NCBI GenBank assembly: GCA_041738495.1
Contig: JBGSPR010000011.1
Location: forward strand, 1,495 to 65,494
Source: Patescibacteria group bacterium
GTDB lineage: Bacteria > Patescibacteriota > Patescibacteriia > PEXW01
Length of the DNA stretch: 64,000 bases
Reading direction: 5' to 3'
Notes under the pieces: generated by a model
What the model was told of the DNA's origin: nothing
What the model saw: only the letters and a program-made list of their open reading frames with translations
The model's database searches: none
Made by a program: the position numbers and the translations under genes
Part shown: piece after piece, positions 1 to 64,000 of the stretch
How the letters are laid out: every line of letters starts with the position of its first letter
Numbering within the stretch: the stretch's first letter is position 1

Positions 1-111
1 AATGGAGCGGAGCTTGAAACCCTTGCCCGCGGGAACGAGCTGCACCATGCGCACCACTTGGTCGCTGACGTCGAGACCCATCGCATTGCTGTAGGGACGC
101 AGGAAACCCAT
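1..111 (-). CDS. pilM: Type IV pilus assembly protein PilM, N-terminal part; gene continues beyond the window start
   Basis: Minus-strand translation from the ATG at 111 gives MGFLRPYSNAMGLDVSDQVVRMVQLVPAGKGFKLRSI, a typical PilM/FtsA-like N-terminus. It lies 2 nt downstream of the pilC stop in the same operon. Confidence 0.55.
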   Translation of the reverse strand, partial: MGFLRPYSNAMGLDVSDQVVRMVQLVPAGKGFKLRSI

Positions 112-112
112 G

Positions 113-1330
113 CTAGTTGATTTGGTCGGTGAGTGAGTAAATTGGCAGGATGACAGCGACGACGATTCCGGCTACGCCTCCACCGAGGAGGAGGATGAGA
201 ATAGGCTCCAGGATGGAGGTGAGGTTCGCCATAATTTGGTCCACCTCTTCTTCGTAGAACTTCGCAATCTCCTCGCTTATTGTATCAAGGGTACCACTCT
301 CCTCGCCAACCGCCACCATTTGGGAGACGACCGGTGGGTACAGCTTGGGTGTGGACATGAGCACCTTTGCAACGCTGGAGCCTTTCTTGAGCTCCTCGGC
401 AGTGCGCTCCAGGGACTTGCGGAACACCATGTTCCCAATTGTGCGGGAGATTATCTGGAAGGTCTGCACAATGGGGATGTCCGTTTTCAAGAGCGAGCTC
501 AGGTTGCGCGTGAAGCGAGCGAGGTTAATTTTCTTTATGATTGGCCCGATAATTGGGAGAGCGAGAAGCAGCTGGTGCCAGAGGAGGCGTCCCTTCGGGG
601 TGTGGATCCACCATCGGAATGCGAACACGAAGCCAATCGCGCCAGGGATAATGAAGAAGATGTACCCGCGCATGAAGTCGGATATGGCAATGAGAATGCG
701 CGTCGGCAGGGGTAGCGTCCCGCCGGACTGCGTGAAGATTTCTAAGAGTTTCGGCACCACAACTACCATCATAACCGTGCCGAGGACGACCATGGCCACG
801 ACGACGATGGTCGGGTAGGTGAGCGCGCCACGGACTTTTGCAATGAGCTGGTGCTCCTTCTTCATCTGCACGGTGAGACGCATGAGGACATCGTCGAGCT
901 TCCCCGAAACTTCACCCGCTGCCACCATGTTCACGAAGAGCTCCTGGAAAACTTTCGGGTGCTTTGCGAGCGACGAGGAGAGCGTCGCGCCACCTTCGAC
1001 GTCGTGTGCGAGTTCCAGGATGATATTCCGAAACCCCTTGTGTTCGGTTTGCTGGGCGAGCACGTCTAGCGCGTGCCCGAGCGAGAATCCCGTGCGCACC
1101 ATGACCTGCAGGTTCTGCAGGAAGACAATTTTCTGCATCACCGGTACGCCGCCGAAGCTGAAGTTCAAGTTCAATTTCTTCTTCTGCGACGTCGTGGTTG
1201 CCCGCGTGCTCACCAGGGTCAGGCCACGCACGCGCAGCAGGGAAGCCAGGAAGTGCTCATCTTTCGCTTCCTGTGAACCGTGGAGAGTGGCGCCCTGGGT
1301 GTTGCGGGCGACGTAGGAGTACACGGGCAT
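113..1330 (-). CDS. pilC: Type IV pilus assembly / type II secretion platform protein PilC (GspF family)
   Basis: 405-aa ORF with two GspF repeats and polytopic TM segments; lies immediately downstream of pilB. Confidence 0.9.
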   Translation of the reverse strand: MPVYSYVARNTQGATLHGSQEAKDEHFLASLLRVRGLTLVSTRATTTSQKKKLNLNFSFGGVPVMQKIVFLQNLQVMVRTGFSLGHALDVLAQQTEHKGFRNIILELAHDVEGGATLSSSLAKHPKVFQELFVNMVAAGEVSGKLDDVLMRLTVQMKKEHQLIAKVRGALTYPTIVVVAMVVLGTVMMVVVVPKLLEIFTQSGGTLPLPTRILIAISDFMRGYIFFIIPGAIGFVFAFRWWIHTPKGRLLWHQLLLALPIIGPIIKKINLARFTRNLSSLLKTDIPIVQTFQIISRTIGNMVFRKSLERTAEELKKGSSVAKVLMSTPKLYPPVVSQMVAVGEESGTLDTISEEIAKFYEEEVDQIMANLTSILEPILILLLGGGVAGIVVAVILPIYSLTDQIN

Positions 1331-1332
1331 GG

Positions 1333-3060
1333 CTACTCTTTCGTTACGCGGAGGACCTCCTCAATCGTCGTGATGCCGTACTTCGCCTTGATGAACCCAT
1401 CTTCCGCCATGGTGAGCATGCCTTGCTGCGCTGCAGCACGTCGGAGGTCTTCGGTCGTGCCCTTGTTCAAAATGAGGTCGGCAATTTCATGGGTCACCTC
1501 GAGTATTTCGTAAATACCAATGCGACCTTTGTACCCTTCATGGTTGCACTGCTTGCAGCCTTTCCCTCGGTAGAAGAGGAGAGATTCTATGGGTGCGGTT
1601 TCGGACATGATTGCTCCTTCGCGAGCGAGCGTCTTCAGGATGAACTGCACGTCGAATTGCTTGTTCAGATCTTCAACCGCTGCCTTGGACAGGGTGTAGC
1701 TCTGGATGCAGTGCAGGCAGATTTTCCTCACCAAGCGTTGGGCCATGAGGATGTTCGTGGTCGACGCAATGAGGAACGAGGGCACGCCCATTTCCCCCAG
1801 GCGGGGGAGGGCAGTGACCGCGTCGTTCGTGTGCAACGTGGAGAGCACGAGGTGGCCGGTCATGGCAGCATTCGCGGCAATTTCGGCAGTCTCGTTGTCT
1901 CGGATTTCCCCAACCATGATGATGTTCGGGTCTTGTCGGAGCAGGGAACGGAGGCCACCGGCAAAGGTGAAGCCAATTTTGGGATTCACCTGGCTCTGGT
2001 TCACCTTGGGCATGCGGTACTCAATGGGATCTTCCACGGTCGAGATATTCACCTCAGGCTTGTTCAGAATGTTCAGGACAGTGTAGAGGGTGGTGGTCTT
2101 CCCCGAGCCAGTTGGTCCGGTGACCAGGATAATCCCGTGTGGCTTCTTGATGTTCCGCTTCAGCATTTCCAACGGTCGTGGCTGCAGGCCGAGCTGCTCG
2201 AGGGAGAGCACCTGCGCCGATTCGTTGAGCAAGCGGAGGACGGCTTTCTCCCCGTCGTACACCGGGAGAATGGAAACGCGGAACGCAACTTTGTAGTCCT
2301 TCGTGGTGATGGTGAATCGCCCATCCTGTGGGAGGCGATGCTCGTCAATTTTTAGGTTCGAGAGAATTTTTATGCGCGCGATGATGCCAGACTGCGTGGT
2401 TTTCGGCAGAGTCATGACCTGCTTCAGTCGACCGTCTATGCGGTACCGAACGATGAGGTCGGCTTCCTGTGGTTCGATGTGGATGTCCGACGCGCTCTCG
2501 AAGATAGCGTACTCCAGCATGCTATCCACAATGCGTACAATCGGCACGTCCTCGGCGAGGTCGGTGAGTTTCTTGCCGCCCTCGTCGTCTGCGTCTACTG
2601 GCTCCTTCGAGATTTCCTTGAACGTTGCGGAAAGCCCTTTGTGGAACTGCGAGAGCGCATTCTTTATGCTCGAAGGTGTGGTAATGGCAATGTCCGCCTG
2701 GAGTCCGGTTTTCTTCTTGATGAATTCAATCGTCTGCAGGTCCCGAGGATCCAGTGTAGCGAGTTTAATGCGCTTGGGATCCATGTCGTACGCAACAACT
2801 TGGTGTACCTGGACGAGTGGTTCTGGAACTGCCTCGAGTACATCCTTGCGAATGGTTACTTGGCGTAGGTCAATGAACGGTAACTTGTAGTACGAGGCAA
2901 TAGTCTCGTACAAGACGTTCTCCGAGAGGATGTTACTGTCTACGAGGTGTCGGTCTAAATCAACATTCGCCTTTTCTGCAGCAGCAACAGCCGCCGCGAG
3001 ATCTGTCTCGGGGAGGACATTTGCATTCGTAAGGATTTTTGCCAGGGTCGCCGACTTCAT
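1333..3060 (-). CDS. pilB: Type IV pilus assembly ATPase PilB (GspE family)
   Basis: 575-aa ORF with Walker A VTGPTGSGKTTT, GspE N-domain, Asp box and a C-terminal tetracysteine CxxC...CxxC motif. Confidence 0.92.
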   Translation of the reverse strand: MKSATLAKILTNANVLPETDLAAAVAAAEKANVDLDRHLVDSNILSENVLYETIASYYKLPFIDLRQVTIRKDVLEAVPEPLVQVHQVVAYDMDPKRIKLATLDPRDLQTIEFIKKKTGLQADIAITTPSSIKNALSQFHKGLSATFKEISKEPVDADDEGGKKLTDLAEDVPIVRIVDSMLEYAIFESASDIHIEPQEADLIVRYRIDGRLKQVMTLPKTTQSGIIARIKILSNLKIDEHRLPQDGRFTITTKDYKVAFRVSILPVYDGEKAVLRLLNESAQVLSLEQLGLQPRPLEMLKRNIKKPHGIILVTGPTGSGKTTTLYTVLNILNKPEVNISTVEDPIEYRMPKVNQSQVNPKIGFTFAGGLRSLLRQDPNIIMVGEIRDNETAEIAANAAMTGHLVLSTLHTNDAVTALPRLGEMGVPSFLIASTTNILMAQRLVRKICLHCIQSYTLSKAAVEDLNKQFDVQFILKTLAREGAIMSETAPIESLLFYRGKGCKQCNHEGYKGRIGIYEILEVTHEIADLILNKGTTEDLRRAAAQQGMLTMAEDGFIKAKYGITTIEEVLRVTKE

Positions 3061-3117
3061 GAAGGCGTTGTGCCTGAGTGCATGGTGCCTCCATTATGCT
3101 AAAAAAACTCGCAACCG

Positions 3118-4980
3118 TCAACGTGCGGGTGCTGGAGCTCGGCCGTTTCGGAAGTCGAAGACATTGATGGATCCGCCAATCCGCGCGTCAGGTTCGTAGT
3201 CGTTCAGCCACCAGTACGCGCCATCCCGGGAGAGCTGGCTCGTGATGCTTATTGCAACCACGCAGTTCACATCCATCGGTTCGTGCGGATCAGTGCGGGT
3301 AGGGAGGTAGCGGTAGTCCACGCCGTAGTAGACGAGGTCTGCTTGGCCGAAGTAGCTCATGCACACGTGCGAGATGTTCCGTTCGGCCATGTACGTTCGG
3401 AGTCGTTTCAGATCTTGACCCCAGTCGACGTTTGAATCAACGAGGTACCGTGACCCGCGCGGTGTGCCGCCGGCGAATTCAGAGAAGTAGGAGGTGTAGG
3501 TGGGGTAGGCGAGCCAGCTCGTGAGGATGTACGCTGCACCGATAGTGCCCATCAGGACTTGGAAGCTCCGTGAGGCTCGGGCGAAGGTGCTCGCGTAGAG
3601 CGCGCCCGCAACAATGAAGAGTACTACGTACGCAGGGAAAATGTGACGAATCCCCAGGTTCAGGCTACTCGACATGCTCCAGAGCATGTACGCGAGTGCT
3701 GACCACCCAACCAGGTGAGCGGCTGTTGAGAATCGTTGCCCTTGCACCACGCGCGTGCGGATGAGTGCGGCGATCGAAATGACGGTGATGGTGAGCGTTG
3801 CTGCTGGAAGTTTGACGAGGAGGGCGAAGGGGAAGTACCACCACCAGCCGAAGTTTGAGTACATGCCGTTGAGGTACGCGAGGTGCCCCCAGTACTCGTG
3901 GTTGATGACGAGTGCGAAACCTTTGAGGTACGAGAACGCCGGGATTGGCGTATCGAGGAGAAAACTGCGAACCGCGCGCCCGAGTCCGGTTGCGGGGTCA
4001 GTTGCCTTGATGATGCGCTGCACGGCAGGTGGTTGGTCAGCAACGCGCGCGTCAGCGGTCACGCGCTCTCGTTCTGCAACCAGTGCTTGCACCCACGGGT
4101 CGCTACCACCCGCCTTCACTTGGCCGAAGTAGCACGTGAATGCAGCGAGCACGGTGCCACCTACGGCAACTGCAGCAACGACGCCAGCGCGCTTCAGCGC
4201 AGTGCGGAAATTTCCCGACCGACGCCACACGGTTGCCCCCGTTGCGGCGATGGCAATGAGCAGGAGGAATGCAGCCGAGTACTTCGTCATCTGGGCGAGA
4301 CCGAAAACCACGCCGAAGGTAGCGAGCGTCTGCCACGACCAGCGCTCCAGGAGACGCGCGAGTACGTAGAGCGTGGCGAGGTACGCTAGGGTGACGCCAA
4401 CGTCGGTAGTGACGTACCTGCCGTGGGCGAGGAAGTTTGGATCGAGTGCGAACCAGCCAAGTGCGAACAGCCCGCCCGCATCCCCAGCGAGCTTCCTGCC
4501 CCAGAGGTACACCATGAGCCCGAGACCTGCGCTGAGGGCAACCATCACCAGCCGGCCGAGGAAGAGCACGTGGTCTGCGTCGTTCCCACTGTGGTAGAGG
4601 AATTCTCGAGCAAACGCCCACTGGTTTCCCTCATTCCAGGCGGGGGAGTTGATGGGCACTTCGGGTGAGCTCAGGACAACCGGGAGTGCAGCGAGGAGTT
4701 TGATGAGTGGCGGGTGCTCCTCGTTGAGTCGAAAATCCCGCGTCTTCCAGTAGGAAACGCCTGCTGCGAGGTGCACGCCCTCATCGACAGTCTGGACTTC
4801 CTCGCGCATCGAGGTAATCTGGAGAGTAGCCATGACGCACAGTACCCCAGCAACGATTGTCCGGCGTACCCAGGGTCGGATGTGGATCCACCGATCTCTC
4901 ACTCCACTCTGGAAGTCGCGTGAACGCTGGCCTGTACTTGGGTCAGGCATTGGATTGGCTGTTGCGTGGGTCATAGTCAT
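3118..4980 (-). CDS. GT39-family (PMT/ArnT-like) integral-membrane glycosyltransferase
   Basis: 620 aa, polytopic, with ArnT/Pmt-like N-terminal TM/loop region. GGAGGA Shine-Dalgarno 9 nt upstream of the ATG at 4980. Confidence 0.75.
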   Translation of the reverse strand: MTMTHATANPMPDPSTGQRSRDFQSGVRDRWIHIRPWVRRTIVAGVLCVMATLQITSMREEVQTVDEGVHLAAGVSYWKTRDFRLNEEHPPLIKLLAALPVVLSSPEVPINSPAWNEGNQWAFAREFLYHSGNDADHVLFLGRLVMVALSAGLGLMVYLWGRKLAGDAGGLFALGWFALDPNFLAHGRYVTTDVGVTLAYLATLYVLARLLERWSWQTLATFGVVFGLAQMTKYSAAFLLLIAIAATGATVWRRSGNFRTALKRAGVVAAVAVGGTVLAAFTCYFGQVKAGGSDPWVQALVAERERVTADARVADQPPAVQRIIKATDPATGLGRAVRSFLLDTPIPAFSYLKGFALVINHEYWGHLAYLNGMYSNFGWWWYFPFALLVKLPAATLTITVISIAALIRTRVVQGQRFSTAAHLVGWSALAYMLWSMSSSLNLGIRHIFPAYVVLFIVAGALYASTFARASRSFQVLMGTIGAAYILTSWLAYPTYTSYFSEFAGGTPRGSRYLVDSNVDWGQDLKRLRTYMAERNISHVCMSYFGQADLVYYGVDYRYLPTRTDPHEPMDVNCVVAISITSQLSRDGAYWWLNDYEPDARIGGSINVFDFRNGRAPAPAR

Positions 4981-5241
4981 CAGCGGGTATCCTCCAGGAA
5001 TGCAAAGCGTTGTAACACATTATAGCATTCCCTTTGGCATCGACGGCATTGGTGCGTGGTGGCACGTCTGGATGGTGCCAGCACTGGCGACCCTCATCCT
5101 GCTCGTGAGTCTGCTCTGGTTGCTCCCATTCCTCCGACGTCGCCAACCTGGAACGGTGAGCCTCATTCACACCTCTTCATTCCTGTGCAGCGCTGGTGTT
5201 GCCTGGGGAATTTTCCTCCTGCGTGTCCAGCAGGTTCCTGT

Positions 5242-6291
5242 ATGATCGACAACTACACAGTCATTCGCCTCTTCTTCCTGGCAACCGTGTCGTTCATCGT
5301 CGCCATGGCGTTCACGCCGCTCTGGGCAGGTGTGCTCTACCGCTACCGGTTGGGGAAGAAGATTCGTGCGGCGGCTGATGCCCCCGTGTTCGCGAAGTTC
5401 CATGAGAAGAAGTCTGGAACCCCAACCATGGGCGGGGTCATTGTGTGGCTCACTGCGTTCGTCATTGCCGTGCTGTTCTTCCTCATCCGCCAAATCATCC
5501 CGTCTGGGTTCTGGCACGAGCTCAACTTCCTCACCCGGCAGCAGACCTGGCTCCCCATAGGTGCTCTGGTTGCGTCGGCGCTTGTCGGCTTGGTTGACGA
5601 TTACTTCAACGTTCGGGGTTGGGGCCCGAAAGGTGGCGGACTGCAGGTGCGGCACAAGCTACTCATCTACTCGGCGATCGCTGTGGTCGGGGCGTGGTGG
5701 TTCTTCGCCAAGCTCGGCTTCAGCACCATGCACGTCCCATTCCTCGGAAACTTTGAAATTGGCTGGTGGTACGTGCCGCTCTTCATTGTCGTCATCGTTT
5801 CCACGGCGTTCTCGGTAAACGAAGTGGATGGCCTCGATGGATTGGCCGGGGGAACGCTACTCGCAGCATTCGTGGCATTCGGTGCGATTGCCTTCGTGCA
5901 GGATCGTTTCGAGCTCGCCACGTTCTGCGCGGTCATTGCTGGCGCCTTGCTCGCCTTCCTCTGGTTCAACATCCCACCCGCCCGCTTCTTCATGGGGGAT
6001 ACGGGTGCGATGTCGCTGGGCGTAACCTTAGGTATCGTTGCCATGCTCACGAATACCGCGCTGCTCTTGCCAGTCATTGGGTTGCTGTTCGTCGTGGAAT
6101 CCGCCAGCGTCATTATCCAGGTCGTCTCCAAACGCTTCCGCGGGGTGAAGGTTTTCCAATCAGCGCCGCTCCACCACCACCTCGAAGCCATTGGCTGGCC
6201 AGAGGCGAAGATCGTCATGCGATTCTGGGTTATTGCGGCGGTTACTGCGGTCATTGGCGTCGTCCTGTACCTCGTCGACCACACGCTGTAA
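5242..6291 (+). CDS. mraY: Phospho-N-acetylmuramoyl-pentapeptide transferase MraY
   Basis: Start MIDNYTVIRLFFL at the internal ATG 5242 of ORF 5056..6291; 10-TM MraY signature. The upstream 62 codons look non-coding (divergent promoter region). Confidence 0.92.
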   Translation: MIDNYTVIRLFFLATVSFIVAMAFTPLWAGVLYRYRLGKKIRAAADAPVFAKFHEKKSGTPTMGGVIVWLTAFVIAVLFFLIRQIIPSGFWHELNFLTRQQTWLPIGALVASALVGLVDDYFNVRGWGPKGGGLQVRHKLLIYSAIAVVGAWWFFAKLGFSTMHVPFLGNFEIGWWYVPLFIVVIVSTAFSVNEVDGLDGLAGGTLLAAFVAFGAIAFVQDRFELATFCAVIAGALLAFLWFNIPPARFFMGDTGAMSLGVTLGIVAMLTNTALLLPVIGLLFVVESASVIIQVVSKRFRGVKVFQSAPLHHHLEAIGWPEAKIVMRFWVIAAVTAVIGVVLYLVDHTL

Positions 6292-6332
6292 CCTGCGTCG
6301 ACCACGCTGCACGTGCGTGGTATGCTTCGGGT

Positions 6333-8423
6333 ATGCAGGCTTTTCAGTCCGCGATGCTTGCGGGACTCCCAGGCATAACGCACGGGACTGCATCCCGGTT
6401 CGCACAACCGCTCACCTTTTCTGGCCACCCTGTTCGTCGAGTGCGTGAAGCTCGACGACGCTTCTGCACATCCCTGGGAATTTCGCCAGATCACCTCACG
6501 CTAGGTCGTCAGGTGCACGGAGCCCGTGTTCGCGTCGTGACGGAATCCCACCGTGGCGCGGGAAGCGGCGACCCGGCAACCTACCTAGCCAGCACAGGCG
6601 GTTTACTCACCCAGCGTCCCGGTATTGCCTTGGGAGTGTTCACTGCCGATTGCGTGCCCGTACTCTTGCACGACCCAGTAACCGGGTGGATTGGAGCACT
6701 GCACGTTGGGTGGCGCGGGGCAGTGGCAGGAATCGTTCGTGCCGCAACACACCAGCTCACGCAGCACGGTGTAGACGTTCGTGATGTACGCGTGTGGCTA
6801 GGTCCAGCCATCTGTGGACGCTGCTTCTCTTTCGATAGTGCATCGCAAGCCAAGGATCTCCGCCGAGCATTCTCTGGCGTGGCCGTCCGTGCCCGTGCGG
6901 GTGGCTACACCGCAGATCTCCGCGCGGGCATTCGCCAGCAGTTCATCCGCCTCGGGTACCGCGCTCGTTCCATCGACGTTTCCCCCACGTGCACTGCCGA
7001 GAATCCTGCACTCCCATCCCGACGACGAGATGGCCCAACGCACGCGAATACGCTCAGTGTTATTACGCGGAATGCACTCCCGGGTGACCTGCGTGGAGCG
7101 ACCGTAGCAATCCTCGGCTTCGGCGTGCAGGGAGGAGGGGAATCTGCCCTGCGCTACGCGCTCCGCTCATACGCACAGGAAATTCTCGTTGTGGATGACC
7201 AGCCCCTCCGCACGTTCACAAAAGCTCGGCGTGCGTACCGCGACGTGCGCGTGCGCTGGATGTGCGGTTCGCGTGCAGCGAGTGCGCCGGCACGCGTCGA
7301 CGTTGTCGTGAAGAATCCTGGCGTACCACTCGACCACCCGTACCTGAAACGCGCGCGTGCGGCTGGGGCGCAAGTGTGGACGGACATTGGGATTTTCCGG
7401 GCAACCCATGACAACCCCATTATCGCAGTTACCGGCACGAAGGGAAAAACGACGGTGGCGACGTGGTTAGCCTACGTACTGCGGGCAACGCACCAACGCG
7501 TGGAGCTCGCAGGGAACGTGCGGCGCTCGCCGCTCGACATCGTCAACCTCCCACCTACAACGCCCGTTGTCCTGGAACTCTCGTCGTTCCAGCTGGAAGC
7601 GCTGGAGCAGCCGTTGCGCGCGCGCCTCGCAGTAGTAACCAATCTCTACCCCGACCACCTCAATCGTCACGTGACTATGCGGGCGTACGCGCAGGTGAAA
7701 TCCCGCATTGCAGATGGGCAGAGCCCGCAGGACGCGCTCATCTTGCCTCTGGATAGTGCGTGGGCGCGCAATTACCAAGGTCGTTCGAGAGCGCGCACTT
7801 TGTGGACGGACGCGAAGCCGAACCGTCGCGCGCAGGCGATGGTGCGGGGCGGCTGGATTGTGGTTCGTGGGAAGCGGCTTGTGGAAACGCGTACGCTCCT
7901 GCTCCAGGATGCAGCTAGTCTTCGCAATGCAGTGACGGTCGCACTCGCGGCTATTGAACTGGGTGTGCCGAGAAAGCACGTCGTGGCCCGTCTTCGCTCG
8001 TTCCGCGGTGTACCTGAACGTTTCGAAACCATTCGGGAATTCCGTACGCGGAGGTTCATCAACGATACAACAGCAACGAATCCCGTGGCCACCGCCGTGG
8101 GTTTGCAGAGCGTGCGCAAAGCATTCGTGCTCATTGCAGGAGGTGCGGACAAGGGGTTGCCACTCACGCCGCTCGTCCAGCAAGCGCGCCGCGCTCGAGC
8201 GGTTATCTTGCTGCCTGGCACTGCAACGCCTCGCCTTGCTCGCGCACTGCGCGGGCATCCAGTTGTCCGCGTGGGCTCCATGCGTGCTGCCGTTCAACGA
8301 GCCTGGGGCGCGTCACAGCCAGGGGATGCGATCATCTTGTCACCTGGCGCCGCGAGTTTCGGCCTGTTCACGAATGAGTTTGACCGAGGCGCTCAGTTCA
8401 CCGCTGCAGTGCGCGCGCTATGA
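6333..8423 (+). CDS. murD: Fusion protein: N-terminal PgeF/YfiH (DUF152, Cu-oxidase_4, peptidoglycan editing factor) joined to UDP-N-acetylmuramoyl-L-alanine--D-glutamate ligase MurD
   Basis: Continuous frame from ATG 6333 (MQAFQSAMLAGLPGITHGTASRF..., PgeF-like, including a C-terminal SRRRDG motif). MurD starts with no linker at about 7098 (ATVAILGFGVQGG ... VTGTKGKTT Mur ligase P-loop) and ends with ATGA overlap into ftsW. Confidence 0.85.
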   Translation: MQAFQSAMLAGLPGITHGTASRFAQPLTFSGHPVRRVREARRRFCTSLGISPDHLTLGRQVHGARVRVVTESHRGAGSGDPATYLASTGGLLTQRPGIALGVFTADCVPVLLHDPVTGWIGALHVGWRGAVAGIVRAATHQLTQHGVDVRDVRVWLGPAICGRCFSFDSASQAKDLRRAFSGVAVRARAGGYTADLRAGIRQQFIRLGYRARSIDVSPTCTAENPALPSRRRDGPTHANTLSVITRNALPGDLRGATVAILGFGVQGGGESALRYALRSYAQEILVVDDQPLRTFTKARRAYRDVRVRWMCGSRAASAPARVDVVVKNPGVPLDHPYLKRARAAGAQVWTDIGIFRATHDNPIIAVTGTKGKTTVATWLAYVLRATHQRVELAGNVRRSPLDIVNLPPTTPVVLELSSFQLEALEQPLRARLAVVTNLYPDHLNRHVTMRAYAQVKSRIADGQSPQDALILPLDSAWARNYQGRSRARTLWTDAKPNRRAQAMVRGGWIVVRGKRLVETRTLLLQDAASLRNAVTVALAAIELGVPRKHVVARLRSFRGVPERFETIREFRTRRFINDTTATNPVATAVGLQSVRKAFVLIAGGADKGLPLTPLVQQARRARAVILLPGTATPRLARALRGHPVVRVGSMRAAVQRAWGASQPGDAIILSPGAASFGLFTNEFDRGAQFTAAVRAL

Positions 8424-9517
8424 CCGAGTACAGACGTCCAGACTCGCTCATGTTCGCGCTCGTCGTCCTGTTGTGCGTCTTCGGCATCATCATTTTTTCT
8501 TCGGCGAGTAGCGTCGTATCGTTCCAGTCGCTGGGCGACCCGAACGCGCTGTTGAAGAAGCAGGCAATTGCCCTGGTCTTGGGGTTGCTCCTCATGGTGG
8601 TTACCATGCGCTTAGATTTGCGCATCCTCGAGCGCTACGCGACCCCAATTTTCGTTCTCTCCATTGGGCTCATGCTGCTCCCTTTCGTGCCGGGCTTGGG
8701 ACCGGAGTACCTTGGCGCAAACCGATGGGTGTCATTCGGCGGGTTTTTCTTCCAGCCGTCGGAACTCGTCAAACTCACGACAGTTGTCTTCTTCGCTCGC
8801 TGGTTGCCAACGCTGCGTTTTGACCGAACGCTGCCGAAGGAAACGTTCCTTCCGTTCCTCGGTATTCTCAGCGTCATCGTGCTCATCCTCGTGTTGCAGC
8901 CAGACCTGGGAACAGCAATCGTCATCCTCGCAGTGAGCATCACCCTGTACTTCGCCGTTGGAGCTCCTGCGAAGCACTTCGGGTGGATCGCGGGCGTCGT
9001 TGCGATCGGCCTCATCCTGCTCATCCAAGTGGCTCCGTACCGAGCTGCACGGCTTACCGTCTTCCTCAACCCAGCGGATGACACGCAGGGTTCTGCGTAC
9101 CACATCAACCAGTCGCTACTCGCAATAGGGTCGGGAGGCCTCTTCGGCCGTGGACTCGGGCACTCCATTCAGAAGTTTAACTACCTCCCAGAAGCTGAGG
9201 GCGATTCCATTTTCGCGATTGCTGCTGAAGAGCTCGGGTTCTTCTTCAGCGTCGGCTTGGTTGCGCTGTACGTTGCCATTCTGTGGCGCGGCGTGCAACT
9301 GGCCAGACTGTCGACGGACATGCCGGTGAAACTCACTATCGCTGGCATCGTCACGTGGTTCGGCGTGCAGGCGTTCATCAACATCGGTGCGCTTACTTCT
9401 GTACTCCCGCTCACTGGAGAGCCGCTCCCGTTCGTGTCGAATGGTGGTTCTTCCCTGGTCATTTCTCTCATTGCAGTTGGCGTACTCCTCAACTACTCGC
9501 GTACAATACGAACATGA
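8420..9517 (+). CDS. ftsW: SEDS-family peptidoglycan glycosyltransferase FtsW/RodA
   Basis: 365 aa, 10 TM, FtsW/RodA motifs; ATGA overlaps with murD upstream and murG downstream. Confidence 0.85.
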   Translation: MTEYRRPDSLMFALVVLLCVFGIIIFSSASSVVSFQSLGDPNALLKKQAIALVLGLLLMVVTMRLDLRILERYATPIFVLSIGLMLLPFVPGLGPEYLGANRWVSFGGFFFQPSELVKLTTVVFFARWLPTLRFDRTLPKETFLPFLGILSVIVLILVLQPDLGTAIVILAVSITLYFAVGAPAKHFGWIAGVVAIGLILLIQVAPYRAARLTVFLNPADDTQGSAYHINQSLLAIGSGGLFGRGLGHSIQKFNYLPEAEGDSIFAIAAEELGFFFSVGLVALYVAILWRGVQLARLSTDMPVKLTIAGIVTWFGVQAFINIGALTSVLPLTGEPLPFVSNGGSSLVISLIAVGVLLNYSRTIRT

Positions 9518-10566
9518 GTACGTTTCTCTTGGTTGGTGGAGGTACGCTGGGTTCGGTGAACCCCCTGCTGGCTTTTGCTGCAGCCCTACGCGAGCAACAC
9601 CCGCACGTACGCTGCGTGTTCTGGGGGCCGCGGAGCTCGCGTGATCGACGTGTGGTTGAGGAATCGGGTTTACCGTACCGTAGCCTCCCTGCGGGGAAGC
9701 TGCGTCGGTACTTTTCGTTGAGGACCCTCGTGGACATCCCGGTCATTGCATGGGCGGTCGTCGTCGCGTGGGTGCGCTTACGCGCCGAACGCCCAAACCT
9801 CGTCGTTACCGCTGGGAGCTACGTTGCAGTTCCGGTTGCGTGGGCTGCAGCACTCCACCGCATTCCCGTGCTGCTCTACCAGCAAGATGCAACACTCGGT
9901 TTCGCGAATCGCCTCATCCTCCGGGTTGCACGGGTGCGCGCCGCTACGGCAGAAGGACCAGCCCACCTTCTCCCCGCGCCGGTAACGACCGTTGGATTCG
10001 CGCTGCGTCCCGACCTCCGCGCGGGCGACGCTCAACGAGCAGCGCGTGCGTACCATCTCGACCCACGCCGGTGCACGGTACTCGTCATCGGTGGAAGCTC
10101 TGGCGCGCGTGAACTCAACGAACGCTTCGTCGCAGCCCTGCCACACCTCGATCCTGCTGTACAAGCGGTGCACGTGACAGGCTCGGGGAAAGAGGGGACC
10201 GTCTCACGACCAGGGTACGTGCAGATACCTTTCACCAATGCAGGCCTCCCCGACTTGTACGCGCTCGCAACGCTCGTGGTGAGTAGGGCGGGGAGTAATG
10301 TCCTGGCTGAACTCATTGCCCTGGCGAAGCCAATGGTCGTGGTACCGCTTCCCGGAACGCACCAAGTGCAGAATGCCGCATCGCTAGAAGAGCGTGGTAT
10401 ACCTGTGCTGGATCAAGCTTCGCTCACGCCAGAGCACTTCGCTTCGGTTCTCAACGATACGTGCCACGACGGGCAACGTCTGGAGACCCTGCGGCGGGCA
10501 GTAGCAGGACTGTGGGATACTGATGGCGCGCGAGCGCTCGTCACGTTGGTCAAACCTTACGTATGA
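9514..10566 (+). CDS. murG: Undecaprenyldiphospho-muramoylpentapeptide beta-N-acetylglucosaminyltransferase MurG
   Basis: Start MSTFLLVGGGTLGSVNPLLA at ATG 9514 (internal to ORF 9283..10566); GT28 motifs. Confidence 0.9.
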   Translation: MSTFLLVGGGTLGSVNPLLAFAAALREQHPHVRCVFWGPRSSRDRRVVEESGLPYRSLPAGKLRRYFSLRTLVDIPVIAWAVVVAWVRLRAERPNLVVTAGSYVAVPVAWAAALHRIPVLLYQQDATLGFANRLILRVARVRAATAEGPAHLLPAPVTTVGFALRPDLRAGDAQRAARAYHLDPRRCTVLVIGGSSGARELNERFVAALPHLDPAVQAVHVTGSGKEGTVSRPGYVQIPFTNAGLPDLYALATLVVSRAGSNVLAELIALAKPMVVVPLPGTHQVQNAASLEERGIPVLDQASLTPEHFASVLNDTCHDGQRLETLRRAVAGLWDTDGARALVTLVKPYV

Positions 10567-11945
10567 ACCTACACTCCGCCACACACGTCCACGTCATTGG
10601 TATCGGTGGTATTGGCGTTTCCGCGCTTGCGAAGTGGTGCTTGGAGCGTGGCGCTACGGTGAGTGGGAGCGATGCCGTTGAGACGCCGCAAACCACGTGG
10701 TTCCGGGCGCACGGCGCTGTCGTGCACATTGGCCAGCACGCCGCTGCGCACGTTCCCAGTGCGTGTGACCTCGTGCTCGCGTCGGTTGCGGTGCGTGAAG
10801 AAAATTCCGAGTGGCAAGCAGCAGTCACTCGACGGATTCCCATCTTGCCGTACCCCGTGGCTCTCGCACAGCTCTTCGAAGGTACGCACGGCATTGCAGT
10901 AGCCGGTACGCATGGGAAGTCCACCACGACCGCACTCTTGGGAACCACCCTCATTGCAGCGGGTTTCGACCCAACGGTCATCGTTGGAACGCGTGTCCGT
11001 GAATTTGGCAACACCAACGAGCGCGTTGGCGCGAGTGATGTGGTGCTGGCGGAAGTCGACGAGTACAACCAAGCGATCTTGCAAGTGCAGCCCACGCACG
11101 CGGTTGTCCTGAACGTGGACCACGAGCACGTAGATGTGTACGAAACATTGGAAAAACTGCAGAGTGCTTTTGGTCGGTTCGTCGCCAGCGTACCGAAGAA
11201 TGGAACGGTCACGCTCTGGGCAGATGACCCGAGCACGCCCCTCCTTCGTGAACGCGTGCAAGGGGAGGTACGCACGTTTGGCTTTGGGGACGCAGACCTC
11301 GTCGCGCGCGACATTATCACCTCTGCCTCGGGTACGGCCTTCTCCGTGCAGGGTTTGTACCGCGGCACCGTGCGCACCAAGCTCTTCGGCGAGCACAACG
11401 TGCGGAACGTTCTTGCCGCACTGTGCGTTGCTCACGCGCTGGGAACGCCCTTCGACGTTGCTGTAGCGGCAATGAGCACCTTCCCAGGAACGTGGCGACG
11501 ATTTGAGCACCGCGGCCTCTGGCGTGGCGCAACGATCATCGATGATTACGCGCACCACCCAACCGAACTCCGCGCTACGCTCGCGGCTGCACGACAGGCA
11601 TTCCCAGGGAAGCGCATCACTTGCGTTTTCCAGCCCCACCTGCACAGCCGAACGCTCGCATTCTTCCCGAACTTCGTCCGCGAGTTGCAAGCTGCGGATC
11701 ACGTGGTGCTCGTGGAAGTCTACGACGTACTTGGTCGAGATGTGGGTCCGCGCACATCGAGCGCAGAACTCGCTCGAGCGGTCGGGAACGATGCAGCGTT
11801 CGTTCCAACGGTGCGCGATGCTGTGCGCTACCTCGAATCGCGCGTCACCTCTACGGATGTGGTACTCACCGTTGGTGCCGGTGACATCACGTCGTTTGCC
11901 TCACTCGCGCAAAATGAAAAGCCCTCCGCAGCGCAGGAGGGCTAG
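10563..11945 (+). CDS. murC: UDP-N-acetylmuramate--L-alanine ligase MurC
   Basis: 460 aa; HVIGIGGIGVSALA N-terminal Rossmann fold and GTHGKSTTT P-loop. Confidence 0.9.
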   Translation: MNLHSATHVHVIGIGGIGVSALAKWCLERGATVSGSDAVETPQTTWFRAHGAVVHIGQHAAAHVPSACDLVLASVAVREENSEWQAAVTRRIPILPYPVALAQLFEGTHGIAVAGTHGKSTTTALLGTTLIAAGFDPTVIVGTRVREFGNTNERVGASDVVLAEVDEYNQAILQVQPTHAVVLNVDHEHVDVYETLEKLQSAFGRFVASVPKNGTVTLWADDPSTPLLRERVQGEVRTFGFGDADLVARDIITSASGTAFSVQGLYRGTVRTKLFGEHNVRNVLAALCVAHALGTPFDVAVAAMSTFPGTWRRFEHRGLWRGATIIDDYAHHPTELRATLAAARQAFPGKRITCVFQPHLHSRTLAFFPNFVRELQAADHVVLVEVYDVLGRDVGPRTSSAELARAVGNDAAFVPTVRDAVRYLESRVTSTDVVLTVGAGDITSFASLAQNEKPSAAQEG

Positions 11946-12940
11946 ATGGGAATGTACGTGAAGAGTGTCTGCTGGTACTGGACACTCGCGTTGTAGGGAA
12001 TGTGCTGGCGAACAATGCGGCACCGAACAGGTGCGGTTACCCGCTCTTCAATGCTCCCCATGAGGAGCCACACACTCCCCAGATGCGTGCCTGGCTCGAC
12101 GACGCTCCCCACGAAGGTTTTTGCGTGTTCTTCAGCTGGGCGGAAGAATCCTGCGTAGTCGCCTTGGTACGTGAGCTCGCGCATATCGTGAGGGGTGCCC
12201 AGCAGCATTGCGCAGGCGAGGGACGCGAGTTCGGTGTACGGTTGTGCGCCGAACTGCAGGATGAAGCCGGACGTGGGAGCGGTGACCACTGTCGCTCGGT
12301 GCAAGCCCGTGCGAGAGCGAATCGAGCCCACCGGGTCGCCTGCTGCGACGAAGTCTCCAACGAAGACGTTTCGGTAACCTCGATTCCAGTACTTTCGGTG
12401 CGGGACGAGGTGACGGGCGTGAGCGAGGCCGGTTGCGTTTTCGACGATTGCGGGTAACCAGGTTCCTCCACCTGGTACGGTAACCGGCGTGATGTCGACG
12501 GGGATGGTGAGCAGCGGTGGTTGCCCCACAATCCAGTTCGCCGTAGCCGGGAACTGCAAACCCTCGGGGTACTGCGGATCATTCTCCGGAAAGTAGTAGG
12601 TGAGTTGGCCGTTTTCCACGAAGACCGTCTGTCGCATCGCGTTCTGCCCCCGCGTCGCCGGAGCTTGGAGGGCGTACCCATGCGGTACCCGTGATTGCGA
12701 GGGAGTTCGCCGAACGGTTACTGCGCTCAGCACAGACCGGACCACGAGTTCGCTCACGTTGCGCTCTTCGGCCAGCGCTACAATGCGCTGCGCTCGTCGG
12801 AAGTGCCGGTAGTGGAAAATACCGAGGATTACCCCAACGAACAGGCAGCCAGCGGTAAATCCGCCAATAGCAAACCAACCGTGCGTTTGCGCGAGTGCTT
12901 CCAGCCAGTGGAGGAAGCGCTCGATGCTTTGGAAATGCAC
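11942..12940 (-). CDS. Membrane-anchored hypothetical protein, possibly phosphatidylserine-decarboxylase-like fold (very tentative)
   Basis: 332-aa ORF with perfect GGAGG SD 7 nt upstream of the ATG at 12940, N-terminal TM helix, no confident family. Lies convergent to murC with overlapping stops (CTAG). Confidence 0.5.
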   Translation of the reverse strand: MHFQSIERFLHWLEALAQTHGWFAIGGFTAGCLFVGVILGIFHYRHFRRAQRIVALAEERNVSELVVRSVLSAVTVRRTPSQSRVPHGYALQAPATRGQNAMRQTVFVENGQLTYYFPENDPQYPEGLQFPATANWIVGQPPLLTIPVDITPVTVPGGGTWLPAIVENATGLAHARHLVPHRKYWNRGYRNVFVGDFVAAGDPVGSIRSRTGLHRATVVTAPTSGFILQFGAQPYTELASLACAMLLGTPHDMRELTYQGDYAGFFRPAEEHAKTFVGSVVEPGTHLGSVWLLMGSIEERVTAPVRCRIVRQHIPYNASVQYQQTLFTYIPI

Positions 12941-12951
12941 TCTTTCCTCCT

Positions 12952-12979
12952 TTGGTGTTCATGTAAATTGCGCTATAGT
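12952..12979 (+). promoter_or_regulatory. Candidate promoter for murB (TTGGTG-16-TATAGT) in the divergent spacer between the hypothetical gene and murB
   Basis: gcgcTATAGTat at 12974-12979 shares the gCTATAgT core with the promoters at 21151 and 39755. Confidence 0.35.
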
Positions 12980-13004
12980 ATATCGGCCAGCGCTCTGGCT
13001 GTCA

Positions 13005-13913
13005 ATGAATGACGCGCGTACACAACTCGAACGCCTTCCCGGAGTGAAGGTACGTGAACCACTCGCTCCGCATACCACCTTTCAAGTTGGGGGTCCGGCG
13101 GCATTCTTCGTATCGACGAATGACGTGCCCCTGCTCCAGCGCGCCGTTCGCGCTGCACGAGCAGCAGGTCTACCCGTCGCCGCGCTGGGCGGCGGCAGCA
13201 ACACGCTCGTTGCTGACACGGGTTTCCCAGGACTCATTGTCCACCTCACCTCAACGCGTTGCGAGGCACGCGATGATGGCCAGGTCGAAGCTGATGCTGG
13301 CACACCGCTCAGTCGCGTCGTGCGCACAGCAATTAGTAAAAACCTCACTGGCTTAGAATTTGCGGTCGGCATCCCCGGGTCGTTCGGTGGAGCACTGGCT
13401 GGCAATGCTGGCACGGGTGGGCACGGCGTGAGCGAGCGCGTCGAGCAGGTGACGTACCTCGACGATAGAGGTGAGTTGCGTACCTGCGATAGGACGAGTC
13501 TCGATGTATCCTACCGCTACACTCGCTTCAAGTACTCGACGACTGACATTATCGTTAGCGCGCGGCTCAAACTGGCGATAGACACTCCAACAGAAATTCA
13601 GATGAGAGTTCGGGAAGCAGTTGACCGACGCTCCTGGCAACCGAAGGGTGCGTGGTGCGCTGGTTGCGTGTTCAAAAATCCAGCGAATGGGCATGCGGGC
13701 AAGCTCATCCAGGATGCTGGGTTGAAAGGAAAGAAAATCGGCGGTGCCATGGTATCGCCTGACCACGCGAATTTCGTGACGAACACGGGCAATGCCACCG
13801 CTGAGGATATCGTCATCCTCATTAGTTACATCAAGCAGCAGGTGCGTGACCAGTTTGGCGTTCAGTTGGAAGAAGAAGTTCGGTACCTTGGCTTCGATTC
13901 TCCTCCCGCGTAA
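13005..13913 (+). CDS. murB: UDP-N-acetylenolpyruvoylglucosamine reductase MurB
   Basis: Start MNDARTQLERLPGVKV at ATG 13005; FAD-binding GGGSN motif; MurB C-terminal domain. Confidence 0.88.
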   Translation: MNDARTQLERLPGVKVREPLAPHTTFQVGGPAAFFVSTNDVPLLQRAVRAARAAGLPVAALGGGSNTLVADTGFPGLIVHLTSTRCEARDDGQVEADAGTPLSRVVRTAISKNLTGLEFAVGIPGSFGGALAGNAGTGGHGVSERVEQVTYLDDRGELRTCDRTSLDVSYRYTRFKYSTTDIIVSARLKLAIDTPTEIQMRVREAVDRRSWQPKGAWCAGCVFKNPANGHAGKLIQDAGLKGKKIGGAMVSPDHANFVTNTGNATAEDIVILISYIKQQVRDQFGVQLEEEVRYLGFDSPPA

Positions 13914-13923
13914 CTTGTAACGT

Positions 13924-14244
13924 ATGATCATTAGCGCAAAAGACTTCTCGCTCACGCCGAGTATCAAGCAGTACGCCGAACAGAAGTTTACTGCGCTCAC
14001 GCGCTTGAGCCGCGAGCCCTTGCAGGACCTCAAGGTATTCTTGGATGTTGATCGTAACCAGACGCACGGTGACATCTGCCGCGTGGAAGCATCCGCACTG
14101 TGGCGAGGAACAAGCTACAAAGCGGGTACGAAAGCCACGGAAATGCACGAAGCGCTGGACCTCTGCGTCGAGAAGTTGGAGCGCCAACTGCGGGACGCGA
14201 AAGATCGCTGGCTCGCCCAGCGCGCTGGCCACCATGGTACGTAA
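13924..14244 (+). CDS. hpf: Ribosome hibernation promoting factor (short HPF/RaiA family)
   Basis: 106 aa MIISAKDFSLTPSIKQYAEQKF..., typical HPF fold signature; lies upstream of secA as in many bacteria. Confidence 0.8.
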   Translation: MIISAKDFSLTPSIKQYAEQKFTALTRLSREPLQDLKVFLDVDRNQTHGDICRVEASALWRGTSYKAGTKATEMHEALDLCVEKLERQLRDAKDRWLAQRAGHHGT

Positions 14245-14285
14245 GGCTTGCAAACGTGTGCAGACTGTAGGAAGATAGCTCAACC

Positions 14286-16994
14286 ATGGCTTTCCTCACA
14301 AAACTCTTCGGCGACCCAAACCAGCGAGCGGTCCACAGCATGGACGGCATCGTGGCACGCATAAACGCGCTCGAGCCAAGCGTGGCGAAGCTCGCCGACG
14401 CTGACTTCCCGCAACGCACGAAAGACCTCTACGATCGGCACACGAAGGGCGAATCCCTCGATGACCTCCTCCCCGAGGCTTTCGCACTCGTGCGCGAGGC
14501 AGCGCGTCGTACCCTCGGGCAACGCCATTTCGACGTCCAGCTCATGGGCGGTATCATCCTGCACCAAGGGAAGATTGCAGAAATGCGAACTGGAGAAGGG
14601 AAGACTCTGGTCTCCACACTCCCAGCGTACCTGAATGCTATTGCGGGCAAGGGCGTGCACGTGGTGACGGTGAATGACTACCTCGCAAAGCGCGACGCGG
14701 CGTGGATGGGGAAGGTGCACCACTTCCTCGGTCTCTCGGTTGGGAGTATCCAGCACGAATCCGCCTTCCTCTACGACCCGTCGTACGAGAGTGACGAGCA
14801 GAATCCAAACCTCCGCCCAGTGAGTCGAACCGAAGCGTACCGTGCTGACATTACGTACGGAACGAATAACGAGTTCGGTTTCGACTACCTGCGCGACAAC
14901 ATGGTTCCCGACCCACAGTACATGGTGCAGCGGAACCTCACCTTCGCGATCGTAGACGAAGTTGACTCCATTCTCATTGATGAAGCGCGTACACCGCTCA
15001 TCATTTCCGGTCCGAGCACAACTCCGAGTGAGCAGTACTACAAGTACGCCGAGCTCGTCCAGCGCTTGGAAGAGGGCCCGGACTACAACATTGATGAGAA
15101 ACTCCGCGCGACCACTCTCACCGAGCAGGGGATTAGTAAGATGGAGAAGTGGCTGAACGTTGAGAACATCTACGCAGCGGGTGGTGTGGAAATGGTCCAC
15201 CACATCGAGCAAGCTCTGCGCGCGCACTCGCTCTTCAAGCGTGACCGTGACTACGTGGTGCGCGAAGGAGAAGTGGTCATCGTCGATGAGTTCACCGGTC
15301 GACTCATGTTCGGCAGGCGGTACTCCGAGGGCTTGCACCAAGCTATTGAGGCGAAAGAGCGGGTCGAGATTAAGCAAGAGTCGCAAACCCTCGCCACCAT
15401 TACGTTCCAGAATTACTTCCGCATGTACGCGAAGCTCTCTGGTATGACCGGTACAGCTGCTACGGAGGCAGAGGAGTTCAGCAAGATCTACAACCTGGAA
15501 GTCGTTACAGTGCCAACGAACAAGCCTATGGTTCGGCGTGACATTGCCGACAGCGTGTACAAAACCGAAGCAGGGAAGTACGAGGCTATTGCACGGGATG
15601 TGAAGGTGCGTCACGAGCAGGGACAGCCCGTACTCATTGGCACCATTTCCATTGCGAAGAACGAAATGCTCGGTCGTTTGCTGGATCGCGAGGGTATTCC
15701 GCACCAAATGCTCAACGCGACGAACCACGAGAAGGAAGCGTCTACCATTGCGCAAGCCGGACGTCGCGGTGCGGTGACTGTGGCCACGAACATGGCCGGT
15801 CGTGGCGTGGACATCATTCTCGGCGGAAACCCGCCAGACCCAGATGAGGCATCAGCAGTAAAACAACTCGGTGGTTTGCACGTCATTGGCACCGAGCGAC
15901 ATGAGTCGCGTCGTATTGACAACCAGCTCCGCGGTCGCGCTGGGCGCCAGGGGGATCCTGGATCATCCCAGTTCTTCCTGTCCCTGGAAGATGACCTCAT
16001 GCGCATCTTCGGCGGAGATCGAGTGAAGTCGCTCATGGAGCGCTTGGGCGTGCCTGATGACATGCCCATTGAGAACCGCATGATTTCTCGCTCCATTGAG
16101 GGCGCGCAGAAAAAAGTAGAAGGACACAACTTCGACATTCGCAAGCACTTAGTTGAGTACGATGATGTCATCAACAAGCACCGCGAAGTCATCTACTCTC
16201 GTCGCCGTGACGTGGTGAAGTGTTTAGAAACACCAGAAGGTCGACGTCCTGCAATTCAGCAGGCAATCCACGAAGAGCTGGAGCGCATTGTCTCCATGCA
16301 CACCTCAGCAGATCGCGAGGACACTTGGAACCTCGACGAAATTTACGAGTCTATTGATGCAGTGTTCCCCATTGCCTTGAAAGAGCGGTTGACCATGGAG
16401 GCGTACCGCACTCGCGTCGGTGAGGTGGGTGGAACAGCTGGGGCGAGGAATGCAATCATCACCCACCTCGACGAACTGCTCACCCAGGCGTACGACACAC
16501 TGGAGAAGACGATGAGTGAGACGCCAATGGGGCGGGATACCGCAACCCGTGGCCAGAACCTCATGCGCCTCGTGGAACGTGCCGTTGAACTACGCATCAT
16601 TGATACGCTCTGGATAGAGCACCTCGCACTCATGGATCACCTTCGCCAGGGGATTGGGCTGCGAGGGTATGGTCAGCGCGACCCGCTCGTCGAGTACAAG
16701 AAGGAAGCGTACGTTCTCTTCAGCCAGCTCCTTGCGGCAATCCGCTCGCAGGTTGTGCACGCAATTTTCAAAGCGAACGTGAGCGTGCCAGCGCAGCCAC
16801 GCGAACAGCGACAGGTTACCTACACCGCACCCGCGAAGGATGCGACATCGAGCAGCACTGCAGCAACGACTTCTCCAACAGGCGAAAAAGTTGGTAGGAA
16901 TGACCTCTGCCCGTGCGGGAGTGGTAAGAAGTACAAGAAGTGCGGTCTGGTGAATAGCCCAGAGCACCAATCCTTCGTACAAAAGAAAGCCTAG
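14286..16994 (+). CDS. secA: Preprotein translocase ATPase SecA
   Basis: 902 aa; DEAD-like motor motifs; C-terminal zinc finger [12 protein letters not shown]. Confidence 0.95.
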
Positions 16995-16999
16995 TACCA

Positions 17000-17024
17000 C
17001 AACACGTGTTGACATCCACGTCAA
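17000..17024. repeat. Overlapping perfect palindromes CAACACGTGTTG and TTGAC-N6-GTCAA across the -35 region (candidate operator)
   Basis: Read directly from the sequence: 12-bp perfect palindrome at 17000-17011 and a 5-bp inverted repeat at 17009-17024. Confidence 0.5.
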
Positions 17025-17037
17025 ATTGTGGTAAACT
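17009..17037 (+). promoter_or_regulatory. Sigma70-like promoter TTGACA-17-(TGg)TAAACT for the FG-GAP/L,D-transpeptidase gene
   Basis: TTGACA at 17009-17014, 17-nt spacer, TG at 17029-30, TAAACT at 17032-37, in an AT-rich island between secA and the next gene. Confidence 0.5.
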
Positions 17038-17060
17038 TTGAGTATCCAAAATAAAAACCT

Positions 17061-18440
17061 ATGAAAAATACACACACATCCTTCAGGTTCGTGCTCATGG
17101 CGGGCGTTATCGCGCTCGCGTGGTTTGGTTTTACCAGCGCAGTTCACGCTGCGTCCCCGCGCGCTGGGCTCTTCACATCTACTGGGAAACTCGTTCGTAC
17201 CTACACTGCAATTCCAGCAGGAGCACACGTTACTGTTGCTGACCTTGGTACCGATGGAGTTCCAGAAATTGTTACCGGAAGTCCACAGGGCACGAAGCCA
17301 GCGGTGAGCATCCTGCGACTCGACGGCTCGCGCATACGTACGTTCTCCCTAGGGAACGTAACCGGCACACCCGCTGTGCGCGTAGCAGTTGGGGACGTCA
17401 CCGGTGATGGTCAGAAGGACATCGTGGTGAGCTTCGGCGAGGGGACAACCCCCGAGGTTCGCGTGTACTCGCAGTCAGGTGAGCGCGCGTCAGCCTTCCT
17501 TGCTTTTGGGAAGGGTTTTCGTGGAGGGGTGTCCGTAGCAGTTGGGGACGTCACCGGTGATGGTCGTTCAGATATCATCACCGCAGCAGGGAAAGGTGGC
17601 GGACCGTTCGTCATTACGTACGACGCCCGTGGTGAGCGCGTGGCGCAGTTCAAAGCGTACCCATCATCCGAGAAGTCTGGAGTAAACGTGAGCGTGCATG
17701 ATGCTGATGCAGATGGTGACGAAGATGTCGTCACGAGCACGCCGACGAAGAACAGTCTCATAAAAATGTTCGACGCAGGCGGTCGCGTGCACGCGAGTTT
17801 TCGTGCAGCGCACGTACCAGGCACGCTCCACGCTGCAACAGTTCCTGGGTCGCAGTACATCGTAGGGACCGCATCGGGTAGCGCAGCACTGGTGACGAGC
17901 TACACGCAAGCGGGAAAGGTTGGGACAGTGAATTTCTACCCATATGGAAAGTCATTCACGTCTGGTGTTACCGTTGCCTCTGTCGAAAGCGATGAGCGTG
18001 CAGACATTGTGGTCGTTCCCGGTAATGAAGCGCCACGCGTTGGTGTTCGTGCCACAGGGAAGAGCATTGTGGTTGATATTTCTGAGCAGCGCCTGCGGCG
18101 GTACGAGAATGGTGTGCTCGTCGCGACGCACGTTGTTTCGACGGGTACGTGGTCTATGCCAACGCCCATCGGTAGCTTTGCCATTAAGAATAAGCTCTCC
18201 ACGGCCTACTCTCGGCGCTACGCGCTGTACATGGATAACTGGATGGCGTTCACCGGTGATGGCGCGTACGGCATTCACTCGCTGCCGTACTGGAAATTGA
18301 AGAATGGGAGTACGTACTACGAGGGGACGAATCACCTCGGCATACGCGTGTCCCACGGGTGCATACGGCTCTCACCGAAAGAATCGGCGATCGTCTACCA
18401 GTGGGCAGCGGTTGGGGTGCCGGTGACAATTCGCCAGTAA
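17061..18440 (+). CDS. Secreted FG-GAP/VCBS-repeat protein with C-terminal L,D-transpeptidase (YkuD) catalytic domain
   Basis: Signal peptide (AVHA/AS); repeated GDVTGDG..D motifs; C-terminal ...HLGIRVSHGCIRLS LDT active-site motif. Confidence 0.8.
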   Translation: MKNTHTSFRFVLMAGVIALAWFGFTSAVHAASPRAGLFTSTGKLVRTYTAIPAGAHVTVADLGTDGVPEIVTGSPQGTKPAVSILRLDGSRIRTFSLGNVTGTPAVRVAVGDVTGDGQKDIVVSFGEGTTPEVRVYSQSGERASAFLAFGKGFRGGVSVAVGDVTGDGRSDIITAAGKGGGPFVITYDARGERVAQFKAYPSSEKSGVNVSVHDADADGDEDVVTSTPTKNSLIKMFDAGGRVHASFRAAHVPGTLHAATVPGSQYIVGTASGSAALVTSYTQAGKVGTVNFYPYGKSFTSGVTVASVESDERADIVVVPGNEAPRVGVRATGKSIVVDISEQRLRRYENGVLVATHVVSTGTWSMPTPIGSFAIKNKLSTAYSRRYALYMDNWMAFTGDGAYGIHSLPYWKLKNGSTYYEGTNHLGIRVSHGCIRLSPKESAIVYQWAAVGVPVTIRQ

Positions 18441-18478
18441 GTCTTGCGGCAAGCGAAAAAGCTTGGTAGTGTGGGGGC

Positions 18479-20182
18479 ATGACCCTCCGCCGTCGGGTTT
18501 GGATTACCTTCGGACTCACCGTGCTGCTCACCCTCGGAGCGGCGTACGTTGCCCTACCATCCCACCCATCGCTACCAGGTTTCCTGGGTAAGCAGTTTGA
18601 CCTACGACTAGGGCTGGACTTGCAGGGTGGTTCAGCGCTCGTGTACGAGGCGGACACGAGTCAAATTCCTACGGAAGATCACGCACAAGCCATTGAGAGC
18701 GCGCGCGACGTCATTGAGCGTCGGGTGAATGCATTTGGCGTGTCCGAACCCGTTGTGCAAACGAGCCGCGTTGGTGACCGGTGGCGGGTTATTGTGGAGC
18801 TTGCGGGTGTGAAAGATATCTCGCAGGCCATTACCCTCATAGGTGATACGCCCATTCTCGAGTTCCACGAACCTGGAGAACCCACACCACTCACGGAAGA
18901 AGAGAAGGCCGATGTGAACGCGCAGAACGAGGAAATCCGCAAGCAGGCAGAAGATGTCCTGAACCAGGTGAAGGCGAAGCCAGAATCATTCGTTGATCTC
19001 GCAAACGAGTACACTGACGATCCGAGTAACCTCGATGCTACAACGAACACCGCGCGCGGTGGCGATTTAGGTTTTGCCAAGAAGGGTACGTTCGTCGAGG
19101 AGTTTGAGAACACTCTCTTCAACACGTTGAAAGATGGGGAAGTCTCTCAGACCCTTACGAAGACTACTTTTGGCTACCACATCATTAAGCGTGAAGAATC
19201 GCGCACCCAGAATGTGAATGGCACAGACACGCAGGAGGTTCGCGGTCGCCACATTCTGTTCCAAACCGTGAGCGCAGAGCCCACTGCTGGCGCGTACACG
19301 CCCACTGGGCTATCTGGGAAGCAGCTCAAGCGTGCTGCAGTCACGTTTAACCAGTCAACTGGCGAGCCCGAAGTATCGCTCACCTTCAATGACGAAGGGT
19401 CTACGCTCTTTGCGGAAATTACCAAGCGGAACATTGGGAAGAACGTTGCAATTTTTCTAGACGGCGAGGTGATTAGTAACCCGGTTGTAAACCAGGAAAT
19501 CACCGGTGGCCAAGCAGTGATTAGTGGGGGATTCAGCCTCGCTGACGCAAAAGAACTTACGAAGCGACTCAACGCTGGCGCACTACCGGTGCCAATTTCC
19601 CTCGTGAACCAGCAGACCGTGGGCGCATCCCTTGGGTCGGCATCGATAGAACGGAGCTTGTTCGCCGGGCTGCTGGGCATTCTCGTGGTGGCAGTATTCA
19701 TGGTTGTGTTCTACCGCTTGCCAGGCCTCCTCGCGGCAATTGCGTTGGGCGCGTACACCCTCATTGTCTTGGCGATCTTCAAGCTCTGGCCGGTAACGCT
19801 CACGCTCGCTGGAATCGCTGGCTTCATACTCTCCATTGGCATTGCCTTAGATGCCAACATCCTCATCTTCGAACGAACCAAGGAGGAACTGCGGAATGGC
19901 CGTCCGCTCGATGCAGCGATTGAGGAGGGCTTCAAACGCGCGTGGCTTTCGATTCGCGATTCCAACGTCGCGAGCATCATCACCTCCCTCATCCTCATTT
20001 GGTTTGGATCGAGCCTCATCAAAGGATTTGCCATTACCCTCCTCATTGGTATCGTCGTGAGCCTCTTCTCCGCGATAACAGTTACGCGCACGCTCCTTCG
20101 GCTCGTCACAGGAGCAGGATTCGCGCGCCATCCGAAGTTATTCGGAAACGTTGCCGAACGTTCACCTCACATAGAACGCTAG
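18479..20182 (+). CDS. secD: Protein translocase subunit SecD with a parvulin-type PPIase-like domain occupying the P1-head position
   Basis: N-terminal TM, conserved VIVELAGV and ILEFH SecD P1-base motifs, then residues about 140-240 reading GGDLGFAKKGTFVEEFENTLFNTLKDGEVSQT...FGYHIIK (parvulin signature), then a canonical SecD C-terminal 6-TM bundle. Confidence 0.85.
   Translation: MTLRRRVWITFGLTVLLTLGAAYVALPSHPSLPGFLGKQFDLRLGLDLQGGSALVYEADTSQIPTEDHAQAIESARDVIERRVNAFGVSEPVVQTSRVGDRWRVIVELAGVKDISQAITLIGDTPILEFHEPGEPTPLTEEEKADVNAQNEEIRKQAEDVLNQVKAKPESFVDLANEYTDDPSNLDATTNTARGGDLGFAKKGTFVEEFENTLFNTLKDGEVSQTLTKTTFGYHIIKREESRTQNVNGTDTQEVRGRHILFQTVSAEPTAGAYTPTGLSGKQLKRAAVTFNQSTGEPEVSLTFNDEGSTLFAEITKRNIGKNVAIFLDGEVISNPVVNQEITGGQAVISGGFSLADAKELTKRLNAGALPVPISLVNQQTVGASLGSASIERSLFAGLLGILVVAVFMVVFYRLPGLLAAIALGAYTLIVLAIFKLWPVTLTLAGIAGFILSIGIALDANILIFERTKEELRNGRPLDAAIEEGFKRAWLSIRDSNVASIITSLILIWFGSSLIKGFAITLLIGIVVSLFSAITVTRTLLRLVTGAGFARHPKLFGNVAERSPHIER
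18896..19198 (+). other. Parvulin (PpiC/SurA/PrsA-like rotamase) domain segment embedded within SecD
   Basis: GGDLG...FGYHII motif pair diagnostic of parvulins; a downstream RHILF motif at about residues 257-261 suggests permutation or a second partial repeat. Confidence 0.65.
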
Positions 20183-20184
20183 CT

Positions 20185-21078
20185 ATGTACCGCATCATTC
20201 AGAAGCGCAACTACTTGTTCGCCGCCTCCATACTCCTGCTGGTGCCAAGCGTATTTGGACTCATAGTCTGGGGACTGCGTTTGGGTATAGATTTCACTGG
20301 TGGGACGCTCATTCGCTACACGTTTAGCGGACAGCCTCCGGCGACAGCGGTTGTTGAAGAGGCAGCACGAGAAGCAGATCTGCCGAACGTGTTCGTACAG
20401 ACGGCCGGAGACACTGGTTTGACTGTTCGTACCGAACCACTCTCTAACGAACAGCGAGAGTCGTTGACGAGCTCACTCCTCACACGCGAGGCGAGCACGA
20501 TTGAAGAGAGCTTCGAATCCATAGGTCCTACCATAGGCAGCGAGCTCAAGCGCAAGGCCATTACCGCCACGGCAATTGTGCTACTCGTCATCATCATGTA
20601 CATCACCTGGGCGTTCCGCAGAGTATCGGCGGGCCCTGTACCTTCCTGGGCGTACGGCGTGAGCGCTATCATCGCGCTCGCACACGACCTCCTCATGGTA
20701 GTGGGCCTCTTTGCAATATTTGGACACTTCTTTGGCATCGAGGTTGATGCGCTCTTCGTCACTGCCCTCCTCACGGTACTCGGTTTTTCCGTGCACGATA
20801 CAATTGTCGTCTACGATCGCATTCGCGAACGACTCACCGCTGCCGCTGGGCGAACATTTGAGGAGGTTGTGAACGAGAGTTTGAATCAGACAATGGTGCG
20901 GTCAATCAATACCTCGCTCACCGCTCTGCTCATCCTCACCGCGCTGTTCATTTTTGGCGGTTCCACGATCAAGCCATTCATCCTCGCTCTGCTCATTGGC
21001 ATTGCTTCCGGAACCTACTCGTCCATCTTCATTGCTGCGCCGCTTCTCGTGATTTGGCAGCAGCGCCGCAAGGGCTGA
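20185..21078 (+). CDS. secF: Protein translocase subunit SecF
   Basis: Start MYRIIQKRNYLF at ATG 20185, 3 nt after the secD stop; SecF TM bundle motifs. Confidence 0.88.
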   Translation: MYRIIQKRNYLFAASILLLVPSVFGLIVWGLRLGIDFTGGTLIRYTFSGQPPATAVVEEAAREADLPNVFVQTAGDTGLTVRTEPLSNEQRESLTSSLLTREASTIEESFESIGPTIGSELKRKAITATAIVLLVIIMYITWAFRRVSAGPVPSWAYGVSAIIALAHDLLMVVGLFAIFGHFFGIEVDALFVTALLTVLGFSVHDTIVVYDRIRERLTAAAGRTFEEVVNESLNQTMVRSINTSLTALLILTALFIFGGSTIKPFILALLIGIASGTYSSIFIAAPLLVIWQQRRKG

Positions 21079-21127
21079 GGCGCGCTTTCGTGGTTGGAAA
21101 GCGCTCTTTTATGTTTATCCATGAAAC

Positions 21128-21156
21128 TTGACAGAAAATCAATAAAGTGCTATATT
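21128..21156 (+). promoter_or_regulatory. Near-consensus sigma70 promoter TTGACA-17-(TGc)TATATT
   Basis: TTGACA 21128-33, 17-nt spacer, extended TG at 21148-49, TATATT 21151-56. The first ATG of the downstream gene is at 21165, implying a leaderless or very short leader. Confidence 0.6.
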
Positions 21157-21164
21157 TTACCTAT

Positions 21165-22298
21165 ATGGATGATACTGACCAAAGTCCATCGAACTCCATA
21201 CTCGATCAAGTGCTCTCCAAGAAACAGCTAGACGTCATTGAGCACTTCAGCCCACTCGAGGTTATGGCACAACTCCTGAAACTCCTCACGAGCCGTGAAG
21301 AGGAGGTTTTACGTCGTCGGTACGGACTCCAGGGTAAGGCGCCAGAAACTCTGGAGCACATAGGTGCTCAGTATAACGTTACGCGCGAACGGATTCGGCA
21401 AATCGAATCTGGTGCTGTGCAGAAGTTGCGCAAGCACGGTGATGTCATGCGGATCGTCCGACCAATCGCCGACGCCGTACGCACGCTCCTGGATCAGCAC
21501 GGTGGTGTACTCCGAGAGGACGCACTCTTGCAAAATCTCATAGGCACAGATGACGATGTGCAGACGTCGCAAGCAGCAACGCTCTTCATCATCCGCAACC
21601 TCTTGCACCAGCACGTTCGACCCTACACGTCGGACGAAGCGCACCCAACGTGGCAACTCGTGACAGCGCCGACGCACCTTGTCCGCGAGGTTATGCGACT
21701 CGCACAAGATGCGCTCGCAGCAAAGGAGAAGCCCATTGCTGCTGCAGAACTCCTCACGCTACTACGCGAAACACCTTTCGTACAGGAGCACACGTACCAG
21801 CTGAGTGATGCTGCGTTGCAGTCGTACGTTGATGTGTGCAAGAAGATTGCACGAAATCCTTACGATGAGTACGGGCTCGTGCAGTGGGGGAGTATTGTAC
21901 CAAAGCGCATGAATGATAAAATTTACCTGGTCCTCAAGAAAGCAGGGAAGCCGTTACACTTCAATGAAATTACTAAGCTCATTAACGACACGCACTTTGA
22001 CCATCGTACCGCGTACCCACCTACAGTGCACAACGAGCTCATCTTGAATGATCGGTACGTTCTCGTCGGCCGAGGGATCTACGCCCTCAAAGAGTGGGGC
22101 TACCGTGCAGGGGTTGTTGCAGATATCCTCGTTGACGCACTCACCTCCGCGGGCCAGCCAATGACTCGAGACGCGCTCGTTGAAGCTGTGCTCAAGCAAC
22201 GCCTTGTGAAGCGGAACACCATTCACCTCGCGCTCACTAATCGCAAACGCTTTCAAAAAAACTCTGACGGCACGTACAGCCTCGCGCCGGCAGCCTAA
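21165..22298 (+). CDS. Sigma-70 region-4 (HTH) domain protein with a roughly 280-aa uncharacterised C-terminal domain
   Basis: N-terminal SREEEVLRRRYGLQGKAPETLEHIGAQYNVTRERIRQIESGAVQKLRK is a textbook sigma region 4.2 HTH. No regions 2/3. The ORF tracker start (GTG 21147) overlaps the predicted -10, so ATG 21165 is preferred. Confidence 0.65.
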   Translation: MDDTDQSPSNSILDQVLSKKQLDVIEHFSPLEVMAQLLKLLTSREEEVLRRRYGLQGKAPETLEHIGAQYNVTRERIRQIESGAVQKLRKHGDVMRIVRPIADAVRTLLDQHGGVLREDALLQNLIGTDDDVQTSQAATLFIIRNLLHQHVRPYTSDEAHPTWQLVTAPTHLVREVMRLAQDALAAKEKPIAAAELLTLLRETPFVQEHTYQLSDAALQSYVDVCKKIARNPYDEYGLVQWGSIVPKRMNDKIYLVLKKAGKPLHFNEITKLINDTHFDHRTAYPPTVHNELILNDRYVLVGRGIYALKEWGYRAGVVADILVDALTSAGQPMTRDALVEAVLKQRLVKRNTIHLALTNRKRFQKNSDGTYSLAPAA

Positions 22299-22306
22299 CG
22301 CACACC

Positions 22307-23842
22307 ATGGCCGTTATTGATCTTTCTGGTCTCGTTACGGACTTTCAGAGTTCGTCGGGTAACCCAGCTTCGATGTTCTGGTTCATCTTCCGCAATGGAG
22401 GGTGGCTTGGCGTTGTCATTACCTTACTCGCGGGCTTCAAGTTCTCGTGGCTAGAGTACATCCAGCGTCGGTACATTGCGAAGAACTACGATGGGAAGTA
22501 CGTGGTGCTAGCTATTGACTCACCCAAGAACACCGAGCAAACCCCGAAAGCTGCTGAGCAAATGTTCGCGCACTTTGCGGGCATATCGAAAGGTCCAATT
22601 TTTTCTGAAAAGTGGGGCTTGCCGTTTACCGAATTCTGGAGTTACGGGTTTGTCCCGCCGTCCATGTCTGTTGAAATCGCGAGTCTCGGAGGGTACGTGC
22701 AATTCTTCGTGCGATGTCTCATCGCCCAGCGAGACATCATTGAGGCTGCAGTGTACGCGCAGTACCCTGATGCTGAAATTACCGAAGTTGAAGACTACGT
22801 TGATCTCATGCCGAAACCTCGTGAACTCCCTCACGCCGAATGGGATTGCTGGTCTGCACAGATTTCTTTCCTGCGCCATTCTGCGTACCCCATTCGAACC
22901 TACCCCATGTTCGAGCACGGACTCTCTCAGAAGCTCATCGATCCTATTGCACCACTCATGGAGGTGATGAGTCGCATTAGTCCTGACGAGCAGATGTGGG
23001 TGCAGTGGGTGCTCCAGCAGGACTACCCGCCTGACGAGTGGCGAGAGAAGGGTGAGGGCATTGTCATGAAGCTCATTGGGAAAAAGGGGAAGGCTCCAGC
23101 GAACCCTTGGGATATACCCCGCAAGCTCGGGAAAGATGTATGGGAAGCGGGTACCGCTTCGCTCTTGGGGATTAACCCAGAAAATGAAAGGCAGAAGAAG
23201 GACGATCCTCCTTCCCTCATGCTCCACCTCTCTCCCGGCGAGCGTGACACGGTGACGCAGATGCAGATGAAGCTCTCCAAGGTCGCCTTCAAGTGCAAGA
23301 TGCGCTACATCTACTGGGGGAAAATAACTCCCGGACCGGATGGAAAGAAACCTTTCAATAAGGCTCGTGGTGTGAATGGGTTCCTAGGTTGGCTACGGCA
23401 ATTTGCGATTTCCGACTCGAACTTGTTCAGCGTCTACAAGCAGACGAAAACCGGCGACATCATTTGGTTCAAGAACATGCGCATGCTCGATCGTAAGCGC
23501 CGTAACTTGTACAACTTCCGTAACCGTTCTGCGTGGCGTGGGCGTAAGCCAATTTTCCTCACTGTTGAAGAAATGGCAACGCTCTTTCACTTCCCAATTA
23601 TCGACGTGAAGGCAGCGCAGGTAATGAAGACGGAAACCAAGCGCGCCGGCGCTCCAACGAGTCTCCCGGTTGAAAACCCACTACCCATCCAGAGAGTACG
23701 GGGTGTGAACCTGCAACCCCCACCAGTTGCCGAGCCGCGCGAACCAGCGCTACCCCTCGCGCCCGCCGCCCCTCCCGGTGGCCAAGCTTCGCCTGCCGCG
23801 AAAGAACCGGAAGTGCCCGTCAATCTCCCATTCGTCGAGTAG
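22307..23842 (+). CDS. Membrane-anchored hypothetical protein (single N-terminal TM, large extracytoplasmic or cytoplasmic domain, Pro-rich C-terminus)
   Basis: 511 aa; hydrophobic segment FWFIFRNGGWLGVVITLLAGF; no recognisable family; stop 1 nt before the downstream ATPase start. Confidence 0.5.
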   Translation: MAVIDLSGLVTDFQSSSGNPASMFWFIFRNGGWLGVVITLLAGFKFSWLEYIQRRYIAKNYDGKYVVLAIDSPKNTEQTPKAAEQMFAHFAGISKGPIFSEKWGLPFTEFWSYGFVPPSMSVEIASLGGYVQFFVRCLIAQRDIIEAAVYAQYPDAEITEVEDYVDLMPKPRELPHAEWDCWSAQISFLRHSAYPIRTYPMFEHGLSQKLIDPIAPLMEVMSRISPDEQMWVQWVLQQDYPPDEWREKGEGIVMKLIGKKGKAPANPWDIPRKLGKDVWEAGTASLLGINPENERQKKDDPPSLMLHLSPGERDTVTQMQMKLSKVAFKCKMRYIYWGKITPGPDGKKPFNKARGVNGFLGWLRQFAISDSNLFSVYKQTKTGDIIWFKNMRMLDRKRRNLYNFRNRSAWRGRKPIFLTVEEMATLFHFPIIDVKAAQVMKTETKRAGAPTSLPVENPLPIQRVRGVNLQPPPVAEPREPALPLAPAAPPGGQASPAAKEPEVPVNLPFVE

Positions 23843-23843
23843 C

Positions 23844-25490
23844 ATGCACGACCCCACGAGTATCAACGTCTTCGCCGAAACAAACTACCGCGGACAGCAC
23901 CGGCGTTTTGGCATTAAGGTTGACGACCGACGCCGTCACATGTACTTGGTTGGGAAAACTGGTATGGGCAAGTCGACGGTTATGGAGCGCATGATCGTCA
24001 ATGACATGGTTGCTGGCCACGGTTTGGCGTTGGTTGACCCGCACGGCGACTTGGTGGAAAAAATGCTGCAGTACGTACCAGACCATCGCGTGAACGACGT
24101 CGTGTACTTCAACCCGTCGGACATCGAACACCCGATTGGGTTCAACGTGCTCGAGGCAGTTGATGCAGTGCAGCGACACCTCGTGGCGTCTGGGCTCATG
24201 GGCGTCTTCACGAAGATTTGGGAAGGGGTGTGGAGCGCGCGCATGGAGTACATTCTGAATAACACCATCCTCGCACTGCTCGAGTACCCAGGATCAACAA
24301 TGCTCGGCATCGCGCGCATGCTCGTCGATGGTCGGTACCGCACTCGCGTACTCACCAAAGTGACCGACCCAATTGTGAAGGGGTTTTGGGTGGATGAATT
24401 TGCAAATTACAACGATAAGTTTAGGAATGAGGCTGTGGCGCCTATCCAGAACAAGGTTGGTCAGTTCCTCTCCAGCGCAATCATCCGGAATATCGTTGGT
24501 CAGCCGAAGAGCACCATCGACCTGCGCGACATCATGGACTCGAAGAAAATTCTCCTCCTCAACTTAGCGAAAGGCCGTATTGGTGAGGACAACTCGCGTT
24601 TGCTCGGTGCCATGATGATTACCCGGTTGCAGCTCGCAGCCATGAGTCGTGTGGATATCCCAGAGCCAGAGCGCAGCGACTTTTTCCTCTACGTCGATGA
24701 GTTCCAGAACTTCGCGACGGTGAGCTTCGCGAACATTCTCTCCGAAGCCCGTAAGTACCGACTCAACCTCATCATCGCGCACCAGTACATCGAGCAGCTC
24801 GATGAGAAAGTAGCCCCGGCGGTGTTCGGTAACGTGGGAACCATCATGGCCTTTCGCGTTGGTGGAGCCGATGCAGAGTTTTTGGAAAAAGAGTTCTTCC
24901 CAACGTTCCTGCAAACTGATTTGGTGAATTTGCCGAAGTACGAAGTCTACCTCAAGCTCATGATCGATGGCGTTGCCTCGGAACCGTTTAGCGCCACGAC
25001 CCTCCCACCGACGGAGCTCATCCAGACCAATAATTGGGAGAAAGTAGTTGCCGTATCGCGAGAACGGTACGCACAACGACGTGCAGAAGTGGAGGAAAAA
25101 ATTCTTCGCTGGAGTGGCGTGGAAGATGTGTACCGTTCTGCGGCGCAGGAAGAGAATCTCGCAGCGCAGCAGGAGGAATCCATTTACCGTCCTGAGGGGA
25201 AGCGGCGTCGACCCCCGAAGGATTTATTCCAACGCGACAGCGTAGTGGTGGAGCCCGTCGTGAAGGGTGAGGAGCAGCCCTCGCTTCGTCTCGCTGACCT
25301 CATCCAGCAGCAACCCAGCGCGCCCACTCCTCCACGTCCCGTTACCTCACCACAGTCTCCGGTAGAGCAAAATTCACAGCAAGCGCAGCCAGCGCCCGAG
25401 CGTCCTCAGCAACAAGGGTATCGACCGCAGCGGCCAGATCGGCGACGGCCGCAACGGATGACGCCGTTCGGGAATACTGTGCGTTTCTAG
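23844..25490 (+). CDS. VirD4/TraD/TraG-like type IV coupling protein (T4CP) family P-loop ATPase with Pro/Gln-rich C-terminal tail
   Basis: Start MHDPTSINVF at ATG 23844; Walker A LVGKTGMGKST; Walker B LYVDEFQNF; conserved RKYRLNLIIAHQ motif typical of T4CP/TrwB-like ATPases. Confidence 0.75.
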   Translation: MHDPTSINVFAETNYRGQHRRFGIKVDDRRRHMYLVGKTGMGKSTVMERMIVNDMVAGHGLALVDPHGDLVEKMLQYVPDHRVNDVVYFNPSDIEHPIGFNVLEAVDAVQRHLVASGLMGVFTKIWEGVWSARMEYILNNTILALLEYPGSTMLGIARMLVDGRYRTRVLTKVTDPIVKGFWVDEFANYNDKFRNEAVAPIQNKVGQFLSSAIIRNIVGQPKSTIDLRDIMDSKKILLLNLAKGRIGEDNSRLLGAMMITRLQLAAMSRVDIPEPERSDFFLYVDEFQNFATVSFANILSEARKYRLNLIIAHQYIEQLDEKVAPAVFGNVGTIMAFRVGGADAEFLEKEFFPTFLQTDLVNLPKYEVYLKLMIDGVASEPFSATTLPPTELIQTNNWEKVVAVSRERYAQRRAEVEEKILRWSGVEDVYRSAAQEENLAAQQEESIYRPEGKRRRPPKDLFQRDSVVVEPVVKGEEQPSLRLADLIQQQPSAPTPPRPVTSPQSPVEQNSQQAQPAPERPQQQGYRPQRPDRRRPQRMTPFGNTVRF

Positions 25491-25529
25491 GTCTCGACGA
25501 ACCGGCCGCGCTACGCTACCGTAAAGGTC

Positions 25530-26288
25530 ATGCGCATTGTTTCGCTTTCCCCAAGTTCGACGGAAATTGCCTTTGCCCTCGGAGCAGGTGAAGATGTTAT
25601 TGCAGTTACGCACCTGTGCGACTATCCGCTCGCAGCACAGCGACGTGAACGCGTGGGATCCTGGATTCATACTGACGCAGAGCAACTTGCTCATTTACGT
25701 CCAGACATCATTCTCACCACGAACTACGTCCCTGAAGAACTTCGCTCGCACGACGCGCTCTCCCAGCGAGTGCTCACCCTCGAACCATCGAGTCTCGCGA
25801 GCGTTCTCGAGAGCATTCTCGAGGTGGGGTGGCACCTTGGTCGGTACACAGCTGCAGAAGAGCTCGTTGGTGAGATGCAGAAATCTCTGGAGGTGCTCCG
25901 TTCGTCGCAGCCTGCCCACCAACTGCGAGTCTACTGCGAGGAACGCCCGGATCCACCCACACGCGCAGGGTACTGGGTACCGGAACTCGTAGAACTTGCT
26001 GGTGGGATTCCGGTTGGTGGTGTGCATGCAAACCCGAGTAGTCCCGTGCAGGTCGATGCACTGCGAGCAGAGGATCCAGATCTCATGGTTTTCCACTGGT
26101 GCAATCCTGGCGAGTCGCACGACCCGCAGCAGGTAGCTCAGCGGCCTGGCTGGGAGGATTTCCGCGCAGTACGTTCGCAGGCGTTCGCTTTCATCCCGCA
26201 CGACATTCTCAACCGGCCGGGTCCCCGGCTGGTCGATGGGGCACGAGCACTGCAAGGTATCCTCCACGCACACCAGCGTAGCCGCTAG
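25530..26288 (+). CDS. BtuF/TroA-like (cobalamin/siderophore-type) periplasmic-binding-fold protein without signal peptide
   Basis: MRIVSLSPSSTEIAFALGAGEDVIAVTHLCDYP...PDIILTT pattern of class III SBPs; no N-terminal signal; no ABC permease or ATPase partners nearby. Confidence 0.5.
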   Translation: MRIVSLSPSSTEIAFALGAGEDVIAVTHLCDYPLAAQRRERVGSWIHTDAEQLAHLRPDIILTTNYVPEELRSHDALSQRVLTLEPSSLASVLESILEVGWHLGRYTAAEELVGEMQKSLEVLRSSQPAHQLRVYCEERPDPPTRAGYWVPELVELAGGIPVGGVHANPSSPVQVDALRAEDPDLMVFHWCNPGESHDPQQVAQRPGWEDFRAVRSQAFAFIPHDILNRPGPRLVDGARALQGILHAHQRSR

Positions 26289-26328
26289 GAGGGTTGTCGT
26301 CCGCCAGGAGAGCTGCTAGCATCGGTGT

Positions 26329-27282
26329 ATGATGCAACGCTCGGTTTCTTTCGTTTGCCCCGCCTACAACGAGCGGGAAAGCCTCCCGGAGCTCATCACA
26401 GAGCTGCGCACACTTGCGAACCAGCACGGCTACCAGTACGAAATCATCATTGTTGATGATGGGTCTTCTGATGCAACGGCGCAGTACCTCCGACGTGAAG
26501 CGCAGGCAGACAGTCGGCTCCACCCCATTATTCTTCGAAGGAATATGGGGAAGGCAACGGCTCTGCACGTGGGCTTCCAGCGTTCGCGCGGGGATGTCGT
26601 CGTGACGCTCGATGCCGATTTGCAGAACGATCCTGGGGAAGTCCCTAAGTTGATAGCGCGCATGGATGAGAGCGGGGCAGACATTGTTACCGGGTGGAAG
26701 TTCGATCGTCCAGACACCCTAGAGAAGCGCTTGCCATCGCGGGTGTTCAACGCCGTGACGCGTACGCTCTCGGGCGTTCGATTGCACGACTTCAACTCTG
26801 GCATCAAGGTGTACACTCGAAGTGCGGCGAGAGCCCTGGATTTGTACGGCGAGCTGCACCGCTACATTCCCATCTTGGCGCACCAGCAAGGTTTCACTAC
26901 CGTCGAGGAGCAGACGCACACCCGCCAGAGGAAGTTTGGTGAAACCAAGTACAAGGGCAAGCGGTACTTCCGTGGGTTCTTCGACCTCATCACCGTTCTC
27001 TTCTTAACCAAGTACAGCCGGCGCCCCCTCCACTTCTTCGGGGGAATTGGCGCACTCCTTGGTGTTGCAGGATCACTTGCCGTTGCGTACCTGCTGGGTG
27101 TGAAGTTCATAGGTGGGGAATCCATTGGCACTCGACCACTCCTCACCTTCGGTATTTTTGCGATTCTCATTGGCTTGCAGCTCGTCGTCACGGGTCTCCT
27201 CGCTGAGCTCATCGTCCGTCACGTTGGGCAGCGCCAGCTCCCGATTCGAGACGAGTGGAATGGGAGTGGCCCCCTTGCCTAA
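26329..27282 (+). CDS. GT2 polyprenyl-phosphate glycosyltransferase (Dpm1/GtrB/ArnC-like) with C-terminal TM helices
   Basis: SFVCPAYNERESL...IIVDDGSSD...TLDADLQNDP (DXD) and two C-terminal TM segments typical of Dpm1/GtrB. Confidence 0.8.
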   Translation: MMQRSVSFVCPAYNERESLPELITELRTLANQHGYQYEIIIVDDGSSDATAQYLRREAQADSRLHPIILRRNMGKATALHVGFQRSRGDVVVTLDADLQNDPGEVPKLIARMDESGADIVTGWKFDRPDTLEKRLPSRVFNAVTRTLSGVRLHDFNSGIKVYTRSAARALDLYGELHRYIPILAHQQGFTTVEEQTHTRQRKFGETKYKGKRYFRGFFDLITVLFLTKYSRRPLHFFGGIGALLGVAGSLAVAYLLGVKFIGGESIGTRPLLTFGIFAILIGLQLVVTGLLAELIVRHVGQRQLPIRDEWNGSGPLA

Positions 27283-29653
27283 GCTCTCACCACGCGTTCG
27301 GCGCCTGCTCACTTTGGCGGTCATCCTCATCGTCACCGGGTTTTTCGTACGTGCGTTTCAGCAAAGCTGGAACCAAGTGCGTGAAGCGTTACGACCGCCG
27401 CACTGGGGATGGCTCGCGGTATCCTTTGTAGGTTTCTCTTCCTACTACGCAGCGCGCATCGCCGGGTGGCGCCGCGTGCTTGCTACCCTTGGCTACCCAC
27501 TACCCCGTCGCGCAGCGGCACGTACGCTCATGCTGTCTGAAGTCACGCGGTACGTTCCTGGAAACGTGTGGAGCGTACTCGGGAGGATAGGGTTGAGTAC
27601 GAAGCAGGGAGTACCAGCAGATCGTGCTGTTGTTGCAACGATAGCCGAAATTCTCGCACTCCTCGCTGCCTCACTGATTGTGGGTGGTGGCCTTGCTGCG
27701 CTCACCGACGAGGTTCCTCGCTGGGTACGTTTCGGCGCAGTCCTGGGTGGGGCAGCGGCACTTGCGTGCGCGCTCGCTTTCCGTAAACTCGAACGACTCG
27801 TGCAGTGGGTATTCCGGCGAGTGCAGAAAGAGGGTGCGCCTCTGCAGTTTCCAGCACGCGCGTTCCTACGCGTTGTTGGAACGTTCGTGTTCGCCTGGGT
27901 AGGATTTTCCGTTGGGAGCTACGCGGTTGCCGCGGCGTTCCTCAAACTCCAGCCCGGGACAGCAATCCTTCTCCTCGCGACGTTCCCCATTGCGTGGTTC
28001 TTGGGGTACGCCAGTTTCGTTACGCCAAGCGGGATTGGGGTTCGCGAAGCTGCCGTTGCCGTACTCCTCGCACCGGTCTACGGTAGTATGGGTGCGATCA
28101 TTGCCACGTACTCGCGCATTGCCATGACGGTTGTAGAGCTCGCTTGGGTTGCTGGAAGCGCGTGGCAGGATGTTGCACATGGCCTGGCGGTGGCCTGGCG
28201 GTGGCTGCGCAGCCCTCGCGGTGTAGTCGTCGTGGTGACGTTCGCGTTTGCCGCGTACTTCAGCGTGGTAACGCTCACCATGCACGCGAAGGTCATTACG
28301 AGCAGATTCGACCTCGGGAACATGACGCAAACCGTTTGGAACACCAGTCAGGGACGATTTTTCGAGTTCACCGATCCGTACGGGACAACGCTCGCGCAGC
28401 GGTTCATCCACCACGCCGACGTCCTCCTCGTGCTCTTCGCGCCACTTTACTGGGTGTACGCGAGTCCCAACGTCCTCCTCGTCGCGCAGGCAGTAATCGT
28501 TGCGCTTGGTGGGTGGCTCGTCTTTCGTCTGGCCAAAAAAGTGCTGGGCCATGAGTGGCTGGCTGCGGTGCTCGCGCTCAGCTACCTCTTCTACCCAACG
28601 TTGCAACGCGCGGTCATGTTCGACTTCCACGCGCTCACATTGGGCGCAACGTTCGCTGTAGGTATGGCGTGGGCGTACGTGGAACGTCGCTGGCGGTGGT
28701 TTGCAGTTTTCGCAGCACTTCTGTGCATGAGCAAGGAAGAACTACCGATCATGGTAGCGAGCTTCGGCGTTCTCATGTTGGTTCGAGAGTGGCGTGATAC
28801 ACGCGTGCGGCGCATTGCCTTCGCAACCGTTGCACTCTCCGTGGTGTACTTTGGATTCACGTACTTCGCCATCATGCCAGCAGCGCGTTCAAACCAACCG
28901 AGTAAGTACGTCGTGCAGTACGACGTTCTCGGAGATACACCTTCGGAGATGGTTCGCACTGCAGTGCAGAATCCTTCGCTGTTGCTTTCCATGATTGCCG
29001 GAAAGCAAGCGCGGCATATGTACGCAGGGCAGCTGGGTCCCGTCGGCTTCTTGCCGCTCGCAAGTCCGGCGTGGCTCGCGTTAGCCTGGCCAGACTACGT
29101 GGTGAATCTTTTCAACGAACGCATTGAACCGCGTTTGATGATCTACCACTACCAAGCGACGATTGGTGGCTTTGTCTTCGTAGCAACGATATTTGGCATT
29201 GCAGCACTTCGCAAACGGGTTGAACCATTCTGGGACAGGAGGATGCGGCGCGTACTCAAGCTTTCCTTTTCCGGAGTGATCATTACGTACCTCGTCGTGG
29301 TTGGAGGAGTGGAGTCGTACCGGTTGAGCCCGATGCCGTACAGCCAAACGCGAGACATGCGCGTGTTCTGGCCGGCACCAATGGCACCTATCATTCACGA
29401 AGCAATCGCACAGGTACCCGATAGCGCTCGTGTTTCAGCAACGAACACAGTTGGCGCGCAGCTCGCGCACCGTCGATTCCTCTACCAATTCCCGCAAGGA
29501 ATTGGTGAGGCCGACTACATTCTCATCCTCCTAGCCAGAGAGGGAACCCTGGAGTGGCAGCGAAACCACGTGCAAGCCGAGGCACTGGAAACCGATGATC
29601 GCTACGAGCGGGTGACGTCGACCAAGAATTTCACCATGTACCGCAAGCGCTAG
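27260..29653 (+). CDS. Fusion membrane protein: N-terminal flippase-like domain (UPF0104/LPG-synthase-TM/YbhN family) joined to C-terminal DUF2079-like large polytopic domain (GT-C-like)
   Basis: Start MGVAPLPKLS at ATG 27260, overlapping the GT2 3' end by 23 nt. First about 330 aa match TIGR00374-like topology; the remainder resembles DUF2079 predicted membrane glycosyltransferases (HHADVLLVLFAPLYWVYASPNVLLVAQ...). Confidence 0.6.
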   Translation: MGVAPLPKLSPRVRRLLTLAVILIVTGFFVRAFQQSWNQVREALRPPHWGWLAVSFVGFSSYYAARIAGWRRVLATLGYPLPRRAAARTLMLSEVTRYVPGNVWSVLGRIGLSTKQGVPADRAVVATIAEILALLAASLIVGGGLAALTDEVPRWVRFGAVLGGAAALACALAFRKLERLVQWVFRRVQKEGAPLQFPARAFLRVVGTFVFAWVGFSVGSYAVAAAFLKLQPGTAILLLATFPIAWFLGYASFVTPSGIGVREAAVAVLLAPVYGSMGAIIATYSRIAMTVVELAWVAGSAWQDVAHGLAVAWRWLRSPRGVVVVVTFAFAAYFSVVTLTMHAKVITSRFDLGNMTQTVWNTSQGRFFEFTDPYGTTLAQRFIHHADVLLVLFAPLYWVYASPNVLLVAQAVIVALGGWLVFRLAKKVLGHEWLAAVLALSYLFYPTLQRAVMFDFHALTLGATFAVGMAWAYVERRWRWFAVFAALLCMSKEELPIMVASFGVLMLVREWRDTRVRRIAFATVALSVVYFGFTYFAIMPAARSNQPSKYVVQYDVLGDTPSEMVRTAVQNPSLLLSMIAGKQARHMYAGQLGPVGFLPLASPAWLALAWPDYVVNLFNERIEPRLMIYHYQATIGGFVFVATIFGIAALRKRVEPFWDRRMRRVLKLSFSGVIITYLVVVGGVESYRLSPMPYSQTRDMRVFWPAPMAPIIHEAIAQVPDSARVSATNTVGAQLAHRRFLYQFPQGIGEADYILILLAREGTLEWQRNHVQAEALETDDRYERVTSTKNFTMYRKR

Positions 29654-29656
29654 CGT

Positions 29657-30736
29657 ATGGCGAGGATTGCGGTTGCCATGTCAGGAGGGGTTGATTCTTC
29701 CGTGACGGCGTACCTCCTGCAACGTGCTGGCCACACGGTACGCGGTGTTTTCATGAAGAACTACGAACCACCACCTCAGAGCAACCAGCCATGCCCGTGG
29801 GAGGCGGATCAAGAAGACGTTCGTCGAGTCTGCGAGCGCTTGGGGGTAACTTGGGAAACTTGGAATTTCGAGAGGGACTACGCTGAGCGAGTGCTGGACT
29901 ACTTCTTCCGCGAGTACAGTGCGGGGCGCACGCCGAATCCCGACGTCATGTGCAATCGTGAGGTCAAGTTTGGCGTCTTCCTCCAACGCGCTCTCAGCGA
30001 AGGCTTCGATGCCATTGCCACTGGTCACTACGCACGAATACGTGAGGTGGGTGGTGCATTCCAGCTCCTCGCCGGCGTAGACCGTGGGAAAGACCAATCG
30101 TACTTCCTGCACGCGCTCAACCAATCTATGCTCAGCAGGACGTACTTTCCCATTGGCAATCACACGAAGACCGAAGTACGTGGTATCGCACGGTCAGCGA
30201 AACTCCCGACAGCAGAAAAACCAGATAGCCAGGGCATATGCTTCGTTGGCAAGGTGAACGTTACGGATTTCCTCAAACAGCACCTCCACGCACTGCCTGG
30301 TCCGGTGGTTACAGCGAGTGGCGCGCGCGTCGGCGAGCACATCGGCTTACCGTACTACACCATTGGGCAGCGACACGGCCTTGGTGTTGGCGGTGGGGTG
30401 CCGTACTACGTTGCTCGGAAAAATCTTCAGAAGAATACCCTCATCGTAGCAGAAGGGGATCGTGACCCCATTCTCTACGCACGGGCACTCGAAGCAACTG
30501 CCCCAACGTGGGTAAGTGGTCAGGTGCCTGGAGAAGAATTCTCCTGCAATGCGCGGATACGCTACCGTCAACCACTCGTGTCGTGTACGGTACGCTCAAG
30601 TGGCGAGACGCTGCACGTTACATTCGCACAACTCCAGCGCGCAATTACACCTGGACAAGCAATCGTTTTCTACGACGAAGACGTGTGCCTGGGTGGAGCC
30701 ACGATTGACCACGTGCTTGAGGAGCGGTCTGCCTAG
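29657..30736 (+). CDS. mnmA: tRNA-specific 2-thiouridylase MnmA
   Basis: MARIAVAMSGGVDSSV PP-loop; catalytic Cys residues; full-length 359 aa. Confidence 0.9.
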   Translation: MARIAVAMSGGVDSSVTAYLLQRAGHTVRGVFMKNYEPPPQSNQPCPWEADQEDVRRVCERLGVTWETWNFERDYAERVLDYFFREYSAGRTPNPDVMCNREVKFGVFLQRALSEGFDAIATGHYARIREVGGAFQLLAGVDRGKDQSYFLHALNQSMLSRTYFPIGNHTKTEVRGIARSAKLPTAEKPDSQGICFVGKVNVTDFLKQHLHALPGPVVTASGARVGEHIGLPYYTIGQRHGLGVGGGVPYYVARKNLQKNTLIVAEGDRDPILYARALEATAPTWVSGQVPGEEFSCNARIRYRQPLVSCTVRSSGETLHVTFAQLQRAITPGQAIVFYDEDVCLGGATIDHVLEERSA

Positions 30737-31506
30737 GGGTTGATGCGCGGTGACTGGCGTGCTTTTTTCCAAGCAAACGCTACCACAGCGACGAGGAGAA
30801 CAATGCCAACAATAATGAGGATGAGCCCTGTTCGGCCATCGCCCGTTTCTTCCGTTGTCGTCGCGTTCACGTTCGTTTGGTCACTCGTTGCATCGAGAAT
30901 ACCAGTGTTCGTATTCTCGTTTGCGTTATCATTGAACACGCTGGTCGTCGTATTTGCATTGGCCGCTGCGTTCACGTTCTTGTTCGCGTTGGTGTTGGTG
31001 TTCCTATTCACGGTTGTGGCGGTATTCGTGTTCTTGTTTGCATTCACGTTCTTGTTCACCGTAGTATTTGTATTCTTATTCACGTTGCTATTTACTGAGG
31101 TATTCGTATTTGCGTTCGCCGTCGCATTGGTATTCGTTGTTGCCGCCGCTGAAGTTGTCAGCGTGGTATCCGTACTCGTTGCCTCATTGCCAGCAGCGTC
31201 TTTTGATCGGACGCGAAAGTGGTACTGCGTCCCGGCGGTGAGACCGAGCAGCGTCACGCTGTGTGCCGTGAGGTACTCGCCACTCCCGAGTGTGTTCCCG
31301 TACACGTCCGTAGGACCAAAATCCACATAACTCGTGGCTGCCTCGTTGGTTGACCAACTCACAACCGCCGTGGATGCGGTAACTGAACTCACCGTAACCC
31401 CGGAAATTGAGGGTTTCGTGACGTCCGTGGCAACATTCGTCTGTGCCAGTGTAGGCTGGACGAGGAGGAAGGCGAGAGTACTCGCGAGGGCAAGCATTTT
31501 GCGCAT
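30733..31506 (-). CDS. Secreted, C-terminally membrane-anchored surface protein: signal peptide, Fn3/PAP-N-like domain, Asn/Thr-rich repeat stalk, TM anchor
   Basis: Preferred start MRKMLALASTLAFLLVQPTLA at 31506 with AAGGA SD. Fn3 motif SWSTNEAATSYVDFG...YHFRVRSKDAAGNE. About 110 aa of NTN/NVN repeats, then LILIIVGIVLLVAVVAFAWKKARQ. Confidence 0.7.
   Translation of the reverse strand: MRKMLALASTLAFLLVQPTLAQTNVATDVTKPSISGVTVSSVTASTAVVSWSTNEAATSYVDFGPTDVYGNTLGSGEYLTAHSVTLLGLTAGTQYHFRVRSKDAAGNEATSTDTTLTTSAAATTNTNATANANTNTSVNSNVNKNTNTTVNKNVNANKNTNTATTVNRNTNTNANKNVNAAANANTTTSVFNDNANENTNTGILDATSDQTNVNATTTEETGDGRTGLILIIVGIVLLVAVVAFAWKKARQSPRINP
30835..31190 (-). repeat. Imperfect tandem nucleotide repeats encoding the Asn/Thr (N-x-T sequon-rich) low-complexity stalk
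   Basis: Repeated gttcacgttcttgtt / gtattcgtgtt-like units are visible on the plus strand; they translate on the minus strand to NKNTNT / NVNAN units. Confidence 0.6.
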
Positions 31507-31549
31507 ATGGTACAATCCTTTCACCTCGTAGTATACACAATACTGCCCT
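31507..31549. promoter_or_regulatory. Divergent promoter region between the Fn3 surface protein and cyclophilin genes
   Basis: TGGTACAAT extended -10 at 31507-31515 on the plus strand, about 35 nt upstream of ATG 31550; TATACT on the opposite strand. Confidence 0.4.
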
Positions 31550-32164
31550 ATGGAAGCAAAACGTGAGTACACGGTAATCGGCGCTGGGGTAGGCATCCTC
31601 ATCGTCATCGCGGCACTCCTCATCTGGTCTGGTTCCTGGTCATCTCGAGACACCGCATCGAATGCGAACTCGCAACCTACACCCCAAACTATGTCCTACA
31701 CGTTTCCTGGCGTACTCGCAGACGAAAAAATCCAGAATAAGAAAGCGGTCATTACGACAGCGAAGGGGGTCATTGAATTCGACCTGCTCGCAGAGGCGGC
31801 GCCAAAATCAGTGAGCAACTTCGTGTACCTCGCGGGTGAAGGCTTCTACGATGGTTTGACCTTCCACCGCGTAGAACCAGGGTTCGTCATCCAGGGTGGG
31901 GACCCCATAGGTACCGGGGGCGGCGGGCCTGGGTACGAGTTTGAAGATGAGCCAGTTGTTGGAGAGTACACCGAAGGGGCAGTTGCAATGGCTAATGCTG
32001 GCCCTGATACGAATGGCTCGCAATTCTTCATTACCCTAGGTGACCAGAGCACGAACCTCACGAAGAGTTACAACCTCTTCGGGCGTGTGACGAAAGGTAT
32101 GGAAGTCGTGAAGTCCATCGCCGTAGGCGATGTCATGGACACCGTGCACGTTGTCTCACGGTAG
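31550..32164 (+). CDS. Cyclophilin-type peptidyl-prolyl cis-trans isomerase with N-terminal membrane anchor
   Basis: TM helix GVGILIVIAALLIW, then a cyclophilin core (FHRVEPGFVIQGGDP...GAVAMANAGPDTNGSQFFITLG). Confidence 0.85.
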   Translation: MEAKREYTVIGAGVGILIVIAALLIWSGSWSSRDTASNANSQPTPQTMSYTFPGVLADEKIQNKKAVITTAKGVIEFDLLAEAAPKSVSNFVYLAGEGFYDGLTFHRVEPGFVIQGGDPIGTGGGGPGYEFEDEPVVGEYTEGAVAMANAGPDTNGSQFFITLGDQSTNLTKSYNLFGRVTKGMEVVKSIAVGDVMDTVHVVSR

Positions 32165-33106
32165 GGTAACCTTGAGAAACGCGGGGTAACCGCGGAGGAA
32201 AGCGTGCGCATCGATCGGTGCCTTCCCTGGTACTTGCACTTGCTGCACGACCAGGGCATCTTGCGGAGTACGGACGGCGAATCCGAGCGGGTGGTGTGCA
32301 ATGCTTCCGGGAAGGCCTTTGTCGGGCACAACCGTTACCTTGAGGATTTTTACGTCCTTGTTGTTCCAGGAGAAGTACGTTCCTGGCCACGGCACGAGCG
32401 CGCGAACTTTACGTTCCAATGACGCTGCTGGTTGGTGGAAGAGTAGTTGGCCGTCTTCGTGCGTGAGTTTTCTCGCAGTCGTCACACCTTCTGCTGGTTG
32501 TGGCTCTGGGGTGCGTTCACCTTTGAGGTAGGGGATGAGGTGCTGGGCGAGTAGGCGAGCGCTCAACTCGGCGAGGAACGTGCTCAGCTCGTGCGTCGTG
32601 ATTGTTGGAGATATGGGGAGTTCCTGCGAAGCGAACGTTGGACCAGTATCCATGCCAGCATCAATGCGCATGAGCGTTACTCCAGTCACCGCATCGCCCG
32701 AGAGAAGTGCGTGCTGGATAGGGGATGCACCACGCCAGCGTGGGAGGAGGGAAGCGTGCGCGTTCACCCAGCCGTGCGGGAATGCGTTGAGCAGGGAGGC
32801 GGGAATAATCAGCCCGTAGGCTACGACGACTGCGACATCGGCCTGGAGCCCGCGGAGCGCAGCGTGCACGTCCGGCTGGCGAAGGGTGTCTGGCGTGAGC
32901 GTGAAGTACCCAAGCTTACGGGCGAGGGCGTGGACGGGATTCTTCTGCACGGTCATACCACGTCCGTGCGGTTTCGGTTTTTGCGTAAGTACTGCAACAA
33001 CGTCAACGTCCGGCATGCTGCTGAGCGCGCGCAAACTCGGCACGGCGTAGGCGGGCGAGCCAGCGAACACCACTCTCCAGTGACTACTCGATTCGCGGAC
33101 GTTCAC
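32156..33106 (-). CDS. fmt: Methionyl-tRNA formyltransferase
   Basis: RVVFAGSPAYAVPSL... formyltransferase N-domain with HASLLPRWRGASPIQ motif; C-terminal domain; overlaps the def 3' end by 23 nt. Confidence 0.88.
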   Translation of the reverse strand: MNVRESSSHWRVVFAGSPAYAVPSLRALSSMPDVDVVAVLTQKPKPHGRGMTVQKNPVHALARKLGYFTLTPDTLRQPDVHAALRGLQADVAVVVAYGLIIPASLLNAFPHGWVNAHASLLPRWRGASPIQHALLSGDAVTGVTLMRIDAGMDTGPTFASQELPISPTITTHELSTFLAELSARLLAQHLIPYLKGERTPEPQPAEGVTTARKLTHEDGQLLFHQPAASLERKVRALVPWPGTYFSWNNKDVKILKVTVVPDKGLPGSIAHHPLGFAVRTPQDALVVQQVQVPGKAPIDAHAFLRGYPAFLKVTLP

Positions 33107-33566
33107 CTTTGGTGTAGCGCGTTACCTTCTCGGTGAAGAGTACGCCATCGACGTGATCCACCTCGTGCTGGATGATACGGGCGAAGAGCCCCTCTGCGTT
33201 GACCGTCAGTGCGTTTCCATTTCGGTCGAGAGCACTCAGGGTTATGCGCTTGTTCCGCCTGACCAAACCGAATACTCCGGGGATAGAGAGGCACCCCTCC
33301 TCCATTGTTTCCTTCAGGAAGGAGCGCTTCGTAATCTGGGGGTTGACGTACACCATAGCGCCATCTCTCGTCGTGACGACGATGATGCGCTTCGTTTCAC
33401 CAACCTGGGTTGCAGCAAGACCAATGCCATCCGCTGCGAACATCGTCTCCACCATATCATCGATGAAGCGTTGTACCTGGGGTTTTTTGAGTTCACCCAC
33501 GGGCAGCGGTTCTACACGCGTTCGGAGAATGCGGTTCGGAATAGTGACTATGGGAATTCTCGACAT
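33084..33566 (-). CDS. def: Peptide deformylase
   Basis: Start MSRIPIVTIPN at 33566; motifs GIGLAATQVG, EGCLSIPG, HEVDHVDG. Confidence 0.88.
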   Translation of the reverse strand: MSRIPIVTIPNRILRTRVEPLPVGELKKPQVQRFIDDMVETMFAADGIGLAATQVGETKRIIVVTTRDGAMVYVNPQITKRSFLKETMEEGCLSIPGVFGLVRRNKRITLSALDRNGNALTVNAEGLFARIIQHEVDHVDGVLFTEKVTRYTKGERPRIE

Positions 33567-33597
33567 TAGCGTAGGGTATCGTGGAACGCGTGGATTG

Positions 33598-35316
33598 TCA
33601 AAGCACGCGCGGTGGATCAACGGTCGCTTCCCAGGTGGGGTGCAGGTTGGTACGTACGCTGCTGAGGAGTGCTTCACGCGTTTCCTGCGTACACCGAATT
33701 ATCCACATTTCTGGCTGTTGCACGAGTTGCGTACCTGTTGGGAGGAACCCCGGATCCAATGGCTGCGTAGCACGTTTCCTCACCCGTTCTCGTGCCCGTA
33801 GGAGTACGAGCGTGCCAGCTGGAGGGTAGTGTAGCTGCATCCGCTGGTCGAGCGTTCCCGCAAGCCACGACGCCGTATTCGCGAGTGCGATCACTGCTGG
33901 TGCAGAGGGTTGGAAGGTCGGTACGTACAGGTACCCGTTCGTTGGAAGAAACTGCCGGACGAAGGCAACGGTATCGAGGAATTCTTCTTCACCGCGGTAC
34001 GTGCCAGGGCGACAGAGTGTGTCTGCCTGGACAATGACAGCGGCTGAAAAGCGAAGGTGGGGGAAGCGCGCAAGTGCTTCAGTAGCAACAACGTGAGGAG
34101 ATTCTGGGTGTACTTGGTGCAATCGATCCACAATGCCAACCTGCACACCTGAATGGGCGATGGTACGTGCTGTTGCAGAAATTCCTAGGGAACGGTTTGA
34201 AAAGTTCACCCCCTTACAGGCGTGGCAGTGCTCCGGGGCAACCATACGGAGGTTGTCCTGCTCACACCAGAGTTGCCCGGCAGTAGCAACCCGAAGAGGT
34301 TTGTCGCACGTGGGGCACAGAACCGGTACACCGCAATCGCTGCACGTGTAGCGACCAGCCTCAGCGACGCGATTGTGGAACCATAGGGTTCTCGTGCCTG
34401 CGAGTTGTTCCACGAGGTGGAGGGGTACGATTTCCTTTCGTTCGGTACTGCGTTCATTCGACCGGTCGAGGACGCGAACTTCCGCTGCCGGAAGTGGAGC
34501 GAGTTCGCTCTTTTGGGAGCCAGCGAGTTCAGCAACGGGTGGGTTTACCCAACGCGCGAGTACCGATACCTTTGCTCCGTGGACCTCGGCGAGCTTTGCC
34601 GCAACGCGTCGGATATCTACGCGAGGAGCCTGCGCGAATGCGAAGTAGGCGTGGTCGTCTGCGAGATCAATGATGACGCGGTGCAATTTCTGGAACGGTG
34701 CGAAGAGCCCGGCATGCGTGGTAACAAAGAAACGGGTGTGAGGCGAGCGAAACTTCTCCATCGCTTTCACATTCTGCTTGGCTTGTGGGTGAATGAATAC
34801 GGTTTGCGATTCAGAAAGCTTACTCAACCAGATGCTCGCGTAGTCTTGGGATGGGCACAGTACGAACGTCGCTTCGCCCGCTGCAGCGAGGCGTTGACTC
34901 CATGATTTTACAACGCGTTCTCTGTCTTGGAGAGTAGGTGCAAGCGTGAGTGTTGTCTGCAACGCTCCCGAACGAACACGTTCTCCTCGCGCGCCTTTGA
35001 TTGCTGGCATGAACGATCGCGCGATGACATTCAAGGGTGTGCAGGTTTCCGCCTGCATCCAACGAGCGATCGCAAGTTGCTCTGCGGTGAGGTATTCGGA
35101 TGTTTGACTGCTCACGCTCTTCAGCGGGCGCGTGCGTTCTTCGGCGGAGAGCATTTCCCACACAACGCCGCGCACAGACGTTGATCGGAATGGAACGCGC
35201 ACAATATCGCCAACCTGGAGTGTGCGGAGCGCGGGGAGTGCGTAGTCTAAGAGTGCAACCGACGGGGCAAGTCGGATGAGTGGGATGACGCGGGCAACGC
35301 GTGTTTTCGTGCTCAC
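33598..35316 (-). CDS. priA: Primosomal protein N' (PriA)-like, with no detectable Walker A (GxGKT) in the translation
   Basis: PriA 3'-DNA-binding N-domain, Cys-rich zinc region CSDCGVPVLCPTC...HCHAC, C-terminal domain. Candidate GTG start at 35316 forms a GTGA overlap with the upstream LigB-like stop. No GxGKT P-loop is detectable, although an IIDLADDH Walker-B-like stretch remains. Confidence 0.7.
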   Translation of the reverse strand: MSTKTRVARVIPLIRLAPSVALLDYALPALRTLQVGDIVRVPFRSTSVRGVVWEMLSAEERTRPLKSVSSQTSEYLTAEQLAIARWMQAETCTPLNVIARSFMPAIKGARGERVRSGALQTTLTLAPTLQDRERVVKSWSQRLAAAGEATFVLCPSQDYASIWLSKLSESQTVFIHPQAKQNVKAMEKFRSPHTRFFVTTHAGLFAPFQKLHRVIIDLADDHAYFAFAQAPRVDIRRVAAKLAEVHGAKVSVLARWVNPPVAELAGSQKSELAPLPAAEVRVLDRSNERSTERKEIVPLHLVEQLAGTRTLWFHNRVAEAGRYTCSDCGVPVLCPTCDKPLRVATAGQLWCEQDNLRMVAPEHCHACKGVNFSNRSLGISATARTIAHSGVQVGIVDRLHQVHPESPHVVATEALARFPHLRFSAAVIVQADTLCRPGTYRGEEEFLDTVAFVRQFLPTNGYLYVPTFQPSAPAVIALANTASWLAGTLDQRMQLHYPPAGTLVLLRARERVRKRATQPLDPGFLPTGTQLVQQPEMWIIRCTQETREALLSSVRTNLHPTWEATVDPPRVL

Positions 35317-36107
35317 ACTGGTTGCCACGTCACCACGCTGTAGGCGACACCGTACAGCGTTTCCTCGACGTGTACGGTTGGCTTGAGTTGCAAGGCATTC
35401 GTGCAACCCGCGAGTAGCGCGGTACTCAGGGCACCGCACGACAGCACCTCCCGGACATCATCATTCGTGACGGTTTCCAGGTAGCGCTGTAACTTCCGCT
35501 CTCGCGTTGCCGTTTGCCATGCTGCACAGAAAGCTGAAGCCTTTTGGGATTTTCCCGTAGGCGCTTCGTCGCTGCACCGCGCGGACAGTTCGCCTGAGGC
35601 GATGAGGACGACGCGTTCTCGGGCTTGAACGAGTTCAGGGTGGAGGAGGGCGCCGAACCGAACGTGCGCGGCAGGGGATTGAGTACTGGTAGACATCTCA
35701 ACCCAACGTGGTTGCGGGTGCAGGTCACGCAGCAAGAGCGCAGGAACGCTCATGCCGTAGGTCATGCTCGCGTCGTGAACAGCGGCCACAGGTGCGTGCG
35801 CCTCGAGGTGTTCTTTCAGATGGTACGAAAACTTCGGCGCAGCAGGTACTGTTACGTTCGTCGTGAGATCGCCAAAATTCTCAAATGTCCCGGTGTACTG
35901 CTTGGCGAGGTTGAACGTGTAGTGATCCCCAAAGCTAGGTGCGTGTGGGTTGATGCACAGGATGATGTCTGGCTGCAACGCGTGTACCCACTGCGCGGCT
36001 TCTTCGCAGGCATGCTGAAGTCCGCGCATGCGTTTGGCGTGAGCAGGTTCAGTTGTAGGAAGGAGCAACGGTGTGTGCGGGAGGAGGGCTGCCCCGACAA
36101 TGCTCAT
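35313..36107 (-). CDS. LigB-family (class III extradiol dioxygenase / MEMO1-like) protein
   Basis: 264 aa MSIVGAALLPHTPLLLP... resembles DODA/YgiD-type LigB subunits; first gene of an apparent LigB-like-priA-def-fmt operon. Confidence 0.45.
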   Translation of the reverse strand: MSIVGAALLPHTPLLLPTTEPAHAKRMRGLQHACEEAAQWVHALQPDIILCINPHAPSFGDHYTFNLAKQYTGTFENFGDLTTNVTVPAAPKFSYHLKEHLEAHAPVAAVHDASMTYGMSVPALLLRDLHPQPRWVEMSTSTQSPAAHVRFGALLHPELVQARERVVLIASGELSARCSDEAPTGKSQKASAFCAAWQTATRERKLQRYLETVTNDDVREVLSCGALSTALLAGCTNALQLKPTVHVEETLYGVAYSVVTWQPV

Positions 36108-36110
36108 AGT

Positions 36111-37496
36111 CTACTCGTTACGCGCCGCATCCAACCGCTCACCGAGTGGGTGGAGTGACGCAACGCGCTCTGAAATAATGAGCACGTTCTTCATCTTGTA
36201 CCCGAGCTGGTTGAAGAGCTCACGTGAGGGAATGCCGCGCCGCTGGCCGTTGGAAATAACGCTAATTCCTCCCTCACCCTGTATGCGTACCAGTTCACCA
36301 TCGCGGAGGGTGAGCGGGTCACCCTTCGCGTAGCTCAGGAGCTCGCTATTGGTGATGGTTATTGTTGGCTTTCGATTTGGAAAACGTGAGCGGAGAATAG
36401 CGCGGTCGAGGATGGGGTGCCACACGCCTTGCTCTATCCATACCACAGCACCGTTCTCTTTGACGCGTACCAGGGCTCCGGCTGGGTAGGCATTCGTATT
36501 CGAAATCTGCACACCATCGAGGTAGCCAGCGAGATCTTCAGCACTCACGTCAATAACTTCTTCTGGGTTGAACCCTAAGTTACGAAATACCTCGGCGTCT
36601 TGAATGAGTCGCTTCTCATCGCCACTGAGGAGGTAGGTGTTGCCATCGGGCGTTCGCACGAGTGAGTAATTCGGTAGCGTTAGGTCTGCTCCGCGCGGGT
36701 ACTGCTCGAGGGCATCAGTAGTTATGTTGAGGATTTTCGTGTAGTCTCCAAAGCGTGTCAGGAAAGCGGAGCGGGTTTGTATTGCACGTCGCATGCCGTT
36801 CTGTACCAGCCAGATCGTTCCCTTGCTGCCAACTCGAACGAGGGATCCATCTGGGTAGAGTTTGCTGAACCAACCTGTGTAGAAGGTGTAGAAGTTGTAG
36901 TTTCCGTTGTAGACGTGCGGAGTGTAGTTGAAGAGCGCAGCTGTCGCCTGGTTCTGGATGCTCACCGTCGTGGTTCGGCTGCTACCGAGATCACTGAAGG
37001 TGTAGGTGCCACCTGCGACGTAGCTGTAGCGACCGGGGTAGTCCAGGTACTGGCGGAACTGCCAGGTTGCAAAATCCATTTGTCGGTAGAAGCCGGCGGC
37101 TTTCCCACTACAACCCCCACTATCAGGGCACCCGTACCCCATAGCGTAGTCAAAGGCTCGCTGCGATGGCGACTTGTGCGTCAGCAAACTCTGCTCTTTC
37201 TGGAGCGTGACGAGGATGACTTTTGGGTTTATCGTGTACAGCCGGGCAATTTCTACAATGGCATCGCTCACTGATTTGCTCACCCCGTTGAAGTCCTGGA
37301 TGGTTTTGTTCGTCAACGTTCCGCCACGGCGCGAGAGGAAGAGCTGGACGTCTGCCGCGGTCATGCTCGTGCTCGCAGTAAACTCCTGGTCTGAAATAAT
37401 CATACCAGGGGTAAATGCAGCATTCGTGATGAACGGCACACTCAGTCCGACCGTCGCCGTGATGAGCAGGAGTGCCCCGCGGGAGCGGTTACGCAT
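36111..37496 (-). CDS. Secreted hypothetical protein: N-terminal lysozyme-like (lytic transglycosylase/glucosaminidase-like helix motif) region plus four C-terminal ~45-aa repeats
   Basis: Signal peptide; IVEIARLYTINPKVILVTLQKEQSLL resembles SLT/glucosaminidase substrate-binding helix; repeats G.LVR...G.IWLV.NG.RR.I (x4) could be cell-wall-binding modules. Confidence 0.5.
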   Translation of the reverse strand: MRNRSRGALLLITATVGLSVPFITNAAFTPGMIISDQEFTASTSMTAADVQLFLSRRGGTLTNKTIQDFNGVSKSVSDAIVEIARLYTINPKVILVTLQKEQSLLTHKSPSQRAFDYAMGYGCPDSGGCSGKAAGFYRQMDFATWQFRQYLDYPGRYSYVAGGTYTFSDLGSSRTTTVSIQNQATAALFNYTPHVYNGNYNFYTFYTGWFSKLYPDGSLVRVGSKGTIWLVQNGMRRAIQTRSAFLTRFGDYTKILNITTDALEQYPRGADLTLPNYSLVRTPDGNTYLLSGDEKRLIQDAEVFRNLGFNPEEVIDVSAEDLAGYLDGVQISNTNAYPAGALVRVKENGAVVWIEQGVWHPILDRAILRSRFPNRKPTITITNSELLSYAKGDPLTLRDGELVRIQGEGGISVISNGQRRGIPSRELFNQLGYKMKNVLIISERVASLHPLGERLDAARNE

Positions 37497-37579
37497 AGCT
37501 TTTGGATACTACCACATCCAGAGAACGCGTGCAAGCCAGTTACCTTGCCACTGCGCGGAAAACAGCGCATAGTGCACGC

Positions 37580-38281
37580 ATGCAGCGCATTACGTACCGC
37601 ACGCTCCGCATAGACACTGGGACTGCAGCCGAAGCACGCGAGCGCGTCCTCGCGCTCATCCGTAGTTCTACGCCGCAGCAGGTTATTACCGTTAACCCTG
37701 AGTACGTCGTACTCGCGGTGCATCACCCAGAACTTGCTGAGCTCACCCAACGCGCAGGCTTGGTCGTTGTGGACGGCATTGGTCTTGCTTGGGCACTTCG
37801 GAAGTACGGTCCGTGCGAACGCTACGCTGGTGCTGACATGGTAGTGGATCTCTGTACGGAAGCTGCAGCACGGCACCTCCGAGTGGGTGTCGTGGTTCCA
37901 GTGGGCGGTCTCTCTCACCCCGATGTTGTTGTGCGAGCACTGCAGCAGCAATTTCCTGGTCTTACGTGTGCGGCATGGGTGCGAACAGGTGAGGTTACTG
38001 CTGCAGTTCGTGCATTCCAACCGCAGATCCTGTTCGTCGCACTCGGTCAACCAGAGCAAGATACGTGGATTGCTACACATGCAGCAGAGCTCGCGGGGAC
38101 TTCTGTACTCGTCGGTGTTGGAGGCGCTATTGACTTCCTCACCGGCGCGCGCCGTCGAGCGCCTCGATTCTTGCGGCGTCTTGGTTTAGAATGGGGATGG
38201 CGCATGTGCACGCAGCCTTGGCGCCTTCCTCGCATTATTCGTGCCACCTTTGGTTTCTGGTACACCATACTCTTCCGATGA
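37580..38281 (+). CDS. WecB/TagA/CpsF-family (GT26) glycosyltransferase
   Basis: Start MQRITYRTLRIDTGT at ATG 37580; GT26 motifs; ATGA overlap with the gltX start. Confidence 0.75.
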   Translation: MQRITYRTLRIDTGTAAEARERVLALIRSSTPQQVITVNPEYVVLAVHHPELAELTQRAGLVVVDGIGLAWALRKYGPCERYAGADMVVDLCTEAAARHLRVGVVVPVGGLSHPDVVVRALQQQFPGLTCAAWVRTGEVTAAVRAFQPQILFVALGQPEQDTWIATHAAELAGTSVLVGVGGAIDFLTGARRRAPRFLRRLGLEWGWRMCTQPWRLPRIIRATFGFWYTILFR

Positions 38282-39729
38282 CCCCAATCCGCGTACGTTT
38301 CGCACCCTCGCCAACAGGCCGCCTGCACATAGGTGGCTTGCGTAGTGCGCTGTACAACTACCTCTTCGCGAAGAAGCAGCATGGTACGTTCGTGCTGCGC
38401 ATTGAGGATACCGACCAAAAACGTACTGTACCCGGGGCAGTTGAAGACATTGTTGATGGTTTACATGCGTACGGATTGATCCCTGATGAGGGTTTCGTTC
38501 GGGAGAGCGGTGCACTCGTGGAGCGAGGGAGCTACGGTCCGTACGTCCAGTCCAAGCGTCTTCACCTGTACCGTAGCGCAGCAGAAACGCTCGTCGAGCA
38601 GGGGAGAGCGTACCCATGCTTTTGCACACCAGAACGTCTCGCAGCGCTACGCGCGCAGCAGGAAGCCCAGCACCTACCACCCGGGTACGATGGTGCTTGC
38701 CGATCGATCACACCTGCAGAGGCAGAACAGCGACAGCAGGCAGGGGAGCCGCACGTCATTCGCTTTCGCGTACCAACCGACGGCGCAACAACTTCGCACG
38801 ACCTCGTACGAGGTGACGTAACTTTTCGGCACGCAACTCTAGAGGATGCAGTTCTCTTGAAAACTGATGGCTTTCCAACGTACCACTTGGCGAACGTCGT
38901 AGACGACCATGCAATGGCAATTTCCCATGTCATTCGAGCCGAAGAATGGCTCCCGTCTCTGCCACTCCACCTCTTGCTCTACCAAGCGTTCGGCTGGCAA
39001 GCCCCAGCGTACGCCCACCTCCCACTCGTCCTCGGGCCAACGCGGAAGAAGCTCTCGAAACGTGATGGCGATACAGCAGCAACGGACTACCTCGCTGTCT
39101 ACTTGCCAAGTGCGGTGCTGAACTTCATTGCCCTCCTGGGTTGGAACCCGAAGACAGAGCGTGAGTTCTACCACACGCTACCCGAACTCGTTGAGGATTT
39201 TGATATTGCCAAGGTGAATACGTCGGGAGCAATATTCGATGTGAAGAAACTGGAACACCTCCACCGCCTGCACTTGCGTGCCACGGCGCCAGAGCGCATT
39301 GCCCAGGCAGCGCATCTGCCGTTGCGCGAGGATGAAGCACGCCGGTACATTCCATTGGTTATTGACCGTGCAGTTAAGCTCACCGACCTTGAGCCTGCGC
39401 TCACCTATCTCACAGGTAATTGTCCAATGTACGACGCGTCCCTCCTCATTCCAAAGCAGGGGAGTGCCGAGCACACCAGCGCTCGGCTGCGCGCAGTGCT
39501 TGAGTGGCTGAGTGCACTCTCGGATGCGTACTGGGAAAGCAGCGCGAGTATGCGCGAGCAATGCATTGCGTGGATTGCCGAGAAACGTTGGACGAACCAA
39601 GAAGTACTGTGGCCATTTCGTGTTGCGCTTACTGGTTCTCGCACAAGTCCAGACGTCTTCGACAGCGCAGCCGCCTTGGGCAAGGAGCGAACTCTCCAAC
39701 GGCTGCAGGAAGCAATTGCAAAGTTCTGA
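38278..39729 (+). CDS. gltX: Glutamyl-tRNA synthetase
   Basis: Start MTPIRVRFAPSPTGRLHIGG (HIGH motif); KLSKR (KMSKS) motif present. Confidence 0.9.
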   Translation: MTPIRVRFAPSPTGRLHIGGLRSALYNYLFAKKQHGTFVLRIEDTDQKRTVPGAVEDIVDGLHAYGLIPDEGFVRESGALVERGSYGPYVQSKRLHLYRSAAETLVEQGRAYPCFCTPERLAALRAQQEAQHLPPGYDGACRSITPAEAEQRQQAGEPHVIRFRVPTDGATTSHDLVRGDVTFRHATLEDAVLLKTDGFPTYHLANVVDDHAMAISHVIRAEEWLPSLPLHLLLYQAFGWQAPAYAHLPLVLGPTRKKLSKRDGDTAATDYLAVYLPSAVLNFIALLGWNPKTEREFYHTLPELVEDFDIAKVNTSGAIFDVKKLEHLHRLHLRATAPERIAQAAHLPLREDEARRYIPLVIDRAVKLTDLEPALTYLTGNCPMYDASLLIPKQGSAEHTSARLRAVLEWLSALSDAYWESSASMREQCIAWIAEKRWTNQEVLWPFRVALTGSRTSPDVFDSAAALGKERTLQRLQEAIAKF

Positions 39730-39731
39730 AC

Positions 39732-39760
39732 TTGCAGAAGCCTGAAAAAAGTGCTATAGT
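39732..39760 (+). promoter_or_regulatory. Sigma70-like promoter TTGCAG-17-(TGc)TATAGT directly upstream of the M23 peptidase start (leaderless-type)
   Basis: TTGCAG 39732-37, TG 39752-53, TATAGT 39755-60; ATG at 39769 only 9 nt after the -10. Confidence 0.55.
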
Positions 39761-39768
39761 GTTGGCGT

Positions 39769-41037
39769 ATGGTGAAACAGAAAAACACACCGTGGCACTA
39801 CATTGGCCTAGCGCTGGTTGCCAGCGTCATTTTTGCATTCCCAACTACCGGCTTCCTCCAGCAGGACACAGTGGGTGAGGCAACGCCAACGACGAGCGAA
39901 GACATCCAACGGGCGATTGAGCAGAAGCAAGAACAGCAACGCCTGCTCCAGCAGCAAGCAGAGGAGTACCAGCGCGTTATTGCAGAGAAGCAGAAGGTGG
40001 CCGCGAGTTTGCAGAATGAACTCGAGCTCCTGGACGCGCAGGTGAGCAAGTCAGAATTGGACTTGCAAACCTTGGATTTCTCCATAGAGGAGAAGCGATT
40101 AGAAATTCTCGGTGCACAGAAGAGCATTGAGGAGACCCAGGGAGATATTGACCAGCAGCAGACCTACCTGGCAGACCTCGTACGAACTATGTACCGGTAC
40201 GACCAGAAAGACACACTAGAGCTCTTCGTCGTGCACAGTTCTTTTTCGGAAATTGTTCAGGACATTCGTGCTACGACATCGTTGGAGTACAAAGTACGCA
40301 GCGCCTTAGATACCGTGCAGGCGAAGAAGGCAAACCTCGAGCGTGAGAAGGCGGATCGCGAGCTACGCATGCGTGAGCTCGAATCACTGCAGGGTGAGGT
40401 TGAAGCAGCGACGCAGGCTCTGGAAGCACAGCAAGAGTACAAAACTACAATTCTCACAGATACCCGAGAAGACGAGCAGCAGTACAACCAGCTTCTCGAG
40501 CAATCGAAGCAGGAGCAGCTACGGGCGGACAGCGATATTCGTTTACTGCAAGAGCAAGCGCAAGCCAAGCTTGGCAATTCCCCTGGAGGCACGAACACAG
40601 ATGGCTCAACGTTTACCGGAAACCGTAACGTTCAACTGTCGTGGCCAGTCTCGCCCCTCAAAGGCATAAGCGCGTACTTCCATGATCCGAGCTACCCGTA
40701 CCGACGGTACTTCGAGCACCCAGCCATCGATATTCCAACTCCGCAGGGGACTGCTATTAGCGCCCCAGATGATGGGTACGTTGCGCGTGCGAAGAACGCC
40801 GGCCTAGGCTATAGCTACATTCTCATCGTCCATTCGAACAGCATTTCCACGGTCTTCGGCCACGTGAGTCAAATCAACGTCGCTGAGGATACTTTCGTCA
40901 AGAAAGGACAAATCATCGGTCGGTCAGGTGGCATGCCAGGAACCCCAGGTGCAGGCCGACTCACGACCGGGCCGCACTTGCACTTTGAAGTTCGATTGAA
41001 TGGTATTCCCGTAAACCCGCTGGACTACTTGCCGTGA
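39769..41037 (+). CDS. M23-family peptidoglycan metalloendopeptidase with N-terminal coiled-coil (EnvC-like)
   Basis: TM/signal, long coiled-coil (Q/E-rich), C-terminal LytM domain HPAIDIP...HLHFEV. Confidence 0.8.
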   Translation: MVKQKNTPWHYIGLALVASVIFAFPTTGFLQQDTVGEATPTTSEDIQRAIEQKQEQQRLLQQQAEEYQRVIAEKQKVAASLQNELELLDAQVSKSELDLQTLDFSIEEKRLEILGAQKSIEETQGDIDQQQTYLADLVRTMYRYDQKDTLELFVVHSSFSEIVQDIRATTSLEYKVRSALDTVQAKKANLEREKADRELRMRELESLQGEVEAATQALEAQQEYKTTILTDTREDEQQYNQLLEQSKQEQLRADSDIRLLQEQAQAKLGNSPGGTNTDGSTFTGNRNVQLSWPVSPLKGISAYFHDPSYPYRRYFEHPAIDIPTPQGTAISAPDDGYVARAKNAGLGYSYILIVHSNSISTVFGHVSQINVAEDTFVKKGQIIGRSGGMPGTPGAGRLTTGPHLHFEVRLNGIPVNPLDYLP

Positions 41038-41146
41038 GTAATAGGGAAGTTCTAGATACAGCCACGTTTGTTCATACTAATGAGTCGCACAATATATCTT
41101 AGGCGAATCAAAAGTACTATTACGGCTTTTTTCCCGCTCTCGTCGC

Positions 41147-41587
41147 CTACTTTAGGCTTATGAGTACGAACACGAGGATAGCCAGGTAAAACCCCTGTAT
41201 GGCCAATCCTGGGCCTCTAGAGACCTCCCACTGCGCGCGTTCATGGAGTGTGTAGAATGCGCGGAGTATCCGTGCCCACGGATCTTGCTTTTCAAATAAG
41301 GTAAGGAAGTCTGGAAGTGACGCCCAGCACACCCCCCAGAGAACCGACAACCACACCTCGGAAAACCAGAACATGAGGAGTCCAGTGACGAGAATAGTAC
41401 CAACCATATCTGGGCCGAAGGATACCCAAAAACCCCGTAGTGTTCGTTTCTGCGGTACGGGGAAGTTCCAGTGCGGAGTCGCATCGAGGAGTACATGTGT
41501 CGCAAAAGCAATTGGCGCGCTGAGTAGCGGTTGGTGCACGGCAATGCCGATGACTGCGCCGGTGACTGCGTGGAGGCTAAGGAGCAT
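41147..41587 (-). CDS. Small polytopic membrane protein, possibly YdjM-like metal-dependent membrane hydrolase family
   Basis: 146 aa, 4 predicted TM, HVLLDATPH motif; last gene of the alr-ftsQ-x minus-strand triplet. Confidence 0.4.
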   Translation of the reverse strand: MLLSLHAVTGAVIGIAVHQPLLSAPIAFATHVLLDATPHWNFPVPQKRTLRGFWVSFGPDMVGTILVTGLLMFWFSEVWLSVLWGVCWASLPDFLTLFEKQDPWARILRAFYTLHERAQWEVSRGPGLAIQGFYLAILVFVLISLK

Positions 41588-41589
41588 GG

Positions 41590-42402
41590 CTACTTGACGT
41601 ACACGCGAGAAGGAACGGTTACATCGACGTACTCCACTTTCGTGCCTTGAATTTTTTGGTCGTACGCTGTGGTGAGCGCACTCAACTGAGCGTCGTAGTC
41701 ACCCAAACGGTCGAGGATAATATCCCACTCCCCTGCTACGCGTAACCGAATGAGCGTGCTCGGCGGTGCGCTGAGCGTGACCGTGCGTACGCGTAACGCG
41801 TCATCACCCCGATCTGCAAGTGCGCGCGTGAAGGCTACGATGAATGACGCGTCCGCTGCAGACATAACCGTACTTCCCACTGGGAGTTGGTCTGTTGACG
41901 ACTCTAGGATGAGCTGCGGGATGCCGGGGGTCGCTTCTCGCGTGAGCGTAGACGCTACGCCCTGTCGATCAACGTTGATGAATCCGTCTGGACGCGCAAT
42001 CGTGAATGCTGGTTGTTCCTCGGCAATCACCAGGCGAATTGTGCCTGGCATGTGTTTCTGAATATCAACGCTGGAGAATAGCCACTTCTCGCGTAGGCGT
42101 CGCTCGTACGCCCGAGCATCGAATGCCCAGAGTGAGTCTTGTGAGAAGAAGAGCATCCAGCGTCCACGGAGTTGTGCCTTGGTTACGCTACGGAGCTCCT
42201 CAAGCGGGAGCGCGTACGTTCCCTGTACTTCGAGTGTGGTAATTTTCCACGTTGGCAGACCGTAGAGGCAGTACGCAAAGCCTCCGGCGAAGAGCACAAC
42301 CAGCACGGCAAGTACCCACCGGTGCCGCAGGAGCCATGACTCCTGTGCGTAGCTGGATGGTACTGGGTGGCGGTAGGTTTGACGACTACGGGTGAAACGC
42401 AT
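41590..42402 (-). CDS. ftsQ: Cell division protein FtsQ/DivIB (TM + POTRA)
   Basis: 270 aa; N-terminal TM LAVLVVLFAGGFAYCLY; POTRA-like ITTLEVQGTYALPLEEL...IRLVIAEEQPAF. Confidence 0.7.
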   Translation of the reverse strand: MRFTRSRQTYRHPVPSSYAQESWLLRHRWVLAVLVVLFAGGFAYCLYGLPTWKITTLEVQGTYALPLEELRSVTKAQLRGRWMLFFSQDSLWAFDARAYERRLREKWLFSSVDIQKHMPGTIRLVIAEEQPAFTIARPDGFINVDRQGVASTLTREATPGIPQLILESSTDQLPVGSTVMSAADASFIVAFTRALADRGDDALRVRTVTLSAPPSTLIRLRVAGEWDIILDRLGDYDAQLSALTTAYDQKIQGTKVEYVDVTVPSRVYVK

Positions 42403-42403
42403 G

Positions 42404-43525
42404 CTACGCAGTTACACGACGGGGAATGAGTGGGTTGAGTCTCGTGAGTACCTCGTAGGGAATTGTACCGCAAAGCCGTGCCAGCTCGCTTGCGGTTACG
42501 TGCGGGCCGATGAGCTCAACCATTGCACCTTCGTGAAGTCCTGGTGCCTTTGTGGCCTCCACCATTGTCAGGTTCATGCACACCCGGCCACGCACGGGTA
42601 AGCGGCGCGCACTCGCGTACACCACTCCACGGTTGGAGAGCGCTCGATCGTATCCATCCCAGTACCCTACGGGGAGGACAGCAATGCGGGCGGCTCCGCG
42701 AGTTCGGTAAGTTCGGTTATAGCCAATCGTCGTTCCCGCTGTCACGCGCTTGATTTGGATAACCCGCGTAGTCCAGGAAAGTGCGGGCGTGAGGGTGAAG
42801 TGTGGATACCGCGCTTGCACGCGACGTACATCTGCAACCGTATGAATGCCGTAGATTGACATGCCCACGCGCACCATGTCGAAGTGCGCGTCTGGATGGA
42901 CGAGAACTCCCGCAGAGCAATCCATGTGCTTGATGAGGCGGTGCCCGACTGCCACTTCAAGGCGTTTCGCGAGTGTCGCAAAACGTTCATGTTGGAGTTG
43001 CGAGAATTTCTGCCGTGCAGATTCAACTTCAGCAAAGTGACTGTACACCCCTTCGATGCTGAGGTTCGGGCAATGCCGAAGTTGCTCTACGACGTGCTGG
43101 AAATCTGTAGGGAGGAAACCGATGCGTGTTGTGCCAGTATCGAATTTCACGTGCACGAGAGCCTTCATTCTTGCACGTCTCGCTACCCGCTGGAGCCGTG
43201 CGAGGTCGCTCAATGTGTACGCAGGGAGACGAATGTTTGCGCGTATTGCGCGTCCGATGTGCCGATCGTCACCGTCGAGAATACTCAACACGAGAATTGA
43301 CTTCTTCGAGATCAGTTGGCGTACCTGGAGAGCCTCGGTTACCGATGCAACGCCAAACCAGTTTGCCCCAGCGCGCGCGAGGATTGGCGCACACTCCCCT
43401 ACTCCGTGCCCGTAGGCATTACTCTTTACTACTGCCATGAGCCGAACGCGCGGGCCGATGACGCGTCGAAAAGCGCGCACGTTGCGCGTGAGCGCCGAAC
43501 GCGAAATGCGAATTTCAGAAAGCAT
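42404..43525 (-). CDS. alr: Alanine racemase
   Basis: PLP-binding AVVKSNAYGHG motif; 373 aa. Confidence 0.88.
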   Translation of the reverse strand: MLSEIRISRSALTRNVRAFRRVIGPRVRLMAVVKSNAYGHGVGECAPILARAGANWFGVASVTEALQVRQLISKKSILVLSILDGDDRHIGRAIRANIRLPAYTLSDLARLQRVARRARMKALVHVKFDTGTTRIGFLPTDFQHVVEQLRHCPNLSIEGVYSHFAEVESARQKFSQLQHERFATLAKRLEVAVGHRLIKHMDCSAGVLVHPDAHFDMVRVGMSIYGIHTVADVRRVQARYPHFTLTPALSWTTRVIQIKRVTAGTTIGYNRTYRTRGAARIAVLPVGYWDGYDRALSNRGVVYASARRLPVRGRVCMNLTMVEATKAPGLHEGAMVELIGPHVTASELARLCGTIPYEVLTRLNPLIPRRVTA

Positions 43526-43535
43526 GCAGCAACGC

Positions 43536-44804
43536 TTAGGCTATGCGAATGTCGGTCAGCCCGTGCATGAATGGCTGCAGCACGCTGGGTACGCGCACAG
43601 AGCCATCAGCCTGCTGGTAGTTTTCCAGAATAGCAATAATTGTACGGCCAATTGCAAACGCGGTGCCGTTGAGTAAGTGCGCGATGCCATTCTTCCCATC
43701 CTTGCCTTTCACCCGAATGTTCAACGCGCGCGCTTGGTAGTCTGTCGTGTTCGAGGTGGAGTGCGTCTCTCGGTACTCACCCGCACCACCATTCTGCCCA
43801 GGCAACCAGCACTCGATGTCGTAGGTTTTTGCTGACGGGAAGCCCAAGTCGCCGGTGCAGAGCTGCACGACGCGGTACGGAAGTTCAAGCCCAGCGACGA
43901 GCTTCTCCTGCATGGCGAGGAGCTCCTGGTGGAGCGCCTCAGACTGCTCTGGGGCTGCCACGACGAACATTTCCACTTTATCAAATTGGTGCACGCGGAG
44001 TATGCCCTTCGTATCCTTGCCGTAACTGCCGGCTTCCCGACGGAAACAGGTTGAAAAGGCTGCGTACTTCTTTGGTGCCTCGCTTTCGGGGATAATCTCA
44101 TCTGCGTAGTACGGCCCTACTGATTGCTCAGATGTGCCAACCAGGTACTGCTTGTCTTTCTCTAGACGGTACACTTCTTCCTCACCACCTTGAGAGAGGT
44201 ACCCCATTGCTTCCATGTACTGCTCGTTGATGATGACTGGTGGGACAACAGCAATGAAGCCGGCTTTAGTGAGTTCACGCATGGCGTACTGCACCAGGGC
44301 AAACTCGAGAAGTGCGCCCGCGCCTTTGAGGTAGCCAAAACGACTACCAGAAACTTTTGCCCCGCGAGGCATGTCGATAATGTCAAGTTTTTCAGCGAGT
44401 GTGAGGTAGTCCTGTGGTCGCGCGATACTTCGTTTCTCACCAACCTCGCGTAACGTGACGTTCTCACGAGCCTCTTTCCCTACTGGCACATCGGGCAGAG
44501 GAATGTTCGGTAGTGATTGCAAGCGTCCATGGATAGTTTCTTCAGCGGCTTTCACGTGAGATTTCATTTCAGCCACCTCATTCGACAGTACCTTGAGCTG
44601 AGCAATTACTTCTTTCTCATGCGATTTTGATTTGCTTGCGGCATTGAGCGTTGCTTGTTTTTCCTCAAGTTTTCGCTGCATGTCGGCTGCACTCTGTAGC
44701 AGTGAGAGAATGCTCTCTGCTTCTCGTGCAAACTTCTCTCCTCGATTGGAAAGTCCATGGAGAACAGAATCTCGATTGGTGAGCATGTTCTTACGGTCGA
44801 GCAT
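43536..44804 (-). CDS. serS: Seryl-tRNA synthetase
   Basis: N-terminal coiled-coil arm and class II core motifs (FRRE, GLELPYR...). Confidence 0.92.
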   Translation of the reverse strand: MLDRKNMLTNRDSVLHGLSNRGEKFAREAESILSLLQSAADMQRKLEEKQATLNAASKSKSHEKEVIAQLKVLSNEVAEMKSHVKAAEETIHGRLQSLPNIPLPDVPVGKEARENVTLREVGEKRSIARPQDYLTLAEKLDIIDMPRGAKVSGSRFGYLKGAGALLEFALVQYAMRELTKAGFIAVVPPVIINEQYMEAMGYLSQGGEEEVYRLEKDKQYLVGTSEQSVGPYYADEIIPESEAPKKYAAFSTCFRREAGSYGKDTKGILRVHQFDKVEMFVVAAPEQSEALHQELLAMQEKLVAGLELPYRVVQLCTGDLGFPSAKTYDIECWLPGQNGGAGEYRETHSTSNTTDYQARALNIRVKGKDGKNGIAHLLNGTAFAIGRTIIAILENYQQADGSVRVPSVLQPFMHGLTDIRIA

Positions 44805-44808
44805 ACGT

Positions 44809-45369
44809 TTACAAACCTAGTTGATCAGAAATTTCTTGGAGCGCAGTGAGAACCATGTGGACGTGCTGTTCGAGCGGGATGCCCAGCTCCTCGGCACCTT
44901 GGAGAATTTCCTCGCGATGCACTTGGCGCGCAAAGGCTTTGTCTTTCATCTTCTTCACGACAGATTCGACCGTAACCTCGGCGAGCTTCCTGTTCGGCCG
45001 CACCAGGGCAACTGCGACGATGAACCCAGCAAGCTCGTCTACTGCAAATATGCACTTCTTCGCTCGCGTATCGCGCGGGGTATTCGTGTGCGCAGCGTGC
45101 GCGAGTACAGTGGCAATGAACTCGTCTGGGTAACCCTTCTGCTTGAGTTCGGCTGCGCCTTTGTATGGGTGATCCTGAAGTGTTGGGTAGCGTTCGTAGT
45201 CGAAGTCATGGAGCAACCCCACTTGACCCCAGAACTCCTCGTCCTCTCCGTAGTGTCTGGCGTAGGCACGCATTGCCGCTTCCACAGCGAGCATGTGCTT
45301 GCGCAAGTTTGGATTGCTCACCCACGCTTCGAGCAGTGCGTAGCTCTCGGCCCGAGTTGGGAGGTTCAT
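44809..45369 (-). CDS. HD-domain phosphohydrolase (HDIG-like)
   Basis: 186 aa with LLHDFDY HD motif; located between serS and lysS. Confidence 0.65.
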   Translation of the reverse strand: MNLPTRAESYALLEAWVSNPNLRKHMLAVEAAMRAYARHYGEDEEFWGQVGLLHDFDYERYPTLQDHPYKGAAELKQKGYPDEFIATVLAHAAHTNTPRDTRAKKCIFAVDELAGFIVAVALVRPNRKLAEVTVESVVKKMKDKAFARQVHREEILQGAEELGIPLEQHVHMVLTALQEISDQLGL

Positions 45370-46817
45370 TGGACGGGCCGGAGTGTGGGGAAGAGAATGA
45401 CTTCTTTCACGCTGTGGTTGCCTGTGAGTATCGCGGCGAGCCGGTCTATGCCAATACCAGCACCAGCCGTTGGTGGCATACCGTACTCCATTGCTTCAAC
45501 GAACGCTGGGTCTGTCCCCTGCGCTTCATCATCCCCTGCGCTGCGATTGGCATCTTGCTCGGCGAAACGAGCAGCCTGGTCGAGGGGGTCGTTGAGTTCG
45601 GTGAATGCTTTGATGACTTCTGCGCCCGTAACCACCAATTGGAACATTTCCACAATGCGGGGGTCATCCTGCTTGCGCTTGGCGAGGGGTGAGAGCTCTG
45701 CGGGGTAGTCGTAGACGAACGTCGGTCGGTGCACGTTTGGACGAACAGCCGTCTTCCAGAGCTCATCGATGAGCTTCCCGCGGTTCGTTTTCGGATCTGC
45801 ATCACCACCCGCACTTTTTACCGCGCGCTGGAGTTCATCGTGGCTTGCGTCCAAAACGTTCACACCAGTAGCCTGCTGTATTGCGTCAACGTACTTCAAG
45901 CGCGGTAGGGGCGCAGTGAAGTTCACCGCTTTCCCATCGACCTCGAACTCGAGTGACCCGCGAACTTCACTCACGACATCTACCAAGAGCTGCTCGCAGA
46001 AACGCATCATATCCTGGTAGTCCCAGTAGGCCGCGTAGAATTCAATTTGCGTGAACTCCGGATTGTGCTGGGGGCTCATGCCCTCGTTGCGGAAACAGCG
46101 AGCAACTTCGTAGACCCTTTCCATGCCGCCGATGATCAAGCGTTTGAGGTAGAGCTCGGGTGCGACCCGGAGGTACAGGTCGATGTCGAGCGCGTTGTGG
46201 TGCGTGATGAAGGGTTTTGCAGTCGCACCGCCAGCAATGCTCTGCAGCACGGGCGTCTCAACTTCTGTAAATCCTGCGCTCTCAAAGTTCTTTCGGAGGA
46301 CCTTGAGCATGGACGACCGAAGGCGGGCAGTATGCAGGGACTCTGGATTTGCCAGTAAATCCAACTCCCGTTGCCGGTATCGTTGCTCGGTGTCTGTCAG
46401 CCCGTGAAGTTGGTCTGGGAGTGGGCGAAGCGCCTTCGCCAGGAGTACGAGGTGCGTCACTTTCAGCGATGGTTGACCCGCCTTCGTGATGAAGCGTTCA
46501 CCCGTGCACTGGAGGAAATCGCCAATGTCCAAACGCTCGACGAGAATGTCGTACTGCTCGCCAAGCTCCGCACGAGAGCAGAACACCTGAAACTTGCCCG
46601 AACTATCTTCGAGGTCGGCAAACGTCGAGCCACCGTGCCGTCGCAAGCCGCGAATACGCCCGGCGATAGTACTCACCGTACCCGCCTCTGCAGCTGCTAC
46701 CTCGGCTACGGTGTGCGTGCGCTGCACACGGTTCGGGTAGGCGTGCACGCTCAGCTTCTGGAGCTCTTCTAAGCGCTGTAACCGTACCGAACGTTCATCA
46801 TTGATATCCACTGTCAT
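45366..46817 (-). CDS. lysS: Lysyl-tRNA synthetase (class II)
   Basis: OB-fold anticodon-binding N-domain plus class II motifs (FRNEG, GGAGIGIDRL). Confidence 0.92.
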   Translation of the reverse strand: MTVDINDERSVRLQRLEELQKLSVHAYPNRVQRTHTVAEVAAAEAGTVSTIAGRIRGLRRHGGSTFADLEDSSGKFQVFCSRAELGEQYDILVERLDIGDFLQCTGERFITKAGQPSLKVTHLVLLAKALRPLPDQLHGLTDTEQRYRQRELDLLANPESLHTARLRSSMLKVLRKNFESAGFTEVETPVLQSIAGGATAKPFITHHNALDIDLYLRVAPELYLKRLIIGGMERVYEVARCFRNEGMSPQHNPEFTQIEFYAAYWDYQDMMRFCEQLLVDVVSEVRGSLEFEVDGKAVNFTAPLPRLKYVDAIQQATGVNVLDASHDELQRAVKSAGGDADPKTNRGKLIDELWKTAVRPNVHRPTFVYDYPAELSPLAKRKQDDPRIVEMFQLVVTGAEVIKAFTELNDPLDQAARFAEQDANRSAGDDEAQGTDPAFVEAMEYGMPPTAGAGIGIDRLAAILTGNHSVKEVILFPTLRPVQ

Positions 46818-46890
46818 GCGGTGGTTGTACCATACAAATCGGCCTCCTGCAACAGAAAAAACGCGCTACCTTACGTGTTCGCTCGTGTTC

Positions 46891-47349
46891 CTAGGAAATT
46901 TTTTCTACGTGCGCTTCAACCTCACCACTCGGGGTTTTCACCATGACGACGTCCCCCACGCTGCGCCCGAGGAAGGCTTGCCCAATTGGCGAGGCATTCG
47001 AAATTCTCCCCTCGGCTGGGTTTGCCTCGTTCGACCCAACGATCGTGTACGTCACGTGCTTGTCGGCAATACGCACGGCCACAGTTGAGCCAACCTGCAC
47101 GGTACTCGACTTCCGGTGGGTTATCACCTCAGCATCCTTGAGCATCATATCCAGCTCAACAATTCGACCCTCAACGAAAGATTGCTCATTCTTCGTTTCC
47201 TGGTACTCTGCGTTTTCCGACAAGTCACCAAGTTCCTTCGCATCCTGAATCCGGTCAGCGAGCTCTTTGCGCTTCACCGTCTTGAGGTGGTGGAGTTCTG
47301 CCTGGAGTTTTTCAAAACCTTCAGCCGTAACGTACTGCGGTGTGCCCAT
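46891..47349 (-). CDS. greA: Transcription elongation factor GreA
   Basis: Start MGTPQYVTAEGFEKLQAEL at 47349; GreA coiled-coil and FKBP-like C-domain. Confidence 0.88.
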   Translation of the reverse strand: MGTPQYVTAEGFEKLQAELHHLKTVKRKELADRIQDAKELGDLSENAEYQETKNEQSFVEGRIVELDMMLKDAEVITHRKSSTVQVGSTVAVRIADKHVTYTIVGSNEANPAEGRISNASPIGQAFLGRSVGDVVMVKTPSGEVEAHVEKIS

Positions 47350-47430
47350 AGTGCAAGAGAAAATGCGAAACGTGGTTGAAAGAATACGACCTCCCGCGCA
47401 GTGTGTCAACCCTCTATGAAATCTGTGTTT

Positions 47431-49374
47431 CTAGGGGGTTTTCTGGGCGGTAAGCCAGTGACGGAATCCGGCTTCAGCAACTGGGAGAGCAGCTGCGTGC
47501 CCCTCTCCCCCACCTTCAACCATGACAGCAATCGCAATTGTTGGGTTCTCGTAGGGTGCGAAGCCAATGAACCACGCGTGCGTTTTATTCTCCGTGCCGA
47601 ATTGCGCGGTTCCAGTTTTTCCTGCCGCTGGTGAGGGTAGGGACTGCAGACGCCGCGCACTCCCACTGGTAACCGCTTGGCGCATACCTTCCCGGACAGT
47701 AGCTATTGCACTCGCGTTCTGTACAGGATTTCGCAGAACTTCTGGGAGAACCTCATTCCGGGTGCCATCTGCTGCCTCCATTGCCTGCACGAGGTGCGGC
47801 TTGTAGAGCGTCCCTCCATTCGCGATTGCTGAGGTCGCGAGCGCCATCTGCAGTGGGGTTACGAGGAGGTCACCCTGACCGATAGCGAAGTGGTACGTAT
47901 CACCGATGTACCACGGTTCATTCTTCGTCTCTTCTTTCCAGGTTTTCGAAGGGAGGAAGCCGCCACGCTCGCCAGGCAAATCTACACCGGTCGGGGCGCC
48001 AAGACCAAACGCGCGCGCGTACTGGGTCATGCGATCGATGCCTAAGCCATCGAAGGTCTCGGTGCCACCACCAATGGTGTAGAAGAAGGTGTTCACGGAT
48101 TCGGCAATGGCTTTTGCGACGTTCGTTGAACCATGGCCACCCGCTTGCCAATCTGGGAAGAACCACTTGTCAATGCGAATGCCACCCGTGCTCTGAATTG
48201 TGGTGTACGGGGTGATAATGCCCTGGTCGAGTGCGGCGGCGGCAATGATTGGTTTCACGGTTGACCCCGATGGGTACTCACCAGCAATGGCACGGAAGAA
48301 GAGCGGTCGTTTGGGGTTGGTGAGGAGTGCGTCGTACTTCTGCTGGTTGAGTCCGGAAACGAAGTCGTTGCTATCGAACGTCGGCTCGCTCACGAGGGCA
48401 AGCACCCCGCCAGTTCGTGGATCTATAGCAATAGCAGATCCACCCGTAGACCGCACCGAAGTAACCATGGACTGCAGGGATTCTGCGAGAACTTTTTGGA
48501 GTTCCAGGTCGAGTGTCGTGTGGAGGTTTTGCCCAGGAACCGCGGCATCGGACGCAACAACTTTCTGTTCTCGGCTCTGGGCATTTACCTCAACGGAGGT
48601 GCGCTCGCTCTGACCACGGAGTTGTAGCTCGTACGTCGATTCAAGCCCTGTCTTGCCAATGACGTCGCTGAAACGGTACTCGCGAGCATTCGACTGCTTG
48701 AGTTCCGCCCATTCGTCGGAGGATAACTTGCCGGTGTACCCGAGAACAGGACTCAAACTCACCGTTCCCGTGTACTGGCGGCGCGGCATGGCGTCGACGC
48801 GTACGCTTGGGTAGTCGTGGAGCTGCACTCGCAGGTGAATTGCCTCATCGTACGTGACGTGCTCGCGGACAGGAACTGCGTCCGTCGTCGTTTCGTCAAC
48901 TTGGGAGAGCGCGCGCTCAATGTCACCTACTGGCGTTCCAATGATTTCACTTACGGCGTGCAGGATACTACGCTGCTCCTCCGTACCTTCCGGTACGTCT
49001 GCGGGGATGATGCCAACCTGGAATTCCGCGACATTCTCTACCAGCGCATGGCCATTCCGATCGTAGATGATACCTCGCGGTGCAGGGACAGTGTACTGGC
49101 GCACACGATTCTGTTCGGCACTGGTGCGCATAGCGCCTCCGCGCACCACCTGCAGCCACGTTGCGCGTCCGAAGAGCACGACGGTGACGAGCAGGAAGAG
49201 CACGGTAGCGGCACGGAGGCGTCCAGGGAGAATTTGGTGCTTGAGGGTTGGTGAATCGGTATCCCGTGCGTCGAGGCTTGCATCTGCAAATTCAAAACTC
49301 TGGAACCGTCGGATGATGCGAAATCGTCCGAGTCCTGCTGGTGGTACGATGTCGAACGGATTAGCGCGTGGCAT
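47431..49374 (-). CDS. mrdA: Penicillin-binding protein 2 (elongasome transpeptidase)
   Basis: PBP dimerisation and transpeptidase domains (SGSTVKP = SxxK, KTG); located downstream of mreBCD. Confidence 0.8.
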   Translation of the reverse strand: MPRANPFDIVPPAGLGRFRIIRRFQSFEFADASLDARDTDSPTLKHQILPGRLRAATVLFLLVTVVLFGRATWLQVVRGGAMRTSAEQNRVRQYTVPAPRGIIYDRNGHALVENVAEFQVGIIPADVPEGTEEQRSILHAVSEIIGTPVGDIERALSQVDETTTDAVPVREHVTYDEAIHLRVQLHDYPSVRVDAMPRRQYTGTVSLSPVLGYTGKLSSDEWAELKQSNAREYRFSDVIGKTGLESTYELQLRGQSERTSVEVNAQSREQKVVASDAAVPGQNLHTTLDLELQKVLAESLQSMVTSVRSTGGSAIAIDPRTGGVLALVSEPTFDSNDFVSGLNQQKYDALLTNPKRPLFFRAIAGEYPSGSTVKPIIAAAALDQGIITPYTTIQSTGGIRIDKWFFPDWQAGGHGSTNVAKAIAESVNTFFYTIGGGTETFDGLGIDRMTQYARAFGLGAPTGVDLPGERGGFLPSKTWKEETKNEPWYIGDTYHFAIGQGDLLVTPLQMALATSAIANGGTLYKPHLVQAMEAADGTRNEVLPEVLRNPVQNASAIATVREGMRQAVTSGSARRLQSLPSPAAGKTGTAQFGTENKTHAWFIGFAPYENPTIAIAVMVEGGGEGHAAALPVAEAGFRHWLTAQKTP

Positions 49375-49882
49375 AGATGAACCGCCTCGAAACACTACGG
49401 AGAATTGCCCGACTCGCAATGCCGAGGAAAATAGTTACCACTGACTCGAGTGCGAAGAGCCGTACGGATTGCCAACTCGCCCATGCATCTCGGATATCTG
49501 CATCGAGAACGCCAGATGCATGTCCAATGCTCTGCACGGTGAGCTGCGTTCCGTGTGCGACTGCCAAACCAGCTATGGTAAGCGCAACCAGAGAAGCACT
49601 CGAGTGGTTGGTGAGCCAACCGCGCTGTAGGAGCGCAACGATTCCCCAGCACGCGAGGACGCTCGCGAGAGTGAGGGGGACGGGCTGCGCGTGGAGGAGG
49701 TCGAAGAGGAGGGCAGCCGGCGCGAGTGCAAACCCAACCCACGCGTCTCGACCGAGCCACACGGCAATGACCGCGCAGCACGCGAGTACAGCGGGCACCC
49801 ACCCAACTGGAGAGAGCGCGGACGCGCCAACCTGCAGGGCGTAGAGGAGCACGGCAAAGAAACTGGCGCGAAGGAAGAGCAT
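49361..49882 (-). CDS. mreD: Rod shape-determining protein MreD (tentative)
   Basis: About 174 aa, strongly hydrophobic polytopic protein between mreC and mrdA; start chosen at the internal ATG adjacent to the mreC stop. Confidence 0.5.
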   Translation of the reverse strand: MLFLRASFFAVLLYALQVGASALSPVGWVPAVLACCAVIAVWLGRDAWVGFALAPAALLFDLLHAQPVPLTLASVLACWGIVALLQRGWLTNHSSASLVALTIAGLAVAHGTQLTVQSIGHASGVLDADIRDAWASWQSVRLFALESVVTIFLGIASRAILRSVSRRFIYATR

Positions 49883-49883
49883 G

Positions 49884-50681
49884 CTAGAGGTCGAGAACAG
49901 TGACGACGCTGAGTTTTTCGTAGGCAACTGTTGGAATGATGCTCGCGGTTTGGAACAAGTCGCCGGCGACCTCTTCGAGGTTTGCAATTTTTCCAACAAC
50001 CAGGCTACTCGGAATTCGCGGGTCAATATCTGACGTGAGCACGAGCTGCTCTTCGGCAATACTCTGGTTCTTCGGCACGAGTGTGAGCTTCATGCCCACA
50101 CCACGCTCGCCAACGAGTACACCCGAGGGACCATCCTGGCGGTCGACGCGAACGGCAATGTCTGTCCCTTCTGCGGTGAGGAGGCGAACTTCAGCGGTAG
50201 CTGGCCCGGCTGCGATGATGGTGCCGATGAGAATGCCATCGTGAGCAATGACGGGCGCTCCTGATCGCACGCCTTGCACCGTCCCGATATCAATGAGCAA
50301 CACTTGCGCACTGGACTGCGATCGGCCGAGGACACGGCCAGGTACGCCACTGAGCGACTTGCGGTTGAGGAAATCTGTTTCCGCGCGGAGGAGCTTGAGA
50401 TCGACGAGTTGCTTATCGAGGGTGGTTCGCTCCAGCTCAAGCTGGACGATGCGATTCTGCAAGCTCGCGTTCTCCTCCGCGAGCTCTTCAACAGACGAGC
50501 GGTGTGAGAACACCCCTCCTACCCACTGCACGACGTCGTACGCAACCCGGCCAACCGGCGTGAGGATGGGCGCGGTCACGCGCTGGAGAGGTTTGAGGAA
50601 ACCAAGGCTGAGCAAGAGCGCAGCTGCAACGAGGACGACGACTGACCAACCTACTGGGGAAAGGCGAACTGGTCCTGGCAT
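49884..50681 (-). CDS. mreC: Rod shape-determining protein MreC
   Basis: Start MPGPVRLSPVGW at 50681; TM, coiled-coil, then beta-domain GAPVIAHDGILIGTIIAAG. Confidence 0.75.
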   Translation of the reverse strand: MPGPVRLSPVGWSVVVLVAAALLLSLGFLKPLQRVTAPILTPVGRVAYDVVQWVGGVFSHRSSVEELAEENASLQNRIVQLELERTTLDKQLVDLKLLRAETDFLNRKSLSGVPGRVLGRSQSSAQVLLIDIGTVQGVRSGAPVIAHDGILIGTIIAAGPATAEVRLLTAEGTDIAVRVDRQDGPSGVLVGERGVGMKLTLVPKNQSIAEEQLVLTSDIDPRIPSSLVVGKIANLEEVAGDLFQTASIIPTVAYEKLSVVTVLDL

Positions 50682-50682
50682 A

Positions 50683-51747
50683 CTACCGCTTTTCCCCCGT
50701 ACCTTCTGCTTCAGTAGAGAGGACGAGCATAGTTCGCAATGCTTCGAGGTCTTCGAGGACAATACCCGTCCCGCGAACAACCGCGGTGAGCGGGTCGTCC
50801 GCGACGTGCACCGTGATTTTGGTCTGCTGCTGGATGAGCTCCGGGAGGCCGCGCAGGAGCGCCCCGCCACCCGTGAGCAGGATACCTCGTTGGTGAATAT
50901 CCGCGACGAGTTCTGGAGGAGTGCTCTCGATGACACTGCCGATGTTCTCCACTAGGATGCTCAAGCTCCGGCTGAGTGCATCGCGGACGTGCTGCCCCAT
51001 GATCGTCACCTCTTTCGGTAATCCAGTAATCAGGTCGCGACCCCGAATTTTTGCCTCGAGCGAGTCATTCTCCTCAGTCGCGCTCCCAATGGCAATCTTC
51101 GCTTCTTCAGCGGTACGCTCACCAATGAGGAGGTTGAAGTGCTCACGGGCGTACTGCGCGATGCTGCTATCGAAAGCGTTACCCGCTGTTCGCAAACTCC
51201 TCCAGGTGACGACGCCACCGAGGGAAATGACCGCGATGTCTGTTGTCCCGCCTCCGATATCGACAACCAGGTTCCCGGCAGCGTCTTGAATTGGCAGGCG
51301 CGCGCCAATTGCCGCAGCCATGGGCTGTTCGATGAGGTACACCTCGCGGGCGCCCGCGTGGAGCGTTGCGTCCTCCACGGCTTTACGCTCTACCTCAGTG
51401 ACGCCGAGTGGTATGCCAATGACGACGCGCGGTCGTGGAATGAGAGTAAATCCTTCACGGTGCACTTTCTCTACGAAGTACCGCAACATTTTTTCCGTAA
51501 CCTCGAAGTCAGAAATAACGCCATCGACGAGTGGCTTCGCGGCAATGATGTGGCTCGGTGTTTTCCCGACCATCTTTCGCGCCTCAGCACCGACCGCCAG
51601 GATTTGCTCGGTGCGGGTATTCACTGCCACAACCGACGGCTCGTTAATCATAATCCCCTTCCCCTTCACGTACACCAACGTACTGGAGGTTCCCAGGTCG
51701 ATACCGAGGTCTCGGGAGAACCTCCCGAGGAATCTATCGAAGATCAT
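50683..51747 (-). CDS. mreB: Rod shape-determining actin homolog MreB
   Basis: LGIDLGTSSTLVYVKGKGIMINEPSVVAV actin-fold phosphate-1 motif; 354 aa. Confidence 0.9.
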   Translation of the reverse strand: MIFDRFLGRFSRDLGIDLGTSSTLVYVKGKGIMINEPSVVAVNTRTEQILAVGAEARKMVGKTPSHIIAAKPLVDGVISDFEVTEKMLRYFVEKVHREGFTLIPRPRVVIGIPLGVTEVERKAVEDATLHAGAREVYLIEQPMAAAIGARLPIQDAAGNLVVDIGGGTTDIAVISLGGVVTWRSLRTAGNAFDSSIAQYAREHFNLLIGERTAEEAKIAIGSATEENDSLEAKIRGRDLITGLPKEVTIMGQHVRDALSRSLSILVENIGSVIESTPPELVADIHQRGILLTGGGALLRGLPELIQQQTKITVHVADDPLTAVVRGTGIVLEDLEALRTMLVLSTEAEGTGEKR

Positions 51748-52970
51748 AGAGCGGTAAGGCGCGCGTGCGCTTCAGCTTCGGTGAGGATTGTGGTGGTGCC
51801 CGTTGCGCGCTCCGTGCACTCAACGCGGCCGTTATTCCTCGCGCTGAAGACAAAGCGGAGCGGTACGCCGAGGAGGTCTGCATCTTTGAGCTTGTACCCT
51901 GGGCTTACTTCGCGATCGTCGAAGAGGACGTGCGCGCTGTGCTCTGCGCAAAACGCGCTCGCTTGTTTCTGGAGTGCATCGTCGGCCTTCCCTGCGATGA
52001 GGACGTGCGCCCGGAAGGGGGCAATGCTCGCTGGCCAGACGAGACCACGATCATCGGCGTGCACTTCTGCAACTGCGCCCACGAGCCGGGATACGCCAAT
52101 GCCGTAGCTTGCCACGTGAATTGGCTGGCGCTTTCCCTGCGCGTCCGTGAACGTGCAGCGCATTGCCGTTCCGTAGTAGTCACCGAAGTTGAAGGTGTTC
52201 CCTACCTCAATGCTCTTCTCGATGCTCGCTGCTGCACCGCACTTCGGGCACGTGGGTGACGTGCCGAGCTCTACGTTCTGCGCGTACCCACACGAAGGAC
52301 AGTGCAGAATGTTGTCTTCTCCCGCGGGGCTGAGCACCTGGAATTCGTGGCTGTGCCGCTTGGTGAACGTACCTCCTGAAGCTTCGGTAATCAACGCCTG
52401 CAAGCCGCAACGCTTGAAAATTTTCCCGTACACTTCGTGGACGCACTCGTAGTAGGTCTGCAGATCTTCCGCTGACGCGTGGAAGCTGTACAGGTCTTTC
52501 ATGAGGAATTCCCGGCCGCGCATGACGCCCGACTTCGCGCGCGGTTCATTGCGGAACTTCCACTGCATTTGGTAGAGACCGTACGGGAGGTCACGGTACG
52601 TTGGCTGGCTGCGCCGCACGATGTCGACAATAACTTCCTCGTGCGTGGCCGCGAGACCAACATCGTGGTGGTGTCCGTCGTCGAACTGGTACATGACCTC
52701 GCGCATCGTCGCCCACCGGCCAGTTTCTTCCCAGAGCGTCTTGGGCTGGAGGGCGGGCATGAGCACCTCGTTGGCGCCGATAGCTGCGTGCTCTTCGCGA
52801 ATGACCCGTGCGACGTTCTCGAGAACACGCAAGCCAAGCGGGAGCCAGCTGTACACGCCGGCGTGGAGCTTATCCACGTACCCCGCTTGCTGCAGGAGCT
52901 GCCCATTGCGGGACACCTCATCAGCTGGTGCGGCGTTCTTAGTTGGTATGAAGAGGTCGTGGAAATTCAT
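51744..52970 (-). CDS. proS: Prolyl-tRNA synthetase, short bacterial-type lacking the INS editing domain
   Basis: N-terminus aligns with bacterial ProRS (FLMKDLYSFH motif 2), but total length of 408 aa implies no insertion/editing domain. Confidence 0.85.
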   Translation of the reverse strand: MNFHDLFIPTKNAAPADEVSRNGQLLQQAGYVDKLHAGVYSWLPLGLRVLENVARVIREEHAAIGANEVLMPALQPKTLWEETGRWATMREVMYQFDDGHHHDVGLAATHEEVIVDIVRRSQPTYRDLPYGLYQMQWKFRNEPRAKSGVMRGREFLMKDLYSFHASAEDLQTYYECVHEVYGKIFKRCGLQALITEASGGTFTKRHSHEFQVLSPAGEDNILHCPSCGYAQNVELGTSPTCPKCGAAASIEKSIEVGNTFNFGDYYGTAMRCTFTDAQGKRQPIHVASYGIGVSRLVGAVAEVHADDRGLVWPASIAPFRAHVLIAGKADDALQKQASAFCAEHSAHVLFDDREVSPGYKLKDADLLGVPLRFVFSARNNGRVECTERATGTTTILTEAEAHARLTAL

Positions 52971-52973
52971 ACG

Positions 52974-54074
52974 TTAGAAAATTTTCTGCCAGAGCGCCTG
53001 CACAGCCTCGAGACGTATGACGTCGCGTACGGTGATGAGCGCGATGAGACCAATGAGAATAGCAAAACCCGTGCTGTGAATCCTCGCCTCCGTGGAGGCC
53101 TGCAAGGGTTTTCCCCGTACCCACTCAACGAGCAGGAAGAGGACGCGACCACCATCGAGCGCGGGTATGGGCAGGATGTTAATGAGAGCGAGGTTGAGCG
53201 AGAGGAGCGCGGTGAACTGCAGGATGTAGGAGAAGCCAAGTTGCGCCACCTGTCCTGTGAGCACGGCAATGCCAACCGGACCCGCAACGTCTGAGCTTAC
53301 CTCACCACGGGTGACGAGGGTGCGAATGAGATCTCCAAAGGCAACGCAAATTGCCACGAGCGAATCGTACGTCGCACGAGCACCTTCAACAATCGCTCGC
53401 CCGAGCCCAAAGGAAACCGTCCCGACTTCAGCGAGGCTTACGCCTAAACCCGTGGACTCTGTTCCAGGGATGTTCGCCAGCTGCACGCGCTTCTCGGTAA
53501 CCGTGTCACCACGCTTGTACTGCACTAAGACTTCGACACTCCCCACGCCAATCGTGTGCCCCTGCACATCTTCTGGGGTTGTGGTGGTTTCTCCGTCAAT
53601 GGTGAGAATTGCATCTCCGCTCTGCAGACCAGCTTCAGCCGCCGCAGATCCCGCAGCAACGGAGAGTACTTGCAACTGCACACCTTGGACGCTGGCGCCA
53701 GCTGGGACACCCTCGCTCACGTCCGTTGGAATACCTGCTGCAAAACTATAGCTGAAGATTGCGAAGGCCAGGAAGACGTTCATTGCGACGCCTGCAACCA
53801 GAATGGTTAACCGACGCCAGTGCGCGGCCGCTACAAAACTTCCGGGGTCACGCTCCTCACCGTCCTCACCGTGGAGTCGAACGAATCCCCCAATGGGTAT
53901 CCAGTTCACGCTGTACACCGTGTCCTTGCGGCGCACCCCCCACAACCGAGGTGGGAAGCCAAAGCCAAACTCCTTCACCTTCACGCCCAGCATCCGCGCC
54001 ACGCTAAAGTGCCCGAGTTCGTGCACGAACACGAGGAGGCTGAGAATGATAATGAAGGTGAGGATCGGTGACAT
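52974..54074 (-). CDS. rseP: Site-2 protease RseP (M50 zinc metalloprotease with PDZ)
   Basis: HELGHF zinc motif in TM1; PDZ domain; C-terminal LDGG motif. Confidence 0.85.
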   Translation of the reverse strand: MSPILTFIIILSLLVFVHELGHFSVARMLGVKVKEFGFGFPPRLWGVRRKDTVYSVNWIPIGGFVRLHGEDGEERDPGSFVAAAHWRRLTILVAGVAMNVFLAFAIFSYSFAAGIPTDVSEGVPAGASVQGVQLQVLSVAAGSAAAEAGLQSGDAILTIDGETTTTPEDVQGHTIGVGSVEVLVQYKRGDTVTEKRVQLANIPGTESTGLGVSLAEVGTVSFGLGRAIVEGARATYDSLVAICVAFGDLIRTLVTRGEVSSDVAGPVGIAVLTGQVAQLGFSYILQFTALLSLNLALINILPIPALDGGRVLFLLVEWVRGKPLQASTEARIHSTGFAILIGLIALITVRDVIRLEAVQALWQKIF

Positions 54075-54079
54075 TGCTG

Positions 54080-54631
54080 CTACACAGTAGTGAGTTCCGC
54101 TTCCTTCTGCTTGCCGAGCTGCTGGATCTTTTCGTTGTACGTGTCGACTTCATTCTGCAGCGCCTTCAATTCCTGCGCGCTTACGTCCTCGGAAATGTCT
54201 CCGTCGCGCTCGCGCTGCTTCACCTGTTTCTGCACATCTTCGCGAACACTGCGAATGCCGACGCGTGCCATTTCCAATTTCTCACTCACCGCTTTTACCA
54301 ACTCGCGACGGCGCTCTTCGGTGAGCGGTGGGAAGTGAAGACGGATGAGCACGCCGTCAACCGTTGGAGTAATGCCGAGCGGTGAGCTGAGCACAGCCTT
54401 CTCAATTGCTTTCACGACGTTCGGATCCCACGGCTGAATGACGAGCTGCGTCGCTTCGGGTACGGACACGCTCGCGAGCTGCACGAGGGGTGTGGGTGTT
54501 CCGTACGCGTCGACGCGCAGGGATTCCACCATTGCGGGGTTTGCGCGTCCTGTGCGAATGCTCTGCAATTCCTGGTGGAGGTGTGCGAGGACTTTTTCAA
54601 ACGCTTCGTGGTGTTCTGGTGAGAGCGCCAT
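54080..54631 (-). CDS. frr: Ribosome recycling factor
   Basis: Start MALSPEHHEAFEK at 54631; 184 aa with an RRF fold signature. Confidence 0.88.
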   Translation of the reverse strand: MALSPEHHEAFEKVLAHLHQELQSIRTGRANPAMVESLRVDAYGTPTPLVQLASVSVPEATQLVIQPWDPNVVKAIEKAVLSSPLGITPTVDGVLIRLHFPPLTEERRRELVKAVSEKLEMARVGIRSVREDVQKQVKQRERDGDISEDVSAQELKALQNEVDTYNEKIQQLGKQKEAELTTV

Positions 54632-54639
54632 ATGTGTCG

Positions 54640-55695
54640 TTACGAGCGAGGCAGGTAGGTGCCGATGTAGAGCACAGCGGGTCGGCGCGGGTGGGCAAGG
54701 AGGACGCGCAGCTGTCGTGCGGAAGGAACATTCTGCAGCGTCTGCCAGGTTTCCCCACCATCGAGGGATCGGTAGAATGTAGAATTCGCTGTGAAGAAGA
54801 GCTCCTTCTCGTCGAACGGGTTTATAGCGACGCTCAAAATGGGGACAGTGTTCGGAGGTATGACGGTGGGCACTACTTGCCACGTCGCCCCACCATCCCG
54901 CGTGCGGTAGAGCCCGGCATTCGTGGCAGCGTACATGATGCTGGGCGTCCGCTGCGTGTAGGTGAAGTGGTTGAGCGGTGCAGCACCTACTTTCGCCAGC
55001 GCCTGGCCAATGCTATCGGACCACGTAACCCCACTATCCGTCGAGCGGTACAGCGTGCCCCCAGCAACCAAGAACATGATGCTCGGGTCATTCTGCAGGA
55101 GCTGCAGGTGCTCCAAGTTCACCCCAGGGAATTGGTACAGGATACGCCAAGTCGTGCCTTGGTCATCGCTCACTAGGAGAACGCCGCCGCTCGTGGTTGC
55201 GTAGATGTGCTTGCTATTCGCGGTGTCAAATCGCACGCCGGTGATGGTGTGCCCTGGTTGATTCGTGTACACGACGTTCCACGTTTGGCCTGCATCCACG
55301 CTCACCTGCACGGTGTTCCCAACACCGGCGAACATCAGGTTTGGATCTCTCGCATTGATATCGAAGCCTTGAATGTACCCGCTGCTCAGCGGGGTTTGCG
55401 TCCACGTTTCACCGTTATTCTCGGTTTTCCATAATCCCTGCTCGAGCGTGCTCATGTACACCACTGCTCCATCTGTCGGGTGGAGAGTGAAGAACCCAAC
55501 ATTCGCGTTGTTCAGCGTCACGCGGTTTCCTTCTTCCTCACGCACGAAGACGCGCTGCTCCCACGTTACACCGCGGTCAACCGAAAAGAACATGCCGCCA
55601 TCCCCTGCTGCAGTGCCACCCCCACCAGTGTTAATGGAAATCGCGCAACCGCTGAGCAGAACGATGAGTGGGAGGACGGTGAGAATTTTCTTCAT
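54640..55695 (-). CDS. Lipoprotein with BNR/sialidase-like (Ycf48-like) beta-propeller repeats
   Basis: Lipobox LLSGC; repeated S-x-D-x-G-x-TW motifs (SVDRGVTW, SVDAGQTW, SDDQGTTW, STDSGVTW, TRDGGATW, SLDGGETW). Confidence 0.7.
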   Translation of the reverse strand: MKKILTVLPLIVLLSGCAISINTGGGGTAAGDGGMFFSVDRGVTWEQRVFVREEEGNRVTLNNANVGFFTLHPTDGAVVYMSTLEQGLWKTENNGETWTQTPLSSGYIQGFDINARDPNLMFAGVGNTVQVSVDAGQTWNVVYTNQPGHTITGVRFDTANSKHIYATTSGGVLLVSDDQGTTWRILYQFPGVNLEHLQLLQNDPSIMFLVAGGTLYRSTDSGVTWSDSIGQALAKVGAAPLNHFTYTQRTPSIMYAATNAGLYRTRDGGATWQVVPTVIPPNTVPILSVAINPFDEKELFFTANSTFYRSLDGGETWQTLQNVPSARQLRVLLAHPRRPAVLYIGTYLPRS

Positions 55696-56579
55696 ACGCG
55701 TGTGAGCAGAGCGTCGAGAATGAATCGTGGTTGCGCGTTTGTCTGCAAGGCTACGCTCGCATCGTGGACTGCTTGGGCGAGGTGCGCGCGTACCTTCCCT
55801 GTGCGGGCAAATGCAGCAACGAGTGCGGCAACAGTTGATCGCTGTACGTCAGCTGAAGATTTCTCCTGCAATTGCTCCCGAGCTTCCCGCAACCGTTGCG
55901 CGAGCGGGAGCGTTACCCAGCGTTGTGCGAGTTCGTCGTACCGCTCTACTTCCTGGAGCGCTGCGGGGTCTTCCAACGTGCCTGCTGCAGAAACGAGCAT
56001 CCCGGGGTACGCGCGCAGGACGCGTTCCACTTCGCTTTCCCCTTTCCCGAGCGAGCCGAGTGCCTTCCGGGCTACTGCGTGCGGCACGCGCTGGAGTTGA
56101 AACTGCATGGTGCGCGAGCGAATGGTAGCGAGGAGTGCGTGCGGTCGCACAGTTGTGAGAATGAACTGCACGTTGTGGAAGGGTTCTTCAATCGTCTTCA
56201 AGAGTGCGTTCGCAGATGCGCCACGGAGTGCCTCAGCAGATTCGATGACCACGACGCGGCGAGGTCCCGTGAGCTGGAGGGCGCGACGGAGTGCTCGTAC
56301 GTCCTCCACTGCGTAGGCGGTGCCACTCGGCCGTAGGTGCAGCAGGTACTCTTGGGTCTCCAGTCGAACGCTGGTGCAAGCTGGGCACTCCTCGCACGGT
56401 TCGTCGGTGTTGCGCGAGCAGACGCGACTCTGTGCTGTCCAGAGCGCAATTGCACGAACTGCCTGCTGGTCTGCGCCGCTGAGTGTTATTGCGTGTCCGA
56501 AAGCCGAGTCGCGAAGGGTCTCCCGAAGGGCGCGAATGAGTGGCTCGTAACCAGTGCGGGCAAGGGGGTGGAGTGGCAT
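55692..56579 (-). CDS. holB: DNA polymerase III delta-prime subunit (clamp-loader HolB)
   Basis: Start MPLHPLARTGYEPL at 56579; AAA+ fold with zinc module CxxC (EPCEECPACTS) and SRC-like motif. Confidence 0.7.
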   Translation of the reverse strand: MPLHPLARTGYEPLIRALRETLRDSAFGHAITLSGADQQAVRAIALWTAQSRVCSRNTDEPCEECPACTSVRLETQEYLLHLRPSGTAYAVEDVRALRRALQLTGPRRVVVIESAEALRGASANALLKTIEEPFHNVQFILTTVRPHALLATIRSRTMQFQLQRVPHAVARKALGSLGKGESEVERVLRAYPGMLVSAAGTLEDPAALQEVERYDELAQRWVTLPLAQRLREAREQLQEKSSADVQRSTVAALVAAFARTGKVRAHLAQAVHDASVALQTNAQPRFILDALLTRV

Positions 56580-56640
56580 GCGGTAACTGGAATGAAAGTA
56601 CAAGAAAATGCCATTTTTGGCAAGTCCGGAACTTCCCTCC

Positions 56641-57849
56641 CTAGAGCGCGTACATGAGCTGCGCGAGGCGTTCTGCGCTGCGCTCCCAGGAGAACATTCG
56701 GGCACGGGCAAGGCCGCGAACGCGCAGCTGCTGCTGGAGCGCTGGATCATCGAGAATGCTCTGCACAGCGTGAGCAATGGCGTCGGGGTTGTGCGGGTCG
56801 GTGAGAATACCAGCATCCCCGACTACTTCTGGAAGTGCGGTGACGTGGCTGCACACGACGGGCGTACCAACTGCCATGGCTTCGAGAACCGGGATGCCGA
56901 AGCCCTCGAAGAACGACGGGAGCACGAAGACTGCGGCACCAGCCATGAGGAATGGGATGTCACGCTCCTCCACCCAGCCAGGCCGAATAACGGATTCGCG
57001 CAGGTCAGCATTCGCGTCGATGTACGACTGTACTTCGGTAGCACCGTACCCGGGTTTCCCAACGAGCAGGAGTTGGAGGGTACGGTACTTTGGTTGCTGG
57101 CGAAGCAGGGCAAACGCACGCACGAGACCAAGGGTATTCTTCTTCCGCTCTACTCGGCCAATGGTCATGAGGTACGGTGAATGAACGCCCACTCGTTCGA
57201 GGGCGTTTCGCATACCACTCGCGTCATCCCGCACCCGCTCGTTGAACGCCTGTGCATTGCACGCGTTTGGAATGACGTGTACGCGGGCCGGTTCGAGTCC
57301 GTACGTCTGGCAGATATCCTGCTTTGAGTACTCGGAAACTGTGAGAATAGACTGGCAGTGGCGGATGGCAAGACGCGCCGAGAACTTATGGTAGTCCAGT
57401 TCGCTCGCTCCGTAGCGACCGAGCGTGCAGAGTCTCACGACCACGTTCAGGACACGTCTACTCACCGGCGTCGGGCCGAGCGCGCTCGCGCCGTAAAGCG
57501 ACCGCTCGTGTTCGAAGCCAATGTCGTGCAACGTCGTGAGCGTTCGGCGAGGAGCCAGGAACGGTATGGTGTGTGCTGGTACGAAGAGGATGTCGACGCG
57601 GTGAATGAGGAGCTCCCAAGATAATCGAAGCTGCGTCCAGAGAAAACCTGGAGGCCATCGGAGTACCCGAACCTGGACGTTCGACGGGAGACTCCCCCAC
57701 TCTGGACGGAGGGGTTCACGAACGTAGAGCCGAACGACATCGGTTGGCCGCAGGTGCGCGAAGAGCGCGCGGGTGAGCGCGAACGCGTACCACTCTGTAC
57801 CAGTGCGCTGCTCGAGGTTCGCTCGAGAAGCATCAATCCCTATGCGCAT
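56641..57849 (-). CDS. GT4-family glycosyltransferase
   Basis: C-terminal EGFGIPVLEAMAVGTPVV motif (E-x7-E) typical of GT-B GT4 enzymes. Confidence 0.8.
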   Translation of the reverse strand: MRIGIDASRANLEQRTGTEWYAFALTRALFAHLRPTDVVRLYVREPLRPEWGSLPSNVQVRVLRWPPGFLWTQLRLSWELLIHRVDILFVPAHTIPFLAPRRTLTTLHDIGFEHERSLYGASALGPTPVSRRVLNVVVRLCTLGRYGASELDYHKFSARLAIRHCQSILTVSEYSKQDICQTYGLEPARVHVIPNACNAQAFNERVRDDASGMRNALERVGVHSPYLMTIGRVERKKNTLGLVRAFALLRQQPKYRTLQLLLVGKPGYGATEVQSYIDANADLRESVIRPGWVEERDIPFLMAGAAVFVLPSFFEGFGIPVLEAMAVGTPVVCSHVTALPEVVGDAGILTDPHNPDAIAHAVQSILDDPALQQQLRVRGLARARMFSWERSAERLAQLMYAL

Positions 57850-57855
57850 ACAGGG

Positions 57856-58869
57856 TCATCGGGTGGCGAGAACGCTTCGCTTGTACGACTCGAGGTTATC
57901 GAGAGCGACACCGGTCCCCTTCGCAACGCAGAGTAGGGCATCGTCTGCAACGTAGGCGGGCACTCCCGTTGTCTGCGTGAAGAGCTTGTCCATGTTTCGG
58001 AGTAAGCTGGAACCGCCAGAGAGCACCATGCCCTTGTCTATGACATCTGCGGAGAGTTCGGGAGGGGTGTTCTGGAGTACGGACTTCACCGCCTGGACAA
58101 TGCCCATGAGTTCATTCTGCACGGCGGTCGTAACATCGTCTGACGTCACCCGGAGCGTCGTGGGTAGTCCGCTCACCATGTCACGACCACGGATATCCAT
58201 GGTGAGCTTCTCATCGAGGGTGAGGGCAGAGCCAATCTGGATCTTCAATTCCTCGGCAGTCCGCTCACCAATGGCCACGCCGTGCTTCTTGCGCATGTAC
58301 TCCTGAATAGCCGCATCGAACTTATTCCCGCCAATGCGCACGGAGGTGTTCGCGACAATACCACCCAGCGAGATGACGGCGACTTCGGACGTTCCACCGC
58401 CCATGTCGATGATCATGTGCCCCGATGCTGAACCAATGGGAATGTTCGCACCAATTGCTGCAGCGATGGGTTCCTTGATGATGTACGCCGCTTTCGCTCC
58501 CGCTTGAATGGTGGCATCGATGACCGCTCGTCGCTCGGTTGAGGTAATGCCAGCGGGAACAGCAATCATAACCTCGGGTCGGAAGAACCGCACGCCACCG
58601 AGTGCTTTGTTGATGAAATACCGGAGCATGGCTTCAGTAGTTTTGTAATCGGCAATGACGCCCTCCTTGAGGGGTCGGGAGGCAATGATCGTATCTGGGG
58701 TGCGACCGAGCATTTCCTTTGCCTCAACGCCAACCGCAAGAATTCGCCGATCACCCACGGACACGGCAACTACGGACGGCTCGTTGAGCACAATCCCACG
58801 CCCAGGCATGTGCACGAGCGTGTTCGTGGTGCCTAAGTCAATGCCGAGTTTTTTCCCAAAGAGTGCCAT
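57856..58869 (-). CDS. Second MreB-family actin homolog (MreB/Mbl paralog)
   Basis: LGIDLGTTNTLVHMPGRGIVLNEPSVVAV; full-length 337 aa; distinct from mreB at 50683..51747. Confidence 0.85.
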   Translation of the reverse strand: MALFGKKLGIDLGTTNTLVHMPGRGIVLNEPSVVAVSVGDRRILAVGVEAKEMLGRTPDTIIASRPLKEGVIADYKTTEAMLRYFINKALGGVRFFRPEVMIAVPAGITSTERRAVIDATIQAGAKAAYIIKEPIAAAIGANIPIGSASGHMIIDMGGGTSEVAVISLGGIVANTSVRIGGNKFDAAIQEYMRKKHGVAIGERTAEELKIQIGSALTLDEKLTMDIRGRDMVSGLPTTLRVTSDDVTTAVQNELMGIVQAVKSVLQNTPPELSADVIDKGMVLSGGSSLLRNMDKLFTQTTGVPAYVADDALLCVAKGTGVALDNLESYKRSVLATR

Positions 58870-58870
58870 G

Positions 58871-60820
58871 CTAGTCCAGGGTTAGGTCGTACTCCCGATC
58901 AACGAGGAGCGTCGTTGCGTCCTGCAGGCGAGTGCCCGTGGCAGCAGCGGTTTCGGGTAAGACCAGAGTATCCTGTATTTCCCTGTCCAGGTCAACGTCG
59001 ACGTTCAGGGTGTGGGCAATAGTTCCTGGCTGCTTCTGAACCAGGAGCTTGTACTTCCCCTGGTCGAGGAGTGCGAGTGGACTCCCATTTAGTCGGTACG
59101 TGAGGCTGAGCTCCTTCGTTGCGCCAACTTCTGTGCAGGTAAACGCCGCGAAAACGGTGTGCCCGAGTTCCTCGGAGGTTTGCACCGTTCCCTCTTTCTT
59201 CACGTTGCACTCGGTCATTGCACCGCTCGACGCGACGAGCGTGCTGCCGCGCGGGACGTACACGCGCGTGTAGGTTCGGTAGCGCGTTGTCTTCCAGGTG
59301 AGCTCACCAGTATGCTCGTACCGAATGTTCAGCGTCGCGAGTACGTCATCGCCTTCCCGTCGCACGCGGTAGTTGAGCGTGCGCTTCACTGCCGGATCAC
59401 TCTTCAAGCTAGCGAGGTTCGCGTCAACGACCATGAGGCTGTCCCCTTGGGGGAGGACCACGTTCCCCGCCCACCCAAGTGAGCGCGCAATTTCCTGTCG
59501 CTCCGCGTTCGCCACCCAAATGAGCAAGTGCTTCTCCTGCAAGCTCTCTTGGAAGATCGTCCAGGCTTTTCCGTACTTCTCCTTCGGGAGGTTGAGCATG
59601 CGGGCGATGAGCTCTTGTCCGAGCGTGCCGATGATATTCTTCCGCTGTGACGTGTCGATGTTAATTTTCCCCTCGTACGCGTACCCAGTAATGTACTGGA
59701 GCTCTTCAACGAGGTTGTCTGTTCGAAATTCGGTCTTCCCCACGGTGATAGGGCCCGTGAGGGTGAGCAGGCGTTCGAAGAAGGTAGGATCCACAGCAAT
59801 GACGCCATCGAGCTTCCGTTCTGGACCACCCTCGCGCCGGTAGAAGCTGAGCGCTTCTTGCGCGGCAGTTGGAAAATCGGGTGACCAGTTAGAATCACGG
59901 AACAGCCAGCGATTCACCCGCATGTACGTGGTGAGGGGGGTTGGGGGTTTCACGTTCAGGTACTTCGCCTGGTCATCCAAGTTGTAGACGTTGTCCGTGG
60001 TGAACGAGAGAATTTCCCCGTCACGCGCCTTGAGAATGCCGTACGTGCCAATGAACCCGCCGGTTGGCCGAAGCTCGGTATTGTTCTGCAGGAGGAAGAG
60101 GTAGTTCTGCTGGTCGGGGTAGCCGAGGATGGGAGGGACGATGCGACTCGCTGGAATTGCTTGCTCAATGCCGTCGCGCAGCGCGGGGAGTTTCTCGCGG
60201 AACGGTTCTACTGCTTCCGCAACCGGGCCGAGCAAGCCGCTCGTCGGCATGGCCTCCACGTGGGTGAGTGCGAGGTCGAGCGATGACTTCGCTGCCTGCA
60301 GGTCAGGTTGCGCTTGGTAAATGGCTTCGAGAATCGCGCGCTTCTGCTCTGGTTTGAGCGTGCTCAAACTAAAGGACTTTCCGGTTTTGAATGGCTTCAC
60401 CACTGTTTCCGCCCAAGTGCTCAACCGTTCCACACCCGACGTCATTGCCAGACTCGCAGCAATGAGCTGGTCTATGGCGCGCACGTTCGGTCCGGCAATG
60501 GGTACGCGCCGAAGTGCGAGCAAGCGCCCCATTTTCTCCTGGGCTACCAGCAAGTGTGCGCGTCCAGAGGTGAGCGCAGCTTGACCTTCGGTAAACTCCT
60601 GACTCACGATCATGGTCTGCGCCACTTCCAAGTCTGCTTTTGCGGCGAGCGCCTCCTTGTACACCGTTCTCGCAGCCGGGCCGAACCACGCCGCAGCCAA
60701 ACCCACAATGACGACGAGGCCAGTGAGAATCGGCCAGGCCACGCGCCATGCTCTGCGGAGGTGCTGGCGCGTTCGCGCCCACGATGGATTACGGAAACGG
60801 TCGAGGAGGTTGCGGAACAT
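58871..60820 (-). CDS. DUF4012-domain membrane-anchored protein
   Basis: N-terminal TM, then conserved NNTELRPTGGFIGTYG motif characteristic of DUF4012. Confidence 0.65.
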   Translation of the reverse strand: MFRNLLDRFRNPSWARTRQHLRRAWRVAWPILTGLVVIVGLAAAWFGPAARTVYKEALAAKADLEVAQTMIVSQEFTEGQAALTSGRAHLLVAQEKMGRLLALRRVPIAGPNVRAIDQLIAASLAMTSGVERLSTWAETVVKPFKTGKSFSLSTLKPEQKRAILEAIYQAQPDLQAAKSSLDLALTHVEAMPTSGLLGPVAEAVEPFREKLPALRDGIEQAIPASRIVPPILGYPDQQNYLFLLQNNTELRPTGGFIGTYGILKARDGEILSFTTDNVYNLDDQAKYLNVKPPTPLTTYMRVNRWLFRDSNWSPDFPTAAQEALSFYRREGGPERKLDGVIAVDPTFFERLLTLTGPITVGKTEFRTDNLVEELQYITGYAYEGKINIDTSQRKNIIGTLGQELIARMLNLPKEKYGKAWTIFQESLQEKHLLIWVANAERQEIARSLGWAGNVVLPQGDSLMVVDANLASLKSDPAVKRTLNYRVRREGDDVLATLNIRYEHTGELTWKTTRYRTYTRVYVPRGSTLVASSGAMTECNVKKEGTVQTSEELGHTVFAAFTCTEVGATKELSLTYRLNGSPLALLDQGKYKLLVQKQPGTIAHTLNVDVDLDREIQDTLVLPETAAATGTRLQDATTLLVDREYDLTLD

Positions 60821-60829
60821 AGGGTGGTG

Positions 60830-61660
60830 CTAGAGAGAGGAACGGCTGGGCGGGAGGGGGCGTGGCACGCCCCAGTACTTAGCCACGTAGCGCGCCCAGG
60901 ATTGAATGTGAATTTGCGTGGGGAAGGCAAAGAGCCCACGGAGCCCCGGGTGGGCTGCTGACTCACGCTTGTGGTAGTGCACGCACTCAACATCTGCAAC
61001 GTACCACACTTCCCAGGATTTCTCCCAGAAGCGCCTGCACCAATCGACGTCTTCGAAGTAGAGGAAGAAACGCTCGTCCATGTGGCCCACCTGTTCGACT
61101 GCAGTTCTCCGGGCAATGAGGAACGCGCCGAGCAGCCAGTCTACCGGACGATTCTCCTCGTGGTTGAAATCCGCCATGACGTACCGACGGAGGTGTGATC
61201 GAATTCCGGGAATTTTACCGAGCGGCGTTCGCCGGTAGAGTGGGGTGAGCACGTGCGGGAACTGGTAGCAGGAATCTTGCACGGAACCGTCTGGATTCAA
61301 AAGCTTCGGCCCGGCCAGGCCGACGCGCGGGTGCTGGTCCATGAATGCGACGAGACGGTCGAAAGGTTTCTCCATAATGGCAATGTCTGGGTTCAGGAGC
61401 ACGACGTAGGTGCCGCGTGCTCGGCGCAAGCCCAAGTTCATGCCGCTTGCAAATCCCCTATTCTCTGGCGCCGCGATGACGGTGACGGTAGGAAAATCTT
61501 GCTCCAGCATTTCCACGCTCCCATCCCCAGAGTTGTTATCGACGACGATAATTTCCTTTGCAACAGAATCGCCAGACGCATCAATACCCCGCAGGCACTG
61601 CCGGAGCAGTCCGCGCGATTTGTAGTTCAGGATGATGACCGAAATGTCGATTTCTGCCAT
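60830..61660 (-). CDS. GT2-family glycosyltransferase
   Basis: Start MAEIDISVIILNYKS at 61660; DxD (VVDNNSGDGS ... LLNPD); GT-A fold motifs. Confidence 0.8.
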   Translation of the reverse strand: MAEIDISVIILNYKSRGLLRQCLRGIDASGDSVAKEIIVVDNNSGDGSVEMLEQDFPTVTVIAAPENRGFASGMNLGLRRARGTYVVLLNPDIAIMEKPFDRLVAFMDQHPRVGLAGPKLLNPDGSVQDSCYQFPHVLTPLYRRTPLGKIPGIRSHLRRYVMADFNHEENRPVDWLLGAFLIARRTAVEQVGHMDERFFLYFEDVDWCRRFWEKSWEVWYVADVECVHYHKRESAAHPGLRGLFAFPTQIHIQSWARYVAKYWGVPRPLPPSRSSL

Positions 61661-61664
61661 GGCG

Positions 61665-62588
61665 TTACGCAAACGAAGATCGAAGCGCAGCCGATGAATT
61701 TTTCCGCTGCGTGGAACGTGCAAACGTTCTTGCAGCGTGCCACATTTTTCGCGCATCAGCAAGGGCACGGAACGTCGTTCGAGGATCGGTGCACGTAAGG
61801 AAGCCGAAGCGGAGGAGCTCTGCGAGTGCAATGAACGGCAAGTGGGGCACGAGCGTGCCAGAGGATTCGACCAGGCCATACAGGAGGAGGTGGTTGCGGT
61901 AGCTCAAGTACCGTCGATCACGAGCACGCTGATTCCGCGGGGTTCCTGCGCGGACTGCGCGTTGGTGCGTAGCCACCGCATCAGGCACGCAGTACGCACG
62001 CCATCCTGCCCAGCGAAGACGCCAGGCGAGCTCGACGTCTTCTTTGTACGCGAAGAGGAGGTTGCAGAAGAACTCGCCGTTCACGGCGACGTCGCGCAGC
62101 GCAGATCGACGGTAGAGTGCGAGAGCGCCGGAAACACCGAACACTTCAGTTGGAGAAGGTGGGAGGTCGGTGCGATCTGCAACGACGCGCCAAGGGGTGA
62201 CGCGCAGACCCGTTGTATCAGTGGAGCCATTCGGCTGACGGACGTGCCCGACGAACGCGGCGCCCGCTGGGTGCGCATCGGCAAAAGCGACCAGAATCTT
62301 GAGGTAGTCTGGCGTGAGCACGACATCGGGATTCATAACTAAAATGTAGTCAGCACTCCCCTGCCGAATACTGTGGTTATGCGCGCCTGCAAATCCCTGA
62401 TTTTCGTGCAGGCGGAGCACATCGGTACCCGCGAACGCTGCTGCGATTTCAGCTGAGCCGTCTGTGGAGCCATTGTCCACGACAGTAACCGACTGCGGAT
62501 GCAACGTCTGGGAAGCAAGACTCTGCAGCGCGCTCCTCACGTGCGCAGCGCTATTCCAGCTCACGAGGGAAACGTCAACGGTGCTCAT
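61665..62588 (-). CDS. GT2-family glycosyltransferase
   Basis: VDVSLVSWNSAAHV...TVVDNGSTDGS...VMNPDV pattern of GT2. Confidence 0.75.
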   Translation of the reverse strand: MSTVDVSLVSWNSAAHVRSALQSLASQTLHPQSVTVVDNGSTDGSAEIAAAFAGTDVLRLHENQGFAGAHNHSIRQGSADYILVMNPDVVLTPDYLKILVAFADAHPAGAAFVGHVRQPNGSTDTTGLRVTPWRVVADRTDLPPSPTEVFGVSGALALYRRSALRDVAVNGEFFCNLLFAYKEDVELAWRLRWAGWRAYCVPDAVATHQRAVRAGTPRNQRARDRRYLSYRNHLLLYGLVESSGTLVPHLPFIALAELLRFGFLTCTDPRTTFRALADARKMWHAARTFARSTQRKNSSAALRSSFA

Positions 62589-64000
62589 GTCGAGGGTCTG
62601 CGAGAGCGAATGCAGTTGTCACGAGCATGAGCATGCCAAGTCCGAGGGGGTGGTTGAGGTACGGTGTGGTGAGGTGTAAAACGAAAAGCGCGAGCGCGCT
62701 CGCCCACAAGCCAGCAACGAGCGGACGTTCGGTCGTGCGGAGTCGCAGGATAGTTACGCCCTGCCACAGTACCCAGGCGAACGCTGCGAGCAGAGCGAGT
62801 GCCAGCGGCACGCCGCCGTGCACGGCAAACCCGTGGTAGCCGAGCTCGAAGGCCTGCGCCGTGTACGGCGTACCGCGCGGGTCACGCGTGACATTCACCC
62901 GCGGGTCGAGGGAGCGGTAGGTAATGCTCGTCCCAAAGCCGCTGCCGGTGAGCGCGTGCTGGAGAATAGCGGTATGCATGGCGGGCAAGAGCTCACGCCG
63001 GCTCGATGCTGCAGACTCGGTACTCACCTCGGTTCGATTGCGCACCAACGATCCGCCGCTCCCGGCGCCACCCCAGAGCGCGGGGAAGTTGAGCGTCCAC
63101 AGGAATCCTACGTACGCAATGAGCAGCGCGGCACTGGCGGACAGGGCAACGGGAGCAAAGCAGCTGCGGAGTGAGCGCCGGCCGAGTAACCCGAGTACAC
63201 CCACGACTGCGGCGAATCCTGCACCAAGCCAGAAACTTCGGGATAAGCTCACGACGACCACGTACGCTCCTGCACCAGCAACACCCGTCCACAGCCAGCG
63301 ACGTTGCACGTTAGCGAGTGCGAGACCAATGCCTGCGAAGAACGCGTAAATCCCCCACACGTGACTCTGGAAGAAGACGCGGTAGAGGTGGCCGGTGATG
63401 TACGTCACCTCACCAACGCCGGTATCGCGCACCCATTTGTACAGGGACACGAGCTCTGTGGATGGCAGGTGCGTGAAGAGTCCTTGAACCAGCGCAGTTT
63501 TGAGCGCCAGGACGAACACTGCTGCTGCGCTCACCCACAGTACGCTCCGGAGCGCGTGCCGCGTGCGTACGAGGCCGAACGCCGGAACGAGACCAAGGAA
63601 GAGGTAGGCATTTGCATCGTTGAACACCGCACCAAGTCCGTGACCGCGCAGCACGCCTACGACAGCGGCCCACACAGCGAAACCGAGCAGGAGCAGCCAT
63701 ACCCAGCGGAAGCGCCACTGCGAGCCCCAGAAGTTTTTTCCGCGGATGAGGTGAGGAAGAGAACCCGCAACGACTGCGAGGAATATGCCCAGCCGAAAGG
63801 AAATATCAGAGCTCCCCTCCGGCAAACTGAAGAGGTATCCCTTGCCGCCGAGGATGAGCTCGGCAACGACGATTGCCACACCCGCAGGAGGTGAGACGAG
63901 CGTGACGGCGAATGCTAGGAAGACCAGCGCGAGCCAGAAGAGCACCCCGAGGGTTGGCCACTGCCACCCAAGGAAGGATGCTCCCTCGACGAGCGCGAGC
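62575..64000 (-). CDS. Wzy_C / O-antigen ligase-like polytopic membrane protein (partial; frame stays open to the window edge)
   Basis: Polytopic protein with a large loop rich in Gly, typical of WaaL/Wzy/PglL-family proteins. No stop between the reported GTG start (63945) and position 64000 in frame, so the true start is probably outside the window. Confidence 0.55.
   Translation of the reverse strand, partial: LALVEGASFLGWQWPTLGVLFWLALVFLAFAVTLVSPPAGVAIVVAELILGGKGYLFSLPEGSSDISFRLGIFLAVVAGSLPHLIRGKNFWGSQWRFRWVWLLLLGFAVWAAVVGVLRGHGLGAVFNDANAYLFLGLVPAFGLVRTRHALRSVLWVSAAAVFVLALKTALVQGLFTHLPSTELVSLYKWVRDTGVGEVTYITGHLYRVFFQSHVWGIYAFFAGIGLALANVQRRWLWTGVAGAGAYVVVVSLSRSFWLGAGFAAVVGVLGLLGRRSLRSCFAPVALSASAALLIAYVGFLWTLNFPALWGGAGSGGSLVRNRTEVSTESAASSRRELLPAMHTAILQHALTGSGFGTSITYRSLDPRVNVTRDPRGTPYTAQAFELGYHGFAVHGGVPLALALLAAFAWVLWQGVTILRLRTTERPLVAGLWASALALFVLHLTTPYLNHPLGLGMLMLVTTAFALADPRHEHR

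What the first reader, a model, noticed from the sequence alone, without database searches (positions are those of the whole stretch)
6333..8423. PgeF (YfiH, peptidoglycan editing factor) translationally fused to MurD inside the dcw cluster
A single uninterrupted frame encodes an N-terminal DUF152/Cu-oxidase_4 domain (MQAFQSAMLAGLPGITHGT...HVGWRGAVAGIV...CGRCFSFD...SRRRDGPTHANTLSVI), immediately followed with no linker by MurD (ATVAILGFGVQGG...VTGTKGKTT...). PgeF has been reported to hydrolyse mis-charged UDP-MurNAc-Ser/Gly made by MurC. MurD is the very next enzyme, acting on UDP-MurNAc-L-Ala. A physical fusion of the editing enzyme to the next ligase would channel proof-read product, and it supports the editing-factor role over the alternative purine-nucleoside-phosphorylase role proposed for this family. 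PgeF normally sits downstream of ftsZ rather than between mraY and murD.
Basis: partly seen in the sequence, partly recalled or inferred. Interest (0 to 1): 0.65.

Follow-up and report, generated by a model that had tools for sequence, protein, structure and literature searches.

The report
Natural PgeF–MurD fusion enzyme in Patescibacteria
One gene in a candidate-phyla-radiation bacterium really does join the cell-wall proofreading enzyme PgeF to the next ligase, MurD; this chimera recurs in related genomes, has not been described before, and adds comparative evidence for PgeF's cell-wall role rather than a new kind of biology.

Summary
Window 6333-8423 (+) is one 696-aa ORF: a PF02578/PgeF domain (residues 35-243, E 1e-49), then a full MurD (NCBIfam TIGR01087, 354 bits against a cutoff of 212).

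It is not an assembly artefact. At least 27 protein clusters from independent metagenomes carry the same fusion, at 35-63% identity, with a gap-free junction and the same synteny (mraY, fusion, ftsW, murG, murC, murB). All come from Kerfeldbacteria-like Patescibacteria.

Three other lineages have separate pgeF and murD genes 2-37 nt apart, the likely precursor state. NJ trees show at least two fused lineages and one secondary in-frame loss of the PgeF domain.

The catalytic His-Cys-His residues, Gln69 and the UDP-binding residues are invariant. This window's copy, however, has Gly at Asp89, and D89A abolishes editing in E. coli.

The most likely function is a bifunctional proofreading amidase plus D-Glu ligase, co-expressed 1:1.

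No paper describes this chimera, and a 2023 survey of Mur chimeras omits it. I rate it a new variant of a known kind, of moderate interest.

The parts
6333..8423 (+). Single ORF (696 aa plus stop) encoding the PgeF-MurD chimera
   Evidence: An identical protein is in NCBI (P0001). There are 24 fused clusters and 3 more.
6333..7070 (+). PgeF (YfiH/YlmD, PF02578) domain, residues 1-246. It is the CPR-type variant, with a shortened N-terminal region that lacks the RxGGxS...NLG...GD motif.
   Evidence: Pfam 169 bits. TIGR00726 scores 136 bits against a cutoff of 141. PDB sequence hits to YlmD and YfiH at 1e-24. Foldseek TMt 0.81-0.83, rmsd 1.8-2.0, to 6t0y, 6dzd and 7fbg. The N-terminal variant is shared with standalone CPR PgeFs.
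6651..6653 (+). TGC codon for the catalytic Cys107, within the motif FTADCVP. Residue numbering coincides with E. coli at this position.
   Evidence: Read from the sequence. Invariant in all 25 fused proteins. C107A abolishes editing in E. coli (PMC8844914, PMC12280929).
6597..6599 (+). GGC codon = Gly89, where 24 of 25 fused relatives and all standalone PgeFs examined have Asp (E. coli Asp89 of the Cys-His-Asp triad). It differs from GAC by one base.
   Evidence: D89A abolishes editing in E. coli (PMC12280929).
7071..7100 (+). Junction, residues 247-256 (NALPGDLRGA). There is no stop, no conserved internal start, and no gap across the family.
   Evidence: Alignment A1. pLDDT about 94 across this segment.
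7101..8420 (+). [quoted passage not shown] The P-loop GTKGKTT lies at residues 367-373 (7431-7451).
   Evidence: TIGR01087 at 354-356 bits against a cutoff of 212. PDB MurD hits at 2e-47. Foldseek TMt 0.87, rmsd 3.1, to closed E. coli MurD.
5056..6291 (+). Upstream mraY. The listed 411-aa ORF starts at a GTG; relatives are 348-350 aa, so the true start is probably further downstream.
8420..9517 (+). Downstream ftsW. Its ATG overlaps the fusion's TGA (ATGA), which indicates translational coupling.
9283..13913 (+). Rest of the dcw segment: murG (ends 10566), murC (10563-11945), a conserved unknown ORF on the minus strand (11942-12940), and murB (12924-13913).
   Evidence: The same order is seen in L001-L003, L017 and L019.

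Best explanation
The gene encodes a bifunctional peptidoglycan-precursor enzyme.

- N-terminal domain: a PgeF-type Cys-His(-Asp) amidase. It hydrolyses mis-ligated UDP-MurNAc-L-Ser/Gly made by MurC back to UDP-MurNAc.
- C-terminal part: the genome's MurD, which adds D-Glu to UDP-MurNAc-L-Ala.

Origin. The fusion arose in Kerfeldbacteria-like Patescibacteria from a pre-existing arrangement in which pgeF sat immediately upstream of murD. Loss of the intervening stop joined them through a very short, ordered junction.

Likely benefit. The fusion guarantees 1:1 co-expression and co-localisation of the editor with the enzyme that would otherwise commit a wrong monopeptide to the pathway. This matters because PgeF prefers monopeptide substrates, so editing has to win a kinetic race against MurD.

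What is shown and what is inferred.
- Shown: domain identities, conservation of the fusion, conservation of catalytic residues, gene neighbourhoods, and gain and loss in phylogeny.
- Inferred: both activities, and the proximity or stoichiometry advantage.
- Caveat: in this window's copy, Gly at the Asp89 position may weaken or abolish editing.
For: Domain assignments. The AF2 model has pLDDT 91.5 and pTM 0.84, and Foldseek matches both folds.

Conservation of the fusion:
- 24 fused clusters plus P0286, P0388 and P0390.
- Only 6 of 185,579 GTDB species representatives were recovered carrying it, all Patescibacteria-like MAGs; the scan used two peptide patterns, so this is a lower bound.
- One open frame in every locus.
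- PgeF and MurD halves are equally conserved within group A, at 50.2% and 51.6% mean pairwise identity.

Residues. Gln69, His71, Asp106, Cys107, His124, Trp127 and Arg228/229 equivalents are invariant in all 25 fused proteins, and Asp89 is present in 24 of 25. In E. coli these residues are required for editing but not for PNP activity.

Unfused precursor state. pgeF, murD and ftsW occur in that order with gaps of 37, 2 and 8 nt in three other lineages, and both genes score above the NCBIfam equivalog cutoffs.

Literature. PgeF prefers UM-monopeptides and acts in the cytoplasm. Mur chimeras in general are linked to stoichiometry and complex assembly.
Against: - No enzymology exists for any member.
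- The window's copy has Gly89.
- The window's PgeF domain scores 5-9 bits below the NCBIfam PgeF equivalog cutoff.
- Tyr227, which stacks on MurNAc, is Arg here and Ala in most fused members. Arg235, the clamp for the amino-acid carboxylate, is not conserved as Arg in group A: it is His/Lys or Asn depending on the alignment. Substrate details may therefore differ from E. coli PgeF.
- E. coli PgeF shows no pulldown interaction with MurC or MurD.
- The PgeF domain was deleted in frame in one sub-lineage (P0027/28), and most Kerfeldbacteria MurDs are unfused. The fusion is therefore dispensable.
- I had no model coordinates or PAE, so the orientation of the two active sites is unknown.
Confidence: 0.65

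Rival explanations
1. Neutral or streamlining fusion. Both halves work as ordinary independent enzymes. The fusion is only a by-product of tightly packed or overlapping genes in small CPR genomes, with no kinetic or proofreading advantage.
For: - Separate pgeF and murD genes lie only 2-37 nt apart in other lineages, so a single stop-codon loss would be enough.
- The fusion appears in at least two lineages and was lost at least once.
- Another apparent dcw fusion, MurG plus a MurB domain, occurs in L019.
- Published Mur chimeras often join non-consecutive steps.
Against: - The junction is gap-free and about as conserved as the domains, at 49.9% identity. It is also predicted to be ordered, with overall pTM 0.84, which suggests a fixed two-domain unit.
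- Recurrent adjacency plus fusion of the same two genes points to selection for coupling.
Confidence: 0.25
2. The N-terminal domain is no longer an editing hydrolase, at least in this genome. It would serve instead as a UDP-MurNAc(-peptide) binding or regulatory module for MurD, or as a stabilising cap.
For: - The window copy has Gly at Asp89, and D89A abolishes editing in E. coli.
- Tyr227 and Arg235 are not conserved as in E. coli.
- PMC8844914 itself suggests that some DUF152 proteins may have kept binding but lost catalysis.
- The window's score is below the PgeF equivalog cutoff.
Against: - Cys107, His71, His124, Asp106 and Gln69 are invariant in all 25 fused proteins, and Asp89 is present in 24 of 25. 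That pattern is what purifying selection on catalysis would produce.
- Gly89 is a single-base autapomorphy. It could be a recent mutation or a consensus error.
Confidence: 0.08
3. Artefact: a sequencing or assembly error (frameshift, lost stop codon or chimeric contig) has joined two separate genes.
For: None beyond the prior possibility in a MAG-derived contig.
Against: - The same single frame occurs in more than 25 independent clusters from different projects and assemblers.
- The junction is gap-free down to 35-42% identity.
- GC content is uniform across the junction.
Confidence: 0.01
4. The N-domain acts in purine or other metabolism (purine nucleoside phosphorylase, adenosine deaminase or laccase), unrelated to MurD chemistry.
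For: PF02578 proteins, including YlmD and YfiH, show PNP activity in vitro (the 6t1b inosine complex; PMC6978800 listed).
Against: - The PNP activity of bacterial PgeF is weak, is independent of the conserved H-C-H and Asp residues, and has no physiological relevance in bacteria.
- Those same residues are invariant here.
- Fusion and adjacency are to murD, inside the dcw cluster.
Confidence: 0.02

Closest known systems
Standalone PgeF / YfiH / YlmD (PF02578, DUF152; E. coli P33644; PDB 7f3v, 7w1g, 6t0y, 7fbg)
   Same: - Same fold (TMt 0.81-0.83).
- Same catalytic Cys107, His71, His124 and Asp106.
- Same Gln69 specificity residue and the same Trp127 and Arg128/228 UDP contacts.
- 40-44% identity to annotated actinobacterial PgeFs.
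   Different: - Covalently joined to MurD.
- Has the CPR-type shortened N-terminal segment.
- Tyr227 and Arg235 are not conserved as in E. coli.
- The window copy lacks Asp89.
- Scores just under the NCBIfam equivalog cutoff.
MurD (TIGR01087; E. coli MurD structures 1uag-4uag, 2jfg)
   Same: Full three-domain ligase with the P-loop and the ELSSFQLE, DHLNRH, TATNP and SPGAASF motifs. It occupies the usual place between mraY and ftsW.
   Different: It carries a 246-residue N-terminal editing domain directly on the UDP-binding N-domain.
Catalogued Mur chimeras: MurE-MurF, MurC-Ddl, MurC-MurB, MurG-MurC, MurD-FtsW, MraY-MurG (PMC10214165; NCBIfam PRK11929, PRK11930, PRK14573 seen)
   Same: - A single polypeptide joins a Mur ligase to another dcw or peptidoglycan enzyme.
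- The join is head-to-tail without a linker, as in Bordetella MurE-MurF.
- It derives from adjacent genes.
   Different: - The partner is a proofreading hydrolase, not a biosynthetic enzyme.
- The combination is absent from that survey, which excluded unidentified species.
- It is confined to Kerfeldbacteria-like Patescibacteria.
Cis- and trans-editing in alanyl-tRNA synthetase (AlaRS editing domain versus free AlaX). This analogy was drawn by PMC12280929.
   Same: The error class is the same (Ser or Gly in place of Ala). The editor exists both as a free protein and as a fused domain.
   Different: The editor is fused to the downstream consumer (MurD), not to the error-making enzyme (MurC). 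No substrate translocation between sites has been shown. This is an analogy only, not homology.

Membership tests
PgeF / YfiH (PF02578; NCBIfam TIGR00726) | Pfam PF02578 match above the gathering score | tested here: met
   169.4 bits against 22.9, residues 35-243.
PgeF / YfiH (PF02578; NCBIfam TIGR00726) | NCBIfam PgeF equivalog score at or above 141.15 | tested here: not met
   132.4 bits for the whole protein and 135.7 for the domain alone. Fused relative P0286 passes at 144.5; P0390 does not, at 135.5.
PgeF / YfiH (PF02578; NCBIfam TIGR00726) | Conserved His-Cys-His (E. coli H71, C107, H124) plus Asp106 | tested here: met
   Invariant in the window protein and in all 25 fused proteins.
PgeF / YfiH (PF02578; NCBIfam TIGR00726) | Asp89 of the Cys-His-Asp triad (D89A abolishes editing in E. 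coli) | tested here: not met
   The window has Gly89 (GGC, 6597-6599). 24 of 25 fused relatives have Asp.
PgeF / YfiH (PF02578; NCBIfam TIGR00726) | Gln69 (hydrogen bond to the L-Ser hydroxyl) and UDP contacts Trp127, Arg128 and Arg228 | tested here: met
   Gln, Trp and Arg228 are invariant. Position 128 is Arg or Lys.
PgeF / YfiH (PF02578; NCBIfam TIGR00726) | Arg235 clamp on the amino-acid carboxylate, and Tyr227 stacking on MurNAc | tested here: inconclusive
   The position-235 equivalent is His/Lys or Asn in group A, depending on the alignment, and Arg in group B. Position 227 is Arg in the window and Ala in 17 of 25 fused proteins. Among standalones it is His, Tyr or Phe in most and Ala in 6 of about 190.
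PgeF / YfiH (PF02578; NCBIfam TIGR00726) | YfiH/YlmD fold | tested here: met
   Foldseek TMt 0.81-0.83, rmsd 1.8-2.0, to 6t0y, 6dzd and 7fbg.
PgeF / YfiH (PF02578; NCBIfam TIGR00726) | Hydrolysis of UDP-MurNAc-Ser/Gly but not UDP-MurNAc-Ala | not testable with these tools
   Needs enzymology.
MurD (NCBIfam TIGR01087) | Equivalog score at or above 211.95 over the full length | tested here: met
   354-356 bits, model positions 1-440 of 441.
MurD (NCBIfam TIGR01087) | Three-domain Mur ligase architecture with an ATP P-loop, and a MurD-like fold | tested here: met
   PF21799, PF08245 and PF02875. GTKGKTT motif. TMt 0.87 to E. coli MurD. Alignments to PDB MurDs.
MurD (NCBIfam TIGR01087) | dcw position between mraY and ftsW | tested here: met
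   The same synteny is seen in relatives.
Natural Mur chimeras (PMC10214165) | One polypeptide combining a Mur ligase with another peptidoglycan-pathway enzyme, conserved across species | tested here: met
Natural Mur chimeras (PMC10214165) | Belongs to one of the catalogued types (MurE-MurF, MurC-Ddl, MurC-MurB, MurG-MurC, MurD-FtsW, MraY-MurG) | tested here: not met
   PgeF-MurD is not listed, and the terms laccase and Patescibacteria do not occur in that paper.

The most novel reading that the evidence does not exclude
The fused PgeF domain could be a true cis-editing site built into a Mur ligase. UDP-MurNAc-monopeptide bound by MurD's UDP-binding N-domain would be sampled by the adjacent PgeF groove before D-Glu addition, or the mis-made dipeptide would be sampled afterwards, given the altered Arg235 and Tyr227 pocket. 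This would be an aaRS-like proofreading checkpoint inside non-ribosomal cell-wall peptide assembly. Its recurrent gain and loss would then track how error-prone each lineage's MurC is.
Probability: 0.15. Interest if true: 0.7.

Novelty: new variant of a known kind. Interest (0 to 1): 0.45.

Why it matters
PgeF's function was disputed for years: laccase, purine nucleoside phosphorylase, or peptidoglycan editor. Biochemistry now favours editing. This conserved natural fusion, together with recurrent pgeF-murD adjacency, is independent Rosetta-stone evidence that places PgeF at the MurC/MurD step.

The authors of the 2025 PNAS study looked for a PgeF-MurC/D interaction in E. coli and found none. 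These chimeras offer a ready-made system for testing whether physical coupling improves fidelity.

The finding also adds a new type to the list of Mur chimeras, the first that joins a ligase to a proofreading hydrolase. It further shows that CPR bacteria, whose cell walls are barely characterised, keep precursor editing.

In practical terms, these proteins are currently annotated only as MurD, so the editing domain goes unnoticed.

Tried and rejected
1. Artefact hypothesis. Rejected on cross-assembly conservation and uniform GC content.

2. The missing N-terminal RxGGxS...NLG...GD segment as a fusion-specific change. Rejected, because standalone CPR-type PgeFs (P0177, P0249, P0267, P0276 and others) share it.

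3. Arg235 as uniformly replaced by Asn in the fusion family, which I first read. A second alignment puts His/Lys at that column, so I downgraded this to 'not conserved as Arg; alignment-dependent'.

4. A single origin for all fusions. Not supported. In the MurD NJ tree, P0286 and P0388 fall inside an unfused clade (100/100) and all-fused monophyly gets 0/100. In the PgeF NJ tree, groups A and B are each monophyletic (83 and 93) but together score only 3/100. Deep nodes in NJ trees are weak, so the number of events stays open.

5. P0023, P0025 and P0026, which looked like short or unfused relatives. They are fusions truncated at contig ends.

6. Technical dead ends:
- The look-up of encoding contigs found no record for the window's own protein.
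- The first bootstrap run timed out.
- The afdb50 fold library was unavailable.
- The first literature search was swamped by noise.

7. A second pgeF copy. None was found in the 64-kb window or in the fetched loci. Whole genomes could not be scanned.

8. E. coli YfiH sequence. Its numbering reproduces every residue named in PMC8844914, and it hits gammaproteobacterial loci at 35-41% identity.
Full report
**1.

Window 6333-8423 (+) is one uninterrupted 696-codon frame.
- Pfam places PF02578 (Cu-oxidase_4 / DUF152, the YfiH-PgeF family) at residues 35-243 (169 bits).
- The three MurD domains lie at residues 257-671.
- NCBIfam scores the C-terminal part as murD at 354 bits (cutoff 212).
- The N-terminal part scores as PgeF at 132-136 bits, just below the 141-bit equivalog cutoff.
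- The nearest solved structures by sequence are YlmD/YfiH for the first 250 residues and MurD for the rest.
- An AlphaFold2 model built on 22 family members is confident: pLDDT 91.5, pTM 0.84, and about 94 across the junction.
- The two halves of the model superpose on PgeF/YlmD structures (TMt 0.81-0.83) and on closed E. coli MurD (TMt 0.87). No PDB entry spans both halves.

**2. Genomic setting**

The gene order is: T2SS/pilus genes and a PMT_2 glycosyltransferase on the minus strand, then mraY, the fusion, ftsW (its start overlaps the fusion's stop), murG, murC, an unknown minus-strand ORF, murB and secA. GC content is flat across the junction.

**3. It is not an artefact**

- A search of 5.8 billion protein clusters returned 24 clusters with the same four-domain architecture at 41-100% identity. 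They come from NCBI, JGI, ENA and Logan assemblies and are annotated, where named, only as MurD from Patescibacteria or Parcubacteria MAGs.
- A 22-sequence alignment has no gap at the junction, whose consensus is NTLTVIxRxAxPxDLRGKRVVVFGLGxQGGG.
- Relatives on long contigs, up to 1.07 Mb, show identical synteny.
- Six GTDB species representatives carry the fusion. Two of them are labelled 'uncultured Gammaproteobacteria' in their TPA records, which is probably a mislabel.
- Every fetched locus has one open frame across both domains.
- Three apparently shorter relatives are fusions cut off at contig ends.

**4. Distribution and evolution**

- phmmer of the PgeF domain against 1.84 billion representatives found about 19,600 family members. 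The window's own clade forms a tight group: 3 representatives at the 50% level, with scores of 217-309 bits against at most 135 for everything else. One more long protein, P0286, also appeared.
- P0286 is itself a PgeF-MurD fusion, 35% identical to the window protein, with the same synteny.
- A search seeded with P0286 found two more fused proteins, P0388 and P0390, all named Candidatus Kerfeldbacteria. It also found about 38 unfused MurDs of roughly 464 aa that are closer to P0286's MurD than P0390 is.

The NJ trees give the following picture.
- MurD domains: the window's group A forms a 100%-supported clade. That clade also contains the unfused Kerfeldbacteria MurDs P0027 and P0028, nested beside the fused P0021 and P0022 (198-200 of 200 replicates).
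- P0286 and P0388 sit inside the large unfused clade (100/100).
- Monophyly of all fused proteins gets 0/100.
- PgeF domains: group A (83/100) and group B (P0286, P0388, P0390; 93/100) are each monophyletic, but together they get only 3/100. In the reference tree, group B's sister is the standalone P0177.

P0027 keeps exactly the same synteny. Its 34-residue leader begins MLFNMAVFNLKK, which resembles the fused N-termini (MLLNMVFFQSKK in P0022). The simplest reading is an in-frame deletion of the PgeF domain.

My conclusion is at least two fused lineages (or one ancient fusion followed by many losses) and at least one clear secondary loss. NJ trees are crude, so I do not claim an exact count of events.

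**5. The precursor state exists**

Standalone CPR-type PgeFs share the fusion's shortened N-terminal region. In three of the four lineages I could inspect, that standalone gene lies directly upstream of murD, followed by ftsW:
- L020: 37-nt gap.
- L021/L022: 2-nt gap, within mraY, murI, a Na/Ca exchanger gene, pgeF, murD, ftsW, murG, murC, murB.
- L025/L026: murJ, pgeF, an 8-nt gap, murD, ftsW.

In these loci both proteins pass the NCBIfam equivalog cutoffs. The fourth standalone, P0370, is located elsewhere. The pgeF-murD association is therefore wider than the fusion itself, and the fusion is what stop-codon loss in such a pair would produce.

**6. Is the editing domain likely to be active?**

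The published residue roles are as follows.
- The E. coli YfiH structures with substrate define Cys107, His124 and Asp89 as the triad. His71 contacts the lactyl group, Gln69 hydrogen-bonds the Ser hydroxyl, Trp127, Arg128 and Arg228 bind UDP, Tyr227 stacks on MurNAc, and Arg235 clamps the amino-acid carboxylate.
- The 2025 PNAS study shows that mutating H71, D89, D106, C107 or H124 abolishes editing but leaves the weak PNP activity intact. It judges that PNP activity not physiological in bacteria.

In the 25 fused proteins:
- Gln69, His71, Asp106, Cys107, His124, Trp127 and Arg228/229 equivalents are invariant.
- Position 128 is Arg or Lys.
- Asp89 is present in 24 of them.
- The two halves are equally conserved, at 50.2% and 51.6% mean pairwise identity, and the linker at 49.9%.

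This pattern argues for a catalytically active editor across the family.

There are three caveats.
- The window's own protein has Gly89 (GGC at 6597-6599, one transition from GAC), and is the only member that does. It may be a real hypomorphic or null variant, or a consensus error.
- Tyr227 is Ala in 17 of 25 fused proteins and Arg in the window. Among standalones it is usually His, Tyr or Phe, and Ala in only 6 of about 190.
- Arg235 is retained in group B but not as Arg in group A, where its exact equivalent depends on the alignment. The amino-acid pocket may therefore differ from that of E. coli.

**7. Mechanism**

PgeF's product, UDP-MurNAc, feeds MurC, not MurD. PgeF and MurD share a substrate class, the UDP-MurNAc-monopeptides, and PgeF prefers the monopeptide form. 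Editing thus has to happen before MurD extends a wrong precursor.

Fusion fixes a 1:1 ratio and places the editor on MurD's UDP-binding N-domain through a short, ordered connection. This resembles a trans-editing factor becoming a cis-editing domain, an analogy PMC12280929 draws with AlaRS. The difference is that the editor is attached to the consumer, not to the error-maker.

Whether this gives any kinetic benefit beyond co-expression is unproven. The neutral-fusion alternative is credible for three reasons:
- the genes are tightly packed;
- other Mur chimeras join non-consecutive steps;
- the PgeF domain has been lost in some lineages.

**8. Novelty**

- Full-text searches for PgeF, YfiH, YlmD or DUF152 together with MurD or fusion found no description of this chimera.
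- The two key PgeF papers do not mention fusions. One reports a negative pulldown with MurC and MurD.
- The 2023 survey of natural Mur chimeras lists MurE-MurF, MurC-Ddl, MurC-MurB, MurG-MurC, MurD-FtsW and MraY-MurG. It excluded unidentified species, which would have removed these MAG proteins.
- None of the fused clusters lists UniRef among its sources.

I rate this as a new variant of a known kind: two well-known enzymes in a new, conserved combination.

**9. Verdict**

The fusion is real, conserved and correctly identified. It is a useful but not startling piece of comparative evidence, and a good experimental handle on PgeF-MurD coupling. Interest is 0.45. Confidence is 0.65 that the family encodes a bifunctional editor-ligase whose fusion serves coupling or stoichiometry. 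The explicit caveat is that this window's copy may have a crippled editing site.

Noticed in passing
L019:11175-13041: In the Kerfeldbacteria contig that carries the distant fusion P0286, the gene after ftsW is a 622-aa product. It has MurG domains (Glyco_transf_28 N and C) plus a FAD_binding_4 (MurB-type) domain and runs to the contig end. This may be a MurG-MurB chimera, with murC absent from its usual place.
   Followed up: no
L017:8001-9422 (P0027) and P0028: These unfused Kerfeldbacteria MurDs have a 34-residue leader, MLFNMAVFNLKK..., that resembles the N-terminus of the fused proteins. They nest inside the fused clade (198-200 of 200 bootstraps). This looks like a relic of an in-frame deletion of the PgeF domain.
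   Followed up: partly
window:18479-20182: The SecD homologue carries a PPIC-type peptidyl-prolyl isomerase (Rotamase) domain at residues 145-240, inserted between the SecD first P1 segment and the P1 head. This is an unusual translocon-chaperone fusion.
   Followed up: no
window:17061-18440: A 459-aa protein combines FG-GAP repeats with a C-terminal YkuD L,D-transpeptidase domain, next to the dcw and sec genes.
   Followed up: no
window:11942-12940 (-): A minus-strand ORF of about 330 aa with no Pfam hit lies between murC and murB. An ORF of similar size and orientation occupies the same place in L001 (13630-14604) and L017 (12929-13888). It appears to be a conserved unknown inside the dcw cluster.
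   Followed up: no
L021:4087-8159: In an unfused lineage, murI (glutamate racemase, which supplies D-Glu) sits between mraY and the pgeF-murD pair, separated from pgeF only by a Na/Ca exchanger gene. The D-Glu maker, the position-1 editor and the D-Glu ligase are therefore clustered.
   Followed up: no
window:5056-6291; L005, L006: The mraY ORF as listed is 411 aa from a GTG, but relatives are 348-350 aa, so the true start is probably downstream. The window is about 58-63% GC, which from memory is high for Patescibacteria. Two TPA assemblies that carry the fusion are labelled 'uncultured Gammaproteobacteria', probably a taxonomic mislabel.
   Followed up: no
window:21147-22298 and 23727-25490: One 383-aa protein has a sigma-70 region 4 and a HARE-HTH hit. 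A 587-aa protein resembles TrwB/TraG-type type IV coupling proteins. Both lie downstream of secDF.
   Followed up: no

Follow-up and report, generated by a model that had tools for sequence, protein, structure and literature searches.

A Patescibacteria-wide operon encoding a putative split coupling protein

A three-gene locus downstream of secF

The window analysed here is a 64,000-nt stretch of Patescibacteria contig JBGSPR010000011.1 (assembly GCA_041738495.1). In it, three genes, called g1, g2 and g3 below, follow secF on the + strand, with the features listed here (positions are those of the window).

21082..21114, +: terminator-like hairpin 3' of the secF stop, 8-bp stem with 5 G-C pairs, and T-run (scan and sequence)
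21128..21156, +: near-consensus sigma-70-type promoter, TTGACA, 17 nt, TG-n-TATATT (scan and sequence)
21165..22298, +: g1, 377 aa, predicted soluble DNA-binding protein (profile searches, structure comparison)
21252..21452, +: g1 sigma-70 region 4 (4.1 and 4.2)
21444..22283, +: g1 four winged-helix domains (aa 94-165, 170-238, 249-308 and 318-373)
21909-22088, +: g1 HARE-HTH, the third winged helix
22307..23842, +: g2, 511 aa, DUF8128 (PF26449) family, putative membrane-anchor and scaffold half of a split coupling protein
22373..22453, +: g2 N-terminal hydrophobic helix, predicted single membrane anchor (hydropathy, charge count, AF2 helix 20-60)
22499..23596, +: g2 globular alpha/beta domain, predicted VirB4 N-terminal-domain-like fold
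23582..23839, +: g2 junction motif (HFP..VKAP...PP..LP, aa 426-454), then disordered Pro/Ala-rich tail
23844..25490, +: g3, 548 aa, soluble VirD4/TrwB-type (T4CP-family) ATPase, no TM segment; ATG 1 nt past the g2 stop
23919..25118, +: g3 nucleotide-binding core, with the stretch that aligns to the all-alpha domain of TrwB
23952-23978, +: g3 Walker A, GKTGMGKST (aa 37-45)
24687-24713, +: g3 Walker B, LYVDEFQNF (aa 282-290)
24750-24785, +: g3 RKYRLNLIIAHQ (KYRLNLIIAHQ alone is aa 304-314, nt 24753-24785)
25131..25487, +: g3 low-complexity Pro/Gln/Arg-rich C-terminal tail

Judging from this layout, g1, g2 and g3 form a predicted three-gene operon behind the terminator-like hairpin and the promoter. 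The hairpin proper (21082-21104, with the T-run after it) sets the module apart from the secDF transcript, and the promoter lies directly past it in the 86-nt spacer between secF and g1. With TTGACA at 21128-21133, a 17-nt spacer and the -10 element at 21151-21156, it has 11 of 12 matches plus the extended TG. It is the sole site of this quality between 18 and 27 kb, a region in which promoter-like sites overall show no excess (4 observed versus 3.9 expected in shuffles). The -10 element ends 8 nt 5' of the g1 ATG, so the g1 leader must be very short or absent. An alternative GTG start for g1 at 21147 (383 aa) was rejected: it falls within the promoter, and its product would be longer than the homologues (370-380 aa). 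Only 8 nt separate g1 from g2, with no terminator found by scanning the interval, and 1 nt separates g2 from g3; in relatives the median gaps are 106 nt and 9 nt, respectively.

The N-terminal domain of g1 is a complete sigma region 4.1/4.2 (E 9e-14 against Sigma70_r4, 2e-17 against primary sigma region 4) in which the -35 recognition helix is kept, VTRERIRQIE (nt 21378-21407) having the same sequence as in primary sigma factors. Profile searches did not find sigma regions 2 and 3 in g1; since region 1.2 is missing as well, g1 cannot be a sigma factor. The third of its winged helices matches HARE-HTH (28.2 bits, cutoff 25.9), a domain in common with the RNA polymerase delta subunit, from which g1 differs in lacking the acidic delta-type tail and in having four winged helices in tandem. 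We found no full-length structural analogue of g1. The preliminary description, made from the sequence alone, had reported a textbook promoter (TTGACA-17-TGcTATATT), which is there as claimed, and a 378-aa first protein, which is one residue too long when counted from the ATG. It was right that g1 has Sigma70_r4 and no regions 2 or 3, but in naming a region 4.2 HTH as the only recognisable part it missed the four winged helices, HARE-HTH among them.

Two polypeptides that match single-chain coupling proteins

The ATPase g3 exceeds the Pfam cutoffs of TrwB_AAD_bind (PF10412, covering aa 26-339), T4SS-DNA_transf (PF02534), TraG-D_C (PF12696) and DUF87. Its sequence matches in the PDB are TrwB (4e-7) and DotL (3e-4), and hhalign aligns it to residues 118-394 of R388 TrwB over 267 columns (95% probability, E 2.5e-8); the alignment to VirB4 (TrwK), in contrast, is limited to the P-loop. 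The catalytic residues (Walker A, Walker B and the RK..L...Q motif) do not vary among 19 orthologues. The tail (aa 430-548) is rich in Pro (16%), Gln (15%) and Arg (13%); a CxxC...RPxYCxxC zinc finger found in the tails of 51 of 80 orthologues is absent from g3 here. Thus g3 has the nucleotide-binding core and Walker motifs of VirD4/TrwB/TraD/TraG T4CPs and, like many of them, a variable C-terminal extension. Unlike them, it has no N-terminal transmembrane domain: the predicted anchor is on a separate protein, together with an extra domain of ~365 aa that appears VirB4-NTD-like. It also falls far under the NCBIfam equivalog cutoffs (39.9 versus 250 for CD1115), and is nearer to long T4CP/DUF87 proteins (tblastn E about 1e-60 to 1e-34) than to TrwB.

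The separate protein, g2, had no match in local copies of Pfam or NCBIfam by profile search, but homologues at ~40% identity carry the precomputed assignment PF26449 (DUF8128). It has one hydrophobic stretch (aa 23-49, maximum Kyte-Doolittle 1.48) with an acidic N side and a basic C side, implying an N-out/C-in orientation; because the hydrophobicity of the helix is moderate, we give this topology as a prediction. The globular domain is predicted to have a VirB4-NTD-like fold, on which Foldseek agrees, using an AF2 model with a pLDDT of 76.6, whereas profile comparison detected no sequence similarity to VirB4 (TrwK) or TrsD. From VirB4, and from the TrsD of pGO1 and of Patescibacteria T4SS loci, g2 differs further in having a T4CP-type rather than VirB4-type partner ATPase and in lying outside any T4SS locus. 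g2 resembles EccE of the mycobacterial ESX type VII secretion systems far less; that protein has two TM helices, and g2-g3 are not accompanied by any other T7SS component.

Together, g2 and g3 are equal to single-chain 'long' T4CPs, which consist of a membrane helix, a DUF8128-like domain and an ATPase. In another CPR genome (L045) the two are joined in an 855-aa fusion, with a g2-like part (E 6e-44) and a g3-like part (E 1e-144). On phrog_5156 (824 positions), g2 orthologues match 53-360, g3 matches 408-806 and the fusion spans 66-808. The g2 profile also has a match in the N-terminal half of an 870-aa protein from a Peribacillus plasmid (NZ_CP068052; 97.3%, E 1.7e-11) and is colinear with an 812-aa Embleya T4CP (NZ_CP108778), the C-terminal halves of both proteins matching g3. 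In the fused homologues the junction motif of g2 leads directly into the ATPase domain, and both this motif and the order of modules are common to g2-g3 and the long T4CP/DUF87 proteins (phrog_5156, SPO1 gp27.4, phage G gp156, Peribacillus and Embleya). We conclude that g2 and g3 are very probably a conserved coupling protein split into two polypeptides, g2 corresponding to the N-terminal half that a long coupling protein carries in the same chain, so that, besides g1, the module would hold the two components of a single machine and not three separate parts.

The long proteins differ from g2-g3 in being one chain, in being found on Bacillus-group or actinobacterial plasmids or in SPO1-like phages, and in their neighbours. 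The fused plasmid genes adjoin Replic_Relax, which is the MOB_C relaxase class (PMC5357655), and genes for PrgI/VirB3, a VirB4-like protein, TcpE and a cell-wall hydrolase; SPO1 gp27.4, which matches g3 (98.6%, E 5e-16), likewise adjoins a Replic_Relax protein. No g1-like protein was found beside fused homologues outside CPR. A literature search found neither an experimental characterisation of any long T4CP/DUF87 protein nor any published account of a T4CP split in this way, of its VirB4-like partner or of a companion with sigma-4.

Conservation and genomic setting

The module is flanked upstream by secA, an L,D-transpeptidase gene, secD and secF, and downstream by a Peripla_BP_2 gene, GT2, DUF2079, mnmA and fmt; all the neighbours scanned have housekeeping functions. 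The larger window ORFs scanned (position 113 to about 51.7 kb) yielded no integrase, relaxase, VirB4 or att-like repeats. In related genomes, g2 lies next to g3 in 60 of 74 loci, the other 14 lineages having g3 without an adjacent g2. The order g1-g2-g3 occurs in 42 of 57 loci, which span widely differing CPR classes, and starting from g1 homologues gave the same order. secDF lies directly upstream in about 36 of 80 loci and mnmA downstream in 24. Across 80 genomes median identity is 65% for g3, 59% for SecA, 52% for SecD, 47% for SecF and 44% for MnmA, the value for g3 being somewhat inflated by the choice of loci by g3 similarity. The module is thus phylum-wide and vertically inherited in Patescibacteria, chromosomally fixed in a secDF ... 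mnmA context, and without the linked relaxase or T4SS genes of other T4CPs. No conjugative T4CP shows conservation like that of g3, above SecA, which suggests a core role for g3 in the cell.

Much of the preliminary description is borne out by these data: a T4CP-family ATPase of 548 aa with the motifs named, 1 nt downstream of g2 and with a Pro/Gln-rich tail; flanks holding secF and a BtuF-like (Peripla_BP_2) gene and free, among the larger ORFs scanned, of VirB4, relaxase and integrase; and an N-terminal hydrophobic stretch in g2. For g2 it saw no family, whereas homologues of g2 belong to DUF8128 and its predicted fold is VirB4-NTD-like. We checked for the observations it had named as counter-evidence (mobile-element hallmarks, a non-T4CP ATPase and no conservation as a unit) and found none. 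The term 'orphan', in contrast, does not suit a phylum-wide module in a conserved context, and detached T4CPs were known already (PMC12102498). A proposed connection to the type IV pilus genes, which lie at the other end of the window, has no conserved linkage to support it.

That survey counted 5,713 VirD4-like genes in 2,918 of 3,035 Patescibacteria genomes, about two per genome, only 148 of them near virB4, and raised exaptation as a possibility (PMC12102498). VirB4 was found in 2,417 genomes, that is, 80% versus 96% for T4CP-like genes (PMC12102498); at least some T4CPs must therefore work without a T4SS, or assemblies are incomplete. Patescibacteria have their own monophyletic VirB4 and TrsD (PMC12102498), and the Southlakia T4SS locus has no recognisable coupling protein (PMC10633639). 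According to the statement in PMC12102498 that cites Wang 2023, a Southlakia t4cp homologue, which may or may not be the orthologue of g3, was reported as non-essential, whereas the T4SS genes are essential.

Possible roles of the module

Taken as a whole, the locus is best explained, with the balance of probability in favour, as a Patescibacteria-wide split-T4CP operon for a membrane-anchored substrate motor. From their sequences, g2-g3 probably function as such a motor, with DNA or nucleoprotein the probable substrate. In this scheme g2 would tether and organise a g3 hexamer at the membrane, and ATP hydrolysis by g3 would both recruit a macromolecule, in all likelihood DNA or DNA complexed with protein, and drive it to a translocon. 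For the latter, the foremost candidate would be the Patescibacteria T4SS encoded elsewhere, in its own locus without a coupling protein, and the VirB4-like fold of g2 might let the g2-g3 pair dock at the sites of VirB4 subunits. g1 would bind DNA through its primary-sigma-type region 4 (a reader of the -35 TTGACA) and its four winged helices, acting as an operon regulator or as a DNA-selecting adaptor that replaces the missing relaxase. That the split T4CP feeds a T4SS is plausible, although we put it somewhat below an even chance. T4SS coupling has against it that no translocon gene lies in or beside the operon, that VirD4-like genes are seldom near virB4, that they occur in more genomes than VirB4 does, that the Southlakia t4cp homologue was reported as non-essential, and that g3 is conserved above SecA.

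For g1, a functional partnership, beyond mere regulation or neighbourhood, is a tentative assignment that we regard as rather doubtful. Alternatively, g1 may stand outside the machine, as a general RNA-polymerase-associated or promoter-binding factor kept upstream of g2-g3 by inherited gene order, a proposal not far short of an even chance. Its domains (primary sigma region 4, delta-like HARE-HTH) are typical of transcription proteins. It does not occur in the module at 15 of the 57 loci, its median distance to g2 is large compared with that between g2 and g3, and non-CPR fused homologues do without it. An equivalent near-consensus promoter (TTGACA-17-TGnTAnnnT) stands 5' of g1 in 35 of 40 related loci. 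Against this, g1 and g2 are nearly contiguous here with no terminator between them, the gene order recurs across distant CPR classes from either starting point, and outside CPR a DNA-processing protein holds the position beside the ATPase. The earlier reading of the HTH protein as the module's own regulator is unproven, given its absence from about a quarter of lineages and its usual distance from g2.

Less probably, the module is an exapted, T4SS-independent housekeeping motor, serving a core process such as membrane DNA handling (uptake, export or segregation) or help in exporting particular proteins alongside SecDF, with g1 as DNA-targeting or regulatory factor. The published counts of T4CP-like genes and VirB4 and their rare linkage agree with this proposal, exaptation being explicitly left open in PMC12102498, as do the identity of g3, which tops that of SecA, SecD, SecF and MnmA in the same genomes, and the deep synteny with secDF and mnmA. 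The linkage to secDF may, however, be mere inherited gene order, because here the module is set off from secDF by the terminator and a promoter of its own. The zinc finger in most orthologues' g3 tails and the Arg-rich tail here are plausible nucleic-acid-binding features, and g1, with its predicted DNA binding, is co-transcribed. Yet the neighbourhood encodes no alternative channel or partner, all non-CPR relatives with informative context are in a conjugation or relaxase setting, and the mention of FtsK in saccharibacterium TM7x transcriptome papers makes it probable that the segregation role is not vacant.

It is improbable that g2-g3 are instead a split VirB4-type energiser, g2 supplying the NTD and g3 the ATPase domain, as in pGO1, where a separate VirB4-NTD-like TrsD is encoded just upstream of the VirB4 ATPase TrsE (PMC12102498). 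The VirB4 NTD is indeed the top structural match of g2, and g3 aligns to TrsE over its C-terminal 155 columns (82%, E 1e-5). g3, however, matches T4CP profiles and TrwB over its whole core and TrwK/VirB4 at the P-loop only, the g2 profile is unlike TrsD, and Patescibacteria already have VirB4 and TrsD of their own. Moreover, the Embleya and Peribacillus plasmids carry the fused homologue and a separate VirB4-like gene, and literature counts suggest genomes with both canonical VirB4 and g2-g3.

An ICE or prophage remnant, or an anti-phage defence module (MADS-like; a defence role was also raised in the preliminary description), is very improbable: the relatives on plasmids and in phages, the slightly lower G+C of the module (52-56% versus 55-59% in the flanks) and matches of g3 to PADLOC mad8 (E 1.3e-15) and HerA models and of g1 to MzaA via sigma-4 stand against housekeeping-level conservation, against defence-model matches confined to shared ATPase or sigma-4 domains (for mad8, a superfamily-level match), against the lack of any integrase, relaxase, further MADS genes or att repeats in the window ORFs scanned, and against a secDF-mnmA position that recurs across many CPR classes, contradicts defence and largely refutes the remnant reading.

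The probable split T4CP described here is detached from secretion and mobile-element genes, yet its ATPase is conserved at least as well as SecA, and its cellular job can now be tested.

Organization of the locus

The three genes of the module lie on the forward strand directly downstream of secF, behind a promoter of their own.

Features of the module and its upstream boundary
21078: stop codon of secF
21082-21104: terminator-like hairpin and T-run after the secF stop
21128-21156: promoter, TTGACA-17 nt-TGcTATATT, the sole 11/12 match within 18-27 kb
21165-22298, + strand: g1, sigma-4/winged-helix protein, 377 aa
22307-23842, + strand: g2, DUF8128-family protein with predicted membrane anchor, 511 aa
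23844-25490, + strand: g3, predicted VirD4/TrwB-type ATPase, 548 aa

The motifs and the tail composition given in the preliminary description hold, as do its lengths for g2 and g3; g1, however, is 377 aa from its ATG, rather than 378 aa. We discarded a GTG start for g1 at 21147, since that codon lies within the promoter and the homologues start at the ATG. The intergenic gaps are 8 nt (g1-g2) and 1 nt (g2-g3), and there is no terminator inside the module. Only 8 nt separate the end of the -10 hexamer from the g1 ATG, and we see no Shine-Dalgarno sequence (21151-21167), which implies a leaderless or near-leaderless g1 mRNA here. This spacing is 6 nt in two related loci (L018 and L077) and 24-100 nt in most relatives; as the distance ranges from 6 to ~100 nt, we rejected leaderless spacing as a conserved trait. 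A near-consensus promoter (TTGACA-17-TGnTAnnnT) is present upstream of g1 in 35 of 40 loci.

The larger ORFs scanned from position 113 to ~51.7 kb are all housekeeping genes, among them pilC and pilB, murD, murG, murC, murB and ftsW, tRNA synthetases, alr, PBP2 and mreB. The module is preceded by secA, an L,D-transpeptidase gene, secD and secF, and followed by genes for a Peripla_BP_2 protein, GT2 and DUF2079, and by mnmA, fmt and priA. As first reported, no integrase, relaxase or VirB4 is encoded among these ORFs, and no att-like repeats were found around the module.

Several neighbours have features of their own. The Peripla_BP_2 (BtuF-like) ORF (25530-26288, + strand) enters its binding-protein domain at residue 3 (profile position 1), and no signal peptide is seen in its translation. 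It begins 39 nt past g3 and the gap contains no terminator-like site, so it may be co-transcribed with g3; the gene is not kept beside the module in relatives. SecD (18479-20182, + strand) has a PpiC-type peptidyl-prolyl isomerase (Rotamase) domain inserted between the first P1 segment and the P1 head, an architecture also present in two related loci reached from g1 homologues (L088 and L090). In an 885-aa ORF (5766-8423, + strand), a Cu-oxidase_4 (YfiH/PgeF-like) domain at aa 224-432 precedes a complete MurD-like ligase at aa 446-860; either two genes have fused or the ORF is over-extended.

The ATPase and its DUF8128 partner

Profile searches bore out the proposed relationship of g3 to type IV coupling proteins (T4CPs): it scores above the curated Pfam cutoffs for TrwB_AAD_bind (PF10412, 41.8 bits, cutoff 20.5), T4SS-DNA_transf (PF02534, 26.6, cutoff 20.1), TraG-D_C (PF12696, 26.6, cutoff 22) and DUF87. 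A profile of 19 g3 orthologues matched only TrwB (4e-7) and DotL (3e-4) among PDB sequences, and hhalign aligned g3 with residues 118-394 of R388 TrwB over 267 columns (95% probability, E 2.5e-8). Both the Pfam and the hhalign alignments extend across the all-alpha domain region of TrwB, with low per-column confidence. The Walker A and B residues and an RK..L..AHQ motif are invariant in the orthologues, and g3 has no hydrophobic segment (maximum Kyte-Doolittle value 1.17 over 19 aa). Taken together, the T4CP profile matches, the TrwB alignment, the invariant motifs and the lack of a hydrophobic segment identify g3 as a predicted soluble T4CP-type ATPase. It falls outside every curated conjugative T4CP subfamily, since its scores are far below the NCBIfam equivalog and subfamily cutoffs (CD1115, SXT_TraD, TraD_Ftype and others; best 39.9 bits against 250). 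It also differs from classical T4CPs in two respects. These carry an N-terminal transmembrane domain on the same chain, whereas the anchor here is on g2 (and fused in homologues); and they are linked to a relaxase and/or a type IV secretion system (T4SS; VirB4), neither of which is seen in the scanned parts of the window.

The C-terminal tail of 51 of the 80 g3 orthologues contains a CxxC-x17-[RK]PxYCxxC zinc finger (Pfam zf_Tbcl_2, PF23477). In three loci (L004, L007 and L019) such a finger is encoded by a separate 118-131-aa ORF directly downstream of g3. The g3 of the window has lost the finger and has an Arg/Gln/Pro-rich tail instead (25131-25487).

The second protein had been described as having no detectable family. 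Indeed, the window's g2 gave no matches in local Pfam, NCBIfam, PADLOC, PHROGs or PDB sequences, and only structure search and family profiles were informative. Its homologues (3,341 cluster representatives at E <= 1e-3) nevertheless bear Pfam PF26449, named DUF8128 by the neighbourhood tool. The precomputed PF26449 matches lie on g2 homologues at ~40% identity, with none recorded for the window's own subclade, and g2 is homologous to PF26449-bearing proteins at E 1e-111. We found no literature on PF26449/DUF8128. The AF2 model of g2 (pLDDT 76.6, pTM 0.71) has three parts: a long N-terminal helix containing the only hydrophobic stretch of the protein, a 365-aa alpha/beta domain with long antiparallel strands, and a disordered Pro-rich tail. 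Judged on this model, g2 is predicted to have the fold of the VirB4 N-terminal domain. The g2 profile gave no signal in hhalign against TrwK or pGO1 TrsD, and a direct relationship to TrsD is therefore unproven.

Four lines of evidence agree that g2 and g3 correspond to two halves of one protein. First, another Patescibacteria genome (locus L045) has an 855-aa ORF that is g2-like in one half (E 6e-44) and g3-like in the other (E 1e-144). Second, g2 orthologues cover positions 53-360, g3 covers 408-806 and the L045 fusion 66-808 of the 824 positions of PHROG family 5156 (the window's own g2 falls below the E 0.01 threshold against this family, and the figure of 53-360 is that of its orthologues). 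To our knowledge, no function is known for the family. Third, tblastn showed that SPO1-like Bacillus phages and phage G encode the fused form; SPO1 gp27.4 (906 aa) matches the g3 profile through its C-terminal half (98.6% probability, E 5e-16). Fourth, the best relatives of g3 that plasmids outside Patescibacteria encode are proteins of 800-900 aa. The N-terminal half of one from Peribacillus matches the g2 profile (97.3%, E 1.7e-11), and one from Embleya is colinear with it over 346 columns (E 2e-3). The split point is a linker past a conserved HFP..VKAP..PP..LP motif. The order of the long single-chain T4CPs, a DUF8128-like half followed by a g3-like ATPase, is thus present here on two adjacent genes.

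The L045 fusion (L045:144-2711, + strand; Patescibacteria UBA2196, DCVE01000014) is a natural g2-g3 paralogue, lying 7 kb upstream of a canonical secD-secF-g1-g2-g3 cluster in the same genome. Downstream of the fusion are an HTH_20-like gene and an ORF with an N-terminus that resembles, by eye, an S4-domain pseudouridine synthase. This extra copy fits the published figure for the phylum, approximately two genes of T4CP type per genome.

The fused genes keep different company from the split pair. SPO1 gp27.4 neighbours an actin-like partition protein and a Replic_Relax protein whose annotation is replication initiation by nicking (in the SPO1 locus, L083, gp27.4 is at 5536-8256, gp27.3, the Replic_Relax protein, at 8249-9073 and gp27.9 at 3563-4582). 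Together with this MOB_C-type 'nicking' protein, gp27.4 looks like a conjugation-style DNA-processing pair in a lytic phage. The plasmid genes likewise adjoin Replic_Relax genes, the MOB_C relaxase class (PMC5357655), and also Gram-positive T4SS genes (PrgI/VirB3, VirB4-like, TcpE and cell-wall hydrolases). In contrast to these long single-chain T4CPs, the module has no MOB_C/Replic_Relax gene beside it (no PF13814 match in the neighbours).

Conservation and the sigma-4 companion

All close homologues of the three proteins come from Patescibacteria metagenome-assembled genomes, of lineages including Kerfeld-, Komeili-, Falkow-, Doudna-, Uhr-, Magasanik-, Buchanan- and Nealsonbacteria. The comparison covered 80 loci of species-level genomes, each taken with up to 10 kb of sequence on either side. 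As the preliminary description required of a genuine unit, the genes stay together in relatives: 60 of the 74 evaluable loci have g2 immediately before g3 (median gap 9 nt), and 42 of 57 have g1 upstream of g2 (median gap 106 nt). The linkage of g1 to g2 is real, yet looser than that of g2 to g3. The order secD-secF-g1-DUF8128-T4CP was found again starting from two g1 homologues; secD-secF is immediately upstream in ~36 and mnmA downstream in 24 of the 80 loci. We found no literature on the link to secDF.

Within the same genomes, median identity to the window protein is 65% for g3, a value somewhat inflated because loci were picked by g3 similarity, 59% for SecA, 52% for SecD, 47% for SecF and 44% for MnmA (window coordinates: g3 23844-25490, SecA 14286-16994, SecD/SecF 18479-21078, MnmA 29657-30736). 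The medians for g1 and g2 are 36% and 34%, both evolving much faster than their partner g3. The module is under vertical inheritance and strong selection, and is not a mobile element.

In 14 lineages g3 occurs without an adjacent g2 (loci without adjacent g2/g1 include L005, L013, L020, L021, L026, L028, L039 and L049). By eye, and from N-terminal sequences only, one such group has g3 behind nrdR-nrdD-nrdG-like ORFs, with a DEDDh-type exonuclease-like ORF and a large membrane protein downstream; a second has g3 behind a 700-aa membrane protein and a HIT-like ORF. Elsewhere, a weak TraF-like thioredoxin-fold gene and two DsbA-like genes follow g3 (L090:11380-13743), and an OLD-family nuclease/AAA_15 gene separates the module from mnmA (L088).

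The N-terminal domain of g1 corresponds to primary sigma factor region 4 in full (Pfam E 9e-14; E 2e-17 against RpoD/SigA in a PDB profile search), with an invariant recognition helix, VTRERIRQIE. Region 4 was the sole sigma match, in line with the preliminary description; lacking regions 2 and 3, g1 cannot direct transcription initiation as a sigma factor. Region 4 is not, however, its only recognizable part: the remainder is modelled as four winged helices (AF2, pLDDT 89.9), the third being a HARE-HTH, as in the RNA polymerase delta subunit. Delta combines this domain with an acidic C-terminal tail, whereas g1 scores 25.8 against a cutoff of 42 for TIGR04567 and no such tail is visible in its translation or AF2 model. 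We found no full-length structural analogue of g1, no relation to a Sulfitobacter HTH protein and no literature on HARE-HTH with Patescibacteria. A degenerate relaxase was also rejected, g1 being unrelated to SPO1 gp27.3. The protein may be a regulator, a DNA-selecting adaptor or a mere neighbour.

Function and significance

The best-supported reading of the module is a domesticated, split coupling protein. In such a system, g2 would anchor and organize a g3 hexamer at the membrane, and the g2-g3 motor would recruit or drive a macromolecule; the family and its relaxase-linked relatives make DNA or nucleoprotein the probable substrate. The likely route would be a T4SS encoded elsewhere, for which the VirB4-like fold of g2 may offer a docking mechanism.

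The main alternative is that the split T4CP has a core function independent of any T4SS. The exceptional conservation of g3 favours this, as do published data. In a survey of 3,035 Patescibacteria genomes, Quinonero-Coronel et al. (2025, PMC12102498) counted 5,713 VirD4-like genes in 2,918 genomes, only 148 of them near virB4, and VirB4 in 2,417 genomes, so that T4CP-like genes are the more widespread; the t4cp homologue of Southlakia is reported as non-essential, and the authors raised exaptation as a possibility. MOB_C is the commonest among the rare relaxases of the phylum (PMC12102498).

The domesticated coupling protein could also be drawn more boldly, as a relaxase-free, sequence-guided DNA motor within core Patescibacteria biology, a conjugation motor domesticated for routine exchange with the host cell. 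We consider this version improbable. Here g1 would use its sigma-4 domain and winged-helix array to recognize -35-like TTGACA sites, or some other DNA feature, and pass double- or single-stranded DNA to the membrane-anchored g2-g3 hexamer, and the hexamer would pump DNA or nucleoprotein either into the epibiont or out of it. If true, such exchange would explain the SecA-like conservation of the ATPase.

Other readings fare worse. That g2-g3 is a split VirB4 is poorly supported: only the P-loop of g3 aligns with R388 VirB4/TrwK in hhalign (E 0.023), g2 does not align with it, and no Pfam match to the VirB4 family (CagE_TrbE_VirB) was obtained for either protein. An ICE or prophage remnant is poorly supported too, as no integrase or relaxase was found among the scanned ORFs, no att repeats were found around the module and the chromosomal position is conserved. 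The same applies to a defence module, which the preliminary description had suggested: matches were limited to mad8 (the ATPase) and the sigma-4 part of MzaA, the full MADS gene set is missing and g2 is unmatched. Replacement of FtsK was set aside, FtsK being mentioned in TM7x papers.

What the preliminary description observed is confirmed, and its interpretation is borne out in part. The finding is a predicted split, chromosomally fixed T4CP with a putative VirB4-NTD-like partner and a sigma-4/winged-helix companion. In the literature we found no account of the sigma-4 companion, of the DUF8128 partner or its VirB4-like fold, of the split/fused relation or of the synteny with secDF. Patescibacteria, which account for a large part of bacterial diversity, live attached to other cells. 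Their T4SS is essential in the one species tested, from a locus without coupling protein or relaxase, and the abundant VirD4-like genes of the phylum are unexplained (PMC12102498, PMC10633639); no coupling or relaxase proteins are recognizable in the essential Southlakia locus (Wang et al. 2023, PMC10633639). With a split ATPase, a DUF8128 partner of predicted VirB4-like fold, conservation above that of SecA and a usual sigma-4/winged-helix companion, the 'orphan T4CP' becomes a defined three-component, testable system. It provides a first structural and functional hypothesis for DUF8128, one that extends to an uncharacterised family of SPO1-like phages and Gram-positive plasmids, and suggests mimicry of the VirB4 N-terminal domain as a way in which these coupling proteins might dock onto the secretion machinery.

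Follow-up and report, generated by a model that had tools for sequence, protein, structure and literature searches.

On balance, two overlapping genes in the window (the whole 64,000-nucleotide stretch of a Patescibacteria group bacterium analysed here) appear to encode a compacted three-component extracytoplasmic glycosylation system of the Patescibacteria (CPR). The GT2 gene (26329..27282, + strand) encodes a 317-aa protein predicted to be an ArnC/GtrB/DPMS-type polyprenyl-phosphate sugar synthase, and the fusion gene (27260..29653, + strand) encodes a 797-aa protein with about 17 TM helices, in which an MprF-type lipid translocase domain is joined to a DUF2079 GT-C domain. The membrane-anchored GT2 would very probably work at the cytoplasmic face, transferring one sugar from a nucleotide sugar onto polyprenyl phosphate, like ArnC, GtrB and Dpm1. 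In the weakest step of the proposal, the N-terminal MprF-type domain may carry the lipid-linked substrate, most likely the polyprenyl-P-sugar, to the outer leaflet. The DUF2079 domain, with a GT-C fold as judged from a structural model, would then take the sugar off its lipid carrier and attach it to an acceptor outside the cytoplasm, for which a wall polymer, a surface protein or a membrane glycolipid are candidates. Fusion of the last two steps would allow the flipped donor to be handed straight to the transferase.

The mechanically called ORF of the fusion gene extends from a GTG at 27113 to 29653, and the ATG at 27260 gives the 797-aa product. Homologues of the fusion protein from independent assemblies have lengths of 793-810 aa, and share the start position at ATG 27260. 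Read from this ATG, the fusion gene overlaps the end of the GT2 gene by 23 nt (27260..27282, + strand), and the two ORFs, the product length and the overlap given in the first-pass annotation are thus borne out. The overlap is kept in relatives (23 nt at locus L001 and 17 nt at L002), and suggests translational coupling of the two genes. The gene pair lies between a periplasmic-binding-protein gene and mnmA, inside a long co-directional run, so the operon context adds little.

The GT2 matched PF00535 in Pfam (E 1.9e-32). The top-ranked NCBIfam models were ArnC, PgfS, AglJ and PpgS, the best being ArnC PRK10714 (E 7.7e-55, aa 4-297 of 317). No NCBIfam match reached equivalog level, at which the sugar specificity could have been read off, ArnC scoring 186 bits against a cutoff of 529, and all other equivalogs also falling below their cutoffs. 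Comparison with PDB sequences gave ArnC 9hwj (E 1.2e-49, aa 4-297), GtrB 5ekp (E 2e-21, aa 6-297) and PfDPMS 5mlz (E 5e-18). Two C-terminal hydrophobic helices, at about aa 236-258 and 270-295, both fall within these full-length ArnC and GtrB alignments, in agreement with the earlier description of a GT2 with C-terminal TM helices of the polyprenyl-phosphate sugar synthase type. The translation contains a VDDGSSD motif at aa 42-48, and a DXD-type motif, DAD, at aa 95-97 (26611..26619, + strand). DXD motifs have an established role in GT-A enzymes. The architecture predicted from the sequence is a cytoplasmic GT-A domain followed by two C-terminal TM helices.

The N-terminal domain of the fusion protein (aa 1-310; 27260..28189, + strand) was assigned to the PF03706/UPF0104/'PplT' MprF-flippase-like family by Pfam and Foldseek. 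Besides about 8 TM helices it contains a helical hairpin, and the loop charge distribution predicts that its N- and C-terminal ends are both cytoplasmic. PF03706 (LPG_synthase_TM), which had been proposed for the N-terminal third, matched aa 21-283 with 51.8 bits, above the gathering score of 33.4 (E 1.1e-13, profile positions 4-288 of 302). TIGR00374, proposed alongside it, gave no match to the fusion protein in NCBIfam at E <= 0.01, the sole NCBIfam match there being NF046093. Foldseek aligned the AlphaFold model of the full-length fusion protein to the MprF structures 7duw_A (E 6e-5), 9j8q_A, 7f47, 9goe_A and 6lvf_A, with probability 1.00, E of 6e-5 to 7.5e-4, four of them at 6e-5 to 3e-4, and TM-scores of 0.25-0.27, which are low because the query, modelled at full length, and the targets are both two-domain proteins. 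No MprF match was obtained at E <= 10 when the fusion protein was compared with the PDB by phmmer and profile searches. The most conserved stretch of the domain is TPSGIGVRE at aa 255-263 (28022..28048, + strand), with P256, G258, G260, R262 and E263 invariant; used as a search pattern, this motif recovered relatives.

The C-terminal domain (aa 311-797; 28190..29653, + strand) is a DUF2079 domain with a GT-C fold and 9 TM helices, according to Pfam, the model and Foldseek. Its external parts are a long first loop, a large loop at aa 543-632 and, at the C-terminal end, an alpha/beta domain (aa 690-797). PF09852 (DUF2079) matched aa 344-757 with 209 bits against a gathering score of 28.2 (E 1.9e-61, profile positions 4-422 of 459), which establishes the DUF2079 identity claimed for the remainder of the protein. 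We take DUF2079 to be placed in Pfam's GT-C clan. A full-text literature search for DUF2079 returned no paper. The AlphaFold model of the whole fusion protein (pLDDT 83) matched both MprF and GT-C structures, and for a model of the C-terminal domain alone (pLDDT 95.9, pTM 0.94), the top 32 Foldseek matches in the PDB were all GT-C-fold proteins, in line with the GT-C-like domain proposed in the first-pass annotation. They include STT3 (2e-6), ALG12, ALG9, ALG3, PglB (4e-4) and ArnT (5f15, 7e-4), and further DPY19, AftA, AftD, EmbC, Pmt and PIG-U. The best fold matches have TM-scores of 0.45-0.54 normalised to the query, and the resemblance of the model to these structures is at the level of fold only (TM about 0.5, 9-13% identity). 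PDB profile searches with the fusion protein gave no sequence-level link to solved structures.

An RFDLGNM motif at aa 349-355 (28304..28324, + strand) immediately follows helix 319-343, which is TM1 of the GT-C domain. Its D351 is invariant across 34 fused and unfused DUF2079 members, as are H385, H457, E493 and R738, and by analogy with GT-C enzymes our analysis points to D351 as the candidate catalytic or metal-binding Asp of external loop 1. The conserved polar residues D351, H385, D387, D455/H457 and K492/E493 are all predicted to lie on the outer face, those beyond D351 at the ends of helices. The positive-inside pattern of loop charges assigns the domain junction to the cytoplasmic side and external loop 1 to the outer side, an arrangement in which the two domains would be topologically compatible.

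Among the genomes that represent species in GTDB, more than 70 loci carry the fusion; most of them belong to Levybacteria or to other Patescibacteria. Full-length fusion homologues form about 30 clusters with 27-98% identity, and the N-terminal domain is present in 82 of the 266 family members retrieved. Some family members (P0130, P0138) carry a C-terminal alpha/beta-hydrolase domain. An ArnC-like GT2 adjoins the fusion gene in about 18 of some 74 fused loci, in very different lineages including Ktedonobacterales (L065), and these adjacent GT2s are full-length matches at 39-74% identity. No ArnC-like GT2 was present within 6 kb in about 55 of the fused loci, mostly in Levybacteria. Another arrangement is found in L083, a nanopore-derived Thermoleophilia MAG, in which the ArnC-like GT2 lies one gene away with a GT4 between (order GT2-GT4-PF03706-DUF2079). 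In Actinomycetota, unfused DUF2079 genes occur in GT2-GT4-DUF2079 operons (L084 and L086), with no adjacent PF03706 gene. The L086 operon has GT87 and Mannosyl_trans2 GT-C genes as its neighbours, of the kind usually seen in glycolipid pathways. The ArnC-like GT2 is the sole conserved partner, without a GT4, both in the window and at some 18 further loci.

The domains, the GT-C fold of the C-terminal model, the type of the GT2 and its recurring adjacency were all confirmed, and none of the refuting conditions set in the first-pass annotation came about, which makes synthesis, flipping and transfer of a lipid-linked sugar the best-supported reading of the gene pair. Counting against this reading are the many fused loci without a nearby ArnC-like GT2, the unfused operons that lack an adjacent PF03706 gene, the glycerophospholipid substrates of MprF-type domains, and structural matches that go no further than the fold. 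The first-pass annotation had proposed this logic, and it stands as regards these components; flipping of the polyprenyl-P-sugar donor by the N-terminal domain is a part that we only infer. It is linkage to the ArnC-like GT2 gene that supports the prediction that DUF2079 uses a lipid-phosphate-linked sugar donor. A bolder proposal, which we regard as possible but doubtful, is that the MprF-type (PplT) domain serves specifically to translocate polyprenyl-phosphate-sugars and is physically coupled to a GT-C, channelling flipping and transfer within one polypeptide. If true, this would provide, for the first time, an Und-P-sugar flippase that is obvious from the genetics and accessible to biochemistry, would add polyprenyl carriers to the glycerophospholipid substrates of the MprF flippase family, and would assign a function to over 8,000 DUF2079 sequence clusters.

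The components resemble those of the ArnC/ArnE-ArnF/ArnT lipid A aminoarabinose pathway, since ArnC is the closest relative of the GT2 and ArnT is among the fold matches of the C-terminal domain. However, the window GT2 is not ArnC (186 versus 529 bits), and the flippase of the Arn pathway is an SMR heterodimer, whereas here the candidate is an MprF-type domain. No ArnA, ArnB or ArnD genes were present among the Pfam-scanned genes of the window (about 12 larger ORFs lay outside the scan), and to our knowledge no lipid A is expected in Patescibacteria. In three-component systems, the polyprenyl-P-monosaccharide product of a GT2 is flipped by a membrane protein and then serves a GT-C as the sugar donor for transfer outside (PMC11127046, PMC8035078). 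The gene pair is similar to GtrA/GtrB/Gtr* (GtrC) O-antigen glucosylation in its predicted combination of a GT2 with C-terminal TM helices, flipping, and GT-C transfer outside, and related systems are CsbB/GtcA/YfhO, GtlA/GtlB, GacI/J/K/L and the GT136 pentofuranose system. Flippase candidates in these systems are separate proteins (GtrA, SMR, MATE or Wzx), whereas here an MprF-type PF03706 domain is fused to the GT-C, which belongs to DUF2079, a family not used in Gtr and the related three-component systems.

The same three families, a Dpm1-like GT2, a UPF0104/PF03706 protein and a PMT/STT3-like GT-C, make up the archaeal arCOG00899/arCOG00563/arCOG00897 neighbourhood, in which UPF0104, a PMT/STT3-like protein and an AglD-like GT2 were predicted to cooperate by Makarova et al. 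(PMC5898192). In the AglD/AglR/AglS system of Haloferax, AglD produces Dol-P-Man, and the GT-C AglS uses it on the extracellular side (PMC3871713). In archaeal AglD it is the GT2 synthase that bears the flippase-like domain; in this CPR bacterium it is the GT-C (DUF2079). MprF/'PplT' proteins likewise contain a PF03706 membrane domain, and combine a translocase with an enzyme that modifies lipids in one chain; the enzyme domain of MprF is cytoplasmic and acts before flipping, whereas the one fused here would be at the outer face and act after flipping. As given in the available text of one study, the PplT domain is fused to many enzymes, and a DUF2079/GT-C fusion is not named there among the prevalent architectures (10.1101/2022.03.11.483950). 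A UPF0104-type predicted flippase is also found together with lipid-modifying glycosyltransferases in GpgSDF (GlcN-PG of P. aeruginosa) and HexSDF (C. difficile) (PMC12713373), which have a cytoplasmic GT4 and a deacetylase, without a GT-C or a polyprenyl-P-sugar synthase.

The domain in MprF is a promiscuous scramblase, acting on Lys-/Ala-PG and many NBD-phospholipids, and the experimentally established substrates of MprF-type domains are all glycerophospholipids (PMC11980842); the available text of the PplT study likewise gives glycerophospholipids and not polyprenyl lipids (10.1101/2022.03.11.483950). For the UPF0104-type GpgF, GlcN-PG is the proposed substrate, with the GT4 GpgS as partner and GpgS/GpgD as the lipid-modifying enzymes (PMC12713373). 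These diacylglycerol-based substrates and lipid-modifying partners raise the alternative that the N-terminal domain might move the acceptor lipid instead of the donor. The lipid translocated would then be a glycerolipid or a glycolipid, such as the product of a cytoplasmic GT4, and the fused GT-C would decorate this lipid in the outer leaflet, with the polyprenyl-P-sugar arriving by another route. The GT4 between GT2 and DUF2079 in the Actinomycetota loci L083, L084 and L086, and the GT87 and Mannosyl_trans2 genes flanking L086, fit this alternative, as does ArnT, a GT-C whose acceptor is a lipid. We nevertheless consider it unlikely, though it deserves serious attention, because the GT2-only partnership of the window, shared by about 18 other loci, fits a minimal set for synthesis, flipping and transfer, and because in Archaea the domain forms one protein with the Dol-P-mannose synthase AglD, implying that it handles a polyprenyl lipid in that setting (PMC5898192, PMC3871713).

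A further possibility is that the GT2 and its neighbour, the fusion protein, are not partners: the GT2 would serve another GT-C, such as the PMT_2 protein encoded at 3118..4980, and the fusion protein would draw on a different donor, for instance a glycan linked to polyprenyl-PP or one supplied from elsewhere. The majority of fused loci lack an adjacent GT2, the second GT-C in the window has none nearby, and the strongest fold matches of the C-terminal domain are oligosaccharyltransferases, which use PP-linked donors. This is improbable given the retention of the overlap in close relatives, the direct adjacency as far as Ktedonobacterales, and the operon linkage in Thermoleophilia and, for unfused DUF2079, in Gaiellaceae; such linkage is far above chance for a gene present once or twice per ~1-Mb genome. 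Slightly more improbable still is a role of the GT-C fold other than glycosyl transfer, as a glycan polymerase or ligase, a lipid-phosphate handler or a PIG-U-like scaffold. PIG-U, which has a GT-C fold but is not an enzyme, is among the matches (8imx_U, E 0.037), and the hydrolase domains of P0130 and P0138 would be consistent with such a role, but the five residues invariant in 34 members match an outer-face GT-C active-site layout, and linkage of DUF2079 to a polyprenyl-P-sugar synthase gene recurs. That the fusion is merely two genes joined by an assembly error or frameshift has a negligible probability. In L083 the two domains are in different frames, and split versions or sequencing frameshifts of the fusion therefore exist, but the window ORF is uninterrupted, both domains occur together in the 82 family members mentioned above, and same-length products, at identities between 98% and 25%, are present in NCBI, ENA, JGI and Logan assemblies that are independent of one another. 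Recurrence of the fusion across genomes, in dozens of independent assemblies and down to 25-30% identity, is thus well founded, and an artefact is ruled out.

The second GT-C gene of the window, at 3118..4980, is of the PMT_2/ArnT type. It had been labelled GT39, a label that was not borne out, as its protein matched only PF13231 (PMT_2, E 5.4e-13), and gave no PF02366, MIR or NCBIfam match. Its homologues are labelled 'glycosyltransferase family 39 protein' at NCBI, and some have precomputed PF02366 matches. Alignment of DUF2079 with this PMT_2 family by hhalign was weak (probability 26.5%, E 7e-4), pairing D455/H457 with PMT_2 D193, and K492 with K233. One DUF2079 family member, P0115, also bears a PF13231 match.

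The GT2 gene (26329..27282, + strand, 317 aa) and the fusion gene are part of a long co-directional gene run in the window. The fusion gene was read from a long ORF on the + strand ending at 29653, with a mechanical start at GTG 27113. Starting from ATG 27260 gives both the 797-aa product and the 23-nt overlap with the GT2 gene reported in the first-pass annotation, and this start is favoured because homologues are 793–810 aa long and align from residue 1. The overlap is 23 nt and 17 nt, respectively, in the close relatives L001 and L002. Upstream of the pair, the run includes a gene assigned by Pfam as T4SS-coupling-protein-like (23727..25490, +), and a Peripla_BP_2 gene (25530..26288, +) between it and the GT2 gene. 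Directly 3′ of the fusion gene is mnmA (29657..30736, +), followed by a terminator-like hairpin (30745..30762).

The region 5′ of the pair in L001 (1..4230) and L002 (1..3782) encodes, in conserved order, a sigma-70-like/HARE-HTH protein, an uncharacterised protein of ~510 aa and a TrwB/VirD4-like coupling ATPase. In the corresponding region of the window (21147..25490, +), the ATPase is identified by Pfam, and the two upstream positions hold length-matched ORFs of 383 and 511 aa. The remaining genes of the window are housekeeping genes (PilB/PilC, MurD/FtsW/MurG/MurC/MurB, SecA, MreB/MreC, PBP2 and tRNA synthetases), a set that fits a bacterium possessing peptidoglycan and type IV pili. The GC content of the window is ~58%, its nearest relatives carry Patescibacteria labels, and an Rfam search of the window gave no match.

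The GT2 protein matched PF00535 (E 1.9e-32) in Pfam. In NCBIfam, the top model was ArnC (E 7.7e-55, aa 4–297), followed by PgfS, AglJ and PpgS, all below their equivalog cutoffs and all models of polyprenyl/dolichyl-phosphate sugar synthases. The best matches among PDB sequences were ArnC (1.2e-49), GtrB sll0501 (2e-21) and Pyrococcus DPMS (5e-18), and the ArnC and GtrB alignments covered the two C-terminal TM helices. The sugar specificity of this putative synthase is not readable from such family matches.

The first-pass annotation had described the 797-aa protein as a flippase-like domain fused to DUF2079, and both domains were recovered: PF03706 (LPG_synthase_TM) at aa 21–283, with 51.8 bits against a gathering score of 33.4, and PF09852 (DUF2079) at aa 344–757 (E 1.9e-61). 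TIGR00374, which had been named as a further family for the flippase-like part, gave no match in an NCBIfam search. No MprF or GT-C sequence emerged from sequence and profile searches against the PDB, whether the query was the complete protein, its isolated N-domain or a profile of the N-domain. A full-length AlphaFold2 model, built with 23 fused homologues as input (pLDDT 82.8, pTM 0.77), was compared with the PDB using Foldseek, and returned little besides two groups, MprF from three species and GT-C enzymes (STT3, ALG12, ALG9, ArnT, DPY19, PglB, AftA and AftD). A model of the C-domain (aa 310–797), built from a 34-sequence alignment including unfused DUF2079, reached pLDDT 95.9 and pTM 0.94. 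The top 32 PDB matches of this predicted model were all GT-C-fold proteins (E down to 2e-6), bearing out the proposed GT-C fold. The best matches had query-normalised TM scores of 0.45–0.54 and identities of 9–13%, and the likeness is therefore at the level of the fold; as modelled, none of the GT-C families with solved structures is a close neighbour of DUF2079.

Topology was drawn from helix positions and loop charges, which agree on one coherent predicted arrangement. The N-domain is predicted to begin and end inside, with ~8 TM helices and a helical hairpin. In the GT-C domain, predicted TM1 (aa 319–343) is followed by a long external loop (aa 344–402) containing two short helices and a small hairpin, and then by eight further TM helices, with a large external loop at aa 543–632 and an external C-terminal alpha/beta domain at aa 690–797. 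Strong positive charge marks the loops assigned to the cytoplasm (RLAKK, ERR, REWRDTRVRR and RKRVEPFWDRRMRR).

The conserved polar residues D351, H385, D387, D455, H457, K492 and E493 are all predicted to lie on the outer face, and eight residues (D351, Q357, W360, H385, Q410, H457, E493 and R738) are invariant in fused and unfused family members alike. GT-C active sites are typified by an acidic residue where external loop 1 begins. By analogy, we infer that D351, in the motif RFDLGNM immediately after TM1, may be this residue. Profile–profile comparison of DUF2079 with the PMT_2 family present in the window gave a weak match (26.5% probability, E 7e-4), and within this weak alignment D455/H457 pair with the invariant PMT_2 residue D193, and K492 with K233.

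About 30 full-length fused clusters, ranging from 98% to 27% identity, were found in the protein database, where they derive from NCBI, ENA, JGI and Logan assemblies. A scan in which each GTDB species was represented by a single genome yielded 456 relatives, and ~70 of the best 80 of these 456 loci are fused. The fused loci belong mostly to Levybacteria/Microgenomates, and also to Saccharimonadales, other Patescibacteria, one member of the Ktedonobacterales (L065) and one of the Thermoleophilia (L083). CP066685.1 and OY970292.1 are examples of complete or near-complete Patescibacteria genomes with the fusion. The N-domain was detected by HMM in 82 of the 266 retrieved family members, including P0130 (1103 aa), in which PF03706 and DUF2079 are followed by a C-terminal alpha/beta hydrolase (Peptidase_S9/esterase-like). 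An artefactual origin of the fusion, a concern raised in the first-pass annotation, is ruled out by these independent assemblies, the recurrence across GTDB species and the number of members with the N-domain. On a rough neighbour-joining tree of the C-domain that includes partial sequences, the fused state required at least 18 changes, as compared with 58–68 with shuffled labels; it is strongly clustered but does not form one clean clade. Because partial gene calls inflate the change count, no conclusion is drawn on the number of fusion events. A C-terminal hydrolase domain of the same type as in P0130 also follows DUF2079 in P0138 (790 aa).

A tblastn search with the window GT2 located a full-length ArnC-like GT2 (39–74% identity) adjoining the fusion gene in ~18 fused loci, usually directly upstream and once directly downstream (L061). 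These loci include fusions with only 27–31% identity to the window protein, and the Ktedonobacterales locus. Such adjacency is far above chance for a gene with one to a few copies per ~1-Mb genome. Counting against the link, ~55 fused loci, mostly from one Levybacteria clade, lack an ArnC-like GT2 within 6 kb; the genes conserved around these fusions encode an ATP-cone/Mrr protein, DinB and a MacB-type ABC transporter. In 20 Levybacteria loci (L003, 4429..4992; L029, 4588..5202; and 18 others), a protein of 190–210 aa is encoded directly upstream of, and co-directionally with, the fusion gene. Its N-terminal TM anchor is joined through a Thr/Pro-rich linker to a beta-rich domain of ~100 aa that has two conserved Cys residues. 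The protein has no Pfam match and no homologue in the window, and is a candidate for the acceptor or for an accessory subunit. No sugar-nucleotide enzyme was consistently linked across 22 GT2-containing loci.

Unfused DUF2079 genes in Actinomycetota occur in GT2–GT4–DUF2079 operons with an ArnC-like GT2, with an added methyltransferase in L084 (3271..7395). In L086 (2915..6431) the operon lies between GT-C genes of the GT87 and Mannosyl_trans2 types, a setting that is suggestive of a glycolipid pathway. The Thermoleophilia locus L083 (3723..8474) has the order GT2–GT4–PF03706–DUF2079, with the GT2 one gene away and the last two in different frames, reflecting either a genuine split or a frameshift error, since L083 is a nanopore MAG. 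No separate flippase gene was recognised beside unfused DUF2079: the upstream proteins in L085 (354 aa) and L087 (323 aa) have no Pfam match, and that in L085 has no similarity to the N-domain.

The best explanation for these observations is that the GT2 and the fusion protein form a compacted three-component extracytoplasmic glycosylation system. The GT2 would load a sugar onto polyprenyl phosphate at the inner face, the MprF-type domain would carry a lipid-linked substrate outward, and the DUF2079 GT-C domain would pass the sugar to an external acceptor. We infer the charging and transfer steps from family and fold assignments and gene linkage; the flipping step is the least secure. Many phospholipids are scrambled by MprF, which is promiscuous and needs no energy input (PMC11980842), and the MprF-type domain occurs in fusions with many enzymes (10.1101/2022.03.11.483950). 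In Archaea, AglD, a Dol-P-mannose synthase, carries the same domain as a fusion, clustering with a PMT/STT3-like GT-C (PMC5898192, PMC3871713), and cooperation of the same three families has been predicted there (PMC5898192). The main rival explanation is that the domain brings an acceptor, either a glycerolipid or a glycolipid, to the GT-C, as suggested by the GT4-containing Actinomycetota operons and the GpgSDF precedent (PMC12713373). If the domain moves glycerolipid acceptors instead, the protein would be a more ordinary addition to the known fusions of PplT, as the PF03706/UPF0104 domain is named.

A three-component glycosylation system of this kind would share its logic with GtrABC, ArnC/EF/T, CsbB/GtcA/YfhO and the GT136 system (PMC11127046, PMC8035078). 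It differs in its flippase candidate, an MprF-type domain rather than a GtrA, SMR, MATE or Wzx protein, and in its GT-C, which is DUF2079; in contrast to the archaeal proteins, the flippase-like domain is fused to the GT-C and not to the synthase. For the polyprenyl-P-monosaccharide flippases GtrA, ArnE/F, GtcA, Rv3789 and the MATE/Wzx-like proteins, the paper on three-component systems states directly that flipping has not been demonstrated biochemically (PMC11127046). Fusion of a flippase-like domain to a GT-C that would use up the flipped donor argues strongly, on genetic grounds, that the two are functionally linked, and provides a convenient natural one-polypeptide system for probing coupled flipping and transfer. 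It also offers a concrete, testable function for DUF2079, a large family for which an exhaustive C-domain search returned 8,242 representative clusters at E ≤ 1e-3, of which 4,485 also pass E ≤ 1e-10. A full-text search found no paper on DUF2079, and a literature search for AZOBR_p60025 likewise gave nothing. The finding is a testable function prediction and not a new principle. Members of the CPR are uncultivated organisms with small genomes that rely on cell-surface contacts with their hosts. A compact module for surface glycosylation that is widely conserved among Levybacteria and related lineages may influence the envelope or adhesins of these bacteria.

The window contains a further GT-C gene (3118..4980, −), taken in the first-pass annotation as GT39 Pmt-like and as evidence for a second glycosylation route. 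It matches PMT_2 (PF13231) and neither PF02366 nor any NCBIfam model, and GT39 membership is thus not established. The window does encode two or more GT-C enzymes alongside a single ArnC-type GT2, and therefore both GT-Cs might share one lipid-linked donor. The PMT_2 gene directly adjoins pilB (T2SSE, 1333..3060, −) and pilC (T2SSF, 113..1330, −) on the same strand, which suggests pilin glycosylation, for which TfpW of P. aeruginosa provides a comparison.

Past mnmA, the next gene after the fusion gene, the other strand (30733..31653, −) encodes a 306-aa protein that contains an fn3 domain, a C-terminal TM anchor and a long Asn/Thr-rich low-complexity region with dense N-x-T/S sequons. In L001 and L002, homologues are encoded at the equivalent place. 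That this protein is a glycosylation substrate is pure speculation. Elsewhere, one uninterrupted ORF (5766..8423, +) encodes a Cu-oxidase_4/YfiH-type domain (aa 224–432) followed by a complete MurD (aa 446–860), and represents either one fused gene or two in-frame genes, the second of which has its start inside the ORF. A small glycan-related cluster (56641..63945, −) comprises a 456-aa protein without a family match, two GT2 genes, DUF4012, a GT4 and an MreB paralogue; a second MreB is encoded with MreC at 49884..51747.
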